From positions 599,218 to 663,217 of the forward strand of contig CBDAUI010000002.1 in assembly GCA_965200205.1 (NCBI GenBank): a DNA stretch of 64,000 bases, read 5' to 3'. The position numbers were made by a program, and so were the translations under genes. This DNA is from Candidatus Poribacteria bacterium (GTDB lineage: Bacteria > Poribacteria > WGA-4E > WGA-3G). A model generated the notes under the pieces. That model worked only from the letters and a program-made list of their open reading frames with translations. It was not told the origin of the DNA and did not search any database. This document shows, piece by piece, positions 1 through 64,000 of this stretch; the first letter of the stretch is position 1; each line of letters opens with the position of its first letter.

Positions 1-467
1 AAGAGGGGATCCCGAAAAACCTGTGCACACAATATGCCAACGGCTCCGGCTGCGAGACTATAAATTACCAAGATAGCGAATGCCGCTAACGCTGCCGTGA
101 ATTGGAGATCGGTGATAAATAGCGCAACACCAGTTGATAAAAACAGCCAACACAGCACTGGGATTTGACTCAATACAAGCTGCCGTAGCAACCATCGTCC
201 AAGAGATATACGGCTGAGTGTGAGCAAGTGTGCAGTAGAAGGCGCGACCGACGCGTTGAAAAGCGCACGAAAAAAATCGCTATGAACGGTATAGGCTGCA
301 AGGTAGGTTGCTGTTAGAAGTACAACACAAACTTGCGCCATAAAAAAGCATTCTTCCGGTGAACCGAGTTCCAAATGCCGCAATAAGCGATAGGCTACCC
401 ATAACAGAAAACTCGCAATCCCGCAAGTCAGCGACACTTTTAGGATACGGCTTTGAATGTTTATCAT
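1..467 (-). CDS. Partial (5' end only) hydrophobic membrane protein; CDS continues off the window start
   Basis: Reverse-complement frame from the ATG at 465-467 (rc) stays open to position 1. The translation is helix-rich and hydrophobic (MINIQSRILKVSLTCGIASFLLWVAY...). Not in the ORF track because it has no in-window stop. Confidence 0.45.
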   Translation of the reverse strand, partial: MINIQSRILKVSLTCGIASFLLWVAYRLLRHLELGSPEECFFMAQVCVVLLTATYLAAYTVHSDFFRALFNASVAPSTAHLLTLSRISLGRWLLRQLVLSQIPVLCWLFLSTGVALFITDLQFTAALAAFAILVIYSLAAGAVGILCAQVFRDPL

Positions 468-482
468 GTCTATCACCGATTT

Positions 483-1136
483 TTATTCGTTTTTTGTTCG
501 GTCGCGCAGCCGCAAAATCGCCTCAGCGATAGAGATAAGATTCGGATTAATGACCAACGCTTGCTTGTAAGCCTCTATTGCGTCGTCGATTTTACCGAGC
601 CTGAGATAGGCGTGTCCCATTCCCGCGAATGCCCCGAAGTGATCCGGATTTAGCGAGACCGTCTGCTTACAATCCCGAACCGCTTTACTCCATTCCTCGA
701 GCATAAAGTATGCAATCGCGCGTTGGTTATAGCCTTCAGCGAAGTTCGGAGCTGCTTCAATGACCGAAGCGAATTGTTCGACGGCTTCTTGGTATGCCTC
801 GTTCTTGAGTAAATTCTTCCCATCTTCAAGCATTGCGTCAACGGCATCGTCGCCGGAGTGGGACCAGATTGCCCAGAGCGCGTACTCAGCATTGTAGCGT
901 ATGCCGCGATCTCTGTTTTTCAGTGCCTCCACCAGCGCAGGAATCACTCTTGACGTGCCGATGAGCCGAAGTGCGAACCCCGCGGCACGTCCACTTAACG
1001 GGTCCTCGCTATGAAGATAGGCTGCCAAACCGTCTTCTGAGTAGTTATCCATCAGAAGTCGCTTCAATTTTTCATCGTCCCCTGAATTCTTGAACATCAG
1101 TTTTGCTAATTCGGAAGCTCCGTTTCTCCTATACAT
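483..1136 (-). CDS. TPR and HEAT-like (PBS lyase type) repeat protein
   Basis: 217 aa; TPR-like helical repeats (AYFMLEEWSKAVRDCKQTVSLNPDH...) followed by HEAT-like repeats (VIPALVEALKNRDRGIRYNAEYALWAI). Confidence 0.7.
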   Translation of the reverse strand: MYRRNGASELAKLMFKNSGDDEKLKRLLMDNYSEDGLAAYLHSEDPLSGRAAGFALRLIGTSRVIPALVEALKNRDRGIRYNAEYALWAIWSHSGDDAVDAMLEDGKNLLKNEAYQEAVEQFASVIEAAPNFAEGYNQRAIAYFMLEEWSKAVRDCKQTVSLNPDHFGAFAGMGHAYLRLGKIDDAIEAYKQALVINPNLISIAEAILRLRDRTKNE

Positions 1137-1326
1137 CGTCGGACCTCGCTATTTTACTGATTCCTATTGCTTACAGTAATTATAACAGGTTTCTACCACA
1201 ATAACAATCTAAAACATTGATGTCCAGTAAAAAGTTTGCAATTTGCATAAATAGCTGCTACAATTTTCTGAGTAGATCCGGAGTGTTTCGATTTAAAACA
1301 TTAGAGAGTGGAGCAGCACATAAAAC

Positions 1327-2436
1327 GTGAAAAGACGAAAGATTCTCATCCTCTGCATCGATGCCGGTAGCCACGACTACTTGGCAGCGAGCGACCTCCC
1401 AAACCTTCAGAAATTGGCGGAGTCCGGCTTTTATCGGCATGCCCATGCCGTTATCCCGTCCGTTACAAATGTCAATAATGTGAGTATCGCCACCGGAACA
1501 TTTCCTGAGACGCACGGCATCACGACGAATTACCATGTAGATCGGACAACTGGTAAAGGCGAATTTATTGAAGATGACCGTTTCCTGCTTGTACCGACGC
1601 TTTTTGAAACGGCAAAAGCGTCTAAATTCGCAGAGAAAGCCGCACTATTCGTTACAAAGGAAAAATTGCTGCGGATGTTGGCATCGGGTACCGACATCGC
1701 TGTTGCAGCCGAGGCACCACCGGATGAATACATTCAGATGGCAGGACCGGTTGAACAGATTTATTCGGCAGAGATTAATTGGTGGTTGCTCCGAGCGGTA
1801 CGAGAAACATTGCGTCGGGATGACCCCGAACTCGTCTACTGCTCGACAACGGATTGGGTGCAGCACAAATACGCACCTGATGACGAACATTCCCAACAGC
1901 ATCTCGCCACACTTGATGCAATCATCGGTGAAATCGTTGATGATAATCCGGAACGCGAAATCTATATCACGGCAGACCACGGTATGTTAGCGAAGACCAG
2001 TGCACTTGATCCGGGACGTGTGCTGACGGAATGCGGTATACTTGCCAGTTCGATCCCGATTATTAAGGATCGGTACGTCGCACACCACGGCAACTTAGGC
2101 GGGGCTGCTTATGTGTTCCTCAAGAACAGAGCGGATATATCGGAAGCAGTTCAACGGTTGCTAAACACACCGGGTATTGAAGAGGCGTATTCTGCAGAAG
2201 AGGCGGCACAGACGTTTCGACTCCACCCTGAACGGATCGGAGATATTTTCGTGTTAGCAGATGAGACGACTGTCTTCGGAGAACTGGAAACTACAGTGGA
2301 ACCGACAGATGTGCGGTCACACGGCTCACGGCACGAAAGTTATGTACCGATTATCGGGTACAACAGTCCTTGGGAGGCGACAGATTTTGAATACAATCTT
2401 GATGTCGGCAGACGCTTTTTAGAGAGTTTACGTTAG
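1327..2436 (+). CDS. Nucleotide pyrophosphatase/phosphodiesterase family protein (alkaline phosphatase superfamily)
   Basis: GTG start. N-terminal metal-site motif ILCIDAGSHDYL and HGITTNY, typical of type I phosphodiesterase/NPP; 369 aa. Confidence 0.75.
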   Translation: MKRRKILILCIDAGSHDYLAASDLPNLQKLAESGFYRHAHAVIPSVTNVNNVSIATGTFPETHGITTNYHVDRTTGKGEFIEDDRFLLVPTLFETAKASKFAEKAALFVTKEKLLRMLASGTDIAVAAEAPPDEYIQMAGPVEQIYSAEINWWLLRAVRETLRRDDPELVYCSTTDWVQHKYAPDDEHSQQHLATLDAIIGEIVDDNPEREIYITADHGMLAKTSALDPGRVLTECGILASSIPIIKDRYVAHHGNLGGAAYVFLKNRADISEAVQRLLNTPGIEEAYSAEEAAQTFRLHPERIGDIFVLADETTVFGELETTVEPTDVRSHGSRHESYVPIIGYNSPWEATDFEYNLDVGRRFLESLR

Positions 2437-2698
2437 CCAAAGCAGTGTGCTCTATAGAGACAAAGAATGTAGAGATGGCGGTTGGCCCATGACATCTCCA
2501 AATCCGAATGCCAGAAATATGGATACTGGAAAGAAATTGGTCGATCTAAGCTACAAATTGGTTGGATTAACCTAAGTTCCATAGATAAGTTGTAGAAAAC
2601 GCATCGTGTCTGTTTTCATAATTTAGGTGTTTCACAACGCGCAACGAACAGGTTGCGCTACCAATACAGAACTCACGTTATACAATAAGGAGAAAAAT

Positions 2699-3307
2699 AT
2701 GTTATCAGAAAAAGAGAAAAACGAAGGCTGGATTTCCCTTTTCGATGGTGAAACGCTCAACGGTTGGGGAGCCACTGGAAAGGATGAAGGATGGGTCATT
2801 GACGATGGCAGTATCCTATGCACCGTTCAAGGCGGCAAATACCTCTATACAGAGGCACAGTACGACAACTTTGTCCTATCACTCGATTACAAAACCGAGC
2901 CGAAGGTTAACAGTGGGATTTTCATCCGTTGGGCAGACCTGAATAACCCTGTTCAGACCGGACTCGAAATCCAGATTTTGGACACACCCGGCAAAGAACC
3001 GACGACGAACCACGACTGCGGTGCGCTTTACGATGCCTTAGGACCGACCCGGAATACTTGTAAACCCGCCGGTGAATGGAATACGATGGTCATCACATGC
3101 GACGGTAGTATCGTTGCCGTGACCCTCAACGACGAAGAAATTGTCCGAGCGGATTTGGATGAATGGGATACACCGCACCGAAACCCGGATGGCAGCAGGA
3201 ATAAGTTCGGCATCGCGCTCAAAGATTTTCCGCGAAATGGACACATCGGCATCCAAGACCACGGCGGTAAGATCTGGTGCAAAAACATTAAAGTCAAACC
3301 GCTATAG
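2699..3307 (+). CDS. DUF1080 (3-keto-disaccharide hydrolase) family protein
   Basis: WISLFDGETLNGW...NSGIFIR...GLEIQILD...GEWN...IGIQDHGGKIWCKNIKVKP matches the DUF1080 jelly-roll signature end to end. Start moved to the internal ATG at 2699, preceded by AAGGAG. Confidence 0.8.
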   Translation: MLSEKEKNEGWISLFDGETLNGWGATGKDEGWVIDDGSILCTVQGGKYLYTEAQYDNFVLSLDYKTEPKVNSGIFIRWADLNNPVQTGLEIQILDTPGKEPTTNHDCGALYDALGPTRNTCKPAGEWNTMVITCDGSIVAVTLNDEEIVRADLDEWDTPHRNPDGSRNKFGIALKDFPRNGHIGIQDHGGKIWCKNIKVKPL

Positions 3308-3453
3308 GTTTTTAGCCGTCAGCCATCAGTTTTCAGTTGGCTGATAACTGACAATGACAACCATTGAAACTGATGGCTGGTTGCTGATCGCTGACGGCTG
3401 CCAACTAAATTCTATGGACAATTCAACAAGCGTTGTGGTATACTATATACACT

Positions 3454-5259
3454 ATGTCAACGAATCTTGAAAACATACGGAATTTCTGTATTTTAGGACA
3501 CATCGACCACGGGAAAAGCACACTCAGTGACCGGTTTATTGAGCATACGAACACGCTCGCCGAGCGCGAGATGCGGGCACAGGTGCTTGACCTGATGGAC
3601 CTGGAGCGTGAACGCGGTATCACTATTAAAGCGACCGCTGTTAAACTCCACTATCCTGCTACCGACGGAAACCGTTACGAGCTTAACTTGATTGATACGC
3701 CGGGACACGTCGATTTTACCTACGAGGTCTCACGTAGCCTTGCGGCGTGCGAAGGCGCGATTTTAATTGTTGATGCCGCCCAAGGCGTTGAAGCACAAAC
3801 TTTGGCAAACGCCTATCTTGCCATCGACAACGACCTCGAAATTATCCCGGTCGTCAATAAAATAGATTTACCGACGGCGCGCCCTGATGAAGCCAGACGA
3901 CAGATAGAAGAGGTTATCGGCATCCCCGCAGACGACGCACTCCTCGTGAGTGCGAAAATGGGGATCGGTATCCCTGCTATATTGGAAGCAGTCGTCAATC
4001 GTATCCCCGCACCTACCGGTGAAACAGAAGCACCGTTGAAAGCACTTGTGCTCGATTCTGTGTACGATAACTATCGCGGTGTCATCATGTACACCCGAAT
4101 TTTCGATGGCAGCGTCAAACCGGGTGATAAGATCCAGCTCATGAAGACGAGACGTGCTTATGAGGTTGAAGAGGTCGGTATCTTCACACCAGAGATGCAC
4201 CCAGCGACGGGTTTGGACACCGGTGCAGTCGGTTATCTCATCGCAGGCATCCGGGATATAGACAATGCGAAAATTGGCGATACAATCACGCACCATAAGA
4301 AACCGACGGCTGCGCCGCTGCCCGGCTATCGTGAAATGAAACCGCTTGTGTTCAGCGGTCTGTATCCGGCAGATACGAACCAATTTCCGGCGTTGCGAGA
4401 GGCACTCGAGAAACTGCGTCTCAACGATTCCTCCTTCAATTTTGAACCCGAAACTTCTGTCGCACTCGGCTTCGGTTTTCGGTGCGGTTTTCTCGGATTG
4501 CTCCACATGGAGATCATCCATGAACGTCTTGAACGTGAATTTGGACTTGAACTCGTCCGGACAGCACCGAGTGTGATGTACCGTGTCTATTTAAAAACCG
4601 GTGAGTACATATCTGTTGATAACCCTGCACACCTCCCAGAGCCGAATAATATTGAACATATTGAGGAGCCGTATGTCAATATTGACATTATCGTGCCGCG
4701 CGAGTACATCGGCAATGCGATGGAACTTTGTCAGAAGCGGCGGGGTGTATATAAACGGATGAACCAATTGGACGCAAGTCGTGTACAATTGCTCTATGAA
4801 CTTCCGCTCAGCGAAATGTTGACTGATTTTTACCCGAAACTGAAGTCCTTGACGCGTGGATACGGATCATTGGAATACGACATTGGCGCGTATAAACCTG
4901 AAAAGTTAGTGAAACTTGATGTGCTGCTTAACGGCAATCCGGTGGACGCGCTCTCTACGATTTTACCACGCGACACAGCGGAAACACGTGGAAAGGCGTT
5001 GGTGACGAAATTAAAAGAGGTAATACCGCGTCAGATGTTTGAGGTACCGGTTCAAGCGGCGATTGGTAACAAAATTGTCGCACGTGAAACTGTACGCGCC
5101 CTCCGAAAAAATGTTACAGCGAAATGCTACGGGGGTGATGTATCGCGAAAACGGAAATTGTTAGAGAAGCAGAAAGAGGGTAAAAAGCGGCTCAAGCAGA
5201 TCGGTAGGGTTGACGTACCGCAAGAAGCGTTCACAGCGATGCTCGCAACTGATGAATAA
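3454..5259 (+). CDS. lepA: Elongation factor 4 (LepA)
   Basis: [21 protein letters not shown]-domain and ~600 aa length; conserved lepA-lepB synteny. Confidence 0.95.
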
Positions 5260-5286
5260 TACCAAATCTAAATAACAATATAATGG

Positions 5287-6072
5287 ATGTGCCCGCAAAT
5301 GAACAAAACAATACTATCTAAACAGGAAAAAATAAAAAAATGGTTGCGAGAGCAGGCACTGCCTTTTGTCGTTTTATTGATTCTCATGTTCGGTTTTGTC
5401 CGTCCTTTTGTTGTTGAGGCGTATAGAATCCCTTCTGGCTCGATGGAGGATACACTGCTTGTTGGTGACCATATTTTCGTGTGTAAGTTTATCTATGGCG
5501 TTAAAATCCCCGGCACAGAGATAAAAATCTTTGATGTCCATCAACCTGCGCGCGGCGATGTCTTCGTCTTTATTCCATCACATGACGAGCGACATTTTAT
5601 CAAGCGTATGATAGCCATTGAAGGCGATACCGTTGAGACGCGTGGTGATACGCTTTATGTAAACGGTGAACCAGTTGATGATAGCCACTACACGAAATAT
5701 ATGAAATTTAGCCACTTTAAAAGAGATTTTCCGCCATTCCGAAGTCCAGAATATATACCGGCAGGTGAGAATTTCGACGATTATACTTTAACCGCAAGTC
5801 AATTCCGACGTGAGTTTCCCGATGGTAAGTCGTTTGTTGTGCCGAAAGGGATGGTTTTTGCGATGGGTGATAATCGCGATCTGAGCAGCGATAGTCGAGC
5901 TTGGGGACCGGTATCCGTAGATGACATCAAGGGACAGGCTTTCATGATTTGGTGGTCGGTTGCGGATCGTCCCGTAAAGTTCTGGGAGGTTTGGAAATTG
6001 GTGAGCAATATACGGTTTAATCGAATCGGCAAGCTGATCCGTTCTGAACCGGAATCGTTCAAAGCAAACTAA
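5287..6072 (+). CDS. lepB: Signal peptidase I
   Basis: S26 motifs IPSGSMEDTLLVGDHIFV (Ser box) and GDNRDLSSDSRAWGPV (Lys/Asp box); N-terminal TM helix. Confidence 0.9.
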   Translation: MCPQMNKTILSKQEKIKKWLREQALPFVVLLILMFGFVRPFVVEAYRIPSGSMEDTLLVGDHIFVCKFIYGVKIPGTEIKIFDVHQPARGDVFVFIPSHDERHFIKRMIAIEGDTVETRGDTLYVNGEPVDDSHYTKYMKFSHFKRDFPPFRSPEYIPAGENFDDYTLTASQFRREFPDGKSFVVPKGMVFAMGDNRDLSSDSRAWGPVSVDDIKGQAFMIWWSVADRPVKFWEVWKLVSNIRFNRIGKLIRSEPESFKAN

Positions 6073-6118
6073 ACCGGAAGAGGAGAGCATACTTTATTCG
6101 TAAAGGCGATACAATATC

Positions 6119-6886
6119 ATGAGTGATAACGACATCCAATTATCTAAATGGCAAAAATTTCGGAAAACCGTTACATGGGAATATACACAAGTAATCGTTG
6201 TGGCACTCATTCTCGTTTTCGGGTTCATACGTCCTTTCGTCGTTGAGGCGTTCAAGATTCCCTCCGGTTCAATGGAAGACACGCTCCTTATCGGGGATAG
6301 AATTCTGGTCTGTAAATTTATCTACGGCATTAAAATCCCGGGCACAGACATCAAGGTTCTCGATTTCCATAAGCCTGCCCGTGGCGACGTTTTCGTTTTC
6401 CTGCCACCGCATGACCGAGAACGAAACTTCATCAAACGCATCGTAGCGGTCGAAGGGGATACGATTGAAACACGCGGCAATACACTCTACGTGAACGGTG
6501 AAGCCGTTGATGATGGACACTATGCAAAATATGTTGCTTTCAGCCACTTTAAGAAAGATTTTCCGCCGTTCCGTCAACCCGAGTATCTGCCGGATACTGA
6601 GGAATTCTCCGATTATACCTTAACCTCGAGTCAGTTTAGACGCAAGTTTCCTGACGGCAAGTCGTTTACAGTCCCGAAAGGTAAGGTTTTCGCGATGGGA
6701 GACAACCGCGACCAGAGTAGCGATAGCCGCTCCTGGGGACCCGTAGATGTCAGCGACATTAAGGGGCAAGCGTTTATGGTGTATTGGTCATCTAATATGC
6801 GTCCGATAAAGATATGGGAAGTCTGGAAACTGGTTGGGAATGTCCGGTTCAATCGGATTGGTAAACTCATTCACGCGCATCGTTAA
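6119..6886 (+). CDS. lepB: Signal peptidase I, tandem paralog
   Basis: Same S26 motifs (IPSGSMEDTLLIGDRILV; GDNRDQSSDSRSWGPV); ~75% aa identity to the upstream copy by eye. Confidence 0.9.
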   Translation: MSDNDIQLSKWQKFRKTVTWEYTQVIVVALILVFGFIRPFVVEAFKIPSGSMEDTLLIGDRILVCKFIYGIKIPGTDIKVLDFHKPARGDVFVFLPPHDRERNFIKRIVAVEGDTIETRGNTLYVNGEAVDDGHYAKYVAFSHFKKDFPPFRQPEYLPDTEEFSDYTLTSSQFRRKFPDGKSFTVPKGKVFAMGDNRDQSSDSRSWGPVDVSDIKGQAFMVYWSSNMRPIKIWEVWKLVGNVRFNRIGKLIHAHR

Positions 6887-6921
6887 TGCCTCTTATGCCT
6901 ACGACATGACTGGATGAATCC

Positions 6922-8862
6922 ATGCATCAAGATCAACGCCACGTTATCATCGGAACCGCAGGACATGTTGACCACGGGAAAACAGCACTCGTTGGCGCGC
7001 TCACCGGTATGGAGACAGACCGACTCAAGGAAGAACGCGAGCGCGGCATGTCTATTGAGTTGGGTTTCGCTTATTTCGATTTACCGGATAACTCACGTGC
7101 CGGTATCGTTGATGTACCCGGACACGAAAAATTCATCCGCAGTATGCTCTCCGGTGCCTACGGTATGGATATTGTTCTCTTTGTTGTCGATGCGAAGGAA
7201 GGCGTACAGGAACAGACGCTCGAACATTTGGCAATTCTGGACCTGCTCGGAATCTCGAACGGTATCCTCGTCATGACAAAATCTGACTTGGCAACCGCTG
7301 ATGAATTGGCTGAAGCCGCTGAAATGACACAAGAGATGCTCGTCGGTACAAGCCTCGAAGATATACCGACTGTCAGTGTTTCTGCAATAACCGGTGCTGG
7401 CATTGAAACGTTGAAGCAGACAATTGTTGAGCAGGTGACACTCGCAACGAAATCGGAAGAGAATGACGGTATTCCGAGATTATATGTTGATCGCGTGTTT
7501 ACTGTTCAAGGCTTCGGCGTTGTTGTAACGGGGACACTTATCGGTGGCTCCATTAATCGAGAGCAGCGGATGGTACTGCTACCGCAAGGTGATGTCGTTC
7601 GGGTTCGCGGGATACAGGTACACAATGAACCTGCGTCGGTCGCTTACGCGGGTCAGAGGACAGCCTTAAACCTCTCAGGGATGTCTGCTCAGGACATCCA
7701 GCGCGGCGATGTCCTCTGTCCTATCGACTATTCACAAGTGACCGACAACATAGACGTGTCTTTACAAGTGTTGTCTTCGTTTCCGCGAATCATTGAGCAT
7801 TGGAGCCGTTTCCGCGCGTATCTCGGTACCCGTGAGATATTTTGTCGGTTAATCCTGCTGGTGGATGAGGCGATTCTCCCCGGAGATAAAGTACAGGTAC
7901 AACTCCGTTTAGAACAACCGATTTTGACGTTTAGGGGCGACCGAATTATCATACGCGATTTCTCGGCACAACATACAGTCGGTGGCGGCGAGGTGATCAA
8001 TCCGTTTGCGCCGAAGCATAAACGATTCACGCCAGAGACCATTGCGACTTTAGCAGCGTGGGAAGAAGCCGATGACGCGCAGATCGTCAATATCGTACTG
8101 GCGAATAGCGAAACTCTCTGCGTTCCGGAATCGTTTCTCTATTACTATCTGCCGCACTCGCAAACGGATGTGAAAGCCATTTTAGACATGCTCAAGGCAG
8201 AAGGGAAAATTGTCCGTTGGGTGGAATCTGGGAGGCAACCCATCGTCTCGGATGCAGAACGGACGGAAACAGTTAAGGCACAAATGGTAGACGCGCTTAG
8301 CGCGTTTCACGAGGCGCAGCCGCTCCTTGCAGGGCAAAATGCCTCACAACTTCGCCGAAAACTAAGCCTCGATGAACAGAGTTTTGAAAGACTCGCGAAC
8401 CGACTCATTAAGGAGCACCAACTCGTTAAAGATGGGAATTTACTCCGGTTAGCCTCTCACGAAATCCAGTTCTCTCAAGAAGAGGAGACTGCGAAAGAGA
8501 AATTAGAACAACTGTTTTTGGAAGCCGGTATGAATACGCCGACGCTAAATGAACTCAGCACACTGCTGCCAGAATATACACCGAAAGTTCTTGAGTCTAC
8601 ATTTTACGCGCTTTTAAACTTGGGACGGTTTCTTAAAATAGCAGAAAACTTTTTCATCCATAAAACAAGATTTGAGGAAATCAGCGACACATTAACGACA
8701 TATCTACGTGAAAATGGGACGATAACTGTTGCGGAGTTCCGAGAAACCGCCGGGACTTCGCGGAAGTATGCCGTACCTTTTTTAGAGTACTGCGATACGC
8801 AGAATCTTACGGTGCGCGATGGGAACATCCGAAGGTTACATCCACGGCATTTGGAAACATGA
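6922..8862 (+). CDS. selB: Selenocysteine-specific elongation factor SelB
   Basis: [13 protein letters not shown]...DVPGHEKF G-domain with a SelB-type long C-terminal winged-helix extension (646 aa); tRNA-Sec lies immediately downstream. Confidence 0.9.
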
Positions 8863-8883
8863 TTTGGGAGTTTAAAAAATTAT

Positions 8884-8977
8884 GGGGGAGGATAGGGTCC
8901 GGTGGCCCTACCGGTCTTCAAAACCGGATAGTCCATACACGTGGATTGGTGGGTTCGACTCCCACCCTCTCCCGCCA
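8884..8977 (+). tRNA. selC: tRNA-Sec (selenocysteine tRNA, anticodon UCA)
   Basis: 94 nt. 8-bp acceptor stem GGGGGAGG/CCTCTCCC (one G-U). Anticodon stem CCGGT/ACCGG with loop CTTCAAA, anticodon TCA at 8918-8920. Long variable arm. 5-bp T-stem GTGGG/CCCAC with TTCGACT loop. Discriminator G plus encoded CCA. The 8/5 acceptor/T geometry is the bacterial tRNA-Sec form. Confidence 0.85.
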
Positions 8978-9093
8978 TCGGCTGAGAAATAGCCCATTTT
9001 TGAAAGGTTCGTGCCTTACCGAGATCTTCCTGACAGTTCCCGTTAGGGCGAAATTAAAAAATGCTGAAAACGCTCCCCATAGTTGATACCCCC

Positions 9094-9975
9094 ATGATTC
9101 GCACAAAAGCAGCGCAAAACCGACATCCGGCATGGATAAAGGCGCGAATTCCCGGCGGCGGTAGTTACGCTGAACTGAAGAAACTCATGCGGGATCTACA
9201 ACTTCATACCGTCTGTGAAGAGGCGCGATGCCCGAATATAGGCGAATGTTGGAACAGTCGCACCGCAACCTTCATGATATTGGGAGATGTTTGCACGCGG
9301 CGATGTATGTTTTGCGCTGTGAAAAAAGGGAATCCTGATGGAAATGTTGATACCGATGAACCGCGACGGCTCGGGGAAGCGGTCGGTTATCTAAAACTGA
9401 ACCATGTTGTGATTACGTCCGTCAACCGTGATGATCTTAGCGATGGGGGCGCGAGTGTTTTCGCTGAATGTATCGCCGAAGCGCGGAAACATCGCCCCGG
9501 ATGCACTGTAGAGGTTCTTATCCCAGACCTTGAAGGGAATTGGGATGCACTCGGCGTTATCGTGAAAGCCAGACCCGAAGTGCTGAACCACAATACTGAG
9601 ACCGTACCACGTCTCTATCGTCGTGTCCGTCCGTATGCAAATTACCAGCAGACGCTAACGCTCCTACGAATCAGTAAGCGGCTTGATACCGAGATGCTCA
9701 CAAAATCCGGGCTCATGGTCGGTTTAGGCGAAACTGTGACTGAGCTCTTGGAGACAATGCAAGACATTCGTCGTACCGATTGCGATATTCTTACGATAGG
9801 GCAATATCTCTCACCATCTCCACGGCACCTGCCGATCCAACGCTACTATACGCCTGAAGAGTTTAATGAACTCAAGGAAGCCGGTATGGAAATGGGGTTC
9901 CGACATGTAGAGTCGGGACCGCTCGTTCGGAGTTCTTACCACGCAGGCGAGCAAGCGCGAATAGGGCAGTGCTAA
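9094..9975 (+). CDS. lipA: Lipoyl synthase
   Basis: CEEARCPNIGECW auxiliary Fe-S cluster motif and radical-SAM CTRRCMFC motif; start may instead be 9061. Confidence 0.9.
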   Translation: MIRTKAAQNRHPAWIKARIPGGGSYAELKKLMRDLQLHTVCEEARCPNIGECWNSRTATFMILGDVCTRRCMFCAVKKGNPDGNVDTDEPRRLGEAVGYLKLNHVVITSVNRDDLSDGGASVFAECIAEARKHRPGCTVEVLIPDLEGNWDALGVIVKARPEVLNHNTETVPRLYRRVRPYANYQQTLTLLRISKRLDTEMLTKSGLMVGLGETVTELLETMQDIRRTDCDILTIGQYLSPSPRHLPIQRYYTPEEFNELKEAGMEMGFRHVESGPLVRSSYHAGEQARIGQC

Positions 9976-10217
9976 CAGGCGTGTCCATTTCAGTATTTAG
10001 ACACCATTTAGAACTACGATTTCTGATCGAAAATTTTCGGTATTTACATAAAACCTGATTTTTGCTAAACTACTTAGGAGTTGGATGCACTCTGTTTGCA
10101 GGCGAGGTTTCATGAAGATTAAAAAATTAATTCGGTAATTTATTGACGAAGCCGATGCAGTTGCAAACCGTACTATTAAGTGTCAATTTTAGAAATAACA
10201 ACCGTCGCAGACCCAGG

Positions 10218-10262
10218 TCTGGTAGGTTCGGTTTGCAACCGAACCGGATTCTACGCGGAAAT
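10218..10262. repeat. Dispersed ~45-bp palindromic hairpin element, copy 1
   Basis: tcYGGTAGGTTCGGTTTGCAACCGAACCGGATTCTACGCGGAAAT; 44/45 identical to 55615-55660; 9-bp stem GGTTCGGTT/AACCGAACC. Confidence 0.7.
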
Positions 10263-10329
10263 ATTGAAGACTTCAAGAGCCTCTTCAGTCGCGTCGCGAC
10301 GTTATATTTATAGCAGCTGAGGAAAGTGA

Positions 10330-11136
10330 ATGATCCGTGTAATTATTAATGGGGCATGTGGTCGTATGGGACGGCTCATCATTCAAGGTGTGACGCAACA
10401 GACGGACATGGAAATTGTTGGCGCGATTGAATACCCCGAACACCCACAAATCGGTAGTGATGCCGGTGTCGTCGCAGGTATTGGCGAGATTGGTATCGCT
10501 ATTACAGGCGCGCTTGAAGATGTACTTGAAGATGCAGATGTCATCATCGAGTTTTCAAAGCCCGAAGTAACCGTGCAGCACCTCAGACAGGTTGTTGATA
10601 CTGACAAAGCGATGATCATCGCAACAACTGGATTCAACGCTGACGAACTCACGACAGTTAAGCAACTTGCCTCTCAAATTCGCTGTGTGATGGCACCGAA
10701 CATGAGCCTCGGTGTTAACGTGATGATTCAGGCACTTGAGCTCATTGCTAAAGCCCTCGGGGATGACTACGATATTGAGGTTATAGAGGCACATCACAAT
10801 CACAAAGCAGATTCACCGAGTGGAACCGCACTCCGTCTGGCAGAGACCGTCGCTGCGGCATTAGAACGCGACTTAGATGAGGTCGGGGTTTACGGGCGCC
10901 ACGGTATTGTCGGTGCGAGACCGAAGAAACAGATCGGTATCCATGCCGTGCGCGGTGGCGATATTGCAGGCGATCATACGGTACTGTTTGCAACCGAAGG
11001 TGAACAATTAAGTGTTGTCCACCGTGCCCACAGTCCTGAAGCTTTTGCCAAGGGGGCGATCCGTGCAGCGAGATGGGTTATTGATGCCCCTAAAGGACTG
11101 CACGATGTCAGCGAAGTCCTTTTTCAGAAGTCGTAG
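10330..11136 (+). CDS. dapB: 4-hydroxy-tetrahydrodipicolinate reductase
   Basis: N-terminal GACGRMG Rossmann motif and EAHHNHKADSPSGTA catalytic motif. Confidence 0.9.
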   Translation: MIRVIINGACGRMGRLIIQGVTQQTDMEIVGAIEYPEHPQIGSDAGVVAGIGEIGIAITGALEDVLEDADVIIEFSKPEVTVQHLRQVVDTDKAMIIATTGFNADELTTVKQLASQIRCVMAPNMSLGVNVMIQALELIAKALGDDYDIEVIEAHHNHKADSPSGTALRLAETVAAALERDLDEVGVYGRHGIVGARPKKQIGIHAVRGGDIAGDHTVLFATEGEQLSVVHRAHSPEAFAKGAIRAARWVIDAPKGLHDVSEVLFQKS

Positions 11137-11166
11137 GAACTAACTATAGGTTCAAAGGAATCTCTG

Positions 11167-11976
11167 ATGATCCGTGTTGTTATTATTGGTATTTGTGGTC
11201 GTATGGGACAGTGTCTCACGCGCTGCATTACTCAACAAACCGATATGCGGCTCGTTGGTGCTATCCAATATCCATCGCATCCACGCATAGGCAGTGATGC
11301 CGGTGTCGTCGCAGGTATTGGTGACATCGGTGTAGCTATCGCAGGTGAACTTGGGGATGTGCTTGAAAACGCGGATGTCGTTATTGAGTTTTCAAAACCT
11401 AAAGCGACACTCGGATACCTCCGACAGATTGTCAATACAGATAAAGCTATCGTTATTGGCACAACTGGATTTACCGGCGATGAACTCGCAACTGTCAAAG
11501 AACTCGCCGCACAGACTCGCTGCGTGATGGCACCGAATATGAGTCTCGGTGTCAATGTGATGATTCAGGCACTCGATTTAATTGCCAAAGCCCTTGGAGA
11601 TGATTATAATATTGAAGTCATAGAAGCGCATCATAATCATAAAGCAGATTCACCAAGTGGGACAGCATTCCGATTAACAGAGACACTCACCACAGCACTC
11701 GAACGAGATTTAGACGAGGTAGGCATTTACGGTAGACACGGTATTGTCGGTGCGAGACCGAAGAAACAGATCGGCATTCATGCCGTGCGCGGTGGTGATA
11801 TTGCCGGTGATCATACGGTACTGTTTGCGGCAGAAGGTGAACAATTAAGTGTCGTCCACCGCGCGCACAGTCCCGAAGCATTCGCGAAAGGTGCGATTCG
11901 TGCCGCGAGATGGGTCGTTGATGCCCCTAAAGGATTACACGATGTCAGCGAAGTCCTTTTCCCAGAGCAGCCCTAA
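11167..11976 (+). CDS. dapB: 4-hydroxy-tetrahydrodipicolinate reductase, tandem paralog
   Basis: Same motifs; ~80% identical to the upstream copy by eye. Confidence 0.9.
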   Translation: MIRVVIIGICGRMGQCLTRCITQQTDMRLVGAIQYPSHPRIGSDAGVVAGIGDIGVAIAGELGDVLENADVVIEFSKPKATLGYLRQIVNTDKAIVIGTTGFTGDELATVKELAAQTRCVMAPNMSLGVNVMIQALDLIAKALGDDYNIEVIEAHHNHKADSPSGTAFRLTETLTTALERDLDEVGIYGRHGIVGARPKKQIGIHAVRGGDIAGDHTVLFAAEGEQLSVVHRAHSPEAFAKGAIRAARWVVDAPKGLHDVSEVLFPEQP

Positions 11977-13984
11977 TTATCTGGTGCGGGGCAGCCTTAT
12001 AGCAATTGTTGTGTCTGTCACATTCTTATTTATTACAGTCGGTTGCGAGGAAACAACGTCTAAAAAACAGACACGTTACGAGTGGAAGACTGTCATGAAA
12101 GGCGATTGGAGTTCTCACCTTTATGATGTACATTTCATCTCTGAGACACACGGTTGGGCAGTCGGTAATTCGGTTGAGGTGACACCAGGACTGGATTCTG
12201 CAGAAGGCGGAGAGAGTCTCGTCATCCACACAAAAGATGGCGGTAACACTTGGCACCGACAGAACAGCGGCGTTTTCGGTAAACCGCTGCGAAAAGTCTA
12301 TTTCCGATCAGCATTGGAAGGTTGGTCTATCGGTGAGGAAGGCGTACTCATTCACACTTCCGATGGCGGAAAAACGTGGGGGTCGATTGAAACGTCTACA
12401 AGGAATAACCTCAACGCCCTTTTTATCCGGGATGAAATAGGTTGGGTCGTCGGAGATTGGGGGACACTGCTTAAAACAACCGATGGTGGACAGACATTTA
12501 TCGAGATTGATGACGACATATTTGGTCGTAAGTCTCTGAAAAGTATATATTTTGTAAATGAAACCCACGGATGGATCGTTACCTATAACACACCGACATC
12601 AACAGCACACGAAAACGCTGGTTATATCTATCAAACGACCGATGGCGGTATTACATGGACGGAACAATTCACCACAGAAGCCGCACTCTTCAGCATTCAT
12701 TTCATTGACAATCAGACAGGCTGGGTTGTAGGAGATAAGCGAAATGTCTTTGCAACATCTGATGCGGGTGAGACATGGCAATTCATCACAGACGGAAGCA
12801 ACCAACGCCATAAAACCAGTTACGGACAACCGGAATATCTCGGCAATGAGCCGTTGCACACCTTTACACTCTATGATATTGAGTTTACGGATGACCAGAA
12901 CGGCTGGATTGTTGGCGATTTGGGGGTGATTCTCCATACGTCGTCCGGCGGGAAAGGAAAATGGAAACATCAACGCGGCGGACCGCGCTTTCACAACAGT
13001 GCGGATGCCGTCCTGCTCGGTGTTGATTTTGTCTCTAAACGGCTCGGTTGGGTCGTTGGTGAAAACGGCACGATTCTACACACCCGTAACGGCGGCGTGA
13101 CATGGGAGTCACAATCGAGTCCGAGTCATCTGTTGGTAGGTGTCTGTGCTGTTTCGCCGGAAGAGGGGTACGTCGTCGGGGATCGCGGTGCTATCCTACG
13201 AACTAAAGATGGCGGGACCCAGTGGCAGGCACAGGACAGTCGGACGACGGAGTGTTTCGGTGCCACACACTTTATATCGAAAGAAAAAGGGTGGGCAGTC
13301 GCTGAAGCCGGTGTCGTTTTGCACACCCTAAATGCTGGTGCTGTGTGGGAACGTCAGAACTCAAGAACGCAGCAAGACCTGCTCGGTCTTTTCTTTGTCG
13401 ATGAGAAAACAGGATGGTGTGTCGGAACCGGCGGTGAGATCATCCACACAAGGGACGGCGGAAAGACATGGCAACAGCAGAAAAGCGGAACAACTTGGCA
13501 TCTCTTTGATGTCCATTTTACCTCGAAGAGGGAAGGTTGGGCAGTCGGTCTCTTCGGAACGGTACTACAGACAATGGATGGTGGCGAAACATGGAAATCG
13601 TCGAAACTGAGTCGGCAACTCTTGAAGTCGGAGGCCAGTAGCGACCTCTGGCTTGACGCTGTCTACTTTGTTTCACCAAACCTCGGATGGATTGTCGGTA
13701 TTGATGGACAGATATATCACACAGATGATCGTGGAAACAGTTGGACCCGTCAAGAGAGTTATACACAAAATTTTCTTGACGACGTATTTTTTGTCTCTGA
13801 AATGGAAGGTTGGATCGTCGGAAAAGGCGGGTTAGTCCTGCATACGAAAGATGGTGGGCAAAATTGGAGACGTCAATGGACAGATACCCAAACGGATCTG
13901 AAAGCGATCTACGTGAGTCGTGCAGATAGTGGATGGATCGTTGGTCAAAATGGAACGATTCTCAAATATGAGGCTGTTCCGTAA
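11942..13984 (+). CDS. BNR/Asp-box (Ycf48-like) beta-propeller repeat lipoprotein
   Basis: ~14 repeats of the GW.VG...T.DGG.TW motif (e.g. IHTKDGGNTWHRQ, IHTSDGGKTWGSI). N-terminal lipoprotein signal LFITVGC. Start ambiguous: ATG 11942 overlaps the dapB end; GTG 11985 is the alternative. Confidence 0.7.
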   Translation: MSAKSFSQSSPNYLVRGSLIAIVVSVTFLFITVGCEETTSKKQTRYEWKTVMKGDWSSHLYDVHFISETHGWAVGNSVEVTPGLDSAEGGESLVIHTKDGGNTWHRQNSGVFGKPLRKVYFRSALEGWSIGEEGVLIHTSDGGKTWGSIETSTRNNLNALFIRDEIGWVVGDWGTLLKTTDGGQTFIEIDDDIFGRKSLKSIYFVNETHGWIVTYNTPTSTAHENAGYIYQTTDGGITWTEQFTTEAALFSIHFIDNQTGWVVGDKRNVFATSDAGETWQFITDGSNQRHKTSYGQPEYLGNEPLHTFTLYDIEFTDDQNGWIVGDLGVILHTSSGGKGKWKHQRGGPRFHNSADAVLLGVDFVSKRLGWVVGENGTILHTRNGGVTWESQSSPSHLLVGVCAVSPEEGYVVGDRGAILRTKDGGTQWQAQDSRTTECFGATHFISKEKGWAVAEAGVVLHTLNAGAVWERQNSRTQQDLLGLFFVDEKTGWCVGTGGEIIHTRDGGKTWQQQKSGTTWHLFDVHFTSKREGWAVGLFGTVLQTMDGGETWKSSKLSRQLLKSEASSDLWLDAVYFVSPNLGWIVGIDGQIYHTDDRGNSWTRQESYTQNFLDDVFFVSEMEGWIVGKGGLVLHTKDGGQNWRRQWTDTQTDLKAIYVSRADSGWIVGQNGTILKYEAVP

Positions 13985-13996
13985 ACATCCTATACC

Positions 13997-14755
13997 ATGA
14001 GGAAAAGGGAAATGACAGACGAACAAAAATACCTATTTGACTTACAAGGTTTCATCGTGTTAGAGGGAGTTATCCCGCAGTCAGTGATTGCTGCGTGTAG
14101 TGCTGTGTTAGATCAATATGAGAATATGCCGCCTGAAGATTATCCGCCTCCACTGTGCCTCGGTACACAGCGAACGGAGAAGGAACTCTATATCTCCAAT
14201 ATTCTGGAGGCAGACAGGGTCTTTAACGCGCTTATTGACATTCCAGAGGTACTGGACGTAATTCAAGGCGTAACCGGCGGTCCCTACCGGCTCAATCACA
14301 CCTATACGATTTATAGGTGGGGCGGCGGCTATACCGGACTGCACATGCATGGAACACCCATTATCCCGAAATGCCAATACCACTGCAAAAACGGAGAGAT
14401 GGTTTCAACCTTAACGAAGGCAGTTTTTCCGATGCTGGATTGCGACGTGGAAGATGGTTGTTTCGCTGCTATACCGGGGGCACACAAAAGTAATTTTCCC
14501 AAACCTTGGGGAAACCACCCTGATGAGAACCCTGTGTTAAGCCCGATTCCAGCGAAAGCAGGGGATGCCATTATCTTTACGGAGGCACTCACACACGGGT
14601 CTGTCATCAATGTTTCTGGCAAACCGCGTCGGACGCTTTATTACTGTTACAGTATCGGTTATATGCCGGATTGGGGTGGTCAAGGTTTGCATTTCAGCCC
14701 GAACGTCATGGCAAGCCTCACTGAAGTTCAGCAGTCAATCCTTCATCTTAAATAG
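13997..14755 (+). CDS. Phytanoyl-CoA dioxygenase (PhyH) family Fe(II)/2OG oxygenase
   Basis: N-terminal YLFDLQGFIVLEGVI and overall PhyH-like layout; assigned from motifs only. Confidence 0.6.
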   Translation: MRKREMTDEQKYLFDLQGFIVLEGVIPQSVIAACSAVLDQYENMPPEDYPPPLCLGTQRTEKELYISNILEADRVFNALIDIPEVLDVIQGVTGGPYRLNHTYTIYRWGGGYTGLHMHGTPIIPKCQYHCKNGEMVSTLTKAVFPMLDCDVEDGCFAAIPGAHKSNFPKPWGNHPDENPVLSPIPAKAGDAIIFTEALTHGSVINVSGKPRRTLYYCYSIGYMPDWGGQGLHFSPNVMASLTEVQQSILHLK

Positions 14756-14805
14756 TTGTCAGTACGATTTTTTCTCCGAAAAAAATCTTTCAGTTGTCAG
14801 TTACC
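14748..14805. repeat. ~55-bp repeat element at a gene 3' end, copy A
   Basis: TTAAATAGTTGTCAGTACGATTTTTTCTCCGAAAAAAATCTTTCAGTT; contains the AT hairpin GATTTTTTC/GAAAAAAATC; supplies the TAG stop of the PhyH-like gene. Confidence 0.7.
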
Positions 14806-14988
14806 CTGTTGTGGTTTTAGGGTATGTTGTGGAATCCAAAAGAAAACTAACAATCACAAGATGTTAACCGAATACTGATAACCGACAACCGATAACTATT
14901 AAAATTGATAACTGAAAGCGTAGCGTACTGATAACTAATAACTATTCCCTCTAACAACTGAGAACTACTAAAAAGGTAAATTTAAAAT

Positions 14989-16164
14989 ATGATTTCATTT
15001 TCGGAACGGTTACAAAAACTTCCACCCTATCTCTTTGTAGATTTGCGTCAAAGGATGCAGGCAGCGAAAGCGCGAGGCGTTGATGTCATTAGCCTCGGCA
15101 TCGGCGATCCCGATTTCCCGACACCGGATCCAGTCGTTGGGGCACTCGTGCAGGCGATCCAGAATCCTGAAGATCCAAACCGGCATCGCTATGGATGCGA
15201 CATCCCTGTTGAGGATTTCCCGCAAGCAGTGCTCGACTTTTATCAACGGCGTTACGGCGTTACGCTTGCCGAAGATCAAGTCGCTACGACGCTCGGTAGC
15301 AAGGATGCGATCGTTAAATTGGCACTCGGCATCCTCAATCCTGGGGATATCGGCATTGCAGCAAGTCCGGGGTACCCGACATATAACATCGGACACGTTT
15401 TTGCGAGTGCGACGACGTACTACGCACCGATTCTGCGAGAAAACGATTTTTATGTTGACTTTGATGCGATTCCTGATGAAATCAAACGTCTTGCCAAAGT
15501 CCTCTGGATCAATTATCCGAACAACCCGACGACGGCGACTGCTGATCTTGATTTTTTCGAGCGTGCTGTGGAATTTGGAAGGCAGAATGACATCCTGATT
15601 GCGCACGACAACGCTTATAGTGAAAATACGTACGATGGCTACCATTCTCCGAGCATCTTGCAGGTCGATGGTGCTGCTGAGGTTGCTGTCGAATTCTTCT
15701 CATTGAGTAAAGCGTTTAATATGACCGGATGGCGATTAGGGTTTGTCGTTGGGCATCCGGCTGCCGTGAGTGCCGTCAAGACGGTTAAAGACAACATTGA
15801 TAACGGTTCACTCCGCGCACTTCAGTTTGCCGGGGCGCAGGCACTGTCGATGGCAGAGGAGATCACACCCGCAATAAATGCTGTTTACGAAAAACGGCGG
15901 GATGTTGTTGTAGATGCTTTGGCAGAGAGCGGATGGGAGATAGAAAAACCGAAGGCGACAATATATGTGTGGGCACCAGTCCCACCGCGTTTCGACGGTT
16001 CGAGTCGCGCTTTTGCAACAGCACTCCTTGAAGAAGTCGGCGTTGTCGTGACACCCGGACTCGGATACGGGCAGTGGAGCGAAGGGTACTACCGAATCTC
16101 ACTCACTTATCCTGATGAAGTCATCAGTGAAGCGATTTCACGTCTCCGTGATTTTGCACATTAA
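14989..16164 (+). CDS. PLP-dependent class I/II aminotransferase, probably LL-diaminopimelate aminotransferase (DapL type)
   Basis: N-terminal LPPYLF...ISLGIGDPDFPTP resembles DapL; 391 aa; sits in a dapB-containing neighbourhood. Confidence 0.7.
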   Translation: MISFSERLQKLPPYLFVDLRQRMQAAKARGVDVISLGIGDPDFPTPDPVVGALVQAIQNPEDPNRHRYGCDIPVEDFPQAVLDFYQRRYGVTLAEDQVATTLGSKDAIVKLALGILNPGDIGIAASPGYPTYNIGHVFASATTYYAPILRENDFYVDFDAIPDEIKRLAKVLWINYPNNPTTATADLDFFERAVEFGRQNDILIAHDNAYSENTYDGYHSPSILQVDGAAEVAVEFFSLSKAFNMTGWRLGFVVGHPAAVSAVKTVKDNIDNGSLRALQFAGAQALSMAEEITPAINAVYEKRRDVVVDALAESGWEIEKPKATIYVWAPVPPRFDGSSRAFATALLEEVGVVVTPGLGYGQWSEGYYRISLTYPDEVISEAISRLRDFAH

Positions 16165-16217
16165 ATAGTTGTCAGTCGTCAGTACGATTTTTTCCGCGAA
16201 AAAATCTTTCAGTTTGC
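16161..16217. repeat. ~55-bp repeat element at a gene 3' end, copy B
   Basis: TTAAATAGTTGTCAGTCGTCAGTACGATTTTTTCCGCGAAAAAATCTTTCAGTT; ~90% identical to copy A with a 7-bp internal duplication (CGTCAGT); supplies the TAA stop of the aminotransferase. Confidence 0.7.
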
Positions 16218-16323
16218 CTCGCAGTGAGAGTTAAAAAGTGTCCAGTGGTTTCCAGTTAAAAGTTAACAGGAAAAGAGAGTTCTGGTAACTGGACACTGAT
16301 AACTGTTAACTAATCCTCTCTGG

Positions 16324-19300
16324 TTGATAATGCTTATGATATTACAAACTAACTTCCGTTTAGAAAGTTTCAGACATCTACAAACGCGGGCTAAAAACCT
16401 GCTTCTATTAGTGGTTAGTATCGTCTTTGGTGCGGTTCTCGTTTGTGGTGGTGTAAGGGCTGATCAGGTTCAGACGTATACCGTTGCTGATGGCTTGGTG
16501 GGTCCTATTGTCCCTGTTATTTTCCAAGACAGTCGGGGCGCGCTTTGGTTCGGTTCCGATCGCGGTGGCGTAAGCCGGTTTTACGACAACACTTTTAAAT
16601 CGTATGTCGGATCCTTGAACACTTATGAGGATGTTGAAGCAGGTGCACTGCTCGGACAGACGCGGCAAATCGTTGAGGATAAATGGGGACACATCTGGTT
16701 TCTCACACGTGTTCCGTCAGAAAAATCGGGTAGAGTTAGCCGGTTTGACGGTAAGTCGGTCAGTTATGTCGGCACCGGGAACTCCATTATCACAGATCAA
16801 CACGGTGATATATGGGTCGGTGAAAATCATGTGCTAACGCAGTACGTGACACCGGGGGTCGAAAGATTACCGCAGCCTCAACCTCATGAAATCATAGGTG
16901 AAGATCTAATCAAATCGACAACTTTGACGATAAATGTCGTTTTTGAAAGTGAAGATGGAACGCTCTGGCTCGGCGGGAGTGAAGGTGAAGCGGCAATAAA
17001 TGGTGTCATCCTAAGTTTTCGTGGGAACCGTTGGAGACGTGTGGTACCTGATGAAGGTAACGGGAGCGACGAGGCTGAAACGGAGGTCGGCACGCCGCGT
17101 ATTCATCCAAACGCCGGTTTTACACGACACGATGTGTCCAGCCTTAATGTGGTTAGCCCGGTCGAGGCGATCGCTGAAGATTCTATCGGCAATCTTTGGT
17201 TCGGCGGCGATAATCTCCTTCTCCGCTTTGATGGTATAGATTTTCAACAGATTCTTCCTACATGGTCTTACACCGGACGCAAATCTTCAGATGAAACGCC
17301 ATTGAGAAGACCGGCTTCAATTAAGATTGATGCAAAAGGAGATGTGTGGTTTAGCGATGAGCGACCCGCAAGACGGTGGGACGGCTCTAACCTCCGTACA
17401 CCCAGAGATGTACACGGGTTTCTTGAAATTGAAGATAAATGGAACAACCTATGGTTCATCAGCGAAGGCCGTGGTGTCCGTCAATATAATTCCGACTTTG
17501 AGCTCCTTTTAGATAACGCGAATAGTAGACTCGAAAACGATGAAATCCGAACAATATTTGAAGCCGTTGACGGTAAATTGTGGTTCGGACACAACAACGG
17601 TGTAACAATCCTTGATCCGACACCTGCAGTGATTACACATGCGAAACTGGGGACCAGTCGGGTCCGCACGATGTATGAGGACAGTCGCGGTTACCTCTGG
17701 TTCAGCGTTCCAGGTGCTGTCGCGCGTTATGATGCCAAGATAGATGAGATCACAACAGCATCATTCAGGCTAAGTGATGAGCGAAATGAGGCTGGGACTG
17801 AACCAAATATGAACCGGCGCTCTCAGGCTGAAATCGTGAAAATATTTGAAGTCGGCAGGGATGTCTGGTTTATTAATGAACCGGTATCCCGGAGCACTTC
17901 AACGCGATATACATTCTTCCGCTACGCAAATGGGAGCTACGGGCCCCAAATCTCTATTTCTGTCCGCACAAAAATCGGTCCTGGCGGTGACAGGTCAGAT
18001 AGCGACCCGAGTGTACTTCTTAGCGGAGGCGAATATGTTTGGATGGCTTTTGGCGGACATCTTTTCAAAGCAGACACCATGGGGCTTTTGTGGATCACAG
18101 ATAGAAGTACACAAAGAATCCTATTTCAAAAATCCTCTGAAATAGATAGTGCGACCCCTACGCTTCAGATAGACCCAGGACCCGTTCCGATAACAGATTT
18201 ATATAGAGATTCAGCGGATAGGTTATGGGTGCATTTCGCCAACGGGAGCGTAAAACGCTATCCCAAGGATATCAATCTTGCGTCGCCTACAATGAGTTCT
18301 ATCCCGCCGGACCTGCTGCGGCTCAAAGCAACTCACCTTGTAAAATCGACACCGGAAGATAAATGGTATTTCAACGCAATGACAGGAAAGTTGATACGCT
18401 GGAGCGACATCGAATCTGGCAAACCAATTATCCTTGATGGTGAATCAAGTGCCGCACCACTCGCAGTCTGGCAAGAACCTGCCAGTCAGATCGATAGAAT
18501 CACTTTCGTCTTTTCTGATGCGCTTAGGACCTACCACGGTAAAATGCTAAGAACTGTTGATCCTATCGGTCCAATCGATACTGTAAACGCTTCTCTGATT
18601 ACGAGAGATGGCGTTCTCTGGTTAGCGACATCCCACGGTGCCGTCCGATACGATGGAGAAAGACTCAGGACATATACGAGGAAGGAAGATGGTTTTCTTG
18701 TGGATAATGTCCGCGATGTTGTAGAAGACAGTCGCGGAAATATATGGTTCGCGACAAGAGGTGGCGGTGCCGTCCGATATGATGGTGAAACTTTCCACAG
18801 TCGAACGACGAAAAACGGGTGGGCACACAATAACATCTCAAAAATCCTTGAATCTTCTGAGAAAGACATCTGGTTTGCGACTGAAGGCGGTGTTACACAG
18901 TATACACCCGCGCGGGGCGGGTTACCAGAGTGCAGAATAATCAGCTTGGAGGCGGATAAGTCTTACAGCGATTTCTCGTCGAGTTTAGTTTTACCGACGC
19001 GCGGTGCTAAAACTTTCAATGTTCGCGGACTCAGCTCACTTCGAGAAGGTCTTTCTTATCAATTTAAATTGATTGGGTTGGACACACCAACCTGGATGAA
19101 CGTCTCCGCGGAGGACTTCGCGAATCTTCCTGTCGTCTCCACCGCGCGAGCAGACGAATGGACCCCATTTGCCGGATCCATTGCGACGGAGCAACAGAGC
19201 CTCAATAATATCGGTGTTACGCAGGAGATCCAGAACCAAAACGGTATTTTGCGGATTCGATACGCCGGGCTTAAGGCAGGACATTATACTTTCCTCATCA

Positions 19301-20247
19301 AGGCGTTCCGCAAAGGTTGGCACTACACGGCACCGCCTGCAATTGTGGATTTTAATATCCCGCCGCCGATCTGGACACGTTGGCGAACGTACTTACCGAC
19401 CTTCATCTTCATAACTGTTGTATTTGCACTGGTGGGTCGTTTGATACTCAACCGGCGACACACACTCCAGTTGCGGAATGAGATGCGAGAGAAAGAAGAA
19501 GCCGAAATGCAGCGTATCCGCGCGGAGTTAAGCGAAGCACAGAATATTCAAATGGGTCTATTGCCGCCAGAGGCACCGGACATGAAAGGGTTTGAAGTCG
19601 CTGGCATGTCGGTTCCTGCAACACAGGTCGGTGGTGATTTCTACGATTACCTAACTGTAGAGAACGGGCAGACCGCAATCGCGGTGGCGGACGCTGCGGG
19701 GAAAGGCTTACGCGGTGCGATGAACGCCGTGCTGACAAACGGGATGTTGTATGAAGTCTCGCGCTACAAATCCGAAGCTGCGGTTATTCTGAGTGATCTC
19801 AACGCCGGGTTAGCACCGCGGATGTACGGTCCCAGTTTCATCGCACTTAACTTAGCTATCCTCGATGAAACGAATAAACGGATCAACTACGCGAACGGTG
19901 GACAACCGTATCCTATTCTCAAACGCGGCGAGGAGGTCATTGAGATTGAAAACAGTGATCTGCCACTCGGTAGTATGAAAAGGGTGGTCTATGAGTCCAG
20001 TACGATTGAGTTAAGCGATGGCGATACATTAATCTTCCATACCGATGGCCTTATCGAGGCACTCAACGCAGAGGGAGAGATGTATGGGACGGAGCGTTTT
20101 AAGCAATCGGTCTCTCAGATGTCTGATGATTTCAGTGCCGAAGATATTATCCAGCACATTGTGGACGACGTTCATGAATTTGTCGGTGACGCTGAGCAGT
20201 ATGACGATCTTACGATTGTTGTTATCAGGCTACGTTCCGATGTATAG
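16324..20247 (+). CDS. Sensor protein: periplasmic two-component-regulator propeller/Y_Y_Y domains, TM helix, coiled coil, PP2C/SpoIIE serine phosphatase domain
   Basis: N-terminal TM; repeated GxLWFG(S/T) propeller motifs; Y_Y_Y-like YQFKLIG segment; TM helix at PTFIFITVVFALVG; C-terminal SpoIIE motifs GDFYDY, VADAAGKG, HTDGLIEA, YDDLTIVVIRL. Confidence 0.8.
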   Translation: MIMLMILQTNFRLESFRHLQTRAKNLLLLVVSIVFGAVLVCGGVRADQVQTYTVADGLVGPIVPVIFQDSRGALWFGSDRGGVSRFYDNTFKSYVGSLNTYEDVEAGALLGQTRQIVEDKWGHIWFLTRVPSEKSGRVSRFDGKSVSYVGTGNSIITDQHGDIWVGENHVLTQYVTPGVERLPQPQPHEIIGEDLIKSTTLTINVVFESEDGTLWLGGSEGEAAINGVILSFRGNRWRRVVPDEGNGSDEAETEVGTPRIHPNAGFTRHDVSSLNVVSPVEAIAEDSIGNLWFGGDNLLLRFDGIDFQQILPTWSYTGRKSSDETPLRRPASIKIDAKGDVWFSDERPARRWDGSNLRTPRDVHGFLEIEDKWNNLWFISEGRGVRQYNSDFELLLDNANSRLENDEIRTIFEAVDGKLWFGHNNGVTILDPTPAVITHAKLGTSRVRTMYEDSRGYLWFSVPGAVARYDAKIDEITTASFRLSDERNEAGTEPNMNRRSQAEIVKIFEVGRDVWFINEPVSRSTSTRYTFFRYANGSYGPQISISVRTKIGPGGDRSDSDPSVLLSGGEYVWMAFGGHLFKADTMGLLWITDRSTQRILFQKSSEIDSATPTLQIDPGPVPITDLYRDSADRLWVHFANGSVKRYPKDINLASPTMSSIPPDLLRLKATHLVKSTPEDKWYFNAMTGKLIRWSDIESGKPIILDGESSAAPLAVWQEPASQIDRITFVFSDALRTYHGKMLRTVDPIGPIDTVNASLITRDGVLWLATSHGAVRYDGERLRTYTRKEDGFLVDNVRDVVEDSRGNIWFATRGGGAVRYDGETFHSRTTKNGWAHNNISKILESSEKDIWFATEGGVTQYTPARGGLPECRIISLEADKSYSDFSSSLVLPTRGAKTFNVRGLSSLREGLSYQFKLIGLDTPTWMNVSAEDFANLPVVSTARADEWTPFAGSIATEQQSLNNIGVTQEIQNQNGILRIRYAGLKAGHYTFLIKAFRKGWHYTAPPAIVDFNIPPPIWTRWRTYLPTFIFITVVFALVGRLILNRRHTLQLRNEMREKEEAEMQRIRAELSEAQNIQMGLLPPEAPDMKGFEVAGMSVPATQVGGDFYDYLTVENGQTAIAVADAAGKGLRGAMNAVLTNGMLYEVSRYKSEAAVILSDLNAGLAPRMYGPSFIALNLAILDETNKRINYANGGQPYPILKRGEEVIEIENSDLPLGSMKRVVYESSTIELSDGDTLIFHTDGLIEALNAEGEMYGTERFKQSVSQMSDDFSAEDIIQHIVDDVHEFVGDAEQYDDLTIVVIRLRSDV

Positions 20248-20256
20248 GCTCGGTTC

Positions 20257-22176
20257 CTACGCGTTTCGAAAATCAATAACCGTTTGCCTATATTCTTCAG
20301 GGAGACCGATATCGAACCGTCGCCCCTTAACAACATAGCCTGAGAAACCTTCTACCTTCCGCAATTCGTCCAGGCAAGAGGTGAGTTGAAATTCGCCTCG
20401 CTCGCGCAGATTATGGGAGATGTTCTGCTCAAGGAACTCGAAAATCTGCGGTTGAATGACATAAATACCGAATACTGTCAAGAACTGATCTATGTCCATG
20501 CCATCTACGTGTAAATGCTCCATTGCGTACTCTGGGTCCGGTTTTTCATAGAATTCTGTTACCGAAAGTAGTGAATCTTCTTCTTTCCATGCACCCGTGA
20601 CACAACCGAAGTTGGATAACTGTTCAATCGGTGTCACTTTAAGCCCGACAACACTGTGACCTACCTGTTCATAAGCCTCTACAACCTGGCGGGCACAGCA
20701 CGACTCTTCATCTGAACCGTAAAGATGATCTCCGAGCATCAGCAGAAAAGGTTCATTGCCGACCCACGCCTTCGCACAATAAACAGCATGTCCGAACCCC
20801 TCTTGCACATCTTGTGTGACGAATGTCACCTTGTTCCCTAACGCCAGTATATAGTCGCAATATGTTTTATTTTCTTTGCTAAGTTTATTGTAATGCTCAA
20901 TTTGGGGCGGTGTCTTGAAAAACGATTCAAAGAGTTCCGTATCGCTGCTCTGAATGATGAGGCATACTTCTTCAATGCCAGCGTCAATCGCTTCCTCAAC
21001 AATCGCCATGATTGCCGGTTTCGCGCGTCCGGATTTATCAACGACGGGGAAGAGTTCTTTCTTCATCGCTTTTGAGGCGGGGAATAGCCGAGTGCCGAAC
21101 CCAGCTGCCGGAATAACTGCCTTGCGGACATGTCTGCTCGCCTCAATGACGAGTTTCAGGCACGACATCTGCAAATCCTGCTCGATAATCTCTATAACCC
21201 GCTGCTGGCTCTCTTCGTCTTTCACAATGAATTGTGCCGACCCGTCTCCTTGTGATCCGACACCTTTGCCCCCCCAGATATAGGGTTGAATCGGTTGGTA
21301 GTTGAGGACTTGATGAAGCACCGGTGCTGTCAGTTGCGATGGGCAAGCAGGTATGAGGTGTTTGTCGAACTCCGTCTGCGCACGGGTCATTAAATTACCG
21401 ACTGCTTCCGCATTCCCGTCTCGGAGTGCTTGGTGTGCCTCTTGTGTGATTTGCGCGCTCAGCGGACCGAGGTAGTGTTGGACGTTCTTCTCTAATTCGC
21501 TCTCTGCGAATGGATAGCAGTGATTTAATTGATTCAATATCAGGAGTGTATCTTTACCAGCACCGAGGTCAACGATGACAAAGTACATGTTTTCTGGCAC
21601 ACTGAGTTCTGTAACATCGACACGATCGCCATCAAATGTCATGAGGATAGGACGTTGGTACGCACAGCCTTGGTCCATCCGTCCACAGCGTGAAGGCGTT
21701 GTTATCTCGCCGCGGTAGGCATATTCCATCTCTCCGCGCGTTGTCATTTTAAGATCATAAGTGCGGTTGAAAGCGCGTGCGACCAAGACACTGATCGCAG
21801 CACTTGAAGATAGACCTTTTTTTACAGGGAGATCCGTAAGATAATTATCTATTTCGAGTCCTTGTACCTGGTAGTTCGTTAGGATCTGATATGCGACGCC
21901 GGCGGCATAACTAAAAAATCCACCCTTCTCAGCTTCGGTAAGAAGCGCGTCCCCTTCCATAGGTAGGCTGTAGGGACCGTGACGGGTACCATCGCTGAGG
22001 GTTGTTTTCAGAATTAGACGCGTCGGATGCGGTTTAACCTCGGCGTAAACGCCTTGGTTCGTACTCGCTATTAAGGTATAACCTTTTTCAAGTTCTGAGT
22101 TATTCAACCGGTACCTTGCTGCCCAATCGCTATGTTCTCCGAACAGACAAATTCTTCCCGGTACAAAAAGTTTCAT
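20257..22176 (-). CDS. Bifunctional GHMP-family sugar kinase / UTP-sugar-1-phosphate uridylyltransferase (GalU-like) fusion
   Basis: N-terminal GHMP kinase (MKLFVPGRICLFGEHSDW; PVKKGLSSSAAISVL ATP-binding motif). C-terminal nucleotidyltransferase (KAVIPAAGFGTRLFPASKAMKKELFPVVD matches the GalU N-terminal motif). Start set at the ATG preceded by GGAGGAG. Confidence 0.8.
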   Translation of the reverse strand: MKLFVPGRICLFGEHSDWAARYRLNNSELEKGYTLIASTNQGVYAEVKPHPTRLILKTTLSDGTRHGPYSLPMEGDALLTEAEKGGFFSYAAGVAYQILTNYQVQGLEIDNYLTDLPVKKGLSSSAAISVLVARAFNRTYDLKMTTRGEMEYAYRGEITTPSRCGRMDQGCAYQRPILMTFDGDRVDVTELSVPENMYFVIVDLGAGKDTLLILNQLNHCYPFAESELEKNVQHYLGPLSAQITQEAHQALRDGNAEAVGNLMTRAQTEFDKHLIPACPSQLTAPVLHQVLNYQPIQPYIWGGKGVGSQGDGSAQFIVKDEESQQRVIEIIEQDLQMSCLKLVIEASRHVRKAVIPAAGFGTRLFPASKAMKKELFPVVDKSGRAKPAIMAIVEEAIDAGIEEVCLIIQSSDTELFESFFKTPPQIEHYNKLSKENKTYCDYILALGNKVTFVTQDVQEGFGHAVYCAKAWVGNEPFLLMLGDHLYGSDEESCCARQVVEAYEQVGHSVVGLKVTPIEQLSNFGCVTGAWKEEDSLLSVTEFYEKPDPEYAMEHLHVDGMDIDQFLTVFGIYVIQPQIFEFLEQNISHNLRERGEFQLTSCLDELRKVEGFSGYVVKGRRFDIGLPEEYRQTVIDFRNA

Positions 22177-22324
22177 AGAGACTCCTCTGGAGGAAGTTAC
22201 CAATAACCAGTAGCCAGTAACCAGTTAAGAGACGTTGGATTCACCGAATACCTCCTTTACTGGTAACTTTGATCAACAACTCGTTTGTAGATACTTTTGC
22301 TAAGGCGCGAGTTGTTGGTCAAAA

Positions 22325-24709
22325 CTATTCTTGCAGTTGTGCCCACTGACACCGCTGCTGCCATTCTTCTGCTTTTAGTAGGGTTCCGAGTGGTAACGCT
22401 TCATTTTTTGCAATCACAGAGAATGCGTTTATCGCAGTCTCGTAATCTTGCTGATGATATGCATTAATGCCTATTAATCTTCGTCCTTCTAAGGCAAGGT
22501 CCTTGTATTGTTGTTTCGTCAGCGGCAGTGGCGATGCTGTCTCATCGGAAACGGCTAATTTTTCTAATTGCGTCACTGCGCCATGAAGATATTGATTGCT
22601 GAGCTGCCACGCTTCTTCTCTATGCAGCAGTTCGCCGGCTAAGAGGGCTGCTAACCATGTCCCCTGTTCTGCTTGAAGGCATATTGATAAGGCAGCCATC
22701 TTCTCTGCTGCGTCTTTAGGCTCAACGAGGACTGAACGGAACAACTCACGAACAGATATTTCCGCTTGATGTGTCGCGTTCGCTTGCCCCTGGGTGCTGC
22801 CTTGGTAAGAGAGTGCTGCGATCCGTTTGGTGCGTCTACGCGCCATCGTTCCGTATTCAGTTTTAATAGAAGCGTAAGTGTAGATTGCTTTTTTGTGTTC
22901 ATTCCTTAACCAGTGAATATCGCCTTTCAACAGTATCGCTTCCGGACTGAATAGTGGGTCTTTTTTGCTTGCGATACGGTCTGCTAAGGATAACGCCGTG
23001 TCATAATCCTGCATCCGATACAGACTGTACATTAAGCCGCGTAGTGTGCTTAAGTTATCGGGTTCATCCGATAGCATTGTCTTAAAGGTTTCCACGGCAG
23101 TGAGAAAGTCTTTCCGATAAAAAGCCTGCCATGCGGTATTTCTTAACACCGCCATTTCATGGGCACAGACCCGTTCAAAAACACTACGTTGTTTTAGGCG
23201 GTAATTCGCGTAGGCTACATCCTCGTCTCGGAGCCGGACACTGTCCAAAAAAGTGAGCCATTCCTGTTCAAGTGAAGACAAATCCTTTGCATAGTGACGC
23301 AGAAAATTACCGGTAGGAAAGACGCTTTTAAATTTTTCTATGCCGTAGGTGTCAACAAGGAACCGGACGAAGGAGCCCGCCAACAAATAACTCCGAGAAC
23401 CGGCATGTCCCCAGAACCCGATACCCATAATGGCTGACAATGGCGGTGCGATCTCCATCTGGCGCATCGCTTTTGCCCACTGGTGTGCTGTAAGCTTGCC
23501 TTCATCCCAGTCCGCCGCAACTGCGATCCCTTCGTGGATTCCTATCTTCAGACTGACCTTCAGTGGGGACCACGGAACAGTAAAGACGTGTGCCAATTCG
23601 TGCTTGAGAACGGGATGCGGAAAACCTTGCGCGTGAATGTGGAACCCGTGTCCGAATGGATCTTCCACAGACGTGTCGCCTGCACCGGTTAACTTCTTTT
23701 TTTGATCGGTCGATGCATAGATATACGCTCGGACTTTTTGCGAGAGCTTTCCACCTTCGGGCATGAGATAGTCGACTAATTGCGCATACTGAAATTCGCA
23801 ATCCTCGGCAATCCGATCAATCTGCGTTTGGAGTTCGCGGGCATAAAAGATTTCAAAATGTGCGGTTTCACGAAAGCCCCCGAGTGCTTCGGCAATATCA
23901 TTGCGGGTCGGACGAATTCCCAATGCTCCGGCATAGAATTGGAAACCGGTGAGGCAGACAATTAGCAGGTATAAACCTACATGTTTCGCCAATGGATTCA
24001 GGAGTTTGCGCCACCTTAATTGCGGCATCAATTCGGTGTCTCGACTGATTTCACACATACTGACAGTCAGTCCCAAAAATAGGGCTGCCCACAGTAGTGT
24101 TTCAGCACGAGCGATGAGCAGTGTGCTTGTTATCGGAATGACGAAATCGTAAATCGGTCCAGGAAAATATCCAAATGTCGCGTGATACGCAAACACCGGC
24201 GGATGAAATACCAGATTGATGACCATTGGCACACAAGAGACCACGAGAAATCCGAGATACGCCAAGTATGCCAACCATCGTCTCTTAATCCAGAACCCGA
24301 AGAATACGCCTGCTGCCGTCGCGTATAGGCAGCTAATTAACGGTAATAGAAAAAAAAAGAGAAATCCTTCCGCAAAGTTGCAATTTTTAACACGAAGCGC
24401 GTTCAGCAGGATAATACCGAGCGGTAACACAAGTAGACTCAAGTTAAAGGTCAATGCACTCCAGAAGCACCGGCTGATGATTTGTCCCGATGAACCGGAT
24501 AGCACTTCGGGGTGCCGTTTCATCTGACGGACGACAGTGAGCGTTATATGTGCCCCAACCAAAGAGATGCTGAGTGCTAACACCGCGCAAAACTCAAAAG
24601 CGAGGATGTTAAACAGCGGCAAGTTAGCGAGTATGAGTCCCAACACACCGAATGTGGTAAACCATAGCCAATATGAAAATGTCTTGTGTATTGTCGGTTG
24701 TATGCGCAT
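22325..24709 (-). CDS. Polytopic membrane protein with gluzincin-like HExxH...E motif and C-terminal TPR repeats
   Basis: ~8 N-terminal TM helices; HELAHVF...GIHEGIAV, a HExxH with Glu ~27 residues downstream; C-terminal TPR-like helical repeats. Confidence 0.55.
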   Translation of the reverse strand: MRIQPTIHKTFSYWLWFTTFGVLGLILANLPLFNILAFEFCAVLALSISLVGAHITLTVVRQMKRHPEVLSGSSGQIISRCFWSALTFNLSLLVLPLGIILLNALRVKNCNFAEGFLFFFLLPLISCLYATAAGVFFGFWIKRRWLAYLAYLGFLVVSCVPMVINLVFHPPVFAYHATFGYFPGPIYDFVIPITSTLLIARAETLLWAALFLGLTVSMCEISRDTELMPQLRWRKLLNPLAKHVGLYLLIVCLTGFQFYAGALGIRPTRNDIAEALGGFRETAHFEIFYARELQTQIDRIAEDCEFQYAQLVDYLMPEGGKLSQKVRAYIYASTDQKKKLTGAGDTSVEDPFGHGFHIHAQGFPHPVLKHELAHVFTVPWSPLKVSLKIGIHEGIAVAADWDEGKLTAHQWAKAMRQMEIAPPLSAIMGIGFWGHAGSRSYLLAGSFVRFLVDTYGIEKFKSVFPTGNFLRHYAKDLSSLEQEWLTFLDSVRLRDEDVAYANYRLKQRSVFERVCAHEMAVLRNTAWQAFYRKDFLTAVETFKTMLSDEPDNLSTLRGLMYSLYRMQDYDTALSLADRIASKKDPLFSPEAILLKGDIHWLRNEHKKAIYTYASIKTEYGTMARRRTKRIAALSYQGSTQGQANATHQAEISVRELFRSVLVEPKDAAEKMAALSICLQAEQGTWLAALLAGELLHREEAWQLSNQYLHGAVTQLEKLAVSDETASPLPLTKQQYKDLALEGRRLIGINAYHQQDYETAINAFSVIAKNEALPLGTLLKAEEWQQRCQWAQLQE

Positions 24710-24884
24710 CTTTTGGATATCGAAAGTTGTATTTATTCTCTATTCTATTCAGATATCCGCTTTGTGTCAAGCAGAATTAAGCAGGCATTAAGGGCATTTA
24801 GTTTTCCACTGTAGGAGCGAGCTGTGCTCGCGATTTTCCAGCCAAAATGATTTACCGGATGTAACATAACTTTGAATAAAAGCA

Positions 24885-24914
24885 TTGACAAAAACCTGAT
24901 ATACAATGTATAAT
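24885..24914 (+). promoter_or_regulatory. Consensus sigma70-type promoter (TTGACA - 18 nt - TATAAT)
   Basis: Perfect -35 and -10 hexamers with an 18-nt spacer, in a 560-bp divergent intergenic region ~360 nt upstream of the WD40 gene. Confidence 0.5.
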
Positions 24915-25274
24915 TAACGTAAGTTTGATAAATACTTAAGACAGACGCATTTCCTCTTAAAGTCCCCCTGATAAGGGGGATTTAGGGGGTTGTATTTCTA
25001 AAAATTGCCGCTTTTTTCACGGAATATATTGCTTTTTGCCCAATTTGCGTCTGCCTCGGAAACCTCTAATGTTTTTTCAAACTGGCGTTATAATTAAAAC
25101 CGTTGATTTCGCGAATCATTAAAATTTTCGCGTCCTTTCTTTGTCAATTACCGTATGATTATCCCCCTTTAAGTGATCTTTCTACCTTAACGACTTTCAA
25201 CACGACACACGCGAATTTTGCCTTGAGGGCACCTAAATTTCAAAAGCCTTCCGACAATAACAGGAGACATTTTT

Positions 25275-27281
25275 ATGGAAAACAGGCGCACCGCTATCCC
25301 CGCGCTCAGATCACCTGACAACACAGATGTAACAACTTGGGAACTTCCCGATGGTGCGATTGCACGATTAGGTAGGGGAATCATAGCGGATTTGGCACTT
25401 TCGCCAAGTGGCGAATCCCTTGTAGCTGCAACGACTATGGGGTGCTGGCTCTATGAACTCCCTACCATGCAACCCATCGCATTGTGGGAAACCGAACGGG
25501 GCCTGGTTTCTACTGTCGCCTTTTCTCCCAATGGACAATGGATTGCCACCAGCAACTGGGACGGTATCATTAGGGTATGGGAAGCAGAGACGCAACAGTG
25601 CACTGCCAAAATACAAGGATGGTCCCTTCATATACAAGGATGGCACCTTCGTACCTCCCAACTTGCCTTCTCACCGGATAGCCAATACCTTGCTGCATCC
25701 GGCAAAGGTTACGGTGACGTTTATGTATGGAATACAACGACCGGCATGCACGTCGCAAGTTTCAGAGTCGCAGGGACTCCGAAAAAAGGCGAACGGCTAC
25801 CCGCCCGTTTTCCGCTCTGCTTTTCACCAGACGGGCAGTATCTCGCTTATGTTTCTGGTCGGATCACTCTCGCTGTCCGCCATATAGAGACGAAGGAACA
25901 CATCGCGCTCCTGAACCATTTCTCTCGAAAACACATACACGGTCTTGCTTTTTCACCGTGCGGACGGTTTCTCGCTGTTGGTGGTCAAAATACGTCTACC
26001 CATCGTCAGAACACTGAGCTGCAGGTATGGAATATTGATAAAGAGACCCTTGAAATGAAGGATTCGGGCTATGGTGGCGATAGGTTGATACCTGCCTACT
26101 CGTCTGATGGAACCTTTCGGGTTGCCGACGTGTATAAGGACAAAGTGGTACTGTGGGACGCATTCCGGCGAGAGAAACTTGATACTTTTGAATACGGAAG
26201 AAGTGCCAAAAAGACTTTTAGGTTTTCATCTGATGGGCAGCAATTCGCAATCGCCACGGAACGTGAGGTGCGCGTATGGCGCGCGGATGCACCGCTCACA
26301 TTAGTGTCTGATCTGAGGCATACGCGCATGGTTCGGACACTGTTCTTTATGCAAAATAGCAAGACATTGGTGATCGGATACAACGGCGAAAGCGGAATCG
26401 TGTTCTGGGACATTGTTCAGAAGCGAGCGCGGCAAACATTTAGTACTTATGCTGGACAGTGCGCTTTATCCCCGTGTGAAGAGATGTTGGCTACCACCGT
26501 TGGAGAAAACAACGAAACGATTGAAGTCTTGAATGTTACTTCGGGTACCGCGATTGCAACACTCACCAAACATCAAAGTTATGTAACTGCGCTTGCGTTC
26601 TCGCCTAACGGTGAACACCTTGTTAGCGGGGATGCCGAGGGAAACTTGTCCGTGTGGACTGTTGAGTCTTGGCAAGAATCGCGCGAACTCATCGGACATA
26701 CCAATGGGATTACAGCAGTGGCATTTCATCCGAATGGTTCGCAAGTTGTCACGGCATCCCGCGATCACACAGCGCGCGTCTGGGATATTGAGAGTGGAGA
26801 ACAGTTCGGATCGCCTTCTGTGGAGTTCACATTAGCGGATGCTTCCCTTTATAAAGGGGATTCACGGGAAATCCAGCGCCGTTTGAAACGAAGAGCAAAG
26901 GTGCTGGGGATCCGTACTGTCACGTTTTCACCTTGCGGTAATCTCATCGCGGGTAGATTATGGGGTGAGATCCGTTTGTGGGATGCAGCAACTTTGGAAC
27001 CGTGTATGGGGATAATTCTCCCTGAGAGTTGCTCCCGTGTCGGTGTCGTGGTATTTTCGCCATGTGGTCAATATCTCGCCTCCGGTTCTTGGTGGAACGA
27101 AACGGACAAAGTCTCCATCCGCGTATGGGAGGTTGCCACTGGGGAAAACGTTCATACCATCTGGAGTCATCCGACAGATATTCAGGATCTCGCTTTTTCA
27201 CCAGACGGTTCGCTCTTAGCGAGTGGGAGTTTTGACGGTACCGTTCTACTCTGGGATATGAAACCGTTTATAGATGTCTAA
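25275..27281 (+). CDS. WD40 repeat protein (likely two beta-propellers)
   Basis: ~14 WD40 repeats, e.g. GHTNGITAVAFHPNGSQVVTASRDHTARVWD and SVAFSPNGQWIATSNWDGIIRVWE. Confidence 0.85.
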   Translation: MENRRTAIPALRSPDNTDVTTWELPDGAIARLGRGIIADLALSPSGESLVAATTMGCWLYELPTMQPIALWETERGLVSTVAFSPNGQWIATSNWDGIIRVWEAETQQCTAKIQGWSLHIQGWHLRTSQLAFSPDSQYLAASGKGYGDVYVWNTTTGMHVASFRVAGTPKKGERLPARFPLCFSPDGQYLAYVSGRITLAVRHIETKEHIALLNHFSRKHIHGLAFSPCGRFLAVGGQNTSTHRQNTELQVWNIDKETLEMKDSGYGGDRLIPAYSSDGTFRVADVYKDKVVLWDAFRREKLDTFEYGRSAKKTFRFSSDGQQFAIATEREVRVWRADAPLTLVSDLRHTRMVRTLFFMQNSKTLVIGYNGESGIVFWDIVQKRARQTFSTYAGQCALSPCEEMLATTVGENNETIEVLNVTSGTAIATLTKHQSYVTALAFSPNGEHLVSGDAEGNLSVWTVESWQESRELIGHTNGITAVAFHPNGSQVVTASRDHTARVWDIESGEQFGSPSVEFTLADASLYKGDSREIQRRLKRRAKVLGIRTVTFSPCGNLIAGRLWGEIRLWDAATLEPCMGIILPESCSRVGVVVFSPCGQYLASGSWWNETDKVSIRVWEVATGENVHTIWSHPTDIQDLAFSPDGSLLASGSFDGTVLLWDMKPFIDV

Positions 27282-27482
27282 AACTGCCTACCCCGATTTA
27301 TTGGTCGTAGATACCTATGAAACTCTATGCAGAATTTTCTTGCAGTTTAAGGTAAAATGTGTTAAAATACGATGTGATAAGTTTCACACGGCGGTGCAAA
27401 GTTGTGCGAAACAATATTGACACAACGCGTAAAACACTACAGCGAGGTTGCGCTTTTGGAATACGCAACAGGAGGAACTGAA

Positions 27483-28325
27483 ATGGCAAATGGAATTTCA
27501 CGATTTTTTAAGTCGATATGGTATACGTTAACAGGCCGCGCCCATGAGGCAGCGGATCGAATGATGGAAAACCCCGAAGCCGTTAGAGGGGCTTACGAAG
27601 ACATCATCAGCGATAAGAAAGGGAATATTCAGCGCTATAAACAGGCGATCGGCCAGCTTATCGCACTCGTGGAACGCAAGAAATCCACGGTAAAGAACCT
27701 TACCGACGAAGTCGAAAAGTTGGAAGAATTGAAATCTGGGGCAATCGCTAAGGCACAGCAGACCGCTGCGGACCTGCAAGCACAAGGAATGGCACCCGAA
27801 GAAGTCAAACAGCATGCTGAATATGTACGCTGCGTTACGGCTTACCAAGAATTCAATACCAATCTGGAAGACAAAACCAGACAAATTTCCGAGTTGGAAA
27901 ATGATATTCAAGAGGCGCAAGCCGGTATTGACAACCATAAAATCCAGATTACCAGTCTACATCGCGATTTAGAACAGATTAAGGATGAACAGTCTGAAGC
28001 GGTTGCTGATCTGATTACTGCGCGAGAGCAAGAGGAGATCGCCGATATGCTTTCGGGGATTAGTATGGATGGGACCTCTGCTGAACTGACCCGGATGCGC
28101 GAAATCCGCGAAAAGGCGAAAGGACGTTCAGTCGTCGCACAGGAATTGGCTGGTACCGATTCACGCTCCGAAGAGGAGGAATTCCTCGCCGCTGCGCGGT
28201 CGTCTTCAACCTCTGACGAATTTGACGCTCTGATTTTCGGGGCACAGCAGACAGATACACAGACCGGAACAGAAACAGAGTCCGCTAAGAAGGCAGAGGA
28301 TTCCGATTCTGAACTGCCGCTCTAA
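27483..28325 (+). CDS. PspA/IM30/Vipp1-family (bacterial ESCRT-III-like) coiled-coil protein
   Basis: Collinear with PspA/Vipp1: amphipathic N-terminus, MENPEAV (cf. AEDPEKM), ALVERKK (cf. ALERKK), long coiled coil, SAELTRMREIREKA (cf. SAMSAFERMEEKV), acidic tail. AGGAGG RBS before the ATG. Confidence 0.7.
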   Translation: MANGISRFFKSIWYTLTGRAHEAADRMMENPEAVRGAYEDIISDKKGNIQRYKQAIGQLIALVERKKSTVKNLTDEVEKLEELKSGAIAKAQQTAADLQAQGMAPEEVKQHAEYVRCVTAYQEFNTNLEDKTRQISELENDIQEAQAGIDNHKIQITSLHRDLEQIKDEQSEAVADLITAREQEEIADMLSGISMDGTSAELTRMREIREKAKGRSVVAQELAGTDSRSEEEEFLAAARSSSTSDEFDALIFGAQQTDTQTGTETESAKKAEDSDSELPL

Positions 28326-28437
28326 CGTGCCACTTACAAGTGTCTCGCAGCGACGCGAGTTTGCTATCTAAAACTGAAGGGGGCGATAACTCATACCTGT
28401 TAAAAGCCCGACCTACGCCTTCCGCTCAGAAGCCGGA

Positions 28438-30261
28438 ATGCTCATTAACTCTGGGACATCTCGGAGTCTCGTCCTGTCTGGAAATATCCACGATCTCTTT
28501 TTTTTTAAAGAAGAAGATAGTACGGATTATATTCCACTCGTCCCCTTTTTAACACACAGTTGGGATATACCTGGATTCATCCTGATCGTTTATGAACTCA
28601 ACGGGCCCATACGTTTCGCGCAGGAGTCGGACCGCGAAAAGGTGAAACATGCCTTCAACCGATGGCGAGGGACAGCCGAATCTGACACTGATATAGATGC
28701 CCCACCCAGCACCTCGCGCCGCCGCGAGTCTATCGTTGGATCACTTGACACCGCTATAGAACCCTCTAATGTCTCTTTCTCACAGTACATGACGGATGCG
28801 ATCGGCAGCCCGACGCTTGCGCTCGAACTCCTCCGCCAGTTTTGTCTACTTTCGCGTAGCACAAACAGAGATGGCGAAAAATTTCTCTCTGAAAAACTGA
28901 TTATCCTCATAGAAGCAGCCGATATGCTGCTGCCAGAAGGCGAAATACGCGGTTTGTCACTTCAGGATAGGCATCGGGTCAGTATCGTTCAAGACTGGAT
29001 TTCCGATTCCAATTTCATGAACGGTAACGATACTGTCATCTTCGTTACAGAATCTGCCAGTCTTCTAAACTCTCGGATTATTAGGTTGCCACAGGTTGTC
29101 AACGTTGAAATCCCGGCACCGGGGATGTCGGAGCGTCAGCACTTCATTTCGTGGTTTAATAACACGCCGCAATTGATCGCGAAACCGTTAAACCTATGGG
29201 GTACACAAGCGCAACTCGCAATGCTGACAGCCGGATTATCCATACAGGCACTCCGCCAAATGCTGCTCTACGCCTGTTATTCCGGTGAGAAACTTCAACC
29301 CGAAGATGTTATTGAGAAGGTTTCTGAATTCATCCAGACCCAGTTGGGTGAAGATGTTGTCGAGTTTAAAAAGCCTGCACACAGCCTAAAAGACATCGTC
29401 GGTAACCGAAAGTTAGTGGATTTCCTAAAAACGCAGTTGATTCCGCGTATCACCTCAACGGGTCCCGACGCGATTCCGGGAATGAGCGTCTGCGGTCCCA
29501 TCGGCAGCGGAAAAACCTTTATTTTTGAGGGACTCGCCGGTCAACTCGATATCCCGGTCCTCGTCCTCAAGAACATCCGGAGTATGTGGTTCGGACAGAC
29601 AGATGTCATCTTTGAACGACTCCGACGGTTACTGATGGCACTGGTGAAGGTGTTAATCTTTGTTGACGAAGCGGATACGCAATTTGGAGGTGTCGGGAGG
29701 GAGGCACACAGCACAGAACGGCGTTTGACGGGAAAAATACAGGCGATGATGTCGGACCCGCAGCTGCGTGGCAATATCACATGGCTTCTGATGACTGCCC
29801 GAATCTATAACCTCTCACCTGATTTACGACGCGAAGGCAGAGTCGGGGATATGGTGGTTCCGGTATTGGATCCGCGCGGTGAAGACCGTGAGGATTTCCT
29901 ACGCTGGACGATTGCGAAGGTCTCCTCCAGTCCGTTTTCTGAGGAAGATATTCAACGACTCCTGAAAGTAACCGAGGACTATTCTGCCGCGAGTTTCGCC
30001 TCGCTACGTTCCGACCTTGAAGCCGCCAGTCTTATCAAAGCGAGCTCAGAAACAACCGGTGAGCTTACAATCGATGAAATCATCGCTGTCGCCGAAGATC
30101 GGATCCTACCGAATATCGGACCCATAAGACAGTATCAAACCTTGCAAGCACTCCTCAATTGCACACGAAAATCTTTACTCCCCGTGGACTATTCCCCAGA
30201 AATCCGTGAATCGTGGGCGAAACAGATTGCCCAACTCGAAGCATTGGGTGTTAGGGGATAG
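28438..30261 (+). CDS. Classical-clade AAA ATPase with ~330-aa uncharacterized N-terminal region
   Basis: Walker A GPIGSGKTF; Walker B LIFVDEAD; sensor-1/second region of homology LLMTARIYNLSPDLRREGRVGD (cf. ATNRPD.LDPALLRPGRFD). Confidence 0.75.
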   Translation: MLINSGTSRSLVLSGNIHDLFFFKEEDSTDYIPLVPFLTHSWDIPGFILIVYELNGPIRFAQESDREKVKHAFNRWRGTAESDTDIDAPPSTSRRRESIVGSLDTAIEPSNVSFSQYMTDAIGSPTLALELLRQFCLLSRSTNRDGEKFLSEKLIILIEAADMLLPEGEIRGLSLQDRHRVSIVQDWISDSNFMNGNDTVIFVTESASLLNSRIIRLPQVVNVEIPAPGMSERQHFISWFNNTPQLIAKPLNLWGTQAQLAMLTAGLSIQALRQMLLYACYSGEKLQPEDVIEKVSEFIQTQLGEDVVEFKKPAHSLKDIVGNRKLVDFLKTQLIPRITSTGPDAIPGMSVCGPIGSGKTFIFEGLAGQLDIPVLVLKNIRSMWFGQTDVIFERLRRLLMALVKVLIFVDEADTQFGGVGREAHSTERRLTGKIQAMMSDPQLRGNITWLLMTARIYNLSPDLRREGRVGDMVVPVLDPRGEDREDFLRWTIAKVSSSPFSEEDIQRLLKVTEDYSAASFASLRSDLEAASLIKASSETTGELTIDEIIAVAEDRILPNIGPIRQYQTLQALLNCTRKSLLPVDYSPEIRESWAKQIAQLEALGVRG

Positions 30262-30367
30262 TAAGAAAAATGCTGCATTAGTACGCGACGCAATTTTGTG
30301 CTATAATGGTAATGTGTAACGAACACAGTGTGGTGTTTTATAACAACATTTCAGAAGGAGAAGTACC

Positions 30368-30661
30368 ATGTCATATTCTGATGCTACCTCTGAAACCATC
30401 GCCGCCCGCGGCGAAGAAATCTATCAGCAGTACCGCGAAGAACTCGAAGCTCAACACAAAGGTCAGTTTTTTGTAGTTGACATTGAAACGGAAAACTATG
30501 AAATCGCCGATGAGGATTTGGAAGCGACAAAACGTCTGCTTGCTAAGAATCCCAAGGCTATGACTTACGGGGTGCGAATCGGATACCCGGCCACCCACGG
30601 TATCGGCTTCAGCTTCGTAGAATGGAATGTGGAATACTATAATGATAACAGGGAAAATTAG
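30368..30661 (+). CDS. Small conserved hypothetical protein (copy A of a duplicated pair)
   Basis: 97 aa; ~65% identical to the 31022-31288 product (shared SETIAARGEEIYQ...FVVDIETENYEIADEDLEAT); preceded by a TGnTATAAT extended -10 at 30298-30306. Confidence 0.6.
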   Translation: MSYSDATSETIAARGEEIYQQYREELEAQHKGQFFVVDIETENYEIADEDLEATKRLLAKNPKAMTYGVRIGYPATHGIGFSFVEWNVEYYNDNREN

Positions 30662-31010
30662 AGACGAACGTGTAGCTATCATTGAAGTGGAAGTGATCGG
30701 CTTAAATCAACGCGCGAAAATTGAGGCAACTCTTGATACCGGATTTACGGGCTATCTGACACTACCAGAGTTTTTAGTTGACTACTTAAGGCTTCCATAG
30801 ATTGGTACTCGGCACACAATTATTGCTCATGGAAGAGCAGTAATCCTTGACCTGTATCTTGCCAAAGTGATTTGGCACGGCAAAGAACGCGATATAGAAG
30901 TTCTGCAAACAGACAAGCAACCGTTAATCGGTATGTCGTTGCTTCGCGGAAGTCGTGTAACACTTGATGTTGTGCCAGATGGCGACGTAACGATTGCTCC
31001 GCTGCGATAG
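30642..31010 (+). pseudogene. Retropepsin-like (clan AA) aspartic protease gene with an in-frame TAG at 30798-30800
   Basis: MITGKIRDERVAIIEVEVIGLNQRAKIEATLDTGFTGYLTLP carries the catalytic D-T-G. The same frame continues after the TAG with ...VILDLYLAKVIWHGKERDIEVLQTDKQPLIGMSLLRGSRVTLDV, a retropepsin C-terminal-like segment. The ATG overlaps the 3' end of the upstream small gene. Confidence 0.55.
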
Positions 31011-31021
31011 GGAGAATCACT

Positions 31022-31288
31022 ATGCTATATTCTGATGAGACCTCCGAAGCCATCGCTGCCCGCGGTGAAGAAATCTATCAGTCCTTGAAGGATGAGCTTG
31101 AATCTCAATACAAAGGCAAAATTTTTGTAGTTGACATTGAAACAGGGAACTATGAAATTGATGATGAGGATTTAGAAGCTACAGCCTGTCTCTTTGCGAA
31201 GAATCCCGACGCTGTTACTTATGGTTTACGCATTGGCTTCGTACCTATCTATAAACTCGGTTTTAGATCTTACGGTTGGAAACCTTAA
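31022..31288 (+). CDS. Small conserved hypothetical protein (copy B)
   Basis: 88 aa paralog of the 30368-30661 product. Confidence 0.6.
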   Translation: MLYSDETSEAIAARGEEIYQSLKDELESQYKGKIFVVDIETGNYEIDDEDLEATACLFAKNPDAVTYGLRIGFVPIYKLGFRSYGWKP

Positions 31289-31373
31289 CCGTGGTTTTCC
31301 ATTATCAATAAAAGCGAAAGGTGTTTCAGTAAAATCTCAAAACAGATCCATATTCAAACAACTTTCAATCACA

Positions 31374-32920
31374 ATGTGGCATATCGCAACTTTTGCTTTT
31401 CTTCTATTCTGCATAACAACCGTAGTTCCCGCCCAAACTGTTGAGCAAATTGCTGAAAAAGCATTAGCGGCTACGGTCTACTTGGAGATGAAGGACAGCA
31501 CCGGCAAAACCATCGGATTTGGTAGTGGTTTCTTCGTGACGGAAAATCTGATCGCTACGAACTATCACGTCATAGAAGGTGCAGCAACTGGTACTGCACG
31601 ATTAGTGCAAAACACTCGAAATACGCCCAAGCTTAACCCTGAGTTGAATAAAGCCCACATTAATTTCATTAATAAATACGAGACATACACTATCGAAGGG
31701 TCTACTGCTACTGACGAAACAAACGATCTTGTACTCTTAGAGGTATCGACACGTATCAAGGATCCAGATTTATTGAAAATTTATAGGCAACTATTCCCTA
31801 TCCAACCTCTGTCTATTGGTAACAGCGCCGAAGTCAAAACTGGGACACTGGTATACGTTGTGGGAAATCCAAAAGGCTTAGAAGGTACATTCTCAAGTGG
31901 CATTATCAGCAGTCGTCGCAGGAGGCTCACTGAGGAACGCCTACAGATGACAGCTCCAGTTTCCCCGGGGAGCAGCGGTGGGCCTGTCCTAAATAATAAA
32001 GGTGAAGTAATTGGAATCGCCTTTATGACTATTGAAGGCGGACAGAATCTTAATTTTGCGATTCCCTCAAACTACCTTAAAACACTACTCCTTCAATCTG
32101 GAACAGTAAAACCCCTGTCAGAGAACGAACAATCCATCTCCGCGGAGACGTATTTCCTACGAGGCGAGGCGATGAGGGAGATGGAACTATATGAGGAAGC
32201 AATTGCAGCTTATGACCAAGCAATACGTCTAAAACCAGATTATGTTGAAGCATATAACGAACGGGGCGTTGCCAAAATTATGCTAGGACAATATTTCGCC
32301 GCTATTGCTGATTTTGACCAGGCAATACAACTCAAACCCGATTATGCAGATGCATATACACATCGTGGAACTGTGAAGACAATTCTAGACCAAAATTCTG
32401 CCGCGATTGCCGATTATGATAGGGCAATTCAAATAACACCTGATGATGCCTTTGTGTACCATTTTCGTGGTATGGCAAAAGAAACTTTGAAACAATATTT
32501 TGCTGCTATCTCCGATTTTGACAAGGCCATAAAACTAAAACCTGACTTTGCCGAAGCATATCACAAGCGGGGGAGATAAAGATCGTTCTCGGTCAACCTC
32601 GTGCTGCCATCTCTGATTTCAACAAAGCCATAGAATTAAAACCTGATGATGCTGAAATATACTATAGTCGGGGATCCGTGAAAGGATTTCTGAAGCAATA
32701 CTTTGGTGCCATCTCTGACTTTGACAAGGCTATAGAATTAAAACCTGATTTTGCCAAAGTATACGTCAGTAGAGGCATTTCAAAGCACAAACTGGGACAA
32801 ACTTGGGAGGCAAAACGGGATATCCAAATAGGGTTGAAAATTGCTGAACGGACAGGTGATACAGATACCAAGGATCTTGCCGAGCTTACACTTCGTTTTC
32901 TTGAAACCAGTGGAAGATGA
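31374..32920 (+). CDS. Secreted trypsin-like (S1) serine protease with C-terminal TPR repeats; frameshifted at a G5 homopolymer near 32569-32573
   Basis: Signal peptide MWHIATFAFLLFCITTVVPAQT. S1 domain (GFGSGFFVTENLIATNYHV; TAPVSPGSSGGPVLN with the catalytic Ser). 34-aa TPR repeats continue seamlessly across the frame change (…AEAYHKRG | EIKIVLGQPRAAISDFNKAIELKPDD…). Confidence 0.7.
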
Positions 32921-33195
32921 AAACTAAATGTTATGTTTGCTATGCAACGCGAACTTGACTGTATGCCGTCAGACGAACGCTACGCAAGGTTTGAACAGCG
33001 TCAAAAAGAGATGGAAGTACTATCGCTTTTGAGGATAATCAGGGTAATACGGACGAACATATCGATGAACTTCATGGGATTTGGGGTGATATTTATCAGA
33101 CCGTTGGTCTCCAACAAGGACTAAGTACCGAGGCTCTAAGATTTGGTGCAACACTCATATCACCTACTCCACTCAGTAAGCCCCTTGGCGAGGAA

Positions 33196-34029
33196 ATGGC
33201 TGTTACAAATTTCACCGAACAAGTTGGGGCAAACACGTCCGAAGCTCTTAAGGTTTCAAAGTGGCTGCTAAAAGTTACAAAAGCAGTCGATAAGTTTCTG
33301 GGAGATATGCGGGGTTCCAGAGAAGCCGTAACCGAAATTGCCCATGCGCGGTTGCTGGCGGTAGCAATTATCTTATCAGATTTTTGTTTGAATGATAAGA
33401 CAAAGCTTCTTAATGAATGGGAGAAAACAACGTTCAGGATTTTCGGACTCCTTGATAAGGATGCTCGCACAGGGGTTGGAAATTATGTGAGATTGGCTCG
33501 CGATATCTGGAAGAATCCTGAGTTAAGTGCCGATGACATTTTAGATAAGATACAGGAAATTGGAACGTTGTATCACATTGACGATTTACTCAATCAACCG
33601 GAAGGCACGAATTGGTACGAAGGTTGGGAGACAGAACTTCGATATTTGTTGTTCCGTTACGAGGAGCATCTGGCTAAACAGCTGGGACAAAAGTTTGATA
33701 ACGAGCAGTGGCGGCGTATGTGGGAAGATTCACCTTCACGCTCTGTTGAACACATTTTTCCACAGTCGAAAGGTAGCCAGGAGCCCTTAAGAGATAGTCA
33801 AGAAGGTATTTACGTTCATAGACTTGGAAACCTTTTGCTCTTACCACCAGGCCTCAATTCAAAGCTGGGGAATAAGGATCCGGAAGATAAGGCACCTTGC
33901 TATAGGCAGACCGGACTTTTCAGTGCTGCCGATGTCGCGCGAACGATTGATGAGTATGGTTGGGGAGCAGATCAGATTAAAGAACGAGAGCAGCGGATGA
34001 TAACATGGATTCGCGAGAAATGGGGATAG
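33196..34029 (+). CDS. DUF1524 (GmrSD C-terminal, His-Me finger/HNH-like nuclease) domain protein
   Basis: SVEHIFPQSKG...VHRLGNLLLLPPGLNSKLGNK matches the DUF1524 signature; no DUF262 N-terminal domain present. Confidence 0.6.
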   Translation: MAVTNFTEQVGANTSEALKVSKWLLKVTKAVDKFLGDMRGSREAVTEIAHARLLAVAIILSDFCLNDKTKLLNEWEKTTFRIFGLLDKDARTGVGNYVRLARDIWKNPELSADDILDKIQEIGTLYHIDDLLNQPEGTNWYEGWETELRYLLFRYEEHLAKQLGQKFDNEQWRRMWEDSPSRSVEHIFPQSKGSQEPLRDSQEGIYVHRLGNLLLLPPGLNSKLGNKDPEDKAPCYRQTGLFSAADVARTIDEYGWGADQIKEREQRMITWIREKWG

Positions 34030-34260
34030 GGAGGGATTACATCTCGTTCATGAACCTCCTATAAATTTTCGCGGATATGACGGGTCAGTTCTGTGCAAGA
34101 TAGAGCAACCGATTTCCCAATGCCGAAGCACGCCCTCCGGGGTCTAATCTCAACTGCCCAGATGCCGAGTTCTCGCGTAAAGTAAAATCTATGAATACAA
34201 GATTAATTAGCACAAGTCGTAAACATCGGAGGTGCTGAACAATAGCACTTTAAGGGGAGT

Positions 34261-36084
34261 TTGTTAATGGCACATCACCACAACCCAGCATCCGTGGATG
34301 CCTACTTCCGACAAGGCAATTCGCTCTACGAGATGGAGCTCTACGAGGAAGCTATTGATGCCTATACCAGCGCAATCCGGTCTAATCCGGATACTATTAC
34401 CGTCTTCTACAACCGAGGCCTCGCCAAGGCGAAACTCGGACGATATGCCGACGCTATAAAAGACTTTGACATCGCCATACGCCGGAAACCCGATTTTGCT
34501 GAAGCCTACTACAGTCGCGGAAACGCTAACGCCAACCTTAAACAACACCGCCAAGCCGTCACTGAATACGATAAGGCAATACGATACAAACCCAATTACG
34601 TCGAAGCTTACATGGACCGGGGTGCTGCGAAACTTTTCCTCGGTCAGCATGCTGAGGCCCTAAAAGACTATGACTTCGTTATACAACACAGCCCCAATGA
34701 AGTCATAGCATACTATAATCGCGGATTGATCAAAGCTGAACTCGGACAATACGCAGCCGCTATCGCGGATTTTGATGAAGCCATACAACGCAATCCGAAT
34801 GACACTGAGGTTTACATCGACCGGGGAACTGCGAAGTTTAACTGCCATCAATATGCCCTAGCTGTCCAAGACTATGACAAAGCGATACAACGCAATCCGG
34901 ATAGAGCTGATACGTACTACAAGCGCGGAGTTGCAAAGAGTAGACTCGGTCAACACGCAGCGGCTCTTGAAGACTATGACAAAGCGATACAACTCAAGCC
35001 CGACTATGCTGAAGCCTATGATAGCCGAGGCGTGACAAAAGCCGCCCTTGGCGAGTATACTGAAGCTATCAAAGATTATGACGTGGCGATACGATGCCAA
35101 CCCCACTCTGCCGAAACCTATAACAATCGAGGGGTCGCGAAACAGGAACTCGGTCAATACGCAGCGGCTCTTGAAGACTATGACAAAGCGATACAACTCA
35201 AGCCTGATTATATCAAAGCTTATAACAATCGGGGGGTCGCGAAACGGGAACTCGGTGAATATGCCGCTGCTGTCGCTGATTATGACATCGCCATCCGATG
35301 TGACCCCGATTATGCGGAAGCCTATTGTAATCGTGCGGCTGCGAAGACGAAACTCGGTCACCACGATGCCGCTATTGCAGATTTAGACACAGCAATACAT
35401 CTCAATCCGAATAATGCTGCCCCGTATTACAATCGCGGGGCTGTGAAGGTCACCCAGGGCGAACCCGTAGCCGCTATCGCGGATTTTGATGAAGCCATAC
35501 AACGCAATCCTGACCTTATCGAGGCCTATTACAATCGCGGATTTGCTAAGGGGAATCTTTGTCAATATACCGAGGCAATACAAGACTTTGACATCGTGAT
35601 ACAGCGGAAACCTGAGGATGCACAAACCTATCTCATGCGCGGGAGTCTAAAGTCGGCCCTCGGTCAATATGCCGAGGCTATACAGAACTTTGACACTGCC
35701 CTACAATACAACCCTGATGATGTCAAAATTTACGTCGCTCGCGGTACTGCAAGGGCTGCCTGTGGTCAATATACTGAAGCCGTAGAAGACTTTGACATCG
35801 CACTTCAGTATAACCTCGAAATTGACTTTGTTTACCTCTACCGCGGACATGCCAAAGCAAAACTCGGCCAATACCCGGACGCTATACAGGACTTTGACAC
35901 GGCGGCACGTCTCAATCCGAATGACCCCCAACTCCCTCTCCTAAAGGCAGGAGCGAAATTAGAATTAGAGAGAGCTCAGGAGGCGAAACAGGATCTTCGC
36001 ACGGCTTTGAGACTCGCGAAAAAGAAAGGCGATGCGGACCTGATAACCCACATTGAGAAAACATTGTGTAGCCTCAAAGAGTAA
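34261..36084 (+). CDS. TPR repeat protein (~16 regular 34-aa repeats)
   Basis: Near-periodic AEAYYNRG.AK..LG.Y..AI.DYD.AI...P repeats; 102-bp periodicity is also visible at DNA level (e.g. near-identical segments at 34945-35004 and 35147-35206). Confidence 0.85.
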   Translation: MLMAHHHNPASVDAYFRQGNSLYEMELYEEAIDAYTSAIRSNPDTITVFYNRGLAKAKLGRYADAIKDFDIAIRRKPDFAEAYYSRGNANANLKQHRQAVTEYDKAIRYKPNYVEAYMDRGAAKLFLGQHAEALKDYDFVIQHSPNEVIAYYNRGLIKAELGQYAAAIADFDEAIQRNPNDTEVYIDRGTAKFNCHQYALAVQDYDKAIQRNPDRADTYYKRGVAKSRLGQHAAALEDYDKAIQLKPDYAEAYDSRGVTKAALGEYTEAIKDYDVAIRCQPHSAETYNNRGVAKQELGQYAAALEDYDKAIQLKPDYIKAYNNRGVAKRELGEYAAAVADYDIAIRCDPDYAEAYCNRAAAKTKLGHHDAAIADLDTAIHLNPNNAAPYYNRGAVKVTQGEPVAAIADFDEAIQRNPDLIEAYYNRGFAKGNLCQYTEAIQDFDIVIQRKPEDAQTYLMRGSLKSALGQYAEAIQNFDTALQYNPDDVKIYVARGTARAACGQYTEAVEDFDIALQYNLEIDFVYLYRGHAKAKLGQYPDAIQDFDTAARLNPNDPQLPLLKAGAKLELERAQEAKQDLRTALRLAKKKGDADLITHIEKTLCSLKE

Positions 36085-36119
36085 AAATCGGTAAGCGTGG
36101 AACCTATGAGAACCTCGCG

Positions 36120-37268
36120 TCAACTGAGGTTAATAATCTCTCCAGTTGCTGCAGAGCGATACCCCGCGCAGATGATTTCGACGGAATGCACAGCAAATTC
36201 GGCGTTCATCTCGCTCTCTATGCCGTTCTCAATACAATCCACAAACGCACTGAACTCTCGTGGCCCATCGTCTCCGCTGCCGACATCTATCCACTGCTGT
36301 TTCGGGCGCATACCGCTCTCCGCTTGTGTACTACTCCACATCCCCATCGGATCGAGCGGATGCGGGGTCGGCGGTTCAAACGCCGGTTCAGCAGCAAACA
36401 CTTCCAGACGGTTCGCTGAAGCATCAAACGTCAAGCTCCCTTCGGTGCCGATGAGGTGTACCTTCCGAACACCGCCTTGTGCGTGACTCTGCCAACCGTA
36501 GCGTCCGCTGGTAATTGTCGCTGTCGTACCATCTTCTAACGTCAGCACCAATGCACCGAAATCTTCGAGATCACAGTCGAGATGCTCTTTGAAGAAATAG
36601 TTCGCTGTTCCACCAAACACGCGCTGCACCCGTTTCTGTGTCAGCCAATTCACCATAGACACCGCATAGACCCCGACATCGAACATCTCAGGCTTCGCTT
36701 CAACGAAACTATAGCGCTCCAGTGTAGGTTTTTGGATTCTTTTCTCTCCAACGGGTGCGGTGCCGGGATGTCCCTTGGAGAAAAGCACATCGCAATGGAT
36801 CGCTTGAAGTTCACCGATACGTCCACTGGTCAATGCGCGCTGAACCGTGCGTGCCCACGTACTATGGATATTACTGAACATCTGGGTTCGCACGCCGCTT
36901 TTTGAGACCGCTTCAACAATCCTGTTCGCATCGTCAGGGTTGAGTGCCATCGGTTTATCGAGATAGACGTGTTTTCCCGCTTCCGCACATTTTGCACCGA
37001 CACGTCCACGACGTTCCACCTCCGTGCAGAGGCTGACGATATGAACATCCTCACGTGCCAAAGCGTCGTCGAGATCACGGATGAAAGGTAGATTTAACGA
37101 TTCTGCGAGCGAACGTGCCAGTGCCACCCGTTCTGGTGGTGCATCGAGTTCATCGGCAAACGCGATCAATCGGCAGCGTTCGTCTTGTTCAAAAAGCGAG
37201 GCGTAATTCTCCTGATGTGTGCGGTATCCGCCGAGCAGAAGCACACCGTATTTTCCGTTTTGCCGCAT
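36120..37268 (-). CDS. Gfo/Idh/MocA family NAD(P)-dependent oxidoreductase
   Basis: N-terminal Rossmann fold (YGVLLLGGYRTHQENY...) and family-typical C-terminal domain. Confidence 0.85.
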   Translation of the reverse strand: MRQNGKYGVLLLGGYRTHQENYASLFEQDERCRLIAFADELDAPPERVALARSLAESLNLPFIRDLDDALAREDVHIVSLCTEVERRGRVGAKCAEAGKHVYLDKPMALNPDDANRIVEAVSKSGVRTQMFSNIHSTWARTVQRALTSGRIGELQAIHCDVLFSKGHPGTAPVGEKRIQKPTLERYSFVEAKPEMFDVGVYAVSMVNWLTQKRVQRVFGGTANYFFKEHLDCDLEDFGALVLTLEDGTTATITSGRYGWQSHAQGGVRKVHLIGTEGSLTFDASANRLEVFAAEPAFEPPTPHPLDPMGMWSSTQAESGMRPKQQWIDVGSGDDGPREFSAFVDCIENGIESEMNAEFAVHSVEIICAGYRSAATGEIINLS

Positions 37269-37270
37269 GT

Positions 37271-37714
37271 TTAAACCTCCAACACAACAGGTTGACCGCT
37301 TTCAAGCGATTGCGCGATAGCTGCTGTCAATTCGCCAGTCCCGTCTAATTCGGGTAGAATCGCGTTCTGATGGTGTCTACCGATTGGCGTTTCGTGGTAG
37401 ATGACACCTCTGTTCCCGACCAACATAATGTCAATTGCTGTTTCAATATCTGCTCTGTCAACGCTCAAGAGTGCCATCTGTCCTGCGACATAGTGAACCA
37501 TCACCGTCATCTGTGTGCTGTCTGCGTGTCCTTGCGCGTAAACACGCTCCGGTGACGAGGGAATCCATTCATTTGTAAGTGCCGTCACCACTCCGATTGA
37601 CGATAGCAAATCCGCACTGTCGTCCGTTACATGTAGAACACAGCGCAGGAACACTGGACTCCCAATCCGACCTTTCTCAAGCATGGATTGAACCGACTGT
37701 TTTAGTAGTTCCAT
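37271..37714 (-). CDS. Hypothetical protein
   Basis: ORF immediately upstream of the Gfo/Idh/MocA gene; start set at MELLKQS, preceded by GGAAGAGGAAAA; no recognizable motifs. Confidence 0.4.
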   Translation of the reverse strand: MELLKQSVQSMLEKGRIGSPVFLRCVLHVTDDSADLLSSIGVVTALTNEWIPSSPERVYAQGHADSTQMTVMVHYVAGQMALLSVDRADIETAIDIMLVGNRGVIYHETPIGRHHQNAILPELDGTGELTAAIAQSLESGQPVVLEV

Positions 37715-37908
37715 TTTTCCTCTTCCTATAGAATCAATTTCGTTATCATCATACTTCGGTGAATAAAAAAGAGTTGACATATCGACTCGTCTTGTGCTAT
37801 AGTTCTAAAAAATCTTATCTAATCCACAGGTGTGCCAGAAGCCGAATTTTGAACATCGTTCAAAATTCGCCCAGATAGCCAATAGTTTAAAAAAATTGGA
37901 GGAAAACT

Positions 37909-38274
37909 ATGCCATTGAAAACCCTTGAACAACTGCTTAGCGAAGCGAGAGCGAACGTTGGACAGATAGCTCCTGATGAACTCACAGAGGCTACAGAGAC
38001 AATTATCCTCTTGGATGTTCGGGATGAACCGGACTACGACGAAGAACATCTACCGAATGCCGTTTCACTACCGCGCGGCTACATTGAACTTGATATCGAC
38101 GAGGTTGCACCTGATGCGGACACACACATCGTTACCTATTGCGGTGGCGGTACCCGTGCGACACTTTCCGCTCACACCCTGAAAAATATGGGTTATGAAA
38201 ACGTTTCGGTCCTAACCGGCGGTTTCCGAGGGTGGAAAGCCGAAGGATTACCCACCGAAAAATCTGACGCATAA
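37909..38274 (+). CDS. Single-domain rhodanese-like sulfurtransferase
   Basis: Active-site loop YCGGGTRA with the catalytic Cys; 121 aa. Confidence 0.85.
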   Translation: MPLKTLEQLLSEARANVGQIAPDELTEATETIILLDVRDEPDYDEEHLPNAVSLPRGYIELDIDEVAPDADTHIVTYCGGGTRATLSAHTLKNMGYENVSVLTGGFRGWKAEGLPTEKSDA

Positions 38275-38388
38275 GTAACAACATTAGATTAGCACGGATG
38301 GCAGACCTTGTCAATATCTTAACGGCAGTCGGGACGATTTCGGTTTCTACGACGAAACCGTTCCAACACGGATCCCAACGGAGAAAAC

Positions 38389-39417
38389 ATGCGCAACAGA
38401 TATATCCTCTTAATACTTATATTTTTTGCATTTTTTATTACTGATGGCATTGGACAGAAGAAACAGTTAAACGTCTTCACATGGGCGGGTTACGTCAGCG
38501 ATGACATCCGTGAGGGGTTTGAAAAGGAGTTCGGGGTTACCGTCCTCGTTGATACCTTTGCAAGCAACGAAGATCTCCTCACGAAGTTGATGGCAGGCGC
38601 GACAGGGTACGACATCATCATGCCGTCTGACTACATGGTATCAATTTTAATCAAGCAGAACCTGTTAGAAGATCTGGATCGCGACAACATCCCGAATTTC
38701 GAGAATATCAGTCCGCTGTTCCTCGGTAAATACTTTGATCCTGAAAACCGATATTCTATTCCGTATACGTTCGGGACAGCAGGTATCGCTTATGACTCGG
38801 CTGTTATTTCACCAGCACCGGATAGTTGGGCAGTGCTATGGGACGAACAATACAAGAACCGGTTCAGTATGTTAGACGACCAGCGCGAGACGGTTGGTGC
38901 TGCACTTAAATTGCTCGGATACAGCCTCAATAGTACCGATCCGGAGGAGATCAGGGCGGCGAAAGAGAAACTCATTGAGCAGAAACCGCTTGTGAAACAG
39001 TATAAGAGTGAAGCGGAAGAACTTCTCATCGCAGGTGATGTCGTTATGGCGCACTGCTGGAGTGGCGATGCGTTCCGTGCGACGGAGACACGTCCGACGA
39101 TTCGGTACGTTATTCCGAAGGAAGGGTCGAGCCAGTTTATTGATGCTGTCTGTATACCGAAATCCGCACCGCATAAGGCACTCGCGGAGCAGTTCATTAA
39201 CTACCTTCTCCGTCCCGAAGTCAACGCCAAGATTACCGCCTTCACGAAATACGGCACTTGTGTACCGACAGCGAAAGCGTTCTTACCTGAAAACCTACGG
39301 GAACATAAATTTATCTATCCGCCGCAAGAGGTGTTGGAGTCCCTTGAATGGTTGAGAGATCCAGGAGATTTTACGAGGCACTACGATCGCGCGTGGGAGG
39401 AAGTCAAGGCGAAATAG
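38389..39417 (+). CDS. ABC transporter periplasmic substrate-binding protein, spermidine/putrescine (PotD/PotF-like) family
   Basis: Signal peptide; LNVFTWAGYVSDDIREGFEKEFGV...YDIIMPSDYMV typical of PotD-like SBPs. Confidence 0.8.
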   Translation: MRNRYILLILIFFAFFITDGIGQKKQLNVFTWAGYVSDDIREGFEKEFGVTVLVDTFASNEDLLTKLMAGATGYDIIMPSDYMVSILIKQNLLEDLDRDNIPNFENISPLFLGKYFDPENRYSIPYTFGTAGIAYDSAVISPAPDSWAVLWDEQYKNRFSMLDDQRETVGAALKLLGYSLNSTDPEEIRAAKEKLIEQKPLVKQYKSEAEELLIAGDVVMAHCWSGDAFRATETRPTIRYVIPKEGSSQFIDAVCIPKSAPHKALAEQFINYLLRPEVNAKITAFTKYGTCVPTAKAFLPENLREHKFIYPPQEVLESLEWLRDPGDFTRHYDRAWEEVKAK

Positions 39418-39469
39418 TTATTCTTATCCAGCGTTGATATACGCGCAATAGTGCTATAGAAAAAACCGA

Positions 39470-40525
39470 CTACCAATCCTCATCAAAAAACGGCGTGCTC
39501 GGATAACTGTAGATGTTGCCTTCATAGTTGCGAAGTTGGATTTCGTCATCGTCGAAAGCGACGATGGGGTCGGGGATCAACGCGATCTTGCCACCGCCAC
39601 CGGGTGCATCAACGACGTAGTGCGGCACACCGAGTCCGGATATATGGCCACGCAACGCCGAAACGATTTCTAAACCGGTCTTCACTGCTGTCCGGAAATG
39701 ATCGGTTCCGACCACGAGATCCGCTTGATAGATATAGTACGGCTTGACACGGATCCGTAGTAATCCCTTCATCAGTTCTACCATGACATCAGGATCATCG
39801 TTCACGCCTTTGAGAAGTACCGCCTGGTTCCCGAGCGGTATTCCGGCATCAGCGAGCATGCCGCACGCTTTTTCCGTCTCAGGCGTGATCTCGCGCGGGT
39901 GGTTGAAATGCGTATTGATGTAAAATGGGTGATACTGCTTCAAGATAGCGCACAACTCAGGCGTAATACGTTGCGGGAGTGTCACGGGGACACGCGAACC
40001 GATTCGGATGATCTCCAAGTGTTCAATGGCTCGTAAGCCACCGACAATCATATCAAGCTTTTTATCTGTCAGCATGAGCGGATCGCCGCCGGAGATAATA
40101 ACATCACGGATTTCCGGGTGTGCTTGAATATAGGCGAGTCCTCTTTCAACATTGTCCTCAGAGATTGAGTGCGGGTCACCGACTTTCCGTTTGCGAGTGC
40201 AAAAACGGCAGTAGATGGGACACATGTAGTTGACATAAAAGAGGGCGCGGTCTGGGTAGCGATGTGTGACGTTCGGTACCTCGCTATCGTCCTCCTCGTG
40301 AAGTGGGTCCTCTACACCGGAGCTAACCAATTCCTTCGGATCTGGAACGACCTGCTTCCAGATCGGATCGCCGGGTTCCTCTATGAGACTGAGATAATAC
40401 GGGTTGATACGGATCGGAAATTCTTTGTGGATGCGCCGCATCTCTTCGAGGTCAACATCGAATGCGGCAGCGAGTTTTTCGGGGGTATTGACAGTGTCTC
40501 TGACAAGACGTTTCCATTCTTCCAT
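39470..40525 (-). CDS. KamA-family radical SAM protein (lysine 2,3-aminomutase / EpmB-like)
   Basis: CPIYCRFCTRKR cluster motif and overall KamA-family collinearity; 351 aa. Confidence 0.85.
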   Translation of the reverse strand: MEEWKRLVRDTVNTPEKLAAAFDVDLEEMRRIHKEFPIRINPYYLSLIEEPGDPIWKQVVPDPKELVSSGVEDPLHEEDDSEVPNVTHRYPDRALFYVNYMCPIYCRFCTRKRKVGDPHSISEDNVERGLAYIQAHPEIRDVIISGGDPLMLTDKKLDMIVGGLRAIEHLEIIRIGSRVPVTLPQRITPELCAILKQYHPFYINTHFNHPREITPETEKACGMLADAGIPLGNQAVLLKGVNDDPDVMVELMKGLLRIRVKPYYIYQADLVVGTDHFRTAVKTGLEIVSALRGHISGLGVPHYVVDAPGGGGKIALIPDPIVAFDDDEIQLRNYEGNIYSYPSTPFFDEDW

Positions 40526-40550
40526 CTATTATGACCCTCCTTTTTAAATA

Positions 40551-41114
40551 TTATTCTGACGGCGTGTAGTTCTTAATCGTCACTTTTGTCATAACATCAC
40601 GTTCGCGGAGTGCTTCTACAACATCCATCCCTTCAATGACTTTGCCGAATGTGGTATAGCTGCCGTTCAGGTGTCCAACACTTCTTGGATCCGAGGTAAG
40701 ACAGATGTAAAACTGGCTTCCAGCTGAGTTTGGGTTCTGTGTTCGTGCCATAGCAACAACCCCTTTTTCATGCGGAGGCATCTTCTCACGGAGCGTGGGG
40801 TCTTGAAATTCACCTGGGATTGTCCATCCAGGGCCACCTCTGCCGGTCCCTTTCGGGTCCCCGCCTTGGATGACAAAACCGGGAACATAGCGATGGAAAG
40901 CCACACTATCGTAAAATCCAGCCTCTATTAACTTCGCAAAATTTGCGACTGTCGCAGGGGCAGCTTCAGGGTAAAGTTCTATAATAATGTTGCCTTTTTG
41001 GGTTTCTATCGTTACATTAGGCAATTGTTCACTGTTGCATGAAACAATTGTTACTAAAAACGCACCTAATAAGCTTAATTGCATAATTTGCGTGTGAAAA
41101 CAGGGAAGTTTCAC
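40551..41114 (-). CDS. Cyclophilin-type peptidyl-prolyl cis-trans isomerase, secreted/lipoprotein
   Basis: HRYVPGFVIQGGDP and SQFYICL cyclophilin signatures; N-terminal signal peptide ending VSC. Confidence 0.9.
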   Translation of the reverse strand: MKLPCFHTQIMQLSLLGAFLVTIVSCNSEQLPNVTIETQKGNIIIELYPEAAPATVANFAKLIEAGFYDSVAFHRYVPGFVIQGGDPKGTGRGGPGWTIPGEFQDPTLREKMPPHEKGVVAMARTQNPNSAGSQFYICLTSDPRSVGHLNGSYTTFGKVIEGMDVVEALRERDVMTKVTIKNYTPSE

Positions 41115-41768
41115 GAGTTCCTTTTTTGTGTTTCTATGCGCGACTGTTTACGCAGAATTCGTTAGATTATAAGTAGCGTCCTGTCTTGTTATGTCAGAAG
41201 GCTTCTACATACAAGCGTTTTTTCACGGGTGTCAGTACAGTATTATACACCGATTTGTCGGTGAAGTCAAACAAATTCGGAAGAGAGGGTATCGGCTTTT
41301 AGTTTTCAGCCGTTGGTAACTGAAAACTGAACCTAACCTTGACATACCGGTTTTAGACATGGTATCCTAATAATTAGGGGGTGGTTGCAGTGCGGAACGT
41401 CTCGATGGAGAATCAGAAGACGCGTGAACTGATGGCAATGTTAACGTGTCGTCCGTGCTAATGGAACATTGCGGATAGACCCATCTATCCCTTCTAACGA
41501 AACGGGACACCGCCATCGGTCAGAAGACAAATTTGCTAAGCAGATGGAACATATCATACTTTCTGTGTCGCAGAGCCGGAACACTCTCACCCTATATCTC
41601 AAAAACCAGCGTTATATCTTTCGAGACCGTCCGGTCTTGTTGTCTGGTGCGAACCAAACTATACTTGTACGGACACAGGTACAATCCGTACAACTGTTCT
41701 TGAAGATTCGGACACTGATAAACTAAAAAAGAAAAATAGAATTTGAACTTAAGATTAGGAGAAAAAAA

Positions 41769-43097
41769 ATGAAACGACTTACCGCTTTACCATGGAGGTC
41801 TAACCTTACATTAGATAGAACCCTGATGGCCTGGTTACTTCTCATTCCCCTCGCTTTTGTGGGTTGTGGTGGTCAACTTGGAAAGATTGAACCGCCTGTC
41901 GTTGACACGGCGATCGCGGAAGCGGAAGCAGCCATCGCAGCGGCGCAAGATGTTGATGCAGCATCACTTGCCCCGGAAGCGTTTCAAACCGCTAACGCGA
42001 ATCTTGAAGCCGCGAGGGAGGCATTGACAGAAAAGAGAGGCGTTGACGCACTTCGCCTCGCGCATCAAGCGAGTGCCGACGCTAAAATCGCACATCGGCA
42101 CGCCATCAATGTCGCCAAAAGTTCGGAGCTCAACGCAGCGATACTTCAGAAGGAATTAAGTGCGAAAGAACTTCACCAAAGACTCAAGGCAGTAGAAGAG
42201 AGGGTCTCACAAAAGGAATCTGAGGTTCAAGAAGCTCAACGTGCGTCTGAACAGTTACGAGAGCGAATTCAAGAACTTCAGATACAAAATAGCGAGTTAG
42301 GCGATACGAGGAAAGCCTTCGGAAAACAGATAAGTGATCTCTCGAAGACCTTAGAAGATACGCAAATGCGTGCACGCCGTGCAGAAGAAGAAATCCGTAA
42401 CTACGGTACCGAACTTTCTAAACTTCGTCGCAAATTGGAAGTCGCTGACAAGATCGCAAAAGAAGAGGGATATCAGAAGCGGGCAGCGGTTGCTGAGGCG
42501 GAATCTCTCAGAAAACAGATGCGCGAACAGGCAGAGATTTATACACAGAAACTCGCACAGGCGAATAAGCAAGATGTCGCAGCGAAACATGCTGAATTTA
42601 CCGCGAAGCAAGCAGAAAAGTCGAGGGCATACGTAGCCAGCCAACCCGCCCTTTCGCCCCCGAAAACCGGACGAACATCGCTCTCTACGCAACAGATTGC
42701 AGCCGGCAAAGCTGCGCTTAATAGTTGGAGTGATACATGGCAGAGCGGAAACTTAAATACGCATCTCGCCTATTACGCTCCGAATATTGTTGCCGATAAA
42801 GTCGTGATTCTTGAAAGCAAGGAGAATCGGAGTAAAATAGACAGACAGCAACTGGAATCGGATCTTCGCCAGATGCGCGCGCACACGTGGACGAAAGCGA
42901 AATTTGACACCGAAGTCGAAAGCGAAAGTGTCATCGGTGTCCTGCAACTGAGTCGATTGGTACATCCCGCGGCTGATGAGAACGATACCGCCCTCTATGA
43001 TGTCTGGATTCGCGAAATCTGGATGCATCAAGTCGGGAGCAGTTGGAAGGTCCACCACGAAATCTGGAAGATTTTTGAGAGGGTGCCCAACCTATAA
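41769..43097 (+). CDS. Coiled-coil lipoprotein with C-terminal NTF2-like/SnoaL-like domain
   Basis: Lipoprotein signal LAFVGCGG; ~250 aa of charged coiled coil; C-terminal alpha+beta domain resembling the repeats of the next gene. Confidence 0.55.
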   Translation: MKRLTALPWRSNLTLDRTLMAWLLLIPLAFVGCGGQLGKIEPPVVDTAIAEAEAAIAAAQDVDAASLAPEAFQTANANLEAAREALTEKRGVDALRLAHQASADAKIAHRHAINVAKSSELNAAILQKELSAKELHQRLKAVEERVSQKESEVQEAQRASEQLRERIQELQIQNSELGDTRKAFGKQISDLSKTLEDTQMRARRAEEEIRNYGTELSKLRRKLEVADKIAKEEGYQKRAAVAEAESLRKQMREQAEIYTQKLAQANKQDVAAKHAEFTAKQAEKSRAYVASQPALSPPKTGRTSLSTQQIAAGKAALNSWSDTWQSGNLNTHLAYYAPNIVADKVVILESKENRSKIDRQQLESDLRQMRAHTWTKAKFDTEVESESVIGVLQLSRLVHPAADENDTALYDVWIREIWMHQVGSSWKVHHEIWKIFERVPNL

Positions 43098-43153
43098 GGA
43101 CTTATACAAACGCCTGCTGGTGAGATTTTCCGATCTCACCGATGGATAGGGAT

Positions 43154-43264
43154 TCACTAAAAAACGTGAGTCCTATCAACTATGCGCAACACTGCAGGTG
43201 GGGTTTGTAACCCCACCTACTATAAAGATTCATCAAAAAACGTGAGTCCTATCAACTATGCGCG
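43154..43264. repeat. Two 34-bp direct repeats flanking a perfect hairpin
   Basis: TCAYYAAAAAACGTGAGTCCTATCAACTATGCGC at 43154-43187 and 43230-43264 (33/34 identical) around the hairpin GGTGGGGTTTGTAACCCCACC (43197-43217). Confidence 0.7.
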
Positions 43265-43275
43265 GAGGTTATATT

Positions 43276-44691
43276 GTGAACGACGCACAAAATTGGCAGA
43301 AAAACACTCCTAAGAAATTGACGATACCCCGGAACCTGATATGGGGCGGTGCTATCGCGGCAATCGTTATCGCGTTTGTTGTATTCTTACTCATTTTCAT
43401 GAGTTCGAGTGAAAGACCTACCGCTTTTTTAGCGAAGTGGAAGAGTGCGCTTGAATCCAGCGATCTTAAACGGTATGACGCACTTTGGGTAAAAAGCGAA
43501 CGCTTGCGTCCCGATAGAGGTTATCCGAATACAGCGAAACTCCTAAGAGATAATATCCGCCTTGAGGTCAACCTTGAAGGCGGTAGCCCACCTTATCAAA
43601 TTCCTCGATATCCGAACCGTTATCGGATTGAGGGGATACCTGTGACGGTTCATCTGCCCGATGGTCCCCAACAGCAGTTACGAAACCTTGTGATTGAGAA
43701 GAAAGGGATCGTCCAACAGCGGTGGAAAATCGCACAAGACGAGATCGTCGGTGAAGATTATATTGCTACGGTTTCTCCTGATACGATGATCCAACAGGAG
43801 AGTCGTCCCAACCCGTCTAACAGTCCTGTCGCCCCACTTGTTCTCGCTTGGCAGAGCGCGTTGGAAAGGCAGGATTCGACAGCATACACGAACCTCTGGG
43901 ATAAATCTGCCCGAAAGAAGCGGACATCGAGCTTTCGGCGTGCCCTCGGATTGATGTCACAAGCACATATCATTGACCTACAAGATGCAACTTACAGCCC
44001 AGTACCCACGCGGCGCAACCGTCATATCGTTGACGGCATTCGTGTAACGCTGCAGAATAACGGCGACATTATTGAAACGCATAACCGCACACTCACAATT
44101 GAGAAGAAAGGATTTTTCAGACGGCAATGGAAACTTATTAACGATCAAGTTGGTGAAATATCGGGCGCTATCGTACTTGAACAGACACAACAACCGTCCG
44201 GTGTGAACACGGTGTCTGGCGATGAATCTGGCGGCAGCTTTGACGGGAATGCCCCGCTTGATACGCAACTCAAAGCGAGACAAATCTTGGGGAAATGGCA
44301 GGCAGCTTGGGAAGGGAAGGATCTAAATACCTATATGTCCATCTATTCTGACGAAGCCTTGATTACCCGCGTCACTGTCCGTGGCGGTGTAGAGACACCC
44401 GTCTACCTGAACAAAAAGCAGCTTCGTGCCAGTATGAAAAGGTTGAACAGTATGTATAGCGACATCCAGGTTGACATCTCTAATTTACAAATCAATGGGG
44501 ATCGCGCGGTCGCCGATGTCACGTTCTTACAAAAGTTTACCGGCACACCCGCCAGCGGCACGCGTCCCGCTTATTCAGATTATGGGACGAAAAGACTGAA
44601 TATGATGATAGACCCGACCGATGGACACTGGCGGATCTATGCGGAGACATGGAGCCGTTATGAAGATGTCCCCGAGTATCCGAAGATGTAG
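43276..44691 (+). CDS. Membrane-anchored protein with three NTF2-like/SnoaL-like repeats
   Basis: N-terminal TM (IAAIVIAFVVFLLIF); three repeats of ~130 aa sharing W..A....D...Y..LW...........LTIEKKG..QQRWKI..D. Start set at GTG 43276 (GGAGG RBS) because the ATG at 43258 lies inside the direct repeat. Confidence 0.5.
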   Translation: MNDAQNWQKNTPKKLTIPRNLIWGGAIAAIVIAFVVFLLIFMSSSERPTAFLAKWKSALESSDLKRYDALWVKSERLRPDRGYPNTAKLLRDNIRLEVNLEGGSPPYQIPRYPNRYRIEGIPVTVHLPDGPQQQLRNLVIEKKGIVQQRWKIAQDEIVGEDYIATVSPDTMIQQESRPNPSNSPVAPLVLAWQSALERQDSTAYTNLWDKSARKKRTSSFRRALGLMSQAHIIDLQDATYSPVPTRRNRHIVDGIRVTLQNNGDIIETHNRTLTIEKKGFFRRQWKLINDQVGEISGAIVLEQTQQPSGVNTVSGDESGGSFDGNAPLDTQLKARQILGKWQAAWEGKDLNTYMSIYSDEALITRVTVRGGVETPVYLNKKQLRASMKRLNSMYSDIQVDISNLQINGDRAVADVTFLQKFTGTPASGTRPAYSDYGTKRLNMMIDPTDGHWRIYAETWSRYEDVPEYPKM

Positions 44692-44814
44692 GAGAATGGT
44701 TATCAGTTACCAGTTATCAGGCATCAGTTAAAGAGACCGCTGATGCAATCCAGATCCCCTTAACTGATAACTGTTTTCACTGCGAAGCATGATAATTGAT
44801 GACGCTTAGGAAAT

Positions 44815-45231
44815 ATGCGTACCGAGTACCGAACCAGACGTAAAATCGAATTTGCAGATACCGATATGGCAGGAATCGTCCATTTCACACGATTTTTTGT
44901 CTTTATGGAGACCGCGGAACACGAATTCCTACGCAGTTTAGGCACAAGTGTCGCGACCGAATGGAACGGTCATAAAATCGGTTGGCCCAGGCTCTCGGTT
45001 TCTTGTCAGTATTTAAGTCCGCTCCGATTTGAAGATGAGGTGGACATCCATCTCTGGGTCTCAAGGAAAGGGACGAAATCGCTCACATACCAATTCCACT
45101 TTACACTTCAGGGAGCAGATATCGCACGCGGCGAGGTCACAACGGTCTGTTGTATAACGAACCCAGGTGAGAAACTACGTGCGATTCCGATCCCTGATTT
45201 TATTGCAGATCAGATATGCTGCCCACCCTAA
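44815..45231 (+). CDS. Acyl-CoA thioesterase, hotdog fold (4HBT/YbgC-like)
   Basis: IEFADTDMAGIVHFTRFFVFMETAEHEFL is the family-typical N-terminal signature. Confidence 0.8.
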   Translation: MRTEYRTRRKIEFADTDMAGIVHFTRFFVFMETAEHEFLRSLGTSVATEWNGHKIGWPRLSVSCQYLSPLRFEDEVDIHLWVSRKGTKSLTYQFHFTLQGADIARGEVTTVCCITNPGEKLRAIPIPDFIADQICCPP

Positions 45232-45248
45232 ATTAGGCTACAAAAAAC

Positions 45249-45938
45249 ATGCAACAACCGCGCGCTGCGACATCTTCGCTAAAAATATCTCACTTATTCA
45301 AAGACTTCGGAGCCGTCAAGGTCCTGCAGAACATTTCGTTGAGTCTCACCGGTGGCACATCCACCGTTATCACGGGTCCCTCCGGTTCCGGTAAGAGTAC
45401 ACTCTTACACATCATCGGCACATTAGAAGAACCCTCGAATGGAATTGTGGAAATTAACAATATAAATCCATTTGCGCTCTCTGAACCTGAACTGGCACAG
45501 TACCGCAATTCCGTGATCGGATTTGTGTTTCAAGAACACCACCTGCTTCCGCAATATTCCGTGCTTGAGAATGTCCTGATTCCGACGCTCGCTTTCAAAC
45601 AGGGATCCGATGCGACCGAGCGCGCCGCTCAGCTCCTAAAACGGGTTGGACTCACGGATCGTCAATCCCATCGACCTGCCGAACTTTCAGGGGGCGAACG
45701 GCAACGCGTCGCGATTGCGCGTGCGCTTATCAATCAACCGGACATCCTCCTCTGTGATGAACCGACAGGCAACCTGGACACCGCTACGACCGATACCGTC
45801 GCCAATTTGCTTTTTGAGCTGCATCGTGCTGAGAAAACTATATTGATTGTGGTGACACATAACCTCGCACTCACTTCCCGCTTTGACCGACATCTGCAAT
45901 TGGTGGATGGCACTTGCACCGTCGAAAGAGATACTTAA
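45249..45938 (+). CDS. ABC transporter ATP-binding protein (LolD/MacB/FtsE type)
   Basis: Walker A GPSGSGKST, signature LSGGERQRVAIARAL, Walker B ILLCDEPT. Confidence 0.9.
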   Translation: MQQPRAATSSLKISHLFKDFGAVKVLQNISLSLTGGTSTVITGPSGSGKSTLLHIIGTLEEPSNGIVEINNINPFALSEPELAQYRNSVIGFVFQEHHLLPQYSVLENVLIPTLAFKQGSDATERAAQLLKRVGLTDRQSHRPAELSGGERQRVAIARALINQPDILLCDEPTGNLDTATTDTVANLLFELHRAEKTILIVVTHNLALTSRFDRHLQLVDGTCTVERDT

Positions 45939-45965
45939 CACCCGCAACAGACGCGAAGAAAGATT

Positions 45966-48900
45966 ATGCCCAGATTCTCTTGGAACTCACTTAAACACTT
46001 TTGGCAGATACATGTTATTGTCGCGCTTTGCACTGCCGTAGCGACGGGTGTTCTCGCCGGTGCTTTGGTCGTTGGCGATTCTGTCCGTGGCAGCCTGCTA
46101 AATCTCACCGCGGAACGACTCGGTACAATCCAGCATGCACTCCTCGCCGATCATTTTTTTCAACCAGATTTGCTGAACCGTGAGAACAAAGTGCCCACCA
46201 TTTTGTTGAACGGCACCATTGTTGTCCCGCAAACGCAAGCGCGGGCATCGAAAGTGAATATTCTCGGCGTAACGGATAATTTCTTTACATTCTGGGAAAG
46301 AGAAGCACCGAACCTCAACAAACCCGAAGGACAGCCTTTCAACGCAATCGTCATCAACACAGCACTCCAGAATGAATTGAACGTCCAAGTCGGCGACACG
46401 CTTCTCGTGAACATGTCCCAAACAACCGACATCCACCCAGAATTCCTGCTTGGTGAACGCGACGCAGCCAAGGCTATCCAGAGCCTCCGATTGGTTATCA
46501 GCGATATAATTCCGACCGAAAATTTTGGGAGGTTCAGTCTGCAAGCGAATCAGAGCCTTCCGTTCAACGCCTTCATATCACTCTCCGTTTTACAGAATGC
46601 GCTCGGACAAGATGAAAAAGTGAACGTTGTCTTTACAGCAGACGCGGACGCGCTCTCGGCGGACGATCTTACGCTAACGTTAGCCGCGCTCGACCTGAAT
46701 ATTAAAACAGATGAGAACCATCTCGACATTCAGAGCGATCAGTACCTTCTCAAACCGATACTCTCCGAAACTGCGCGAACGGTTGCATCCGAAAACCGTA
46801 TCCCCGCACTCCCGACGCTCACCTATCTCGCGAATACGATTACTGCAAACGATAAAACGATACCCTATTCTACGATTGTTGCACTCCCGACAGATGGCGG
46901 TGAAGTTGCAGAACTTCTGAATGTGCACACGACGGATGCCCAACGACTTGCATATCAAGAAGCACAAAAGCAGCGGTTACGGATGGATGAAAACGCAACG
47001 GATGCGTTAGTCTACCGTGGTGGTGAAATGTTCCTTAACACTTGGGCTGCAGCAGATCTCGGTGTCAAAATTGGCGATAAAATTACAATTACCTATTACA
47101 GCGTCACTCCTGAGGAAGCATACGTGACTGAAATCGGACTATTCCGACTGAAAGGGATTCTACCGATCGAGGGTATCACAGCAGATAGGGACCTTATACC
47201 CGAATTTCCGGGGATTCACGATACCAACGATATGTCCGAGTGGGAATCGCCTTTCCCGATCGATTACACGGTAATACGTGCGGAAGACGAAGCGTATTGG
47301 GATGAGTACAGAGCGACACCGAAAGCATTTATTCCGTTGGAAATCGGCAAACGGCTCTGGCAAAATCGGTTCGGAGATCTGACCACGATTCGACTCGGCA
47401 CTGCCCCCGACAGCGATATCCAAGCGACACGGACGCTTTTTGAGACCGAATTCCTGAAAAGGATTCAGCCGGAACAGGTCGGTTTTCAGTTTCTATCGCC
47501 GCAAGCGGATGGCGTTCAAGCCTCCAGCGGTGCTACGGATTTCGGGATGCTGTTTGGCAGCCTCAGCGGTTTTATCATTATCGCTGTTGCTGTGTTGATT
47601 GCCATGCTTTTCCGTGTCGGTGTCGAGCAGCGATCGCGGGAGATCGGTCTGCTACAGGCTGTGGGTTATCCGCTTGCCAAGATTCGTCGCCGTTTCCTTT
47701 ATGAGGGCGCGACTGTCGCTGGCATCGGTAGTCTGTTAGGGTGTCTGTTCGCTGTCGGCTACGCGCAACTCATGATATTCGGCTTGCAAACATGGTGGCT
47801 GCCTGCTATCGGTACGCCGTTTATGGAACTCCACGTCAACCTGTCAAGTCTAATCACCGGCGTTCTCATCGCGTTGGCTGTCGTGATGGTCTCTATTCGT
47901 TTCATCGTCCAAGAATTAGGACAGATACCTACGACTGCGCTCCTCGCAGGTGAAACCGATTTTGTTGAGATAACCCTCAAACGTCAAACCAAAAAAGCGA
48001 AATCAACTACCTTGTGGTCCATTACCAAAAACGTGACTGCTGCGATTATAGCTGTTCTATTTGCGGTCTTTGTTATCTTTGATGAATGGCTTTCTGACAC
48101 CTTTGGTATCTGGGTAGAAGAACCGATGATTGATTTCTTAGTACTTACGTTGAGTATTATTGGTGTCGGATGGGCTGCTTTTGATCGATGGTTAAAATCG
48201 CAGCGGATTCCAAAGCGGTTGAATCGGATACGGTTTGCCCTTAAAAACGCTGCGCGGCAGCCGGGGCGGAGTAAAACTTGTGTTACAACAATCAGTTTGG
48301 CGTGTTGTATCATCGTCGCAGTCGGTGCGAATCGACACGATGCACCGCCTGAGACGGAGTACGCCTTTGTTGCTGAATCCGCGCTGCCGCTGCACCACAG
48401 CCTAAACACATCCGATGGCAGATTTGAACTCGGTTTTTCCGACAAGGATTCTGAACTTCTGGATGCCTCGGAGATATTTCCGTTTCGGGTGCTACCGGGT
48501 GAAGATGTCAGTTGCCTGAACCTCTACCAACCGCAGAAACCGAAAATTTTGGGCGCACCAGATGCCGTGTTAGATAAACCCCCTTGGCGTCGATTAAGAC
48601 TGGTGCAACCTCAAGAGGGTAGAGCACCCGCTATCGGCGATGAGAACTCGCTCCGTTGGATTCTACACCACAATCCCGAAGACGATTTTATCGTTCAAGA
48701 TGAGTTCGGAAAACCGATCAGCCTTGCGCTTGAAACAGTTTCGGACAGTCTCTTCCAGAGTCAATTGATTATCTCGGAATCCAATTTTACCAAATACTTT
48801 CCGAGCCAAAGTGGGTATCAGTTTTTCCTCATCAAAACACCATCCGACCTACGAGAAGAGGCGGCACAAGTGCTTGAGAAGACATTGGTTGACTACGGTT

Positions 48901-49331
48901 TCGATCTCACATCGGCATCCGATCGGTTGGCAAGCTATCGGGCAGTCGAGAATACCTATATCTCTACTTTCCAGAGTCTCGGCGGTTTAGGTGTACTCCT
49001 CGGCACGTTCGGGTTGGCATTGGTATTGTTTAGAAATATTATCGAACGTCGTGGTGAGTTAGCGACCTTACGCGCTTTCGGTTTCCGAAGGCAGCTGCTC
49101 TCGCGGATGCTGTTCCTCGAAAGTTGTTTTCTACTCGCTGTCGGTATGCTTATCGGAATTGTTGCCGGACTTGTGGCGATTCTCGGTTCTCAAGGACACC
49201 TCCCCTCTTTTCCGTGGCTATCTCTCACAATTACCTTGCTTTTGATCTTCGGTTTTGGTATAATTGCAAATGCAGTTGCAGTTGCAGTTGCACTCCGAAG
49301 TCCACTCTTAACAACGCTCAAATCTGAATAA
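45966..49331 (+). CDS. ABC transporter permease, FtsX/MacB-like with two permease domains
   Basis: 1121 aa; two blocks of four TM helices each preceded by a large extracytoplasmic domain; ATPase gene immediately upstream. Confidence 0.85.
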   Translation: MPRFSWNSLKHFWQIHVIVALCTAVATGVLAGALVVGDSVRGSLLNLTAERLGTIQHALLADHFFQPDLLNRENKVPTILLNGTIVVPQTQARASKVNILGVTDNFFTFWEREAPNLNKPEGQPFNAIVINTALQNELNVQVGDTLLVNMSQTTDIHPEFLLGERDAAKAIQSLRLVISDIIPTENFGRFSLQANQSLPFNAFISLSVLQNALGQDEKVNVVFTADADALSADDLTLTLAALDLNIKTDENHLDIQSDQYLLKPILSETARTVASENRIPALPTLTYLANTITANDKTIPYSTIVALPTDGGEVAELLNVHTTDAQRLAYQEAQKQRLRMDENATDALVYRGGEMFLNTWAAADLGVKIGDKITITYYSVTPEEAYVTEIGLFRLKGILPIEGITADRDLIPEFPGIHDTNDMSEWESPFPIDYTVIRAEDEAYWDEYRATPKAFIPLEIGKRLWQNRFGDLTTIRLGTAPDSDIQATRTLFETEFLKRIQPEQVGFQFLSPQADGVQASSGATDFGMLFGSLSGFIIIAVAVLIAMLFRVGVEQRSREIGLLQAVGYPLAKIRRRFLYEGATVAGIGSLLGCLFAVGYAQLMIFGLQTWWLPAIGTPFMELHVNLSSLITGVLIALAVVMVSIRFIVQELGQIPTTALLAGETDFVEITLKRQTKKAKSTTLWSITKNVTAAIIAVLFAVFVIFDEWLSDTFGIWVEEPMIDFLVLTLSIIGVGWAAFDRWLKSQRIPKRLNRIRFALKNAARQPGRSKTCVTTISLACCIIVAVGANRHDAPPETEYAFVAESALPLHHSLNTSDGRFELGFSDKDSELLDASEIFPFRVLPGEDVSCLNLYQPQKPKILGAPDAVLDKPPWRRLRLVQPQEGRAPAIGDENSLRWILHHNPEDDFIVQDEFGKPISLALETVSDSLFQSQLIISESNFTKYFPSQSGYQFFLIKTPSDLREEAAQVLEKTLVDYGFDLTSASDRLASYRAVENTYISTFQSLGGLGVLLGTFGLALVLFRNIIERRGELATLRAFGFRRQLLSRMLFLESCFLLAVGMLIGIVAGLVAILGSQGHLPSFPWLSLTITLLLIFGFGIIANAVAVAVALRSPLLTTLKSE

Positions 49332-49351
49332 AATAGGGTTTAGGCTACCTT

Positions 49352-49993
49352 GTGCTAAATTGGCGTAAATCCCGAATAGGAAAATACCCGATGCGTCTTG
49401 CTAATTTCAAAACGATACGTTCCATTGTCTACGCGACCTTGGTCGCTATCTGTGTGCTGGTGTTGAATGGTTGTTCCAGTGATTCCGAACCAGATACATC
49501 AGGTGCCGTCAATTACGCGGAACAGGGATGGCGTTTCTACGCGTCGGGTGACTATGCACAGGCACTCCTAAGTTTTGAGCGTGCGGTCAACTTTGACGAG
49601 ACACTCGCAGACGCACACAACGGGATCGGATGGAGCCATCTCAGTCTTTCGTTGAATGCGCCGTTAGCACAAGAAGCGTTTCAGAACGCCATTCAACTTG
49701 ACAACGCGAACGCCGATGCGTGGGTCGGATTGGCGACTGTACTCTACTTACGGAACAAGGAGACCAACGATTTCGTAGCTGCGATCCGTGCGATTGACAA
49801 CGCACTGCAAGGCGATGCGGAATACCTCTATCGGCACGATTATCAATCCAAAGCCGATCTCTATGCGTTGAAGGCAGCGTGTTACTATTATCTCGGTGAA
49901 CACCAACCCGCAACTGCGGAGATAGATAAGGCACTTCAAATTGATACAGCGAATAAAACTGCTATTGCGCTACAAAGCCTATTGAAAAAATAG
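49352..49993 (+). CDS. TPR repeat lipoprotein
   Basis: Lipoprotein signal VLNGCSSD followed by TPR-like repeats. Confidence 0.6.
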   Translation: MLNWRKSRIGKYPMRLANFKTIRSIVYATLVAICVLVLNGCSSDSEPDTSGAVNYAEQGWRFYASGDYAQALLSFERAVNFDETLADAHNGIGWSHLSLSLNAPLAQEAFQNAIQLDNANADAWVGLATVLYLRNKETNDFVAAIRAIDNALQGDAEYLYRHDYQSKADLYALKAACYYYLGEHQPATAEIDKALQIDTANKTAIALQSLLKK

Positions 49994-50038
49994 AGGAAGA
50001 TAGCAGATTGAAAACTAATAGCTACTAACGGAGGAAAT

Positions 50039-50932
50039 ATGTCTCAAAACGTTATTACATCTACAGAATTAACCAACTTAACACCGCTCCATCGCGGTAA
50101 AGTCCGGGATCTCTATGACCTCGGCGATGAACTCCTAATTATATCCACGGATCGTATATCCGCCTTTGATGTCGTCTTACCGAACGGTATTCCGGACAAG
50201 GGGAGCGTCTTAACCGGTCTGTCCAAATTCTGGTTCAAATACACCGAATCCATTGCTGACAATCACGTCATTGCGACTGAAATTGAAGACTATCCGGATG
50301 TCCTGCAGCCGGACGCTGAGCTCTTAAAAGGACGCTCCATGCTTGTCCAAAAAGCCGATCGGGTTGACGTTGAATGCGTTGTACGCGGGTACCTCGCCGG
50401 TTCCGGTTGGTCCTCCTACCAGAAGACAGGTGAAATCTGTGGACAGAAACTCCCGGCAGGACTGCGCGAATCCGAACGGCTTCCAGAACTCCTGTTCACA
50501 CCGACAACAAAGGCAGAGCAAGGCGAACACGATGAACCGATCTCTATTGAAGAGATGCGTCATCAGGTGGGTAGCGAGTTGACAGATCAGCTGATTGAAG
50601 CCAGTTTTGCACTCTTCAGAGCTGCGAGCGAACACGCCGAAAGTGCCGGTATTATCCTCTGTGATACGAAGTTTGAGTTCGGACAGCGTGATGGCAAGTT
50701 GATTGTCATTGATGAAGTCTTCACACCGGACTCCTCTCGGTTCTGGCCCGCTGATCTCTATGAACCGGGTAAGCCACAACAGAGTTTTGATAAGCAGTTC
50801 GTTCGCGACTACCTCACTGAGATCGGTTGGAACAAACAGCCGCCTGCACCTGAATTACCGGAAGACGTGATCTCAAAAACGAGCGAGAAATACCGCGAGG
50901 CGTACCGTCTCATTGTCGGCGAAGACTTGTAA
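50039..50932 (+). CDS. purC: Phosphoribosylaminoimidazole-succinocarboxamide (SAICAR) synthase
   Basis: HRGKVRDLY...LIISTDRISAFD SAICAR synthetase motifs; 297 aa. Confidence 0.9.
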   Translation: MSQNVITSTELTNLTPLHRGKVRDLYDLGDELLIISTDRISAFDVVLPNGIPDKGSVLTGLSKFWFKYTESIADNHVIATEIEDYPDVLQPDAELLKGRSMLVQKADRVDVECVVRGYLAGSGWSSYQKTGEICGQKLPAGLRESERLPELLFTPTTKAEQGEHDEPISIEEMRHQVGSELTDQLIEASFALFRAASEHAESAGIILCDTKFEFGQRDGKLIVIDEVFTPDSSRFWPADLYEPGKPQQSFDKQFVRDYLTEIGWNKQPPAPELPEDVISKTSEKYREAYRLIVGEDL

Positions 50933-50950
50933 CATCAGGAAAAATGAAAT

Positions 50951-52138
50951 ATGCCAGGTCCACTCAACGGAATAAAGGTCTTAGATTTGACACGTGTCCT
51001 TGCGGGTCCGTATGCGACGATGCTTCTTGGTGATCTCGGCGCGGACGTGATTAAAATTGAGCAGCCCGGGACAGGCGACGAATCTCGCAACTTCGGTCCC
51101 TTCAAAAACGGGTTCAGCCTCTACTTCATGAGCGTGAACCGTGGAAAACGGAGTGTGACGCTCAACCTTAAATCCGAAGATGGACAAGCCGTATTCAAGC
51201 AGCTGTTGGCGCATACCGATGTTCTCGTAGAGAACTTTCGACCCGGAACGATGAAGAAACTCGGGTTGGACTACGATACACTGAAAGCATCCCATCCGTC
51301 GCTTATCTATGCAGCGTGTTCCGGTTTCGGACAGACCGGTCCCTACGCAAAACACGGCGCGTATGATATGATTATCCAAGGCATGGGCGGTATCATCAGT
51401 ATCACGGGTGAACCCGACGGACCGCCGGTGCGTGTCGGGACATCTATTAGCGACATCACCGCTGCGCTCTTCACGACAATCGGTATCCTCTCAGCACTAC
51501 ACCACCGCAACCGGACCGGGAGAGGTCAGCTCGTTGATGTTGCGATGTTAGATAGTCTCGTCGCTGTTTTGGAGAACGCTGTTGTCCGTTATTTCGCAAC
51601 AGGTGAACCGCCGAAGCCGCTTGGCGCAAGACATCCCGCGATTACACCTTTTGAAGCCTTCGCGTCCGAAGATGGACACGTTATCATCGCACTCGGCAAC
51701 GATACACTCTGGGCAAAATTCTGTGAACATGTCAATCGGGCAGACCTCATCTCGGACAAACGCTTTCAGACAAATGCCGATCGGACGGAAAATCACAGTG
51801 AATTGTTTCCGATCCTCTCGGAAATTATGTCTCAACGCACGACGGATGACTGGATGGATGCGCTCGGAAAAATCGGTGTGCCGTGTGGTCCGATCAACGC
51901 GATGGACAAAGTCGTCAATCATCCACAGATACAAGCGCGTGAGATGATTTCTCGCATCACACACCAAATCACTGGCGAAGTGGAAGTGCCGGGAGTGCCG
52001 ATAAAACTCTCAGAAACACCCGGAGACGTGGACACACCCGCACCCAGTCTCGGTGAACACACAACCGAAATCCTAACCGATGTCCTGAAAATGTCGCCAG
52101 ACGAAGTAGAAAAATTAAAACAGGACGGGGTTGTGTAA
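50951..52138 (+). CDS. CoA-transferase family III (CaiB/BaiF) protein
   Basis: LNGIKVLDLTRVLAGPYATMLLGDLGADVIKIE N-terminal signature; 395 aa. Confidence 0.85.
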   Translation: MPGPLNGIKVLDLTRVLAGPYATMLLGDLGADVIKIEQPGTGDESRNFGPFKNGFSLYFMSVNRGKRSVTLNLKSEDGQAVFKQLLAHTDVLVENFRPGTMKKLGLDYDTLKASHPSLIYAACSGFGQTGPYAKHGAYDMIIQGMGGIISITGEPDGPPVRVGTSISDITAALFTTIGILSALHHRNRTGRGQLVDVAMLDSLVAVLENAVVRYFATGEPPKPLGARHPAITPFEAFASEDGHVIIALGNDTLWAKFCEHVNRADLISDKRFQTNADRTENHSELFPILSEIMSQRTTDDWMDALGKIGVPCGPINAMDKVVNHPQIQAREMISRITHQITGEVEVPGVPIKLSETPGDVDTPAPSLGEHTTEILTDVLKMSPDEVEKLKQDGVV

Positions 52139-52248
52139 ATATCGTCAAACCGTTTATCTTTATCGATAGAAAAACTTTTGACAATGGAATACCGACTGCT
52201 GACTGCTGATAGCCGACGGCTAATAGCTATCCGAAAAAAGGAGCTCGT

Positions 52249-54507
52249 ATGTCAAGTAAAACTTCACAAGCACTACACGGAACGAACCCGTTGACGTTTG
52301 AAGGTGACCTCGCAGCAGAGATGGTCGAGGGACTTGATGGTTATGTTACTGATGCTGTGGCGAGTTCCGTTGAAAAACGCGAGGCGTTGTGGCATCGCGA
52401 CTATAGTTCTCACGAGGCGTATACTGAATCTGTCGAACCTAACCGAGAACGGTTCAAAAAACAGATCGGGTGTATTGATGAGCGGCTGCCGATTCAAGAA
52501 CTCCACTACATCGCTACGACAAGCGACCCCGCGCAGATCGTAGAAGATGAGCATTATACCGTATCCCGCGTCCGATGGCAGGTCTTTGATGATGAGGTTG
52601 GGGGTGAAGGACTCCTCTTAGAACCGAGGCACAACGTCCCGATTACTGCGCAAATCGTTGCGCTCCCTGATGCCGATTGCACACCAGAGGCGATTGCAGG
52701 CGTAACAGACGAATTGCCACCGAATACCCAGTTTGCGAGACGTTTGGCAAAGGCGGGGTGCCGTGTTGTCGTTCCGCTCCTCATTAACCGGGATGACACC
52801 TATTCCGGGAACCCGACCCTCGAAGCGATGACCAACCAACCGCACCGAGAATTTATCTATCGGATGGCGTACCAACTCGGCAGGCATATTATCGGATATG
52901 AAGTTCAGAAGGTTTTATCAGTCGTCGATTGGATGTCTCTTACCGAATTACCCATCGGTGTCATCGGCTACGGTGAAGGCGGACTGATCGCTTTCTACAG
53001 TGCTGCTGTTGATACACGTATTCAGGCGACTGCTGTCAGTGGGTATTTCCAATCTCGGCAATCGGTATGGCGAGAACCGATTTACCGGAATGTGTGGGGG
53101 TTGCTACACGAATTCGGTGATGCCGAAATCGCGAGCCTCATCGCGCCGCGTCCATTGATTATTGAGGCGAGTCGTGGACCTGAAATCGCTGGACCGCCGA
53201 CACCACAACCGGGACGCGGCGGTGCCGCGCCGGGGCAACTCGTGTCCCCACCGATTGATTCCGTCGAATCAGAATTTAACCGTGCCATCGATTTTTATCA
53301 ACGCCTCAGCAGTGAAGATGCTTTACGACTTGTCTCTACTGAAGACGGGGCACCGGGTTCCCAGGAGACACTCACGACTTTACTCGCTGGACTCGGTATC
53401 GAAAAGGCACACATTGATGGATACCTATCTTCTGTCCCTGCTGTTGGTAATTTCGATGCCGAGGCGCGGCAGGAACGGCAGTTTACGCAACTCGTTAATC
53501 TGACGCAACGCTTTTTGCGGGAAGCAGCATCACGACGGAAACAGTTCTTCTGGGATAAAACCGACACGAGTTCGCTAACACGTTGGCAAGAGACGGCTGC
53601 AGATGCCAAAATCTATTTCTCTGACGAAGTTATCGGCAGATGTCCATCCCCGGATGTTCCTACCAATCCGAGAACCCGATTGATCTATGACGAACCGCTT
53701 TGGAAAGGCTACGAGGTCGTCCTTGATGTCTGGAAAGACGTTTTCGCTTACGGTATTCTCCTGCTTCCCAGCGATCTCCAACCCGGCGAACAGCGTCCGG
53801 TTGTCGTCTGTCAGCACGGTTTAGAGGGGAGACCGCAAGACACTGCCGATCCGGGGATAGAATCCGTCTATTACGCTTACGCAGCGCAGTTGGCAGATAG
53901 AGGGTTTATCACTTATGCACCGCAGAACCCATATATCGGTCAAGATGCCTTCCGCGTCATCCAACGTAAAGCGAACCCGATAAAATGGTCGCTCTTTTCA
54001 TTGATTGTTCGTCAACATGAACGGACACTCGACTGGTTAGCAGCGCAGCCGTTTGTCGATGCCGATCGAATCGGGTTTTACGGGTTATCTTATGGTGGTA
54101 AGACAGCGATGCGCGTTCCGGCACTGCTTGATCGCTACGCTTGCTCAATCTGTTCCGCTGATTTCAACGAATGGATCGTCAAAAACGCAACTGTTGACGC
54201 ACGCTATAGTTATATGTTCACGGGTGAATATGAGATGCCGGAGTTCGATCTGGGGAACACGTTTAACTACGGTGAGATGGCAGGATTAATCGCGCCGCGT
54301 CCATTTATGGTTGAACGCGGGCACGACGACGGTGTCGCCCCGGATGAATGGGTCGCACATGAATACGCCGTCGTCCGGAGACTCTACGTTCGGTTAGGAA
54401 TCGCTGATAGAACGGAGATAGAGTTCTTCGATGGTGGACACCAAATCAATTCCGACAGCACCTTTAAGTTCTTACACCGCCACCTAAACTGGCCCGAACC
54501 CTCGTAA
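52249..54507 (+). CDS. Large alpha/beta-hydrolase-fold protein (putative esterase/peptidase)
   Basis: Nucleophile-elbow motif FYGLSYGGKTAM in the C-terminal half and a GYGEGG-containing region in the N-terminal half; 752 aa; specificity unknown. Confidence 0.5.
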   Translation: MSSKTSQALHGTNPLTFEGDLAAEMVEGLDGYVTDAVASSVEKREALWHRDYSSHEAYTESVEPNRERFKKQIGCIDERLPIQELHYIATTSDPAQIVEDEHYTVSRVRWQVFDDEVGGEGLLLEPRHNVPITAQIVALPDADCTPEAIAGVTDELPPNTQFARRLAKAGCRVVVPLLINRDDTYSGNPTLEAMTNQPHREFIYRMAYQLGRHIIGYEVQKVLSVVDWMSLTELPIGVIGYGEGGLIAFYSAAVDTRIQATAVSGYFQSRQSVWREPIYRNVWGLLHEFGDAEIASLIAPRPLIIEASRGPEIAGPPTPQPGRGGAAPGQLVSPPIDSVESEFNRAIDFYQRLSSEDALRLVSTEDGAPGSQETLTTLLAGLGIEKAHIDGYLSSVPAVGNFDAEARQERQFTQLVNLTQRFLREAASRRKQFFWDKTDTSSLTRWQETAADAKIYFSDEVIGRCPSPDVPTNPRTRLIYDEPLWKGYEVVLDVWKDVFAYGILLLPSDLQPGEQRPVVVCQHGLEGRPQDTADPGIESVYYAYAAQLADRGFITYAPQNPYIGQDAFRVIQRKANPIKWSLFSLIVRQHERTLDWLAAQPFVDADRIGFYGLSYGGKTAMRVPALLDRYACSICSADFNEWIVKNATVDARYSYMFTGEYEMPEFDLGNTFNYGEMAGLIAPRPFMVERGHDDGVAPDEWVAHEYAVVRRLYVRLGIADRTEIEFFDGGHQINSDSTFKFLHRHLNWPEPS

Positions 54508-54544
54508 CCGGATGCCTACTGACAACTGAAAACTACTAAAAAAT

Positions 54545-55597
54545 ATGCTTTATTCAATTATTGTAAGCGCGGGCTTAGAAAATATGGCGCGCGAGGAACT
54601 ATCAGAACGCTTCGGGAACACCGGACATCTGAAGAACATCGAACGCAAACCGCAGCGCCTCATTTTTCAATACACGGGGAACCCGCGTGAATTACTATCT
54701 CTCCGAACAGCCGAACACCTCTTCCTCATCCTGAAGCAGCTGCCGAAAATGACACGTTCACGCAGTTCATTGGCAGTGCTGAGTGGTTCACTCACACGCT
54801 TCAATTTCAGAGAGATGTCCGAATGCTGTCGGCAGGTCGGTATCAATCTCCGAAAGCGGATGCCGTTCCGTGTGACGAGCCGACTCTCAGGGAAACGGAA
54901 CTTCCGACGCATAGACCTACAACGTGTTATTGAACAGGCACTGTTAGCGCGTGGGTGGTATCTAACTTCTGGACGCTCAGCGTTGGATGTCTGGGCAGAA
55001 GTACACGGAGACGACGGCTATATCAGCGTCAAACTCTCTGGGAACGATATGGCACAGCGTCCGTACAAACAGGCACATATCCCGGCATCCCTGAAACCGA
55101 CGGTGGCGTACAGCATGGCGCGCCTCTCACGTCCACACCCGACCGATGTCTTCTTAGATGCGATGTGTGGTGCCGGCACTATCCTCTTAGAGCGTGCCCT
55201 GATGGGGCGTTATGATTACTTAATCGGCGGCGATGTCTCCACAGACGCGTTGGATGCGACCCTCGCGAACTTCGGTAGGAAACATCAACCGCGCCAATTT
55301 TTTCATTGGGACGCACGCAAATTGCCGCTGCAGCGAAGGACAGTCGATAAGATCGTCTCTAATCTTCCGTTTGGTGAGACTATCGGAAATCTGCCGCAAC
55401 TGACGAATCTATACCGCTACACGCTGAGGGAATATGCCCGCGTCCTGAAACCGAGAGGGCGGATGGTACTCTTGACTTCACAGCGTACGACCCTCGACGA
55501 CGAATTGGAACGGTTACACTTTCTTGATGTCCGTCAAAGGTTGACGGTAGATGTCCGCGGAAAAAAGGCGTGGATATACGTCATCCGCTTCGCCTAA
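54545..55597 (+). CDS. THUMP-domain class I SAM-dependent RNA methyltransferase (RlmL/Trm14-like)
   Basis: N-terminal THUMP-like region; SAM-binding motif DAMCGAGTILLE; motif IV NLPFGE. Confidence 0.75.
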   Translation: MLYSIIVSAGLENMAREELSERFGNTGHLKNIERKPQRLIFQYTGNPRELLSLRTAEHLFLILKQLPKMTRSRSSLAVLSGSLTRFNFREMSECCRQVGINLRKRMPFRVTSRLSGKRNFRRIDLQRVIEQALLARGWYLTSGRSALDVWAEVHGDDGYISVKLSGNDMAQRPYKQAHIPASLKPTVAYSMARLSRPHPTDVFLDAMCGAGTILLERALMGRYDYLIGGDVSTDALDATLANFGRKHQPRQFFHWDARKLPLQRRTVDKIVSNLPFGETIGNLPQLTNLYRYTLREYARVLKPRGRMVLLTSQRTTLDDELERLHFLDVRQRLTVDVRGKKAWIYVIRFA

Positions 55598-55614
55598 AAC
55601 GTTTCCTAAACCCA

Positions 55615-55660
55615 ATCCGGTAGGTTCGGTTTGCAACCGAACCGGATTCTACGCGGAAAT
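55615..55660. repeat. Dispersed ~45-bp palindromic hairpin element, copy 2
   Basis: 44/45 identical to 10218-10262; overlaps the last 4 codons and the stop of the Gfo/Idh/MocA gene at 55649-56740. Confidence 0.7.
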
Positions 55661-56740
55661 CTCCGGCACTCTCACCGCGACCTCTTTACCCGCTGCGTGC
55701 GAACGGAAGATACCGTCCATAATTACGTTTGTGAGCAGGACACCCTCTGGCGGTATCGGGGACGGTCCATTCGCTTTCACGCCTTCTCGGAACGCGATCA
55801 TCTGTGCCGCCCAATTATCAGATGCCGGGAATCCTGAGAACTGGATGGTCGTCATCCCTTCCGGTGGATTCGGTTCCGCTGTTAATCCCTCCGATTCGAC
55901 AAACGTCTTGAGTTCACCGTTGTATGCATCGGCATAAATAACCGGTCCACCCAACGAGAAACCGGCTTTCGTCCCCAGATGGAAGTTACCGCCGAGTGAG
56001 TCCTGATGCACTGCCCAAGAGATTTTGAAGACCATCACGCCACCATTCTCAAACCGTATCCACGCCGCACCGAATTCCTCGACATCCATGATCCCCTTAA
56101 ATCTCGGATCCTGCTGTGAGATGTAATCCTGAGTGATCGCGGAGACCCGTACCGGTTTCGGATACCCCATCGCATACAGCGACGCGTGCATGTTATAGAC
56201 ACCGATATCGACGGTTGCACCGGCACCTGCGGTCTTCTTGTAGATGAATGTATGTCCGGGATTCCCGCGGCGTCTGCAGCCTGCGGATTCGGAGTAGTAG
56301 ATATCACCGAATATTCCCGCGTCATACGCCTTCCTTATGAATTGGAGTCTCGGATCAAACGTGGGATTCAGACCGATTTGTAAGATTTTGCCTGATGCCT
56401 TTGCTGCCCGCACCATTGCGGTTGCATCAGACAGCGTTGCTGCCATCGGTTTTTCGCAGAGGACGTGTTTACCAGCTTTCAACGCTGCCACTGTCGGTCG
56501 TCGATGTCCCTGATTGTAAGTGCAGACACTCACCGCATCGAGTCCGTCCATTTCGAGCATTTTGTTGTAACTCGAAAAAGCGTTCTTTCTCGGAACACCC
56601 CACTCATCAGCGGCTCGGTTCGCTTTACTTTTAATGATGTCGCAGACCGCAACAATCTCGAAACCACCGACTTTCTCATAGGTACTCCGGTGTGCTCGTG
56701 AAATACCACCTGTACCAATAATACCAACTCGGACTGTCAT
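55649..56740 (-). CDS. Gfo/Idh/MocA family oxidoreductase
   Basis: MTVRVGIIGTGGISRAH Rossmann N-terminus; ~85% identical to the adjacent paralog. Confidence 0.85.
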   Translation of the reverse strand: MTVRVGIIGTGGISRAHRSTYEKVGGFEIVAVCDIIKSKANRAADEWGVPRKNAFSSYNKMLEMDGLDAVSVCTYNQGHRRPTVAALKAGKHVLCEKPMAATLSDATAMVRAAKASGKILQIGLNPTFDPRLQFIRKAYDAGIFGDIYYSESAGCRRRGNPGHTFIYKKTAGAGATVDIGVYNMHASLYAMGYPKPVRVSAITQDYISQQDPRFKGIMDVEEFGAAWIRFENGGVMVFKISWAVHQDSLGGNFHLGTKAGFSLGGPVIYADAYNGELKTFVESEGLTAEPNPPEGMTTIQFSGFPASDNWAAQMIAFREGVKANGPSPIPPEGVLLTNVIMDGIFRSHAAGKEVAVRVPEISA

Positions 56741-56779
56741 AATGTTTTCTCCTCATAACTGATTACTGATTGCCGATTT

Positions 56780-57865
56780 CTATATCTCCGGCACGTTCAC
56801 CGCGACCTCTTTACCGGCTGCGTGGGAGCGGAAAATACCGTCCATTATCACATTGGTAAGCAGGACACCCTCCGGCAGTAGCAGGGGCGGTGCATCCGCT
56901 TTGACGGATTCTCGGAACGCTGTCATCTGTGCCTCCCAGACGTTCACCTCTGGGAACCCTGAGAACTTAATCGTCGTCATACCCTCCGGTGGGTTCGCCT
57001 CCGCTGTGAGTCCCTCAGATGTGACGAGTCTCTTCAGCTCATCTGTATACGCATCGGCGTAAATAACCGGTCCATTCAGAGAGATACCCATCTCTTTACC
57101 GAGACAGAAACTGGTACCCAGCGAGTCCTGATGCACTGCCCAGGAGATTTTGAATACCATCACACCACCATTCTCAAACCGTACCCATGCGACACCGAAC
57201 TCTTCAACATCCATGATCCCCTTAAATCTCGGATCCTGTTGTGAGATGTAATCTTGAGTGATAGCGGAGACCCGAACCGGCTTAGGATACCCCATTGCAT
57301 ATAGCGAATTGTGCATGTTGTAGACCCCGATGTCTACGATCGCACCCGCACCTGCAGTCTTTTTATAGATGAACGTCCGTCCGGGGTTCCCGCGGCGTCT
57401 GCAGCCGACAGATTCGGAGTAGTAGATGTCACCGAGCAGTCCTTCATCAATCATTTTTTTAGCGAATTGCAGCTTCGGATCAAAGGCGCTTTTGACACCG
57501 ATTTGCAAGATTTTACCCGACGCTTTCGCAGCGCGTACCATTGCCGTCGCGTCAGGCAGCGTCGCCGCCATCGGTTTCTCACAAAAGACGTGTTTACCGG
57601 CGTTCAACGCTGCCACCGTCGGACGGCGATGCCCTTGGTTATAAGTACAAACGCTGACCGTATCGATCTCATCCATCTCAAGCATCTTATTGTAGCTTGT
57701 GAAGACGTGTTTCCGTGGGACACCCCATCGATCAGCAGCCTCGTTTGCCTTACTCTTGATGATGTCGCAGACCGCGACGATCTCAAAACCGCCCACAGCC
57801 GTATAGGATCTATGGTGTGCGCGTGAAATACCGCCTGTACCCACAATACCGACTCGAATCGTCAT
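56780..57865 (-). CDS. Gfo/Idh/MocA family oxidoreductase, tandem paralog
   Basis: MTIRVGIVGTGGISRAH; collinear with the 55649-56740 product. Confidence 0.85.
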   Translation of the reverse strand: MTIRVGIVGTGGISRAHHRSYTAVGGFEIVAVCDIIKSKANEAADRWGVPRKHVFTSYNKMLEMDEIDTVSVCTYNQGHRRPTVAALNAGKHVFCEKPMAATLPDATAMVRAAKASGKILQIGVKSAFDPKLQFAKKMIDEGLLGDIYYSESVGCRRRGNPGRTFIYKKTAGAGAIVDIGVYNMHNSLYAMGYPKPVRVSAITQDYISQQDPRFKGIMDVEEFGVAWVRFENGGVMVFKISWAVHQDSLGTSFCLGKEMGISLNGPVIYADAYTDELKRLVTSEGLTAEANPPEGMTTIKFSGFPEVNVWEAQMTAFRESVKADAPPLLLPEGVLLTNVIMDGIFRSHAAGKEVAVNVPEI

Positions 57866-58161
57866 ACGCGTCCCTCCTCGTAAGAAAAATGGAATTGCCC
57901 TAAAAGTTTAGACGAAATCGGTTTGCAATGCAAGGGAATTAATTTTTTTAAATTTCCTTGACTGCTTATGTTCTATTATATCATAATATTGTTAGGATTT
58001 ACGCGATAATGTTTGACATAGTTTCCTGATACTCGGAATATGGTGTGTGAGGAGGCATGTAAAATTAGAGATTGGGGCAGTGGGGCAATATCTCAAGGAC
58101 ACACGAGCAACAAAACCTATCACTCACGTGTTTATAAAATTACCGGTTTATCTGAGGAGGA

Positions 58162-58647
58162 TTGATCATGTTTAGAAAATATGGTTTTACAATATTAATG
58201 GTTTTGATGGTGTTATCAGGGTGCAGTAAAGGTGCTATTGATACGACACCTCTACAAAAAACTGCAGATATGACCCCTCTACAGAAAGCTGAACTTGACT
58301 TCCGCGCCTATATCGACGCTTTAAGAACAGCAAAAGAGCAGGGGCAACTGGATAATTTGGACGCACGTGATAGAATGCAGACGAAATATCTCGGAATTTC
58401 TAATGAACTGCTAAACACATTGAGCGGAATTTATCGGCATGAATATAGAGAGAAGTTTGGACAGGATACCATTGGTATGCAAGTTGGTCATCGACCTATC
58501 CTTATTGCATACCTCTGTCTTCAATATACTTATCCTGAAAGAACAGAATGGGAACTCAGAGAAATTTATCGTGAGTCTGTTAAACGTGGAGAGGTCAAAG
58601 CAATCAGAGCAAACAGAGATGAAAATTGGAGATGGAACCCCGAATAA
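58162..58647 (+). CDS. Hypothetical lipoprotein
   Basis: Signal peptide with lipobox VLSGCSKG; otherwise no recognizable motifs. Confidence 0.45.
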   Translation: MIMFRKYGFTILMVLMVLSGCSKGAIDTTPLQKTADMTPLQKAELDFRAYIDALRTAKEQGQLDNLDARDRMQTKYLGISNELLNTLSGIYRHEYREKFGQDTIGMQVGHRPILIAYLCLQYTYPERTEWELREIYRESVKRGEVKAIRANRDENWRWNPE

Positions 58648-58802
58648 TATTAAAAACGGATTGAAAAAACTTTGATTCCCGATATACCAGTTGTAGGCGC
58701 GATCCCGTAATAGTACACCGAAATCCGTATCGCCTTTTTACCACTGATTTTTGTTGTCGGTAAGGGCCCTTCCGTAAACAAAATAACATCAGACTTTGTA
58801 AA

Positions 58803-59756
58803 TTATTTTTTTAGCACTTCCTCACGATGCCATGCCAATGCTTCTTGAGCTGGATAAAGTTCACTGTGATCAGGCAATAATATCGACTTACCTCGCAAGG
58901 TAGTCAGCAGCCATTCTGTGGGTCCACGCTCCAACATAAAATCCGAAACAATCACTTTATAAGTTCTATCCACGGAAATTAAGCCGCTATCAAAAGACCA
59001 GTGATGTAGTCGGCAAAGAGAAATTCCATTCCTGACATCATTATTATGTGACTTATTAAACGGGATGATGTGGGCAGCCTCAGTTGCACTTGCTCCATCC
59101 AATGTCAGAACGTGTAATTGACAAACCACGCAGGTGTAATCGTAAATCCTCATGATTGCTTTACGAAACCCTTGAGTACGAACTTCATTTTCTCTTTCAT
59201 CTGATACTGCTGGATGTTCGGATGTAAATACGTAATCAACTTGTTGAATCAGCTGCTGGCTGTAACTGTTAACCTGTTGTTCTTCAGTTATGAGATTTTC
59301 AATCTCCTGCTTAAAATCCGAGAAATAGGTATCAATAAGTGTTGCGCGGAGGACTTCTCGGTCAGAGGCATTCGTGAATAAAACGAAGAGATCGTCATCA
59401 AAACCAGCGTGCGCGATAACTTCTCGGAGACGAGAAACTGTTTTAATTTGGGTGATAACGCTTAGTGCTGTTTCATATCCTGCGTTTGCATGAAGATGCC
59501 AAAATCCCTCGCTCTTTAAGTGGAAAAATGGTAAGGCAAGATTAGGTCTGCGGTCAGTCACTATTGACCAATATTTCATAAAAATCTCAAACAGATCCGG
59601 AGAAGGTGAGATTTTATTCTCGCGAATTTGTCCTTGCTCAATCAGTTCAATGATTGCTAACAAGAGAGCAGGCTTATTAGGCGCTGCCCCACGCGCCCTG
59701 TCTATTCGCAGGCGTTTCATCTTTTCGACATATTTTTGAAGGATATTGTTGGACAT
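58803..59756 (-). CDS. HNH_2-type endonuclease with uncharacterized N-terminal domain
   Basis: C-terminal HNH motif CVVCQL...AAHIIPF...NGISLCRLHHWSFD. Confidence 0.65.
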   Translation of the reverse strand: MSNNILQKYVEKMKRLRIDRARGAAPNKPALLLAIIELIEQGQIRENKISPSPDLFEIFMKYWSIVTDRRPNLALPFFHLKSEGFWHLHANAGYETALSVITQIKTVSRLREVIAHAGFDDDLFVLFTNASDREVLRATLIDTYFSDFKQEIENLITEEQQVNSYSQQLIQQVDYVFTSEHPAVSDERENEVRTQGFRKAIMRIYDYTCVVCQLHVLTLDGASATEAAHIIPFNKSHNNDVRNGISLCRLHHWSFDSGLISVDRTYKVIVSDFMLERGPTEWLLTTLRGKSILLPDHSELYPAQEALAWHREEVLKK

Positions 59757-60033
59757 CTTTTTCTTAATATGCTTAGATAGCGTTTGATGTAAAGGGTCTT
59801 CAAAGGTTAACTGTTATCTCACAAGATAATTATATCATATCTCTGAAAAGAAAAGTCAATTTTTTGCTATAACAATTTTGAAGTATCTACAACCTTGAAA
59901 ATCCTAATTTTGACAACTGAAAACTGATAACCGACAGCCGTTACATTTTTCTTGACAATTTCTATTTAACTGTGTTAGGATAAACCTAATGGTGAAGGAT
60001 CAACTTGAACCCTCAAATTAGGAGGCACAGAAA

Positions 60034-60831
60034 ATGCAAAGGTTATTTTGTTTCGCATCAATCTTGATGCTAATTTTCGTGGGCTACGTCCATGCGCAGG
60101 ATGTCGCCGTTGTCTATGATTCGGCTATTGAAAACGGCGGTGGTTTGGCTGTACCGAACCCGTCGCAGTTGGCTGAAATGATGGTCGAGGAGCTGGAGGC
60201 GAAAAAACTAACTGCCGAAATTGTGGACGCTGACGAGTTAGTGGAATATATGAACGCGAATCCGAAGGGGATCTATATCATCACGCAGGGGAATACACCC
60301 GGCACAATCTTTAAGAAAGATGGCAAGAAAGACCTTGTCTATACATGGCTAAGAGAAGGTGGCATCGGCGGATTCATCGGCGATTACCCGTTCTACTATT
60401 ATTGGGATAAAGGCGCACGTGTTACCGCTGCCGGTGCCGGACAGCAAAGTGTGTTTGGTGTCACAGTCACAAATGGCACGGTTTCGCAAGTCAGTCCGAC
60501 GGATCTCGGTAAGGAGTACATACCTTCGCTCAAAAAATGGTCTTCAAATCGCGCGTCAGGTCTCGCCGTTTTGAAGGCGAACGATTTTGAGTATGAAAGT
60601 TATGCCGACGATGGCTCAAACGCGGACCCCATTGCTTATCGAACAGATGATATGGAGGGATGGTTCATCAACTTCCATACCTCATGTTGCGGAACAGCGA
60701 TACCACCAAACCCTCAGATCGCTACGGAATACGCCGAACTCATTTCAAACCGTTTTGCGACATCGCAAGCGGTGGATCCGAGTGGTAAAGTGAGCGTTGT
60801 CTGGGGCAAGATCAAAAAATCTCTACAGTAG
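60034..60831 (+). CDS. Hypothetical secreted protein
   Basis: Signal peptide MQRLFCFASILMLIFVGYVHAQD; TAGGAGG RBS; no known motifs. Confidence 0.45.
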   Translation: MQRLFCFASILMLIFVGYVHAQDVAVVYDSAIENGGGLAVPNPSQLAEMMVEELEAKKLTAEIVDADELVEYMNANPKGIYIITQGNTPGTIFKKDGKKDLVYTWLREGGIGGFIGDYPFYYYWDKGARVTAAGAGQQSVFGVTVTNGTVSQVSPTDLGKEYIPSLKKWSSNRASGLAVLKANDFEYESYADDGSNADPIAYRTDDMEGWFINFHTSCCGTAIPPNPQIATEYAELISNRFATSQAVDPSGKVSVVWGKIKKSLQ

Positions 60832-61006
60832 CACTTTGTTATTGGAACTGTTTTGAACTGGTAGCCTCAATACGCGTATTGAGGCTACAATCAATTTGTA
60901 CTATTGGAAAATGCGTGCCATAGACTGAATGAAGATTAATTTATTAATTCGGTAATTTCTTTGGCGGTCCGGTTCGGTTTCAAACCGAACCTACAAGGAG
61001 ACTCCA

Positions 61007-61810
61007 GTGAAACGTTGCGTCATCTTATATTTCATGATAGGCTTGAGTATTAGCCTCATCGCATGTCGCAGTGATGAGGCATCAGAAGATTCTGCGCGTG
61101 AACAGACACCACTGGCGGCACTCGACACTCCGATTGACGTTGAAGATATGGTCTTGATTCCTGCAGGAGAGGTTAGACTTGGTACGGATAGCAAGACCGA
61201 TTTAACGTTCGGGACGGAAGCCGACACGCGGACGGTTTTTGTCGCGGCGTTCTATATCGATAAATATGAGGTTACAAATAAGCAGTACGCAAAATTCCTC
61301 GTGGAAACCGGGCATCGAAAGCCGAAGTTCTGGGCGGATCTGAGGTTCAACGCGCCAGATCAGCCGGTTGTTGGTGTCAATTGGGAAGACGCTGAAACCT
61401 ACGCAACATGGGCTGGTAAAAGACTACCTACAGCAAGCGAATGGGAGAAGGCAGCGCGCGGTACGGACGGTAGACACTACCCGTGGGGAAATGATTACGA
61501 TGCGGCACGTGGCAATTTCGACGATGGCGGCAGCATGGACGGCAGCACCGACGGCTACGCGATGACCGCAGCACCGGTCGGACATTTTATAGACGGTCTG
61601 AGTCCTTACGGACTACACGATATGGCAGGAAATGTTTGGGAATGGGTAGCAGAACACTCGGAAACGACGGATAAAAAAATATACGCAATCCGAGGCGGAT
61701 CGTGGACGAATGGGGCAGGAGATACACGCACCACAGTCGCTTATATCTACCCAGCACAATGCAGCGACCACAGCAGTTCCGTTGGATTCCGCTGTGCAAA
61801 GAACCCTTAA
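61007..61810 (+). CDS. FGE-sulfatase (SUMF1/formylglycine-generating enzyme) family lipoprotein
   Basis: Lipobox LIACRSD; FGE-domain motifs (VTNKQYAKFL...PVVGVNWEDAETYATWAGKRLPT.SEWEKAARG...GNVWEW...RGGSW...RCA). Confidence 0.8.
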   Translation: MKRCVILYFMIGLSISLIACRSDEASEDSAREQTPLAALDTPIDVEDMVLIPAGEVRLGTDSKTDLTFGTEADTRTVFVAAFYIDKYEVTNKQYAKFLVETGHRKPKFWADLRFNAPDQPVVGVNWEDAETYATWAGKRLPTASEWEKAARGTDGRHYPWGNDYDAARGNFDDGGSMDGSTDGYAMTAAPVGHFIDGLSPYGLHDMAGNVWEWVAEHSETTDKKIYAIRGGSWTNGAGDTRTTVAYIYPAQCSDHSSSVGFRCAKNP

Positions 61811-61888
61811 TGCAACTATGTCAAACATACCATAGTAAAACAAAAAAATAATGCAACACTTTAGCAAACAACATATCCCCTCAATGCA

Positions 61889-61915
61889 GGCGGGGTTTGG
61901 AACCCCGCCTTTTAT
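61889..61915 (+). terminator. Putative intrinsic terminator: hairpin GGCGGGGTTTGGAACCCCGCC followed by TTTTAT
   Basis: Perfect 9-bp GC-rich stem and T-run, 80 nt after the FGE gene stop; same hairpin family as 43197-43217. Confidence 0.5.
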
Positions 61916-61967
61916 AGATGTCTCGTTAATTGTAGGTTTTACTATAAAATACATCATCTGTTACGTA

Positions 61968-62834
61968 ATGCTATTAACGGTGAGCCTACTCGGTTGTGGC
62001 AGCGACGAACAGATGCTGGTCGAAGAAGAAGAAGAAAATATTCAAATCGACGAAGTGCCGGTCGTAGAAGTTGCCCCCGAACCGACACCGGTAGTGGTGC
62101 AAGTCCCGGAAGGCATGGTATACGTCCCTGCGGGTGCGTTCATTATGGGCAGTGATCCTGATGTCGATCCGATGACGGATGCGCTCGATGAACTTCCGCA
62201 GCATAAGGTATTCTTAGATGCCTATTTTATTGATAAATATGAAGTCTCCAACGCCGATTACACCAAATTTGTTGAAGCCACGGGACACCGAAACTCAATC
62301 TTTTGGGACAATCCAAAGTTTAATCATCCGGATCAACCGGTCGTAGGTGTGACGTGGGGTGATGCCACCGCTTATGCCGAATGGGTCGGAAAACGTCTGC
62401 CGACTGAAGCGGAGTGGGAAAAGGCGGCGCGTGGCACCGATGGACGTATCTGGCCCTGGGGAAACGAATTTGATCCGACGAAATGTAACTTCGATGATGA
62501 AGGAAAGTTCGATGGACACCTTGACGGCTTCGCTATGGCGGCACCTGTGAAGAGTTTCGAGCAAGGCGAGAGTCCTTACGGTGCGCTCAACATGGTGGGA
62601 AATGTCGCAGAGTGGGTCGCCGATTGGTTCGATGCCGAGTACTACTTCGTCAGTCCTGCGGAGAACCCGAAAGGACCGCCGACGAGCGGCATGGGAAAAA
62701 AATCGTGGCGCGGTGCGAGTTGGTTCGCCGGTTCCGAACAGATGCGGTGCGCGTTTCGCGAGTACGACGACATCGTGGCGAGTGGACAGATACTCGGATT
62801 CCGATGCGCGATGGATGCACCGGAGATGGAGTAA
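61968..62834 (+). CDS. FGE-sulfatase family lipoprotein, tandem paralog
   Basis: Lipobox LLGCGSD; same FGE motifs as the upstream copy. Start set at the internal ATG 61968, after the terminator hairpin. Confidence 0.8.
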   Translation: MLLTVSLLGCGSDEQMLVEEEEENIQIDEVPVVEVAPEPTPVVVQVPEGMVYVPAGAFIMGSDPDVDPMTDALDELPQHKVFLDAYFIDKYEVSNADYTKFVEATGHRNSIFWDNPKFNHPDQPVVGVTWGDATAYAEWVGKRLPTEAEWEKAARGTDGRIWPWGNEFDPTKCNFDDEGKFDGHLDGFAMAAPVKSFEQGESPYGALNMVGNVAEWVADWFDAEYYFVSPAENPKGPPTSGMGKKSWRGASWFAGSEQMRCAFREYDDIVASGQILGFRCAMDAPEME

Positions 62835-62838
62835 AACC

Positions 62839-64000
62839 GTGCGTCTTCTAATCCTCTCTATAATACCCAGTTTCATGTTGTTTCTCTACGGGTGCGGCGA
62901 AGAGAAAGCACCAGAAATGGTAGCGGTGCCGGAGCAAGCGGATGATATATTCACAGATCGCGAATGGAGTGTAATTCAACGGCTATCGCCACTGCCTGAA
63001 ACACCGCCACCGAATCCGACCAACCGTGTCGCCGATAATCCAGAAGCTGCGCAGTTAGGACATAAATTTTTCTTTGATACACGCTTCTCAAAGGATGGAA
63101 CGGTCGCTTGTGCAACGTGCCACTCACCGTTTCACGGGTTCGCAGATGTTGAAGCGACCTCATTAGGTGCCGGTAGAGGTACGAGAAACGCACCGACGCT
63201 GCTCAATGTCGCCTATAACGAATGGCAGTTTTGGGACGGTCGATCAGATACGCTCTGGTCGCAAGCGTTGGTCGCACTCGAAGGTGAGGTTGAACAGGCG
63301 GGAACGCGACTCCAATATGCGCATCTCGTCCATCGACACTATGCAGCGGTGTATGAAACGGTATTCGGGGAACTCCCGGACCTTGCAGATACAACACGCT
63401 TCCCTGCTGATGGTAAACCGGGGGATTCAGCGTTTGACAGTATGGACGAGGCTGACCAGCACGCCGTTAACATCGTCTTCGCAAATATCGGTAAGGCGAT
63501 TGAGGCGTATGAACGGCTTTTACTAAGTCGGAACGCACCGTTTGACCGATTCGTCGCAGGCGATACGGAAGCAATATCACCTGAAGCAAAACGCGGATTG
63601 AAAACGTTCATCGGTAAAGGCGTCTGTATCCTCTGCCACGATACGCCAACTTTTACAGATAATGAGTTCCATAACTTAGGGGTTCCGCAAGGCATGTTGC
63701 CGGAAGACACCGGACGTTACGCGGGAATCTCGCTGCTCCTGTCAGACCCCTTTAACGGTGGTGGTGTCTATAGCGACGATACCGCCGTTGCGACACGGAT
63801 TCTAAATTTTTTGGAACCGATACCGCGACATCAAGGTGAGTTCAAAACACCGACGCTCCGTAATGTAGCACTAACGGCACCCTATTTTCACACCGGCGAA
63901 TTTCCGACACTCGAATCCGTGATTGAATTTAATAACGTCGGTGGTACAGGTGGCAATTTCGTCGGTCAACGCGAGCGGACACTCGAACCGCTTCGACTCA
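62839..64000 (+). CDS. Di-heme cytochrome c peroxidase (CCP/MauG family) lipoprotein, 3'-partial
   Basis: GTG start; lipoprotein signal ...FLYGC. Two heme motifs, CATCHSPFHGFAD and CILCHDTPTFTDNEFHNLG, plus YFHTGEF. Runs off the window end, so it is not in the ORF track. Confidence 0.85.
   Translation, partial: MRLLILSIIPSFMLFLYGCGEEKAPEMVAVPEQADDIFTDREWSVIQRLSPLPETPPPNPTNRVADNPEAAQLGHKFFFDTRFSKDGTVACATCHSPFHGFADVEATSLGAGRGTRNAPTLLNVAYNEWQFWDGRSDTLWSQALVALEGEVEQAGTRLQYAHLVHRHYAAVYETVFGELPDLADTTRFPADGKPGDSAFDSMDEADQHAVNIVFANIGKAIEAYERLLLSRNAPFDRFVAGDTEAISPEAKRGLKTFIGKGVCILCHDTPTFTDNEFHNLGVPQGMLPEDTGRYAGISLLLSDPFNGGGVYSDDTAVATRILNFLEPIPRHQGEFKTPTLRNVALTAPYFHTGEFPTLESVIEFNNVGGTGGNFVGQRERTLEPLRL

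Follow-up and report, generated by a model that had tools for sequence, protein, structure and literature searches.

Heterocystous cyanobacteria carry the heptanucleotide repeats STRR1-3, with the units CCCCAGT, TTGGTCA and CAACAGT, the first and the third of which contain CAGT; such STRR heptamers were reportedly described by Mazel et al. in 1990. The small dispersed repeats (SDR) of Nostocaceae, which Elhai et al. are said to have presented in 2008, are reportedly very small, at about 21-27 nt, hairpin-forming and embedded in tandem heptamer arrays; they are also said to occur in both orientations and nested, with sub-families that share structure and not stem sequence. As for palindromic repeats, the REP/BIME of enterobacteria and pseudomonads are intergenic palindrome mosaics between operon genes, for which weak termination or the stabilisation of mRNA has been proposed. 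The REP stem is a unique, imperfect palindrome rich in G+C, with a 5' GTAG and a link to RAYT transposases. Regarding the Poribacteria, to our knowledge they are uncultured sponge symbionts known only from metagenome-assembled genomes (MAGs) and single-cell genomes, and no description of repeats in them was found in the literature searched.

The cyanobacterial 7-bp STRR form hairpins between genes such as hupS and hupL, and transcript stability or translational coupling has been proposed as their role (PMC2670836). Of the heptamers of Xanthomonas (GGGAATC) and Nostoc (GGGGAYT), 89-93% are intergenic, for the most part with aligned ORFs on both sides; they lie near the upstream stop codon or overlap it, are rare between divergent ORFs, form 70-75 convergent inverted pairs per genome, vary in length and sequence among relatives and are mostly transcribed, and they were read as G-quadruplex formers at unusually stable loci (Rehm et al. 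2015, PMC4692102). SDR are restricted to Nostocaceae (PMC5861425), and the Correia elements of Neisseria belong to the bacterial MITEs (reviews: PMC10969869, PMC3184786).

The DNA analysed here, called the window, is a 64-kb stretch from Candidatus Poribacteria, for which an earlier note had listed a recurrent, lineage-specific motif in intergenic regions. The enrichment within the window and the comparison with relatives bear out all three attributes; however, the recurring unit is 7 nt long and is not the 22-mer GACAACTGAAAACTGATAACYG named there, which as a fixed sequence matched only 59912-59933 (exactly) and 3320-3341 (three mismatches). The motif is the tandem heptanucleotide (CAGTTNN)n, or (NNAACTG)n on the opposite strand, with a conserved CAGTT core beside two free positions per unit. 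Every site of that list carries it (3327-3352, 14868-14945, 16289-16302, 41299-41325, 44704-44724, 44763-44776, 54521-54536, 56761-56775 and 59908-59932), and what the list overlooked were partner arms and the sequences at 3367-3407, 14753-14805, 16166-16262, 22196-22269 and about 52190-52229.

With intergenic and coding DNA divided by a crude longest-ORF gene map, CAGT/ACTG cores at a spacing of exactly 7 nt were found 14 times in the 7,651 intergenic bases of the window versus 0 times in its 56,349 coding bases; each other spacing from 4 to 15 had 0-3 intergenic pairs. The peaks of the spacing spectrum were at 7 and 14 only, and Tandem Repeats Finder reported these two periods for the arrays. 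With up to one mismatch, AACTGANAACTG had 14 matches, 13 of them intergenic, versus 1.18 expected (none of 100 shuffles had as many), and CTGATAAC had 13 versus 1.74 expected. Chains of two to four units occurred at 17 places, and 10 of about 45 intergenic spacers, or about a fifth, bore arrays. The outcome that the earlier note named as its refutation, a motif not enriched between genes, was not observed. The intergenic enrichment also holds in 27 related loci of about 21 kb each, a sample that together with the window is smaller than whole genomes: their intergenic core pairs numbered 73 at spacing 7, 38 at spacing 14 and 0-5 at other spacings, and the pairs at spacing 7 were 73 in 60 kb of intergenic DNA versus 30 in 496 kb of coding DNA, where several pairs owe their place to errors of the gene map. 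An assembly artefact was ruled out by the presence of arrays in independent short-read MAGs, in a single-cell genome (WGA-3G) and in complete long-read chromosomes. A scan of the window against Rfam 15 at gathering thresholds returned tRNA-Sec only, the arrays matching no family, and permissive Rfam searches of 14700-16400 and 41100-41800 gave nothing credible.

Regarding their anatomy, the arrays usually come as inverted pairs, the two members being the arms of a long imperfect hairpin, with the typical order stop codon, TAGTT-(CAGTTNN)n, CAGTTAAGAG, loop, CTCTTAACTG, (NNAACTG)n-AACTA, ribosome-binding site. The left array starts at the stop codon or just after it, TAGTT often supplying the TAG; a conserved junction, CAGTTAA(A)GAG, leads into a variable loop of 15-45 nt and is followed by its mirror image, and the right array ends in AACTA just upstream of the ribosome-binding site of the next gene. 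Junctions of the CAGTTAARGAG type numbered 25 in the clade versus 3 elsewhere. TAG was the stop of 15 of 26 genes preceding an array versus 96 of 357 other genes, a count that, like the others, is not made of independent cases because many of the compared spacers are orthologous. The elements of the window, including several with one arm only, are collected in Table 1.

Table 1. Heptamer elements of the window with their arms and inner motifs; positions are those of the 64-kb stretch.
Feature	Position	Sequence or composition
Composite hairpin element, spacer between the 3-keto-disaccharide hydrolase gene and lepA	3314-3407	Left arm, inner part, right arm
Left arm of 3314-3407	3314-3338	AGCCGTC AGCCATC AGTTTTC AGTT
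Inner part of 3314-3407	3339-3362	CTGATAACTGACAA
Right arm of 3314-3407	3367-3407	Ends AACTA
Left arm, element of the PhyH-to-aminotransferase spacer	14753-14805	Starts within the TAG stop codon (TAGTTGT CAGT...)
Nested mini-hairpin in 14753-14805	14760-14794	CAGTAC-GATTTTTT-CTCCG-AAAAAAATC-TTTCAGT; covariance model 73.6 bits
Right arm, PhyH-to-aminotransferase spacer	14866-14967	Degenerate (NNAACYG)n; Tandem Repeats Finder period 14
Degenerate inverted module copy in 14866-14967	14904-14938	Minus strand, 32.4 bits; ACTGAAAG-CGTAGCG-TACTG
Element filling the spacer between the aminotransferase and SpoIIE-type phosphatase genes	16166-16312	Starts TAGTTGT CAGTCGT; ends AACTA
Module in 16166-16312	16180-16213	Covariance model 61.3 bits
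Small motif in 16166-16312	16216-16230	GCCTCGCAGTGAGAG
Inner hairpin arms of 16166-16312	16238-16262 and 16282-16312	
Hairpin element flanked by two minus-strand genes	22196-22269	(CAGTNNC)n-CAGTTAAGAG, loop, CTCCTTTACTGGTAACTT
Short hairpin in a divergent spacer	41300-41331	TAGTTTTCAG-loop-CTGAAAACTGAA
Hairpin element, spacer between the SnoaL-domain and thioesterase genes	44698-44788	Arms, plus TTTTCACTGCGAAGC after the right arm
Left arm of 44698-44788	44698-44735	Ends CAGTTAAAGAG
Right arm of 44698-44788	44756-44773	CCCCTTAACTGATAACTG
Variant single array	52190-52229	CGACTGC TGACTGC TGATAGC CGACGGC TAATAGC TA; period 7
Single right-type array	54516-54535	CTACTGACAACTGAAAACTA; ends 9 nt 5' of the methyltransferase ATG
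Single short array flanked by two minus-strand GFO/IDH/MocA genes	56756-56782	On the strand of the genes: CAATCAGTAATCAGTTA
Single array in a divergent spacer	59910-59940	TTGACAACTGAAAACTGATAACCGACAGCCG

The predicted RNA folds of four elements had negative z scores: 3308-3412 (-39.4 kcal/mol, z = -4.66) and 44690-44785 (-31 kcal/mol, z = -4.53), both beyond the reach of any of 200 shuffles, followed by 16226-16320 (z = -2.68) and the short hairpin at 41300-41331 (z = -2.41). In the PhyH-to-aminotransferase spacer, where the right arm ends in AACTA 21 nt upstream of the aminotransferase ATG, that arm alone was unstructured (z = +0.88) and the spacer with both arms, 14753-14980, reached -57.2 kcal/mol and z = -5.08, its left arm pairing with 14903-14940. 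The element at 22196-22269 (Tandem Repeats Finder period 7, 4.4 copies) folded weakly by itself (z = -1.17), and its loop is similar to the loop of an element in one relative (L009, 9826-9925) that is not orthologous. The variant array at 52190-52229 immediately precedes the ribosome-binding site for the gene that begins at 52249. The window also holds a separate REP-like palindrome (10218-10262, plus copies), and an HNH endonuclease gene (58803-59756) adjoins one array with no sign of a connection.

Over 163 same-direction spacers, the median z was -3.8 with both arms versus -0.34 for spacers without arrays (Mann-Whitney p = 1.8e-8). Sense and antisense strands folded equally (Wilcoxon p = 0.26), with no strand asymmetry, so that folding fits a role in RNA as well as a DNA-level or neutral palindrome. 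The hairpins are not Rho-independent terminators: their stems are rich in A+T and lead into AACTA and a ribosome-binding site without a U-tract, and none of the intrinsic terminators predicted by the scans coincides with an array. By orientation of the flanking genes, arrays were borne by 2 of 33 divergent, 25 of 180 same-direction and 4 of 32 convergent spacers.

Among close relatives (aminotransferase at least 85% identical, GC mostly about 0.48), 24 of 27 loci (L001-L026, L078) had matches, up to 6.1 per 10 kb, and no intergenic match was found in the more distant Poribacteria (mostly of lower GC) and Planctomycetota examined. The spacer between the PhyH and aminotransferase genes ranged from 12 to 319 bp in the 28 genomes compared, and in six of them (L005, L010, L011, L016, L017, L024) it was array-free and only 12-30 bp long; the spacer between the aminotransferase and phosphatase genes was 159 bp with the element in the window versus 32 bp without it in L001 and L003, and in the element-free L001 the flanking protein was 98% identical to that of the window. 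In general, whole elements were present or absent among genomes whose flanking proteins were 90-98% identical, unit number and the two variable positions changed, and arms or modules were duplicated, inverted or lost. The variable positions were homogenised by lineage, with (TTTTCAG)4 in L016, L018, L020 and L024 versus mixed units in L010 and L011. At any single locus, the elements appear dispensable.

Taken together, the sites are probably best explained as a lineage-specific family of intergenic heptanucleotide tandem repeats, belonging to one clade of Candidatus Poribacteria, whose hairpins would exert their effect as stem-loops. The turnover among relatives would come from slippage of replication on the 7-nt unit, from template switching or fold-back together with recombination between arrays, and from elements being copied from spacer to spacer. 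The elements are probably transcribed because most sit between same-direction genes, and once transcribed they would form stable stem-loops in 3' ends or in intercistronic RNA, a generic structure that could serve as decay barrier, processing site or weak pause, such as has been suggested for the STRR hairpins of cyanobacteria and for REP elements. We infer that their function may be that of intercistronic stem-loops at the level of RNA or DNA. For the annotation of Poribacteria, the repeat family is a source of assembly breaks, of spacer-length variation and of strain markers; labels such as promoter or sRNA should be kept off the arrays.

Inside many arrays sits a mini-hairpin of about 27-35 nt, CAGTAC-GATTTTTT-loop-AAAAAATC-TTTCAGT. 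It is nested within a repeat unit, with CAGT-AC on one side and TTT-CAGT on the other, and is found in both orientations. There were 15 strict copies, all flanked by CAGT cores of an array, with an insert of 24-29 nt between these cores and a stem of 7-8 bp in which 99% of the stem cells paired; a covariance model found 23 copies at E <= 0.01, in both orientations and all in the clade or in Poribacteria-like contigs. The module occurred in at least seven different spacer contexts, including L290, L565, L566, L013 and L015. The strict copies had only one covarying pair (AU 12, GC 2; reached by 19 of 500 shuffles); with the variants recruited by the model, four of seven stem pairs changed on both sides (0 of 500 shuffles), in an alignment that was itself fitted to the model. 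Variants kept the flanks and had different self-complementary stems (GGGTTTC/GAAACCC, GGTGGC/GCCACC). Orthologous arrays had the module (window, L001, L006) or lacked it on that arm (L078, L007), a difference that arm-to-arm copying or array turnover could also explain. We tentatively consider, as a possibility with the balance against it, that the module, and perhaps the whole heptamer-armed hairpin, is a self-propagating element without transposase, which would enter at a fixed point of the unit, after CAGT, by a hairpin or template-switch mechanism. If this were true, the SDR as 'smallest mobile elements' would have an equivalent in another, unrelated phylum, and heptamer arrays in general would be landing pads and nurseries for such elements.

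It is unlikely that the hairpin is instead a MITE, that is, a non-autonomous transposon in which the heptamer arrays are the terminal inverted repeats and a transposase encoded elsewhere in the genome acts in trans. The 'small MITE' of the earlier note was right about the inverted-repeat, dispersed, present-or-absent character: the inverted ends TAGTT...AACTA recur, orthologous sites of close relatives have or lack the element, similar junctions and partly similar loops are found in non-orthologous spacers (window 22196-22269 and L009 9826-9925), and, like Correia and other bacterial MITEs, the elements are intergenic, measure 60-220 nt and have inverted ends. On the other side, a target-site duplication could not be delimited, and in the window, the extent of the search, neither a parent IS nor, by Pfam scans of 50 ORFs, a transposase, RAYT or other mobiliser turned up. 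Moreover, the 'empty' sites are not clean excisions, with AACTA left in place, single-arm sites are common, and the arms behave as simple-sequence repeats, varying in unit number and sequence, unlike a fixed terminal repeat.

As contingency repeats, the arrays would tune the adjacent gene within a population, heptamer slippage altering spacing or RNA structure; a precedent is given by the heptanucleotide repeats upstream of hmw1A in Haemophilus influenzae (PMC8262952, PMC12721329). Copy number does vary among close relatives, and the location 5' of genes and beside promoters is compatible with such tuning, but the neighbours are housekeeping and metabolic genes (lepA, aminotransferase, thioesterase, methyltransferase) and not surface or host-interaction genes, the arrays are spread over about a fifth of the spacers, and most of them are placed after a stop codon and ahead of the next ribosome-binding site, not between promoter elements. 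Contingency is therefore quite improbable here.

The earlier note had also suggested a promoter or 5'-UTR element, which RNA polymerase, a sigma factor or a regulator would recognise and which would control the downstream gene. The position on which this was based holds, array ends often being 9-40 nt 5' of start codons; however, arrays also abut stop codons, and they simply fill the spacer, since starts near the upstream stop are as frequent as ends before the next start. In the two divergent spacers with arrays, 8-12 nt separate the array from the -35 of a consensus-like promoter downstream of it, where an UP element or activator site would sit: the hairpin at 41300-41331 stops 8 nt before the -35 of the promoter-like site 41339-41368, and the array at 59910-59940 stops 12 nt before that of 59952-59981. 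Because these promoter-like sites are separate, the arrays adjoin promoters and are not promoters themselves; the two next to a -35 may influence transcription initiation. Within the arrays, including those between same-direction genes, scans found no -35/-10 pair, and there were no hexamers at 16-18 nt spacing inside the motif and conserved at orthologues, as in a sigma-70 promoter element. The orientation toward the downstream gene is not fixed (56756-56782 has CAGTNNN on the strand of the gene, opposite to the other start-preceding arrays), the 7-nt period is out of helical phase, and arrays are scarcest in divergent spacers, where promoters have to be. Relatives do not keep the arrays 5' of the aminotransferase gene, the orthologous spacers being array-free or differing in copy number and arrangement; a gene-specific signal is disfavoured because those spacers vary so widely in length and the element can be absent. 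We consider the promoter reading very improbable.

In metagenome and viral collections, (CAGTTNN)4 had at least 120 matches each. Their abundance says nothing about the CAGTT core because control cores were also common (GACTT at least 120 matches, TCGAT 72, CTGTA 55), and only the bias toward inverted pairs differed: among the matches listed, 32 of 262 arrays had an inverted partner downstream versus 3 upstream, and two of the three control cores had almost no inverted pairs. Hairpins of the form (CAGTTNN)n-loop-(NNAACTG)n were also present in unrelated high-GC soil and peat contigs; if the nested modules are indeed self-propagating, these would suggest a mechanism that is widespread and has yet to be described. 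A further reading takes the arrays as tandem binding sites of a DNA- or RNA-binding protein peculiar to the lineage, nucleoid-associated or repeat-reading. It would fit the conserved 5-nt core with two free positions and the restriction of the repeat to one lineage, but it is the least probable reading, since no candidate protein was identified, the sites are dispensable at orthologous positions, and a reader specific to Poribacteria is disfavoured because the unrelated high-GC contigs hold arrays with the same core.

In conclusion, the repeat family is another member of a known, poorly understood kind, the STRR-like repeats, and not a new kind of system. It has the head-to-tail tandem repetition of a 7-nt unit, the restriction to non-coding DNA and the variation between close relatives that define this class, and like the STRR it forms hairpins between genes (co-transcribed ones for the STRR) and is lineage-specific. 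It differs in its host, Poribacteria and not heterocystous cyanobacteria, in its unit, CAGTTNN, which is none of the STRR1-3 units given above, and in that inverted pairs with the conserved CAGTTAAGAG junction and TAGTT/AACTA ends are the rule. With REP/BIME it shares intergenic palindromic units combined with other small motifs; however, its arms consist of tandem heptamers rich in A+T and lack the GTAG head, and the window encodes no RAYT. The stop-adjacent position, the inverted pairs, the same-direction genes and the variable length recall the Xanthomonas and Nostoc heptamers, whereas presence and absence among close relatives contrasts with the unusual stability of those loci, and the units here (CAGTTAT, CAGTTGT, CAGTTAC) have no G-tract of three or four G. 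The shared layout therefore cannot depend on quadruplexes, and it reflects something general to heptamer repeats rather than quadruplex chemistry. Finally, the nested module resembles the SDR in being very small (here about 27-35 nt), hairpin-forming and dispersed, in lying inside heptamer arrays in both orientations and in nested combinations, and in having sub-families that share structure but not stem sequence; the likeness, in another phylum, is one of described features, and copying between palindrome arms could explain many of the copies. The mini-hairpins offer a second, independent system for the idea of very small mobile elements that the SDR introduced.

The array at 14868-14960, 5' of the aminotransferase gene, is built of degenerate 7-nt units (AACCGAA TACTGAT AACCGAC AACCGAT AACTATT ... 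ATAACTG ... TACTGAT AACTAAT AACTA), variants of the heptamer CAGTTNN or, on the other strand, NNAACTG. Regarding its enrichment, the two-unit pattern AACTGANAACTG, with at most one mismatch, occurred 14 times against 1.18 expected, and CTGATAAC 13 times against 1.74; no shuffle reached either count. The periodicity is tested most cleanly by how copies of the 4-nt core are spaced: in the window, CAGT/ACTG cores lay 7 nt apart 14 times in 7,651 intergenic bases and never in 56,349 coding bases, with 0-3 intergenic pairs at each of the remaining spacings from 4 to 15. The recurrent intergenic motif of the earlier note is thus confirmed, and the intergenic enrichment on which that note made it depend is present in the window; the 22-mer proposed as its unit instead matched just twice as such, so that the recurring unit is a heptamer in which two positions are free. 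Arrays occupy 10 of the ~45 spacers of the window, and the sole intragenic two-unit match (47478-47491, in an FtsX-type permease gene at 45966-49331) is isolated, without partner, and probably due to chance. The outer arms of the element upstream of lepA (3314-3330 and 3385-3400) have a CAGCCNT-type unit, similar to that of the variant array in the table. The 102-nt tandem repeat of the window (Tandem Repeats Finder, periods 102 and 204) has no relation to the heptamers: it lies in coding sequence and reflects the 34-residue TPR repeats that two TPR proteins contain.

Read in context, most sites comprise two arrays, inverted relative to each other. In the full layout, the stop codon of the upstream gene is followed by TAGTT-(CAGTTNN)n, a conserved junction, CAGTTAA(A)GAG, a variable loop of 15-45 nt, CTC(T)TTAACTG, and an (NNAACTG)n array that ends in AACTA before the ribosome-binding site; the junction was counted 25 times in the clade (the 27 loci with an aminotransferase at least 85% identical) and 3 times in all other loci. 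The array starts 1-26 nt from the stop codon, which is TAG in 15 of the 26 genes with an array after them vs 96 of 357 others; after TAA or TGA, TAGTT usually lies within the next few bases, and, orthologues being included, the counts are not independent. As for folding, 14868-14960, the right arm of an element spanning the entire spacer between the PhyH and aminotransferase genes, is unstructured on its own (z = +0.88). The fold of 14753-14980 as RNA has -57.2 kcal/mol (z = -5.08), and in it 14753-14805 pairs with 14903-14940. Among 163 same-direction spacers of the clade, the median z was -3.8 with both arms and -0.34 in array-free spacers (p = 1.8e-8), and sense and antisense folded equally (p = 0.26); because both strands fold equally well, folding leaves an RNA role and a DNA role unseparated.

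Coordinates of the heptamer arrays, the nested modules and other features of the window and of related or comparison loci (L-numbers)
Feature	Position	Detail
Period-7 / period-14 arrays	14865-14896, 22195-22225, 44699-44730, 52194-52209	Tandem Repeats Finder
Variant heptamer array	52190-52229	CGACTGC TGACTGC TGATAGC CGACGGC TAATAGC; directly 5' of ribosome-binding site, gene at 52249
RNA fold	3308-3412	z = -4.66
RNA fold	44690-44785	z = -4.53
RNA fold	16226-16320	z = -2.68
RNA fold	41285-41345	z = -2.41
Module copies near aminotransferase gene	14760-14794, 16180-16213	near-identical 50-nt spacer starts
Shortened module form	14904-14938	in the right arm 5' of the aminotransferase gene
Variant module stem	L013	GGGTTTC/GAAACCC
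Variant module stem	L012	GGTGGC/GCCACC
Variant module stem	L024	GCCTGC/GCGGGC
Variant module stem	L015	AGTTTGC/GCAACT
~125-nt hairpin element with GGCGAGGTTAGAAACCTCGCC	L020 ~9800-9950 and 11432	ends TGAAG...CTTCA
Further copies of the GGCGAGGTTAGAAACCTCGCC element	L014 19805; L024 3007, 15321, 15378	
AACGTAAGCCCGTAATGAAATGGAGGG repeat	L003, L012, L025 (~9891-9914), L016 11310	reverse orientation in L019 and L026
(CAGTTCY)n / (CAGTTGK)n inverted pairs	L083, L093, L095, L098, L100, L105, L113, L117, L125, L153 and others	
TCYGGTAGGTTCGGTTTGCAACCGAACCGGATTCTACGCGGAAAT palindrome	10218-10262, 55616-55660, 60968-60997	last copy inverted
TCYGGTAGGTTCGGTTTGCAACCGAACCGGATTCTACGCGGAAAT palindrome in relatives	L001 14910; L022 18214 and 18320	
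102-nt periodicity	34261-36084, 32195-32775	TPR proteins
selB	6922-8862	selenocysteine-specific elongation factor
tRNA-Sec	8884-8977	anticodon TCA; Rfam 76.4 bits
Tandem gene duplicates	5287-6886, 10330-11976, 55649-57865, 61007-62834, 30357-31236	71-85% DNA identity
Low-GC patches	58001-60000; 30001-34000	0.40; 0.44
Low-GC patch genes	58803-59756; 58162-58647; 33196-34029	HNH-endonuclease; ORF without Pfam match; GmrSD_C restriction-endonuclease-domain

Both spacers flanking the aminotransferase gene open with near-identical 50 nt, AAATAGTTGTCAGT(CGTCAGT)ACGATTTTTTC..CGAAAAAAATCTTTCAGTT, containing a mini-hairpin module nested in the array. A search with the strict pattern CAGT-AC-[G(A/G)T5-8]-loop-[A5-8(T/C)C]-TTT-CAGT found 15 copies, all inside arrays; copies occur in both orientations, at times two per spacer (L002, L566), and three are on other Poribacteria-like contigs, where the neighbouring genes differ (L290, L565, L566). 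A covariance model made from the strict copies had 23 matches at E ≤0.01, none outside the clade and Poribacteria-like contigs. Variation in the seed stem was small (one pair with AU 12 times, GC twice and one mismatch), and weaker matches kept the flanks with different self-complementary stems; 4 of 7 stem pairs change on both sides, in a model-fitted alignment that is structure-biased by construction. In L565 the loop is flipped, with CGGAG in place of CTCCG, and L020 has, relative to L018, an additional ~125-nt nested insertion within the module.

With the aminotransferase as query, 80 loci were retrieved: the best were from Candidatus Poribacteria MAGs, a single-cell genome (WGA-3G) and complete chromosomes (85-98% amino-acid identity), followed by lower-GC Poribacteria (78-84%) and then Planctomycetota. 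Of the 27 clade loci, 24 had the two-unit pattern, with up to 6.1 matches per 10 kb, in most of these loci nearly all intergenic; the pattern was essentially absent from the other Poribacteria and outgroups retrieved. Peaks at spacings 7 (73) and 14 (38) were likewise confined to the clade, so the feature is real and lineage-specific. An assembly artefact was rejected, the pattern being present in MAG, single-cell and complete-chromosome loci of the clade.

Within the clade, arrays are rapidly gained, lost and rearranged. The PhyH-to-aminotransferase spacer measures 233 bp in the window; L001 (193 bp) and L002 (196 bp), with proteins 98% and 97% identical, differ in arm lengths, loops and module positions. 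In L020 this spacer reaches 319 bp, and in L005, L010, L011, L016, L017 and L024 it has 12-31 bp and no array. The spacer 3' of the aminotransferase gene carries arrays and module in the window, where it is 159 bp long; its length is 157 bp in L004, L025 has a 71-bp remnant, and L001 and L003 have just 32 bp, array-free. The dapB-to-BNR-repeat-gene spacer has no array in the window and has arrays in L010, L011, L016, L018, L020, L023 and L024, their free positions homogenised to (TTTTCAG)4 in one sub-lineage. AACTA is still found in short empty spacers, where it may be a seed, a target or the scar of a deletion. Another small repeat, ...AACGTAAGCCCGTAATGAAATGGAGGG..., lies in the PhyH-to-aminotransferase spacer of relatives that lack or have lost the arrays.

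As for the origin of the arrays, they would arise and turn over through replication slippage, template switching or fold-back, and inter-array recombination, and a non-orthologous element in L009, whose loop is similar to that of window 22196-22269, suggests copying between sites. A small MITE was one suggestion of the earlier note; a MITE driven by a transposase is unlikely, and none of the 50 ORFs scanned in the window encodes a transposase. Contingency tuning appears more doubtful still. Least probable of these is a promoter or UTR signal, which was not borne out: no promoter-like or terminator-like site among those scanned coincided with any array, divergent spacers had the lowest frequency (2/33, vs 25/180 same-direction and 4/32 convergent), in the two divergent spacers that have arrays, these stop 8-12 nt 5' of the -35 of separate TTGACA-18-TAnnnT sites, and the array at 56756-56782 is reversed relative to its downstream gene. 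Rfam had no family matching the arrays. Separately, 41339-41768 has a strong promoter-like site (TTGACA-18-TATCCT, TG upstream), then ~400 nt without long ORF and no Rfam match; the 85-aa ORF at 41469-41726 may be a gene fragment because its match to the C-terminal part of a DisA/DAC domain is weak and partial (E = 2.6e-5, below cut-off).

The window also holds a second, unrelated dispersed palindrome, TCYGGTAGGTTCGGTTTGCAACCGAACCGGATTCTACGCGGAAAT, all copies of which are intergenic; two are 98% identical, the third is on the other strand, and it looks REP-like because it is G+C-rich with a GTAG head. In addition, selB is immediately followed by tRNA-Sec; the tandem duplicates comprise two each of signal peptidase I, dapB, GFO/IDH/MocA oxidoreductase and FGE-sulfatase-domain genes, and a ~220-nt segment with small ORFs without Pfam match; and the low-GC patches (~0.48-0.52 elsewhere) may be acquired DNA.

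More widely, the metagenome and viral collections each had at least 120 stretches with (CAGTTNN)4 (GC 31% to 70%). Among the matches listed, a few were evidently Poribacteria, most being soil, peat or freshwater contigs; ~80% were intergenic, and about half of those after a same-strand gene lay within 20 nt of its stop. The abundance is not special to this core, because control cores were also frequent (GACTT at least 120, TCGAT 72, CTGTA 55) and heptamer repeats are common in general. CAGTT differs from the control cores in inverted pairing: among the matches listed, a partner lay downstream in 32/262 and upstream in 3/262, vs 1 and 5 of 131 for GACTT, 0/54 for CTGTA, and 5 and 0 of 76 for TCGAT, a core overlapping with its reverse complement. 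In unrelated high-GC metagenomic contigs from soil, peat and freshwater (GC 0.58-0.66), (CAGTTCY)n or (CAGTTGK)n arrays are followed by a short loop and an inverted (..AACTG)n array, often directly after a stop codon, an architecture that matches the Poribacteria elements.

Regarding known systems, the module seems to share its pattern with the SDR elements of Nostoc, reportedly described by Elhai and co-workers in 2008. SDR elements are restricted to Nostocaceae (PMC5861425). The heptamer repeats of Xanthomonas and Nostoc are 89-93% intergenic, mostly between aligned ORFs and rarely between divergent ones, and lie near the stop codon or overlap it. Each genome has 70-75 convergent pairs, the repeats differ from one relative to another, and most are transcribed; heptamers are also in excess among the simple-sequence repeats of bacteria, for which polymerase slippage is a possible cause (Rehm et al. 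2015, PMC4692102). In cyanobacteria, hairpins made of 7-bp STRR repeats lie between genes such as hupS and hupL, and may raise transcript stability or couple translation (PMC2670836). The literature searched held no mention of such repeats in Poribacteria. The Poribacteria arrays are probably an STRR-like hairpin repeat family; they would be transcribed within 3' or intercistronic RNA, where the stem-loops might affect, in a generic way, the stability or processing of the RNA, though a DNA-level or neutral (selfish) element is more likely. The family is useful for annotation and offers a second system for the study of very small nested repeats. In conclusion, the family is real and lineage-specific, belongs to a kind that is known if poorly understood, and is not a new type of system: it differs from the Xanthomonas/Nostoc and STRR class in unit, host and lack of G-tracts, and fits it in every structural feature tested.

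Follow-up and report, generated by a model that had tools for sequence, protein, structure and literature searches.

Conserved linkage of a PspA-like gene with a putative type-II AAA ATPase gene in Poribacteria and other phyla

Do three consecutive genes lying behind a perfect promoter in a sponge symbiont form a single membrane-remodelling operon? This question is raised by positions 24,885 to 30,261 of a 64,000 nt stretch of DNA from Candidatus Poribacteria bacterium (GCA_965200205.1, CBDAUI010000002.1:599218-663217), called the window hereafter. The original prediction had placed there a WD40 propeller gene, a PspA/IM30 gene and an AAA ATPase gene on the same strand, separated by gaps of 110 to 200 bp. 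The layout was correct: all three ORFs are on the + strand, the WD40 gene at 25275-27281 (668 aa, from the ORF call and Pfam), the PspA-like gene at 27483-28325 (280 aa) and the AAA gene at 28438-30261 (607 aa), with gaps of 201 bp and 112 bp. For the PspA-like gene, a TTG start at 27402 is possible, but the ATG at 27483 is likelier, as a Shine-Dalgarno sequence, AGGAGG (27470-27475, + strand), is found 7 nt before it. This ribosome-binding site is strong and that of the AAA gene weak; RNA structure in the PspA-AAA spacer was not significant (z 0.59).

The first gene, which is matched by many WD40 and beta-propeller Pfam models, encodes a double-propeller protein. Its ATG is preceded, at a distance of 360 nt, by the sigma70-type promoter TTGACA-18-TATAAT (24885-24914, + strand). 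As announced in the prediction, all 12 of 12 positions match the consensus, and TTGACA-N18-TATAAT has no other perfect match in the window (0.05 expected by chance). In a close relative, L001, TTGACA-17-TATAAT is kept upstream of the WD40 ortholog. A WD40 ortholog next to the PspA-AAA pair was found in the window and in L001 only. It is absent from the other 69 family loci and from L011, a Poribacteria genome as close as L001 (83% identity), in which no WD40 gene precedes PspA. Because of this distribution, the propeller, which had been proposed as a member of the module, is to be placed outside it: judged by the comparison of loci, the WD40 gene and the consensus promoter are a lineage-specific inserted cassette.

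The PspA-AAA pair probably has its own promoter, at about 27340-27368 on the + strand. This promoter-like element consists of TTGCAG (27340-27345), a 17-nt spacer ending in TGn, and TAAAAT (27363-27368). A simple promoter scan missed it, because the -35 hexamer matches at just 3 of 6 positions. The whole 32-nt block directly upstream of PspA is conserved in both L001 and L011. Since the pair keeps this block in L011, where the WD40 gene is missing, the perfect promoter is assigned, on the same comparative grounds, to the WD40 gene and not to the conserved module that it had been supposed to drive. Thus the individual facts behind the predicted three-gene operon stood, while their grouping into one unit did not.

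The middle gene had been described as collinear with PspA/Vipp1, and this was confirmed. Pfam PspA_IM30 (PF04012) matched residues 9-244 with 37.2-37.5 bits, above the cutoff of 33.9 (E 3e-9). Among 18 orthologs just 6 match this model (E up to 0.01), so that the subfamily is divergent. When a profile of the 18 orthologs was compared with the PDB, the top 8 matches were all Vipp1 or PspA (E 9e-7), and the alignment was collinear over helices alpha1 to alpha5 (query 37-96 to 28-87, and 135-249 to 101-212). An N-terminal amphipathic helix, alpha0 (MANGISRFFKSIWYTLTGR), is present as well, and the pattern M-x-x-x-I-x-R-F/Y-F-K/R-A-I/V-W-Y-x-L-T-G-R is found in all aligned orthologs. These profile matches indicate that the protein is a genuine, divergent member of PspA/Vipp1, within the ESCRT-III superfamily.

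Two conserved elements of the PspA C-terminus were seen in the ortholog alignment, both on the + strand: the motif D-E-F-D-x-L-I-(F/G) at residues 245-252 (28215-28238), in which E246 and F247 are nearly invariant across phyla, and the extreme C-terminus (E/K)-L-P-(L/E/V) (28311-28322), in which P279 is nearly invariant. The tail is common to the AAA-linked PspA subfamily; extra, unlinked PspA paralogs in other Poribacteria lack it. Its motif is thus a candidate element for recognition by the AAA protein.

The third protein belongs, as predicted, to the classical clade of AAA ATPases: Pfam AAA (PF00004) matches residues 351-470 (E 6e-14), and its structural neighbours are classical-clade AAA proteins. 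The distances of the AAA domain to Vps4, FtsH and p97 appear roughly equal, and it does not look closer to Vps4 than to Rix7, VAT or FtsH. Its N-terminal 330 aa had been left as a region of unknown type, perhaps a MIT-like bundle. Rather than MIT, they form a degenerate AAA domain, D1 (about residues 1-300; 28438-29337, + strand), as seen by hhalign, AF2 and Foldseek. D1 aligned with D2 of the same protein with an hhalign probability of 95.6% (E 1e-8). In the AF2 model (pLDDT 87.5), the N-terminus is alpha/beta and AAA-like from about residue 10, and with this model Foldseek gave alignments of 500-640 columns, over both domains, to the tandem AAA proteins Rix7, p97, Pex1/6 and Drg1. There is no P-loop in D1, LSGNIHDLF occupying its position, while LIILIEAADMLLP is similar to a Walker B motif; there is a disordered insert at residues 83-110.

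D2 (about residues 320-535; 29395-30042, + strand) looks like an active classical AAA domain. It has a Walker A motif, GPIGSGKT (K359), a Walker B motif, VDEAD (D410, E411), SRH arginines R465 and R468, and a pore loop 1, R-S-M-W384-F-G, resembling that of Cdc48 D2 (SxWFG). Across 74 sequences these motor motifs do not vary. At the sensor-1 position Ala454 is found, TAR replacing TNR; the canonical Asn is absent throughout the family, where this position is Ala, Ser, Thr, Cys or Val, so that hydrolysis by the AAA could be slow or atypical. A family-specific helical extension follows (30055-30258, + strand), with the invariant motif R564-x-Y-Q-T-L-Q-A-L-x-N-C-T-R-x-S-L-L-P582. Since the N-terminal domain is a degenerate AAA, the protein is a classical AAA of type II, with the architecture of Rix7, Cdc48 or Pex1/6.

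Are the two genes held together elsewhere? Of 71 loci encoding the AAA family, 44 also have, in the flanking sequence fetched, a PspA ortholog on the same strand. Synteny in relatives is retained for PspA and AAA and, outside L001, not for WD40. In 17 of the 44, including the locus in the window, PspA and AAA are directly adjacent (less than 300 bp) with no other components nearby. PspA is absent from only 7 of the loci for which 5 kb or more was available on each side. The loci span Poribacteria, Planctomycetota, Verrucomicrobiota, Hydrogenedentes, Sumerlaeota, Acidobacteriota and others; Clostridia contributed a single, distant locus, matched by the AAA domain alone. This conservation across phyla supports a functional link between PspA and AAA. 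The link had been proposed for all three genes, and the propeller does not share in it.

In most other phyla, the AAA gene is the last of a larger operon with genes for ABC transporter, SBP-OmpA and vWA proteins. The extended order is C2-C4-C5-C3-PspA-C6-C8-C7-AAA (C designating protein clusters), and it is found again in Planctomycetota, Verrucomicrobiota, Acidobacteriota and some Poribacteria. Pfam matches to clusters C2, C5, C6, C7 and C8 were NMT1, OmpA, BPD_transp_1 and ABC_tran, and none of these five clusters was found in the window. Cluster C3, a transmembrane coiled-coil partner in related loci, had no detectable hhalign match with PspA.

The explanation we favour, with confidence a little better than even, is a two-gene module, in which a PspA-like protein and its dedicated type-II AAA are probably expressed from their own promoter and the motor remodels PspA polymers, the WD40 gene being a lineage-specific insertion. 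The PspA-like protein would bind the cytoplasmic membrane through alpha0 and polymerise there, by analogy with other PspA, Vipp1 and ESCRT-III proteins. The AAA protein would assemble as a double-ring hexamer. Its degenerate D1 ring may be a scaffold or docking tier independent of nucleotide, and its D2 ring, whose Walker A and Walker B motifs are intact and which also has arginine fingers and an aromatic pore loop, would be the motor. D2 would grip the acidic PspA tail, by the DEFDxLI helix and the terminal LP-x, thread it through its pore and extract subunits, so as to recycle or remodel the polymer much as Vps4 does with ESCRT-III. The most likely function would be ATP-driven remodelling of PspA polymers by way of this conserved tail, with regulation running from the AAA to PspA, the direction that we infer.

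The missing sensor-1 Asn and the 7 long-flanked loci without PspA count against this module. Because the AAA gene ends larger operons, its substrate could instead be among the transporter, SBP-OmpA or vWA proteins. The AAA would then mainly serve envelope and transport machinery (SBP-OmpA, a vWA-TM protein, the ABC transporter), perhaps extracting or assembling membrane proteins, while PspA would do no more than stabilise the stressed membrane and the Poribacteria dyad would be a reduced remnant. Recurrence of the extended operon speaks for it, as do some Pirellula loci in which AAA-C2-C4 is kept and the flank contains no PspA. The 17 loci with a bare adjacent pair, and a PspA tail motif that tracks the AAA-linked subfamily, point the other way, and we consider this reading rather unlikely. 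Gene linkage is silent on the direction of action, and PspA, instead of being the substrate of the AAA, might also be its regulator or adaptor, membrane stress freeing the ATPase for other clients. There is an established precedent in E. coli, whose PspA binds the AAA+ protein PspF and inhibits it (PMC7619361). However, Pfam found neither a DNA-binding nor a sigma54-interaction domain in our AAA, its aromatic pore loop is of the translocase type, and the conserved, unstructured, acidic PspA tail looks like a threading handle; such a regulatory role thus appears quite unlikely.

The full WD40-PspA-AAA operon, transcribed from the consensus promoter with the propeller as a functional subunit of a membrane-remodelling module, is improbable. 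The genes are indeed on the same strand with short gaps and no strong terminator between them, read-through from the strong promoter is possible, and Ravi et al. (PMC11237479) mention another AAA+ protein that is linked to PspA and carries beta-propeller repeats as a fusion. Yet the WD40 gene is a neighbour in two loci only, the PspA promoter block is kept where it is missing, and the consensus promoter travels with it. Moreover, Poribacteria have greatly expanded sets of WD40 and other eukaryote-like repeat genes. An anti-phage defence system including the pair is very improbable. The variable region downstream carries a GmrSD_C nuclease and a protease-TPR gene, but it is absent in L001; PADLOC on PspA and AAA gave weak, generic coiled-coil and P-loop matches only, and the conserved partners elsewhere are transporter and envelope genes.

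A bolder proposal starts from the PspA-AAA module with the motor acting on PspA: the family would play in bacteria the part of ESCRT-III/Vps4, a double-ring, Cdc48-like AAA having been recruited independently and disassembling PspA polymers via a MIM-like tail. We put this forward tentatively and think it unlikely. The recovered loci are largely from Planctomycetota, Verrucomicrobiota and Poribacteria, lineages noted for internal membranes or compartmentation, and on this proposal the module could power the active dynamics of endomembranes or vesicles and not stress repair alone. If true, the proposal would contradict current statements that bacteria have no Vps4-like regulator of ESCRT-III (PMC7619361; PMC10936438).

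The pairing itself is not new. Ravi, Anantharaman et al. (mSystems 2024, PMC11237479) described computationally a 'PspA + Inactive-Classical-AAA+Classical-AAA' dyad, with AEY64321.1/AEY64320.1 and the OGG56892.1 neighbourhood as examples, and proposed ATP-dependent membrane remodelling for it. We found no experimental study of this dyad in the literature. The locus matches the described architecture, a PspA-family gene adjoining a protein with two classical AAA domains of which the N-terminal one is inactive, and its relatives likewise lie in operons with ABC ATPase, permease and SBP+OmpA genes. It differs in being a bare PspA-then-AAA pair, with neither transporter genes nor the transmembrane coiled-coil partner in the window.

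Compared with type-II AAA proteins having a non-catalytic tier (Pex1/Pex6, Rix7/NVL, Cdc48/VAT, Drg1/AFG2), the AAA protein shares the D1+D2 fold (with Rix7, a Foldseek TM of about 0.5 over some 620 columns; with Pex1, 462 aligned residues) and, with Cdc48 D2, the SxWFG pore loop. Unlike them, it has a family-specific C-terminal helical extension, and lacks the D1 P-loop, the sensor-1 Asn and a separate N-terminal adaptor domain, since D1 begins at about residue 10. Identity with Cdc48/p97/VAT was rejected: there is no N domain (double-psi barrel), D1 has no Walker A, and NCBIfam CDC48 scored 35 bits against a cutoff of 803.

The PspF-PspABC system of Gammaproteobacteria is similar in that it, too, couples a PspA-family effector genetically with an AAA+ protein. 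PspF itself has an HTH domain and is a sigma54 bEBP, whereas the AAA here is of the classical clade; its Pfam matches were PF00004 and a weak AAA_22, with no PF00158, no HTH and thus no sigma54-activator domain. A PspF-type bEBP was accordingly rejected, in agreement with the prediction that this is not a PspF-type psp operon, and Pfam scans of six ORFs in and around the locus gave no PspB or PspC. Vipp1/IM30 of cyanobacteria and chloroplasts is the best solved-structure match of the PspA-like protein, collinear over alpha1-alpha5 and with a similar N-terminal amphipathic helix. The match is distant (profile E 1e-6), the C-terminal tail differs, and a dedicated ATPase partner is present here.

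Finally, as in ESCRT-III/Vps4 (CdvB/CdvC), a polymer protein of the ESCRT-III superfamily is encoded beside a classical-clade AAA with an aromatic pore loop, and the acidic C-terminal tail of PspA carries a short conserved helix in a position analogous to MIM motifs. Unlike Vps4/CdvC, the AAA has no MIT domain and has two AAA tiers instead of a single (type I) cassette, and the polymer protein is of the PspA/Vipp1 branch, not the Snf7 branch. The simplest reading of the PspA-linked AAA is that it was recruited independently and is not a Vps4 ortholog.

ORF calling placed the three plus-strand genes exactly where the original prediction had drawn them: a 668-aa gene with Pfam WD40 propellers (25275-27281), a PspA-like gene (27483-28325; Pfam PspA_IM30) encoding 280 aa from its ATG, and a 607-aa gene of the classical AAA family by Pfam (28438-30261). 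The source organism, a member of the Poribacteria, is a sponge symbiont. The intergenic distances are 201 bp between WD40 and PspA, and 112 bp between PspA and AAA. On reading the sequence, a Shine-Dalgarno AGGAGG (27470-27475, plus strand) is found ahead of the PspA ATG, and the ribosome-binding context at the AAA start is weak but conserved. RNA folding detected no significant structure in the PspA-AAA spacer (z 0.59), an Rfam search over 24600-30500 returned no matches, and a terminator-like hairpin at 28344-28359 was weak, its sequence not being kept in relatives. The spacer and the weak AAA ribosome-binding context are consistent with cotranscription of PspA and AAA, with a lower output of AAA.

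The 280-aa protein scored 37.2 bits against Pfam PspA_IM30, for a cutoff of 33.9. A single-sequence phmmer search against the PDB was not significant (Vipp1, E 0.13), so that a family profile was needed. With a profile built from 18 orthologs that span several phyla, the top eight PDB matches were all Vipp1 or PspA (E 9e-7), and the profile was collinear with Vipp1/PspA across the helical hairpin and alpha3-alpha5. The ortholog alignment revealed an amphipathic N-terminal helix comparable to alpha0 of PspA/Vipp1, and a family-specific C-terminal tail, in which D-E-F-D-x-L-I-(G/F) is joined through a variable, acidic linker to (E/K)-L-P-(E/L/V) at the very end. In the same alignment, the extra PspA paralogs present at other Poribacteria loci have no such tail. 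The DEFDxLI ... LP-x tail could be a recognition handle.

In the 607-aa protein, Pfam assigned residues 351-470 to a classical AAA domain and detected no sigma54/bEBP domain, in agreement with the earlier reading that this is not the canonical psp operon. Named close matches in the sequence search all came from Poribacteria. Among the 1.84 billion cluster representatives searched, the family comprised 241 clusters at E ≤1e-30, the best-scoring of which are mostly about 560-620 aa long and match over their full length, so that conservation in this family extends to the N-terminal 330 residues. When the profile of this N-terminal region (D1) was compared by hhalign with the family's own AAA-domain profile (D2), the two matched with 95.6% probability (E 1e-8). 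In the alignment, LIILIEAADMLLP faces the Walker B motif VLIFVDEADTQFG, and the match runs on through the lid. An AlphaFold model built on 74 diverse sequences, gathered by profile search, reached a pLDDT of 87.5 and a pTM of 0.77; with a Poribacteria-only alignment (19 sequences, at least 86% identical) the pLDDT was just 38. Foldseek aligned 500-640 columns of the model to the tandem AAA proteins Rix7, p97, Cdc48, Pex1/Pex6 and Drg1, with a TM of about 0.5 for Rix7 without its N domain. The D1-D2 match and the tandem-AAA neighbours lead us to classify the protein, at the level of sequence and model, as a type-II AAA in which D1 is degenerate and D2 looks active. The N-terminus, for which the original prediction had raised an MIT-like bundle as a question, is thus a degenerate AAA domain.

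D1 has no P-loop, LSGNIHDLF occupying its position. In D2, four elements are invariant in the 74 sequences: the Walker A motif GPIGSGKT, the Walker B motif VDEAD, pore loop 1 R-S-x-W-F-G-x-T-D, and the SRH arginines R465 and R468. An equally invariant, family-specific motif, R-x-Y-Q-T-L-Q-A-L-x-N-C-T-R-x-S-L-L-P, lies at the C-terminus. The sensor-1 Asn is replaced family-wide, with TAR and not TNR in all 74 close sequences (residues 453-455, 29794-29802; alignments A2 and A4). Distant members have Ala, Ser or Thr at this position (Cys or Val too on visual inspection), and none has Asn. Despite this loss, all remaining motor motifs are intact. In phmmer searches against the PDB, VAT, Cdc48 and p97 came at E values of about 1e-15, spastin at 1e-8 and Vps4 at 1.6e-7, and the per-domain scores were nearly equal (37.2 bits for VAT D1, 36.9 for spastin, 33.5 for Vps4). 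Judged by these scores, the protein shows no specific affinity for Vps4.

Conservation of the neighbourhood was assessed with one genome per GTDB species, using an alignment of 9 closer sequences as query. Among the 73 loci recovered, 71 encoded true members of the AAA family, and 44 of these carried a same-strand PspA ortholog inside the fetched flank. PspA directly adjoins AAA in 17 of the 44, and in the remaining 27 the two are separated by other conserved operon genes. At 20 of the 71 loci the flanks were too short for PspA presence to be judged, and seven had no PspA despite at least 5 kb of flank on both sides. PspA and AAA thus form a conserved two-gene unit. The three-gene grouping originally proposed survives in its PspA-AAA part, kept at these 44 loci, and fails for WD40, which stands beside the pair only in L001, a close Poribacteria locus (83% AAA identity).

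A WD40 ortholog is found at the same position in L001 and in no other locus. L011, a Poribacteria locus as close as L001, has a conserved 800-aa divergent gene followed by PspA, without WD40. The promoter TTGACA-18-TATAAT (24885-24914, plus strand) was confirmed by a promoter scan, with 12 of 12 positions matching; it is the sole perfect one in the 64-kb window, where 0.05 is expected by chance, and it is kept in L001 as TTGACA-17-TATAAT. Upstream of PspA, a 32-nt conserved block contains a promoter-like TTGCAG-N17 (ending TGn)-TAAAAT (27340-27368, plus strand), common to the window, L001 and the WD40-less L011. The most parsimonious reading of these sequences has a WD40 cassette, bringing a strong promoter of its own, inserted upstream of an older PspA-AAA unit with a separate promoter. 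The perfect promoter, first assigned to the whole trio, belongs to the WD40 gene, PspA keeping a separate promoter-like block as in L011, and the proposed three-gene operon is reduced to two genes, with a WD40 neighbour limited to the window and L001. Read-through from the WD40 promoter into PspA-AAA is possible.

The WD40 leader contains about 190 extra bases relative to L001 (24916-25105), between the consensus promoter and a conserved leader block. Without an Rfam match, this insert includes a C5/G5 hairpin-like sequence, CCCCCTGATAAGGGGGATTTAGGGGG (24964-24989), which occurs once in the window, as well as a second TATAAT (25091-25096). On the minus strand, a divergent near-consensus promoter, TTGACA-17-TAGAAT (24770-24742, 11 of 12 positions), faces the gene of a 794-aa membrane/TPR protein with a HELAH motif inside (22325-24709, minus). 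The TGTCAAGCAGAAT block is kept in L001 and L011.

The pair belongs to a longer operon in Planctomycetota, Verrucomicrobiota, Acidobacteriota and some Poribacteria. The order of that operon in protein clusters, C2-C4-C5-C3-C1-C6-C8-C7-C0 (for example in loci L014, L015, L028, L057 and L071), corresponds to an NMT1-type SBP protein of about 613 aa, a vWA-TM protein, an SBP+OmpA protein, a TM coiled-coil protein, PspA, a 370-aa protein with no Pfam match, a permease, an ABC ATPase and AAA. The extended operon encodes two large NMT1-type SBP proteins, OmpA being confirmed by Pfam in one. The TM coiled-coil protein (C3) was compared with PspA/Snf7, and homology was not supported (hhalign probability 0.6%). 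Other Poribacteria have a different order: the TM coiled-coil protein, two to three PspA copies, a protein of about 600 aa (C10) and AAA. C10, which has no Pfam match, lies between PspA and AAA in L002, L004, L005 (5619-7421), L007, L009 and L064. Neither C10 nor a PspA duplication is found within the window, and a search of the window for C2-C6, C8 and C10 yielded only a generic ABC ATPase at 45324-45911. As the extended-operon genes are absent, the locus is a minimal dyad. Two cultured type-collection strains carry distant operons (29-34% AAA identity), both with a PspA gene: Acanthopleuribacter pedis KCTC 12899 (L070), where the extended operon is mostly present, and Haloferula rosea KCTC 22201 (L071), where it is nearly complete. 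Either strain might be a suitable laboratory model.

Downstream of AAA, about 6 kb (30262-36119) separate the pair from the next conserved gene (36120-37268, minus) and are missing in L001. This region holds two small paralogous ORFs without family match (30368-30661 and 31022-31288), a protease of the trypsin type with fused TPR repeats (about 31194-32579), a GmrSD_C/DUF1524 nuclease (33196-34029) and a TPR protein with 14 repeats (34261-36084). PADLOC gave domain-level matches only, and the region is a possible variable or defence-like islet.

The conserved gene pair encodes a PspA/ESCRT-III-type protein, which has a conserved tail besides its membrane helix, and a double-tier classical AAA whose translocating tier is intact. 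We propose that PspA would polymerise on the membrane and that the AAA hexamer would recognise its tail, threading PspA through the D2 pore; the subunits pulled out in this way would leave the polymer remodelled or recycled. AAA might instead serve proteins of the extended operon, those of the transporter and the envelope, which we consider rather unlikely. The minimal two-gene version at this locus shows the core pair free of the transporter genes found alongside it at other loci. That PspA regulates AAA, in the manner of PspF regulation in E. coli, seems unlikely too. A functional unit including the WD40 protein is improbable, as its ortholog stands beside the pair only in L001 and is missing from L011, and a defence system is scarcely credible given the generic, non-specific output of the PADLOC scan.

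Polymer disassembly by the AAA protein, the reading we prefer, touches the question of how bacteria, without Vps4, take apart or recycle their ESCRT-III-type polymers (PspA, Vipp1), recent reviews stating that bacteria lack a Vps4-like ATPase or a complete ESCRT system (PMC7619361; PMC10936438). The PspA-AAA pair is widely conserved and offers a concrete candidate for such a role, one that can be tested. The association of PspA with an inactive-AAA/AAA protein was already reported by Ravi et al. 2024 (PMC11237479), who also noted that the dyad genes can share longer operons with an ABC ATPase gene and genes for a permease and a PBPB+OmpA protein. Their proposal was ATP-dependent membrane remodelling comparable to Snf7/Vps4. 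Our literature searches found no experimental work on the dyad. The present result thus confirms and sharpens a known prediction and does not describe a new system; the new testable details are a type-II AAA with a dead D1, the conserved PspA tail, the missing sensor-1 Asn and the two cultured carriers. The original prediction was correct in pairing an ESCRT-III-like protein with an AAA ATPase, as supported by the profile search against the PDB and by synteny. The locus is a minimal version of the published, computationally predicted association, whose architecture and operon content match those of the present family. Vps4 has an MIT domain, whereas the AAA protein described here has none and is built of two AAA tiers, an architecture that is not Vps4-like.

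Follow-up and report, generated by a model that had tools for sequence, protein, structure and literature searches.

Poribacteria are sponge-symbiont bacteria. The locus studied here lies in a 64,000-nucleotide stretch of a poribacterial genome, hereafter the window, and comprises three genes in the same orientation: a small gene (A1), a gene encoding a retropepsin-like aspartic protease with a stop codon in its frame, and a second small gene (A2) whose product is 64% identical to that of A1 (E 2e-40) (Table 1). The original prediction had proposed the paralogy of the two small proteins (97 and 88 aa), the position of the protease ATG within the last 20 nt of A1, and the TAG at codon 53, all of which are borne out by the sequence. 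The proposed translational coupling of the protease to A1 is likewise supported. The gene had been said to be missing from the track of open reading frames (ORFs), where its halves indeed appear only as ORFs of 57 and 47 aa. A1 ends in TAG, as does the full-length protease frame (31008-31010); some gene callers choose an alternative in-frame ATG at 30627 (P0008, P0086). A2 starts 11 nt past the protease stop and has its own GGGAG-type ribosome site. The candidate promoter was missed by the consensus scanner because its -35 hexamer is weak, and the terminator-like hairpin is a likely end of an A1-protease-A2 transcript, although such a pattern does not by itself demonstrate function.

Table 1. 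Features of the locus, in window coordinates.
Feature	Position	Strand	Basis and remarks
Candidate promoter, extended -10 TGcTATAAT	30299..30307	+	By eye; 61 nt 5' of A1; putative function
Shine-Dalgarno-like AAGGAG	30355..30360	+	By eye; ATG of A1 7 nt downstream
Small partner gene A1, 97 aa, pI 4.5, first cistron, intact	30368..30661	+	ORF
Retropepsin-like protease gene (clan AA, TIGR03698/COG5550), 122 codons, second cistron, nonsense-inactivated	30642..31010	+	Translation, profile match
In-frame TAG, codon 53, from CAG (Gln)	30798..30800	+	DNA alignment; C>T at 30798
Partner paralogue A2, 88 aa, pI 4.35, intact	31022..31288	+	ORF
Terminator-like hairpin, 10 pairs and T-rich tail, end of A2	31270..31304	+	Consensus scan (pattern)

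At a syntenic locus (L001), PspA and AAA are followed by a small protein of 97 aa, an intact protease of 121 aa, a small protein of 88 aa, and trypsin/TPR. The downstream A2-type copy is found at only some loci (L001, L003, L004, L017, L055, L084, L085, L089); two contigs end inside it (L086 and L087), and it is missing in L005-L007. Decay also shows elsewhere in the window, with a frameshift in the neighbouring trypsin/TPR gene and a truncated GmrSD gene.

The joined translation of the protease gene, searched with X at codon 53, matches the TIGR03698 profile with 61.7 bits (E 7.2e-17), above the curated cutoff of 57.35 bits, and its resemblance to retropepsins is therefore not due to chance. 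Each half also separately matches a protease HMM that we built ourselves (E 6e-19 and 6e-22). Across two sets of 39 and 62 homologues, the active-site residues D32, T33, and G34 never vary and F35 varies rarely if at all, and all four are present in the window; G97, M98, L100, and L101 are nearly invariant, and the window has the corresponding LIGMSLL helix motif. The search for homologues retrieved 87 proteins, the top 20 of which are intact, 121-127 aa long, and 83-92% identical to the window protease. We modelled the structure of one intact orthologue, 92% identical (P0004), in place of the interrupted window protein. Its AF2 model (pLDDT 94.4) is a single-lobe retropepsin fold whose best Foldseek matches in the PDB are the proteases of HIV-1, foamy virus, and EIAV, the retroviral-protease domain of Ddi1, Rickettsia APRc, and RloA, with probabilities of 0.97-1.00 over the listed matches; the protease profile found no sequence relatives in the PDB. 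The sequence has no signal peptide or membrane segment, and the P0004 model enters a beta-strand at residue 2. These results confirm the D-T-G site and the retropepsin-like C-terminal segment of the original prediction, and intact orthologous pairs, whose existence it had left to be established, were found. The window gene is a member of TIGR03698/COG5550 by descent and a null allele, lacking an intact ORF because of the TAG at codon 53.

The COG5550/AF_0612 family consists of prokaryotic, single-domain, non-viral clan AA peptidases, and of proteins of this type 'little is known' was the verdict in 2009 (Llorens et al. 2009, PMC2642776). Like other members of TIGR03698, the window protease measures about 120 aa, has one retropepsin lobe and the D-T-G-F motif, and lacks a signal peptide; it departs from the norm of the family by its nonsense codon. 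Cyanobacterial relatives are named clan AA aspartic protease (TIGR03698) in RefSeq, and the NCBIfam annotation of TIGR03698 does not mention an obligatory upstream partner gene. The retropepsin fold is shared with enzymes of the COG3577/TIGR02281 type (the membrane-embedded Rickettsia APRc, 5c9b; Pseudomonas RloA/B/C; Legionella Lpg0085), structures of which are among the fold matches. The PDB entries of RloA carry the label periplasmic, and one account describes the Pseudomonas Rlo enzymes as secreted (PMC12239564). The present protease differs from the APRc and Rlo types in having no signal peptide or membrane segment and in having a small partner. A further parallel by description is Saci_1895, an archaeal stand-alone retropepsin-domain protein of about 100 aa from type III-D CRISPR-Cas loci (Vestergaard et al. 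2014, PMC3973734). It too is small and sits in the neighbourhood of a conflict system, but no partner gene is reported for it, and CRISPR genes are absent near the window locus.

The partner proteins, acidic and about 90 aa long, belong to a large family (2,933 clusters at 50% identity, E<=1e-3) with no sequence relatives in Pfam, NCBIfam, or the PDB, the last giving only chance-level hits. None of the 113 clusters of A1 homologues has a Pfam domain. An assignment to Pfam DUF5678 was discarded because the window proteins and 55 + 9 diverse members gave no Pfam match at E<=1. The AF2 model of A1 (pLDDT 70.8) has the arrangement helix-strand-strand-helix-strand followed by a disordered tail, and it has no fold match. 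No DNA-binding domain of the RHH, HTH, AbrB, or Phd/YefM type is recognisable. The disordered tail is conserved and carries the motif R-I/V-G-aromatic-P/R-A, which could be a binding or cleavage segment. An aromatic-Pro motif (Tyr/Phe-Pro) in the tail was set aside as a retropepsin cleavage site, since members from Chloroflexota have H-R instead.

The pairing of the two genes is strict. We read 160 related loci, out of more than 504 hits in genomes and over 480 in metagenomes, and in all of them, as in the window, a homologue of the partner lies directly 5' of the protease and overlaps it. The upstream partner is on the same strand in 80 of 80 genome loci and for 81 of 81 metagenome protease hits. 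The two genes mostly overlap by 4 or 8 nt, and by 20 nt in the closest poribacterial loci. The pair is found in Poribacteria, Latescibacterota, Binatia, Acidobacteriota, Entotheonella, Chloroflexota, Planctomycetota, Rubrobacteraceae, and Armatimonadales. It also occurs, with a 4-nt overlap, on cyanobacterial conjugative plasmids beside ParD/RelE-ParE genes, including pCC7120alpha of Nostoc PCC 7120 (partner WP_010999914.1, protease WP_010999913.1). Thirteen cyanobacterial plasmids carry it, 11 of them conjugative or mobilizable, and two copies are present in each of OX639973.1, OZ242029.1, and the assembly JAAXHI01. The flanks are heterogeneous: 126 flanking ORFs from 63 loci contain 180 Pfam families, none of which occurs in more than five ORFs, and we therefore rejected a conserved third gene. 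A phage origin was rejected as well, as there is no relative among 2.9 million viral contigs and no PHROGs match for the protease, A1, or A2. The absence of a match for the same three proteins among the PADLOC defence models led us to reject a known defence system. Literature searches on TIGR03698 and on retropepsins or aspartyl proteases with toxin-antitoxin (TA) systems returned no description of the pair. It is a widespread, undescribed two-gene unit that is genetically toxin-antitoxin-like.

The two genes decay asymmetrically. Besides the window, 11 of the 160 loci have a disrupted protease, and none has a disrupted partner. If disruptions followed gene length, the chance of an 11:0 split would be 0.58^11, or about 0.003. 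This asymmetry matches what is described for chromosomal TA systems, in which the toxin erodes first (PMC13617665) and the partner is left intact. As in ParDE and RelBE, the pair forms an operon of two genes, the first of them small and overlapping the start of the effector gene; the genes are adjacent, co-oriented, and always paired. Further traits shared with type II systems are the mobility of the module (several copies per genome, patchy distribution across lineages, and carriage on conjugative plasmids beside other TA genes) and the disordered C-terminal tail of the partner. Two features set it apart. Classical type II antitoxins have a DNA-binding domain, of which none is recognisable in the partner, and the putative effector is an aspartic protease; no TA toxin of this class is known to us, and we found none in the literature searched. 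The lack of a recognisable domain and the negative results with PADLOC, PHROGs, and viral contigs speak against a TA reading.

By this TA reading, the partner, made first, would bind the protease, made second, and hold it in check, acting as an antitoxin or inhibitor of a harmful effector, a mechanism to which we give not quite an even chance. The module would spread and decay as type II TA systems do, losing the protease first and keeping the partner, and the strain in the window would have reached the stage at which the toxin is dead and the antitoxins are retained. A rather less probable reading, though one to be taken seriously, is that the pair does not work like a TA system at all. The protease would then serve regulation or housekeeping in the cytoplasm, perhaps together with the neighbouring PspA/AAA and trypsin/TPR proteins, with the partner as its dedicated substrate, pro-peptide-like precursor, chaperone, or activator, and the window copy would merely be decaying. 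This would fit the site following PspA-AAA, which is common to 10 poribacterial loci (one of them on an ENA metagenome contig) with proteases 53-93% identical, and where a trypsin/TPR gene often comes next after the module. Such a site looks like the result of long vertical retention and not of a purely selfish element. An acidic partner with a conserved tail motif and no DNA-binding fold, and the lack of matches to known defence and TA models, point the same way. Against it, PspA/AAA neighbours are kept only in these orthologous poribacterial loci; the other 70 genome loci have unrelated genes next to the module, and the conserved unit is therefore the pair alone. Moreover, knockouts recur in the protease and not in the partner, and the pair is found in several copies per genome and on conjugative plasmids beside ParDE-type modules.

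We compared the TAG with independent public assemblies. The DNA alignment with three intact alleles at codon 53 (L001, L002, L003) gives CAG in 3 of 3, and close homologues have Q or R in this column. The lesion is therefore one C>T substitution. Five other assemblies (L084-L087 and L089) carry the same TAG, and the exact 52-aa product is called in the Logan assemblies SRR24412581, -82, -83, and -97 and in ENA ERZ23491927. These five contigs, from five samples, represent two further haplotypes, separated from the window by 9 and 78 differences, respectively, in ungapped alignments. Because the stop codon recurs in five other assemblies and in three haplotypes, counting the window, there is good support for a real null allele, and for the recent pseudogene that the original prediction had listed first among its options, intact orthologues at the same syntenic site having CAG. 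In one assembly (L089) the allele has gone further: the normal stop of the protease is lost (TAG>TGG at 31009), and T41 of the partner, an invariant residue, is changed to M.

Readthrough was another of the options, and we consider it improbable. It would mean that the TAG is decoded or leaky, by a suppressor tRNA, pyrrolysine, or programmed low-level readthrough, perhaps so as to keep the full-length protease deliberately scarce. The frame past the TAG is fully open, and all four changes that separate the three TAG haplotypes within the protease ORF are synonymous, in a gene where about 35% of possible transitions are synonymous; this pattern is also what residual function by readthrough would produce. 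Nine other loci have one or a few in-frame stops in frames that are otherwise open, and three independent stops fall in the adjacent columns 53-55. However, intact alleles share two of the four synonymous variants, which may therefore be pre-existing polymorphisms spread by recombination. Haplotypes that diverge by about 4% elsewhere are almost the same from about 29450 to 31320, which suggests that this segment is young and recently shared. The relatives have stops of all three kinds (TAA, TAG, and TGA), spread over positions 9 to 82 and too varied for a common recoding signal, and the ancestral codon is an ordinary CAG. Recoding is unlikely also because TAG terminates 16 of the 40 long ORFs of the window (40%), including A1 and the protease gene itself. 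Neither a shortage of TAG terminators nor recurrent in-frame TAG within conserved genes, the expected signs of recoding, was found, and on the evidence of the window we rejected code reassignment and pyrrolysine. The only unusual tRNA in the window is a tRNA-Sec, which reads TGA. The absence of a natural stop and the mutated partner residue in L089 add to the case against readthrough.

Two further readings are very unlikely. A sequencing or assembly error in a truly intact gene, which the original prediction had also allowed for, would need only one base relative to the intact orthologues and has a possible parallel in the nearby homopolymer-associated frameshift of the trypsin/TPR gene, which could itself be an error, but it is contradicted by five contigs, each from a different sample and assembled independently, that carry the identical TAG on haplotypes differing from the window at other sites. 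The suggestion of a prokaryotic counterpart to eukaryotic Ddi1 split over two genes, with a ubiquitin-like or beta-grasp partner and a retropepsin, draws on a related protease fold, the Ddi1 retroviral-protease domains being matched among other retropepsins, and fails on the partner, which is a separate gene of unrelated sequence, without relatives in Pfam, NCBIfam, or the PDB, and whose model is neither ubiquitin-like nor a beta-grasp.

The C>T transition from CAG (Gln53) to TAG would end translation after 52 residues. The fragment would keep the D-T-G loop and lose the rest of the fold, and for that reason no active dimer is expected from it. We think it likely that the window holds a natural null allele of a cytoplasmic retropepsin-like protease, in what reads best as an eroding, TA-like inhibitor/protease module. 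We advance more tentatively, as a proposal that could well prove wrong, that the pair represents a new and widespread TA-like or conflict family, with an aspartic protease as effector and an antidote of unseen fold with a disordered neutralising tail, of which the window allele would be a snapshot of toxin-first erosion.

On its own, the interrupted gene is nothing more unusual than a null allele in a curated family of proteases, and it illustrates how independent public assemblies make it possible, without reads, to check an in-frame stop in a metagenome-assembled genome. The wider point concerns the stand-alone prokaryotic retropepsins, which in every examined locus are coupled to an uncharacterised partner; of the two genes only that of the protease decays. 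Should the pair be an inhibitor/protease addiction or conflict module, aspartic proteases would join the toxin effectors of bacteria, and small 'hypothetical' proteins in about 3,000 clusters would acquire a testable function, for which the pair on plasmid alpha of Nostoc PCC 7120 is a tractable test case.

The sequence agrees with the original prediction of a 123-codon protease frame (stop included) that carries a TAG at codon 53, starts on an ATG overlapping the end of the upstream small gene by 20 nt, and is flanked by two duplicated small genes, A1 and A2, which are 64% identical. Because of the in-frame TAG, the ORF list splits the protease in two and shows it solely as pieces of 57 and 47 aa.

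Features of the partner-protease module in the window
Feature	Position	Strand	Description	Basis
Small gene A1	30368-30661	+	97 aa, stop TAG	ORF listing
Protease frame	30642-31010	+	122 codons, ATG at 30642, stop TAG at 31008-31010	translation
In-frame TAG, codon 53 of protease	30798-30800	+		translation
Small gene A2	31022-31288	+	88 aa, begins 11 nt past the protease stop	

The joined translation matched TIGR03698, the NCBIfam family of clan AA aspartic proteases, with 61.7 bits (E 7e-17), above the curated cutoff of 57.35 bits; a Pfam search with it gave no match. Each half alone matched a protease HMM made from the homologues (E 6e-19 and 6e-22), and since the two halves and the joined frame all score strongly, the protease signal is far past chance. 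A database search returned 87 homologue clusters, and the 20 nearest homologues are intact, 121-127 aa long and 83-92% identical (the sole one with a named source is from Candidatus Poribacteria). The D32-T33-G34 triad is invariant in homologues, while F35 and the LIGMSLL segment hardly vary. The AlphaFold model of P0004, a 92%-identical orthologue (pLDDT 94.4), has its best PDB matches among HIV-1, foamy-virus and EIAV proteases, the retroviral-protease domains of Ddi1, Rickettsia APRc and Pseudomonas RloA. Sequence and model show neither signal peptide nor membrane segment, unlike the membrane-embedded APRc. The Rlo retropepsins differ likewise, being secreted or periplasmic (PMC12239564 and the labels of the RloA PDB entries). 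The protease matches COG5550, a group of single-domain clan AA peptidases from prokaryotes, about which "little is known" according to a 2009 survey (PMC2642776). The gene is a defective member of TIGR03698/COG5550, in which every family feature tested was found except the intact frame. A possible parallel is the small protein with a retropepsin domain that accompanies type III-D CRISPR loci in archaea (PMC3973734).

A scan of one genome per species identified more than 504 relatives, of which we examined the best 80, and a metagenome scan added another 80 loci (160 in total). A small-gene homologue lies immediately upstream of the protease, on the same strand, in all 160; the two genes share 4 or 8 nt in most loci, and 20 nt in those Poribacteria loci that are closest. 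Among the best 80 of the more than 504 genome relatives, carriers of the pair include Poribacteria, Latescibacterota, Binatia, Acidobacteriota, Entotheonella, Gammaproteobacteria, Chloroflexota/Dehalococcoidia, Planctomycetota, Rubrobacteraceae and Armatimonadales. Several genomes have two copies. The pair, overlapping by 4 nt, is also carried by 13 cyanobacterial plasmids, of which 11 are conjugative or mobilizable. On the conjugative plasmid pCC7120alpha of Nostoc PCC 7120 (locus L171, 390977-391626), the partner WP_010999914.1 and the protease WP_010999913.1, annotated as "hypothetical protein" and "clan AA aspartic protease", adjoin ParD and RelE/ParE (remnant) genes. Elsewhere the flanking genes are a mixed set (180 Pfam families across 126 flanking ORFs, each in at most five, including some HepT/MNT and HsdM), so that only the pair itself forms a conserved unit. 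The PspA-AAA genes (PspA/IM30-like and a 607-aa AAA ATPase; window 27402-30261) precede the module only in 10 orthologous Poribacteria loci (L001, L004-L009, L013, L017, L028). A small-gene copy downstream of the protease, as in the window, recurs in L001, L003, L004, L017 and L055; the small gene is present twice upstream in L065, and tandem-fused as double or triple repeats in L030 (3453-4004), L037 (2115-2666) and the protein P0201. A literature search of incomplete coverage found no description of this pairing.

The partner had no relative in Pfam, NCBIfam, PADLOC, PHROG or PDB sequences. The suggested analogy with Ddi1, a ubiquitin-like partner combined with a retropepsin, found no support, and the pair differs from Ddi1. 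An exhaustive profile search with the partner returned 2,933 clusters at 50% identity (E<=1e-3). Occasional fusions, known from single metagenomic proteins and thus weak evidence, link the partner domain to a ThsB-type TIR, to the protease domain in reverse order (partner behind the clan AA domain), or to a WapI-like immunity domain (partner in front); with the tandem repeats, these proteins are P0239, P0261, P0297 and P0201.

Aligned at the DNA level, L001 and two further intact alleles read CAG at the position of the window TAG, which makes the lesion one C>T substitution at 30798; codon 53 encodes Gln or Arg in close homologues that are intact. L001 shares its gene order with the window (PspA/IM30, 606-aa AAA ATPase, 97-aa small gene, intact 121-aa protease, 88-aa small gene, trypsin/TPR). 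The exact 52-aa truncated product was called in Logan assemblies SRR24412581, -82, -83 and -97 and in ENA assembly ERZ23491927, and all five independently assembled contigs carry the TAG. Nine sites (29593-31208) separate the Logan haplotype from the window, four of them within the protease ORF (30713, 30836, 30852, 30920) and all four synonymous; two of these four also occur in intact alleles. The ENA haplotype, with 78 differing sites over 3.4 kb, has three of the four, has lost the normal protease stop (TAG>TGG at 31009), and has Met at the otherwise invariant T41 of the small protein. Divergence between haplotypes is ~4% upstream of ~29440 and at most 0.8% from there to ~31320. An identical TAG in five independent assemblies, on haplotypes unlike the window's, rules out the sequencing or assembly error originally considered; its recurrence and the single CAG-to-TAG change relative to syntenic intact alleles support the recent pseudogene proposed alongside it. 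The protease is very probably null; most simply read, the null allele is young and lies on a segment that recombines and was shared recently.

Functional readthrough, the remaining option, would fit two features of the relatives and is nevertheless highly improbable. Among the 160 loci, nine further proteases have in-frame stops and two more are frameshifted or partial, so that nonsense lesions far outnumber frameshifts; and three stops that arose independently sit in neighbouring columns, the window TAG, a TGA in the same column of L049 (Dehalococcoidia, ~4157-4159) and a TAA in the next column of L132 (metagenome, ~1663-1665), with a roughly estimated chance of ~0.1. Against it, TAG is an ordinary terminator here, ending 16 of 40 long window ORFs, A1 and the protease included (TAA 22, TGA 2), and the relatives' stops comprise all three codons at scattered profile positions (9, 21, 23, 26/27, 44, 54, 55, 79, 82), which is a mutational spectrum and not a recoding signal. 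Among the tRNAs of the window, only tRNA-Sec (8884-8977) is unusual; it lies directly after the gene for SelB, the selenocysteine elongation factor (6922-8862).

The module's islet in the window strain shows further decay. The trypsin/TPR gene just downstream (31329-32920) has a frameshift at a G5 run near 32568-32572: its orthologues in L001 and the related strain L084 (530 and 565 aa) follow one frame to ~32575 and another from ~32580, and their GTG start is GTA in the window (A at 31331). The frameshift could mean that the gene is truly a pseudogene, or be an error in the homopolymer. The ORF at 33196-34029 (277 aa) retains the C-terminal nuclease domain of GmrSD, its N-terminal half gone, and is probably 5'-truncated, because the GmrSD of L084 has 560 aa and both domains. 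Past the protease stop (31011-36132) lies an indel hot spot of Poribacteria, where L005-L007 skip from ~31054 to 36132, and L002 and L004 to ~34220-34290. The region is flanked by large WD40 (668 aa, 25275-27281) and TPR (607 aa, 34261-36084) repeat proteins, of a kind typical of sponge symbionts. Separately, two tandem dapB (dihydrodipicolinate reductase) genes at 10330-11976 lie in the same frame, 82% identical in protein, with a TAG and 30 nt between them.

The interrupted gene is by itself ordinary. Disruptions hit the protease in 11 of the 160 loci (12 of 161 if the window is counted) and spare the partner in all 160, a split with a probability of ~0.58^11, or 0.003, by our calculation if lesions were proportional to gene length. 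The erosion reported for chromosomal toxin-antitoxin systems follows the pattern "toxin inactivation precedes antitoxin loss" (PMC13617665). The two genes are inseparable, co-oriented and overlapping; as a unit they are independent of their neighbours, occur in several copies, are distributed patchily across lineages and are carried on plasmids. In its genetics the pair resembles type II toxin-antitoxin systems without being counted as one of them, the toxicity of the protease being hypothetical; it differs in that the partner has no DNA-binding domain. By a mechanism of this kind, free protease would harm the cell and the partner would neutralise it, perhaps via a disordered tail; the window strain would then have a dead effector with both partner genes still intact. 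This mechanism is plausible, if tentative. The main rival, in which a regulatory protease has the partner as its dedicated substrate, chaperone or pro-peptide, is somewhat less likely; it gains from the same lack of a DNA-binding domain and from the long vertical retention of the window-type copy in Poribacteria beside PspA-AAA and trypsin/TPR. The interest of the locus lies in an invariant, uncharacterised two-gene module, not in the interrupted gene, and the pCC7120alpha copy is a convenient experimental system in which the pair may be tested directly.
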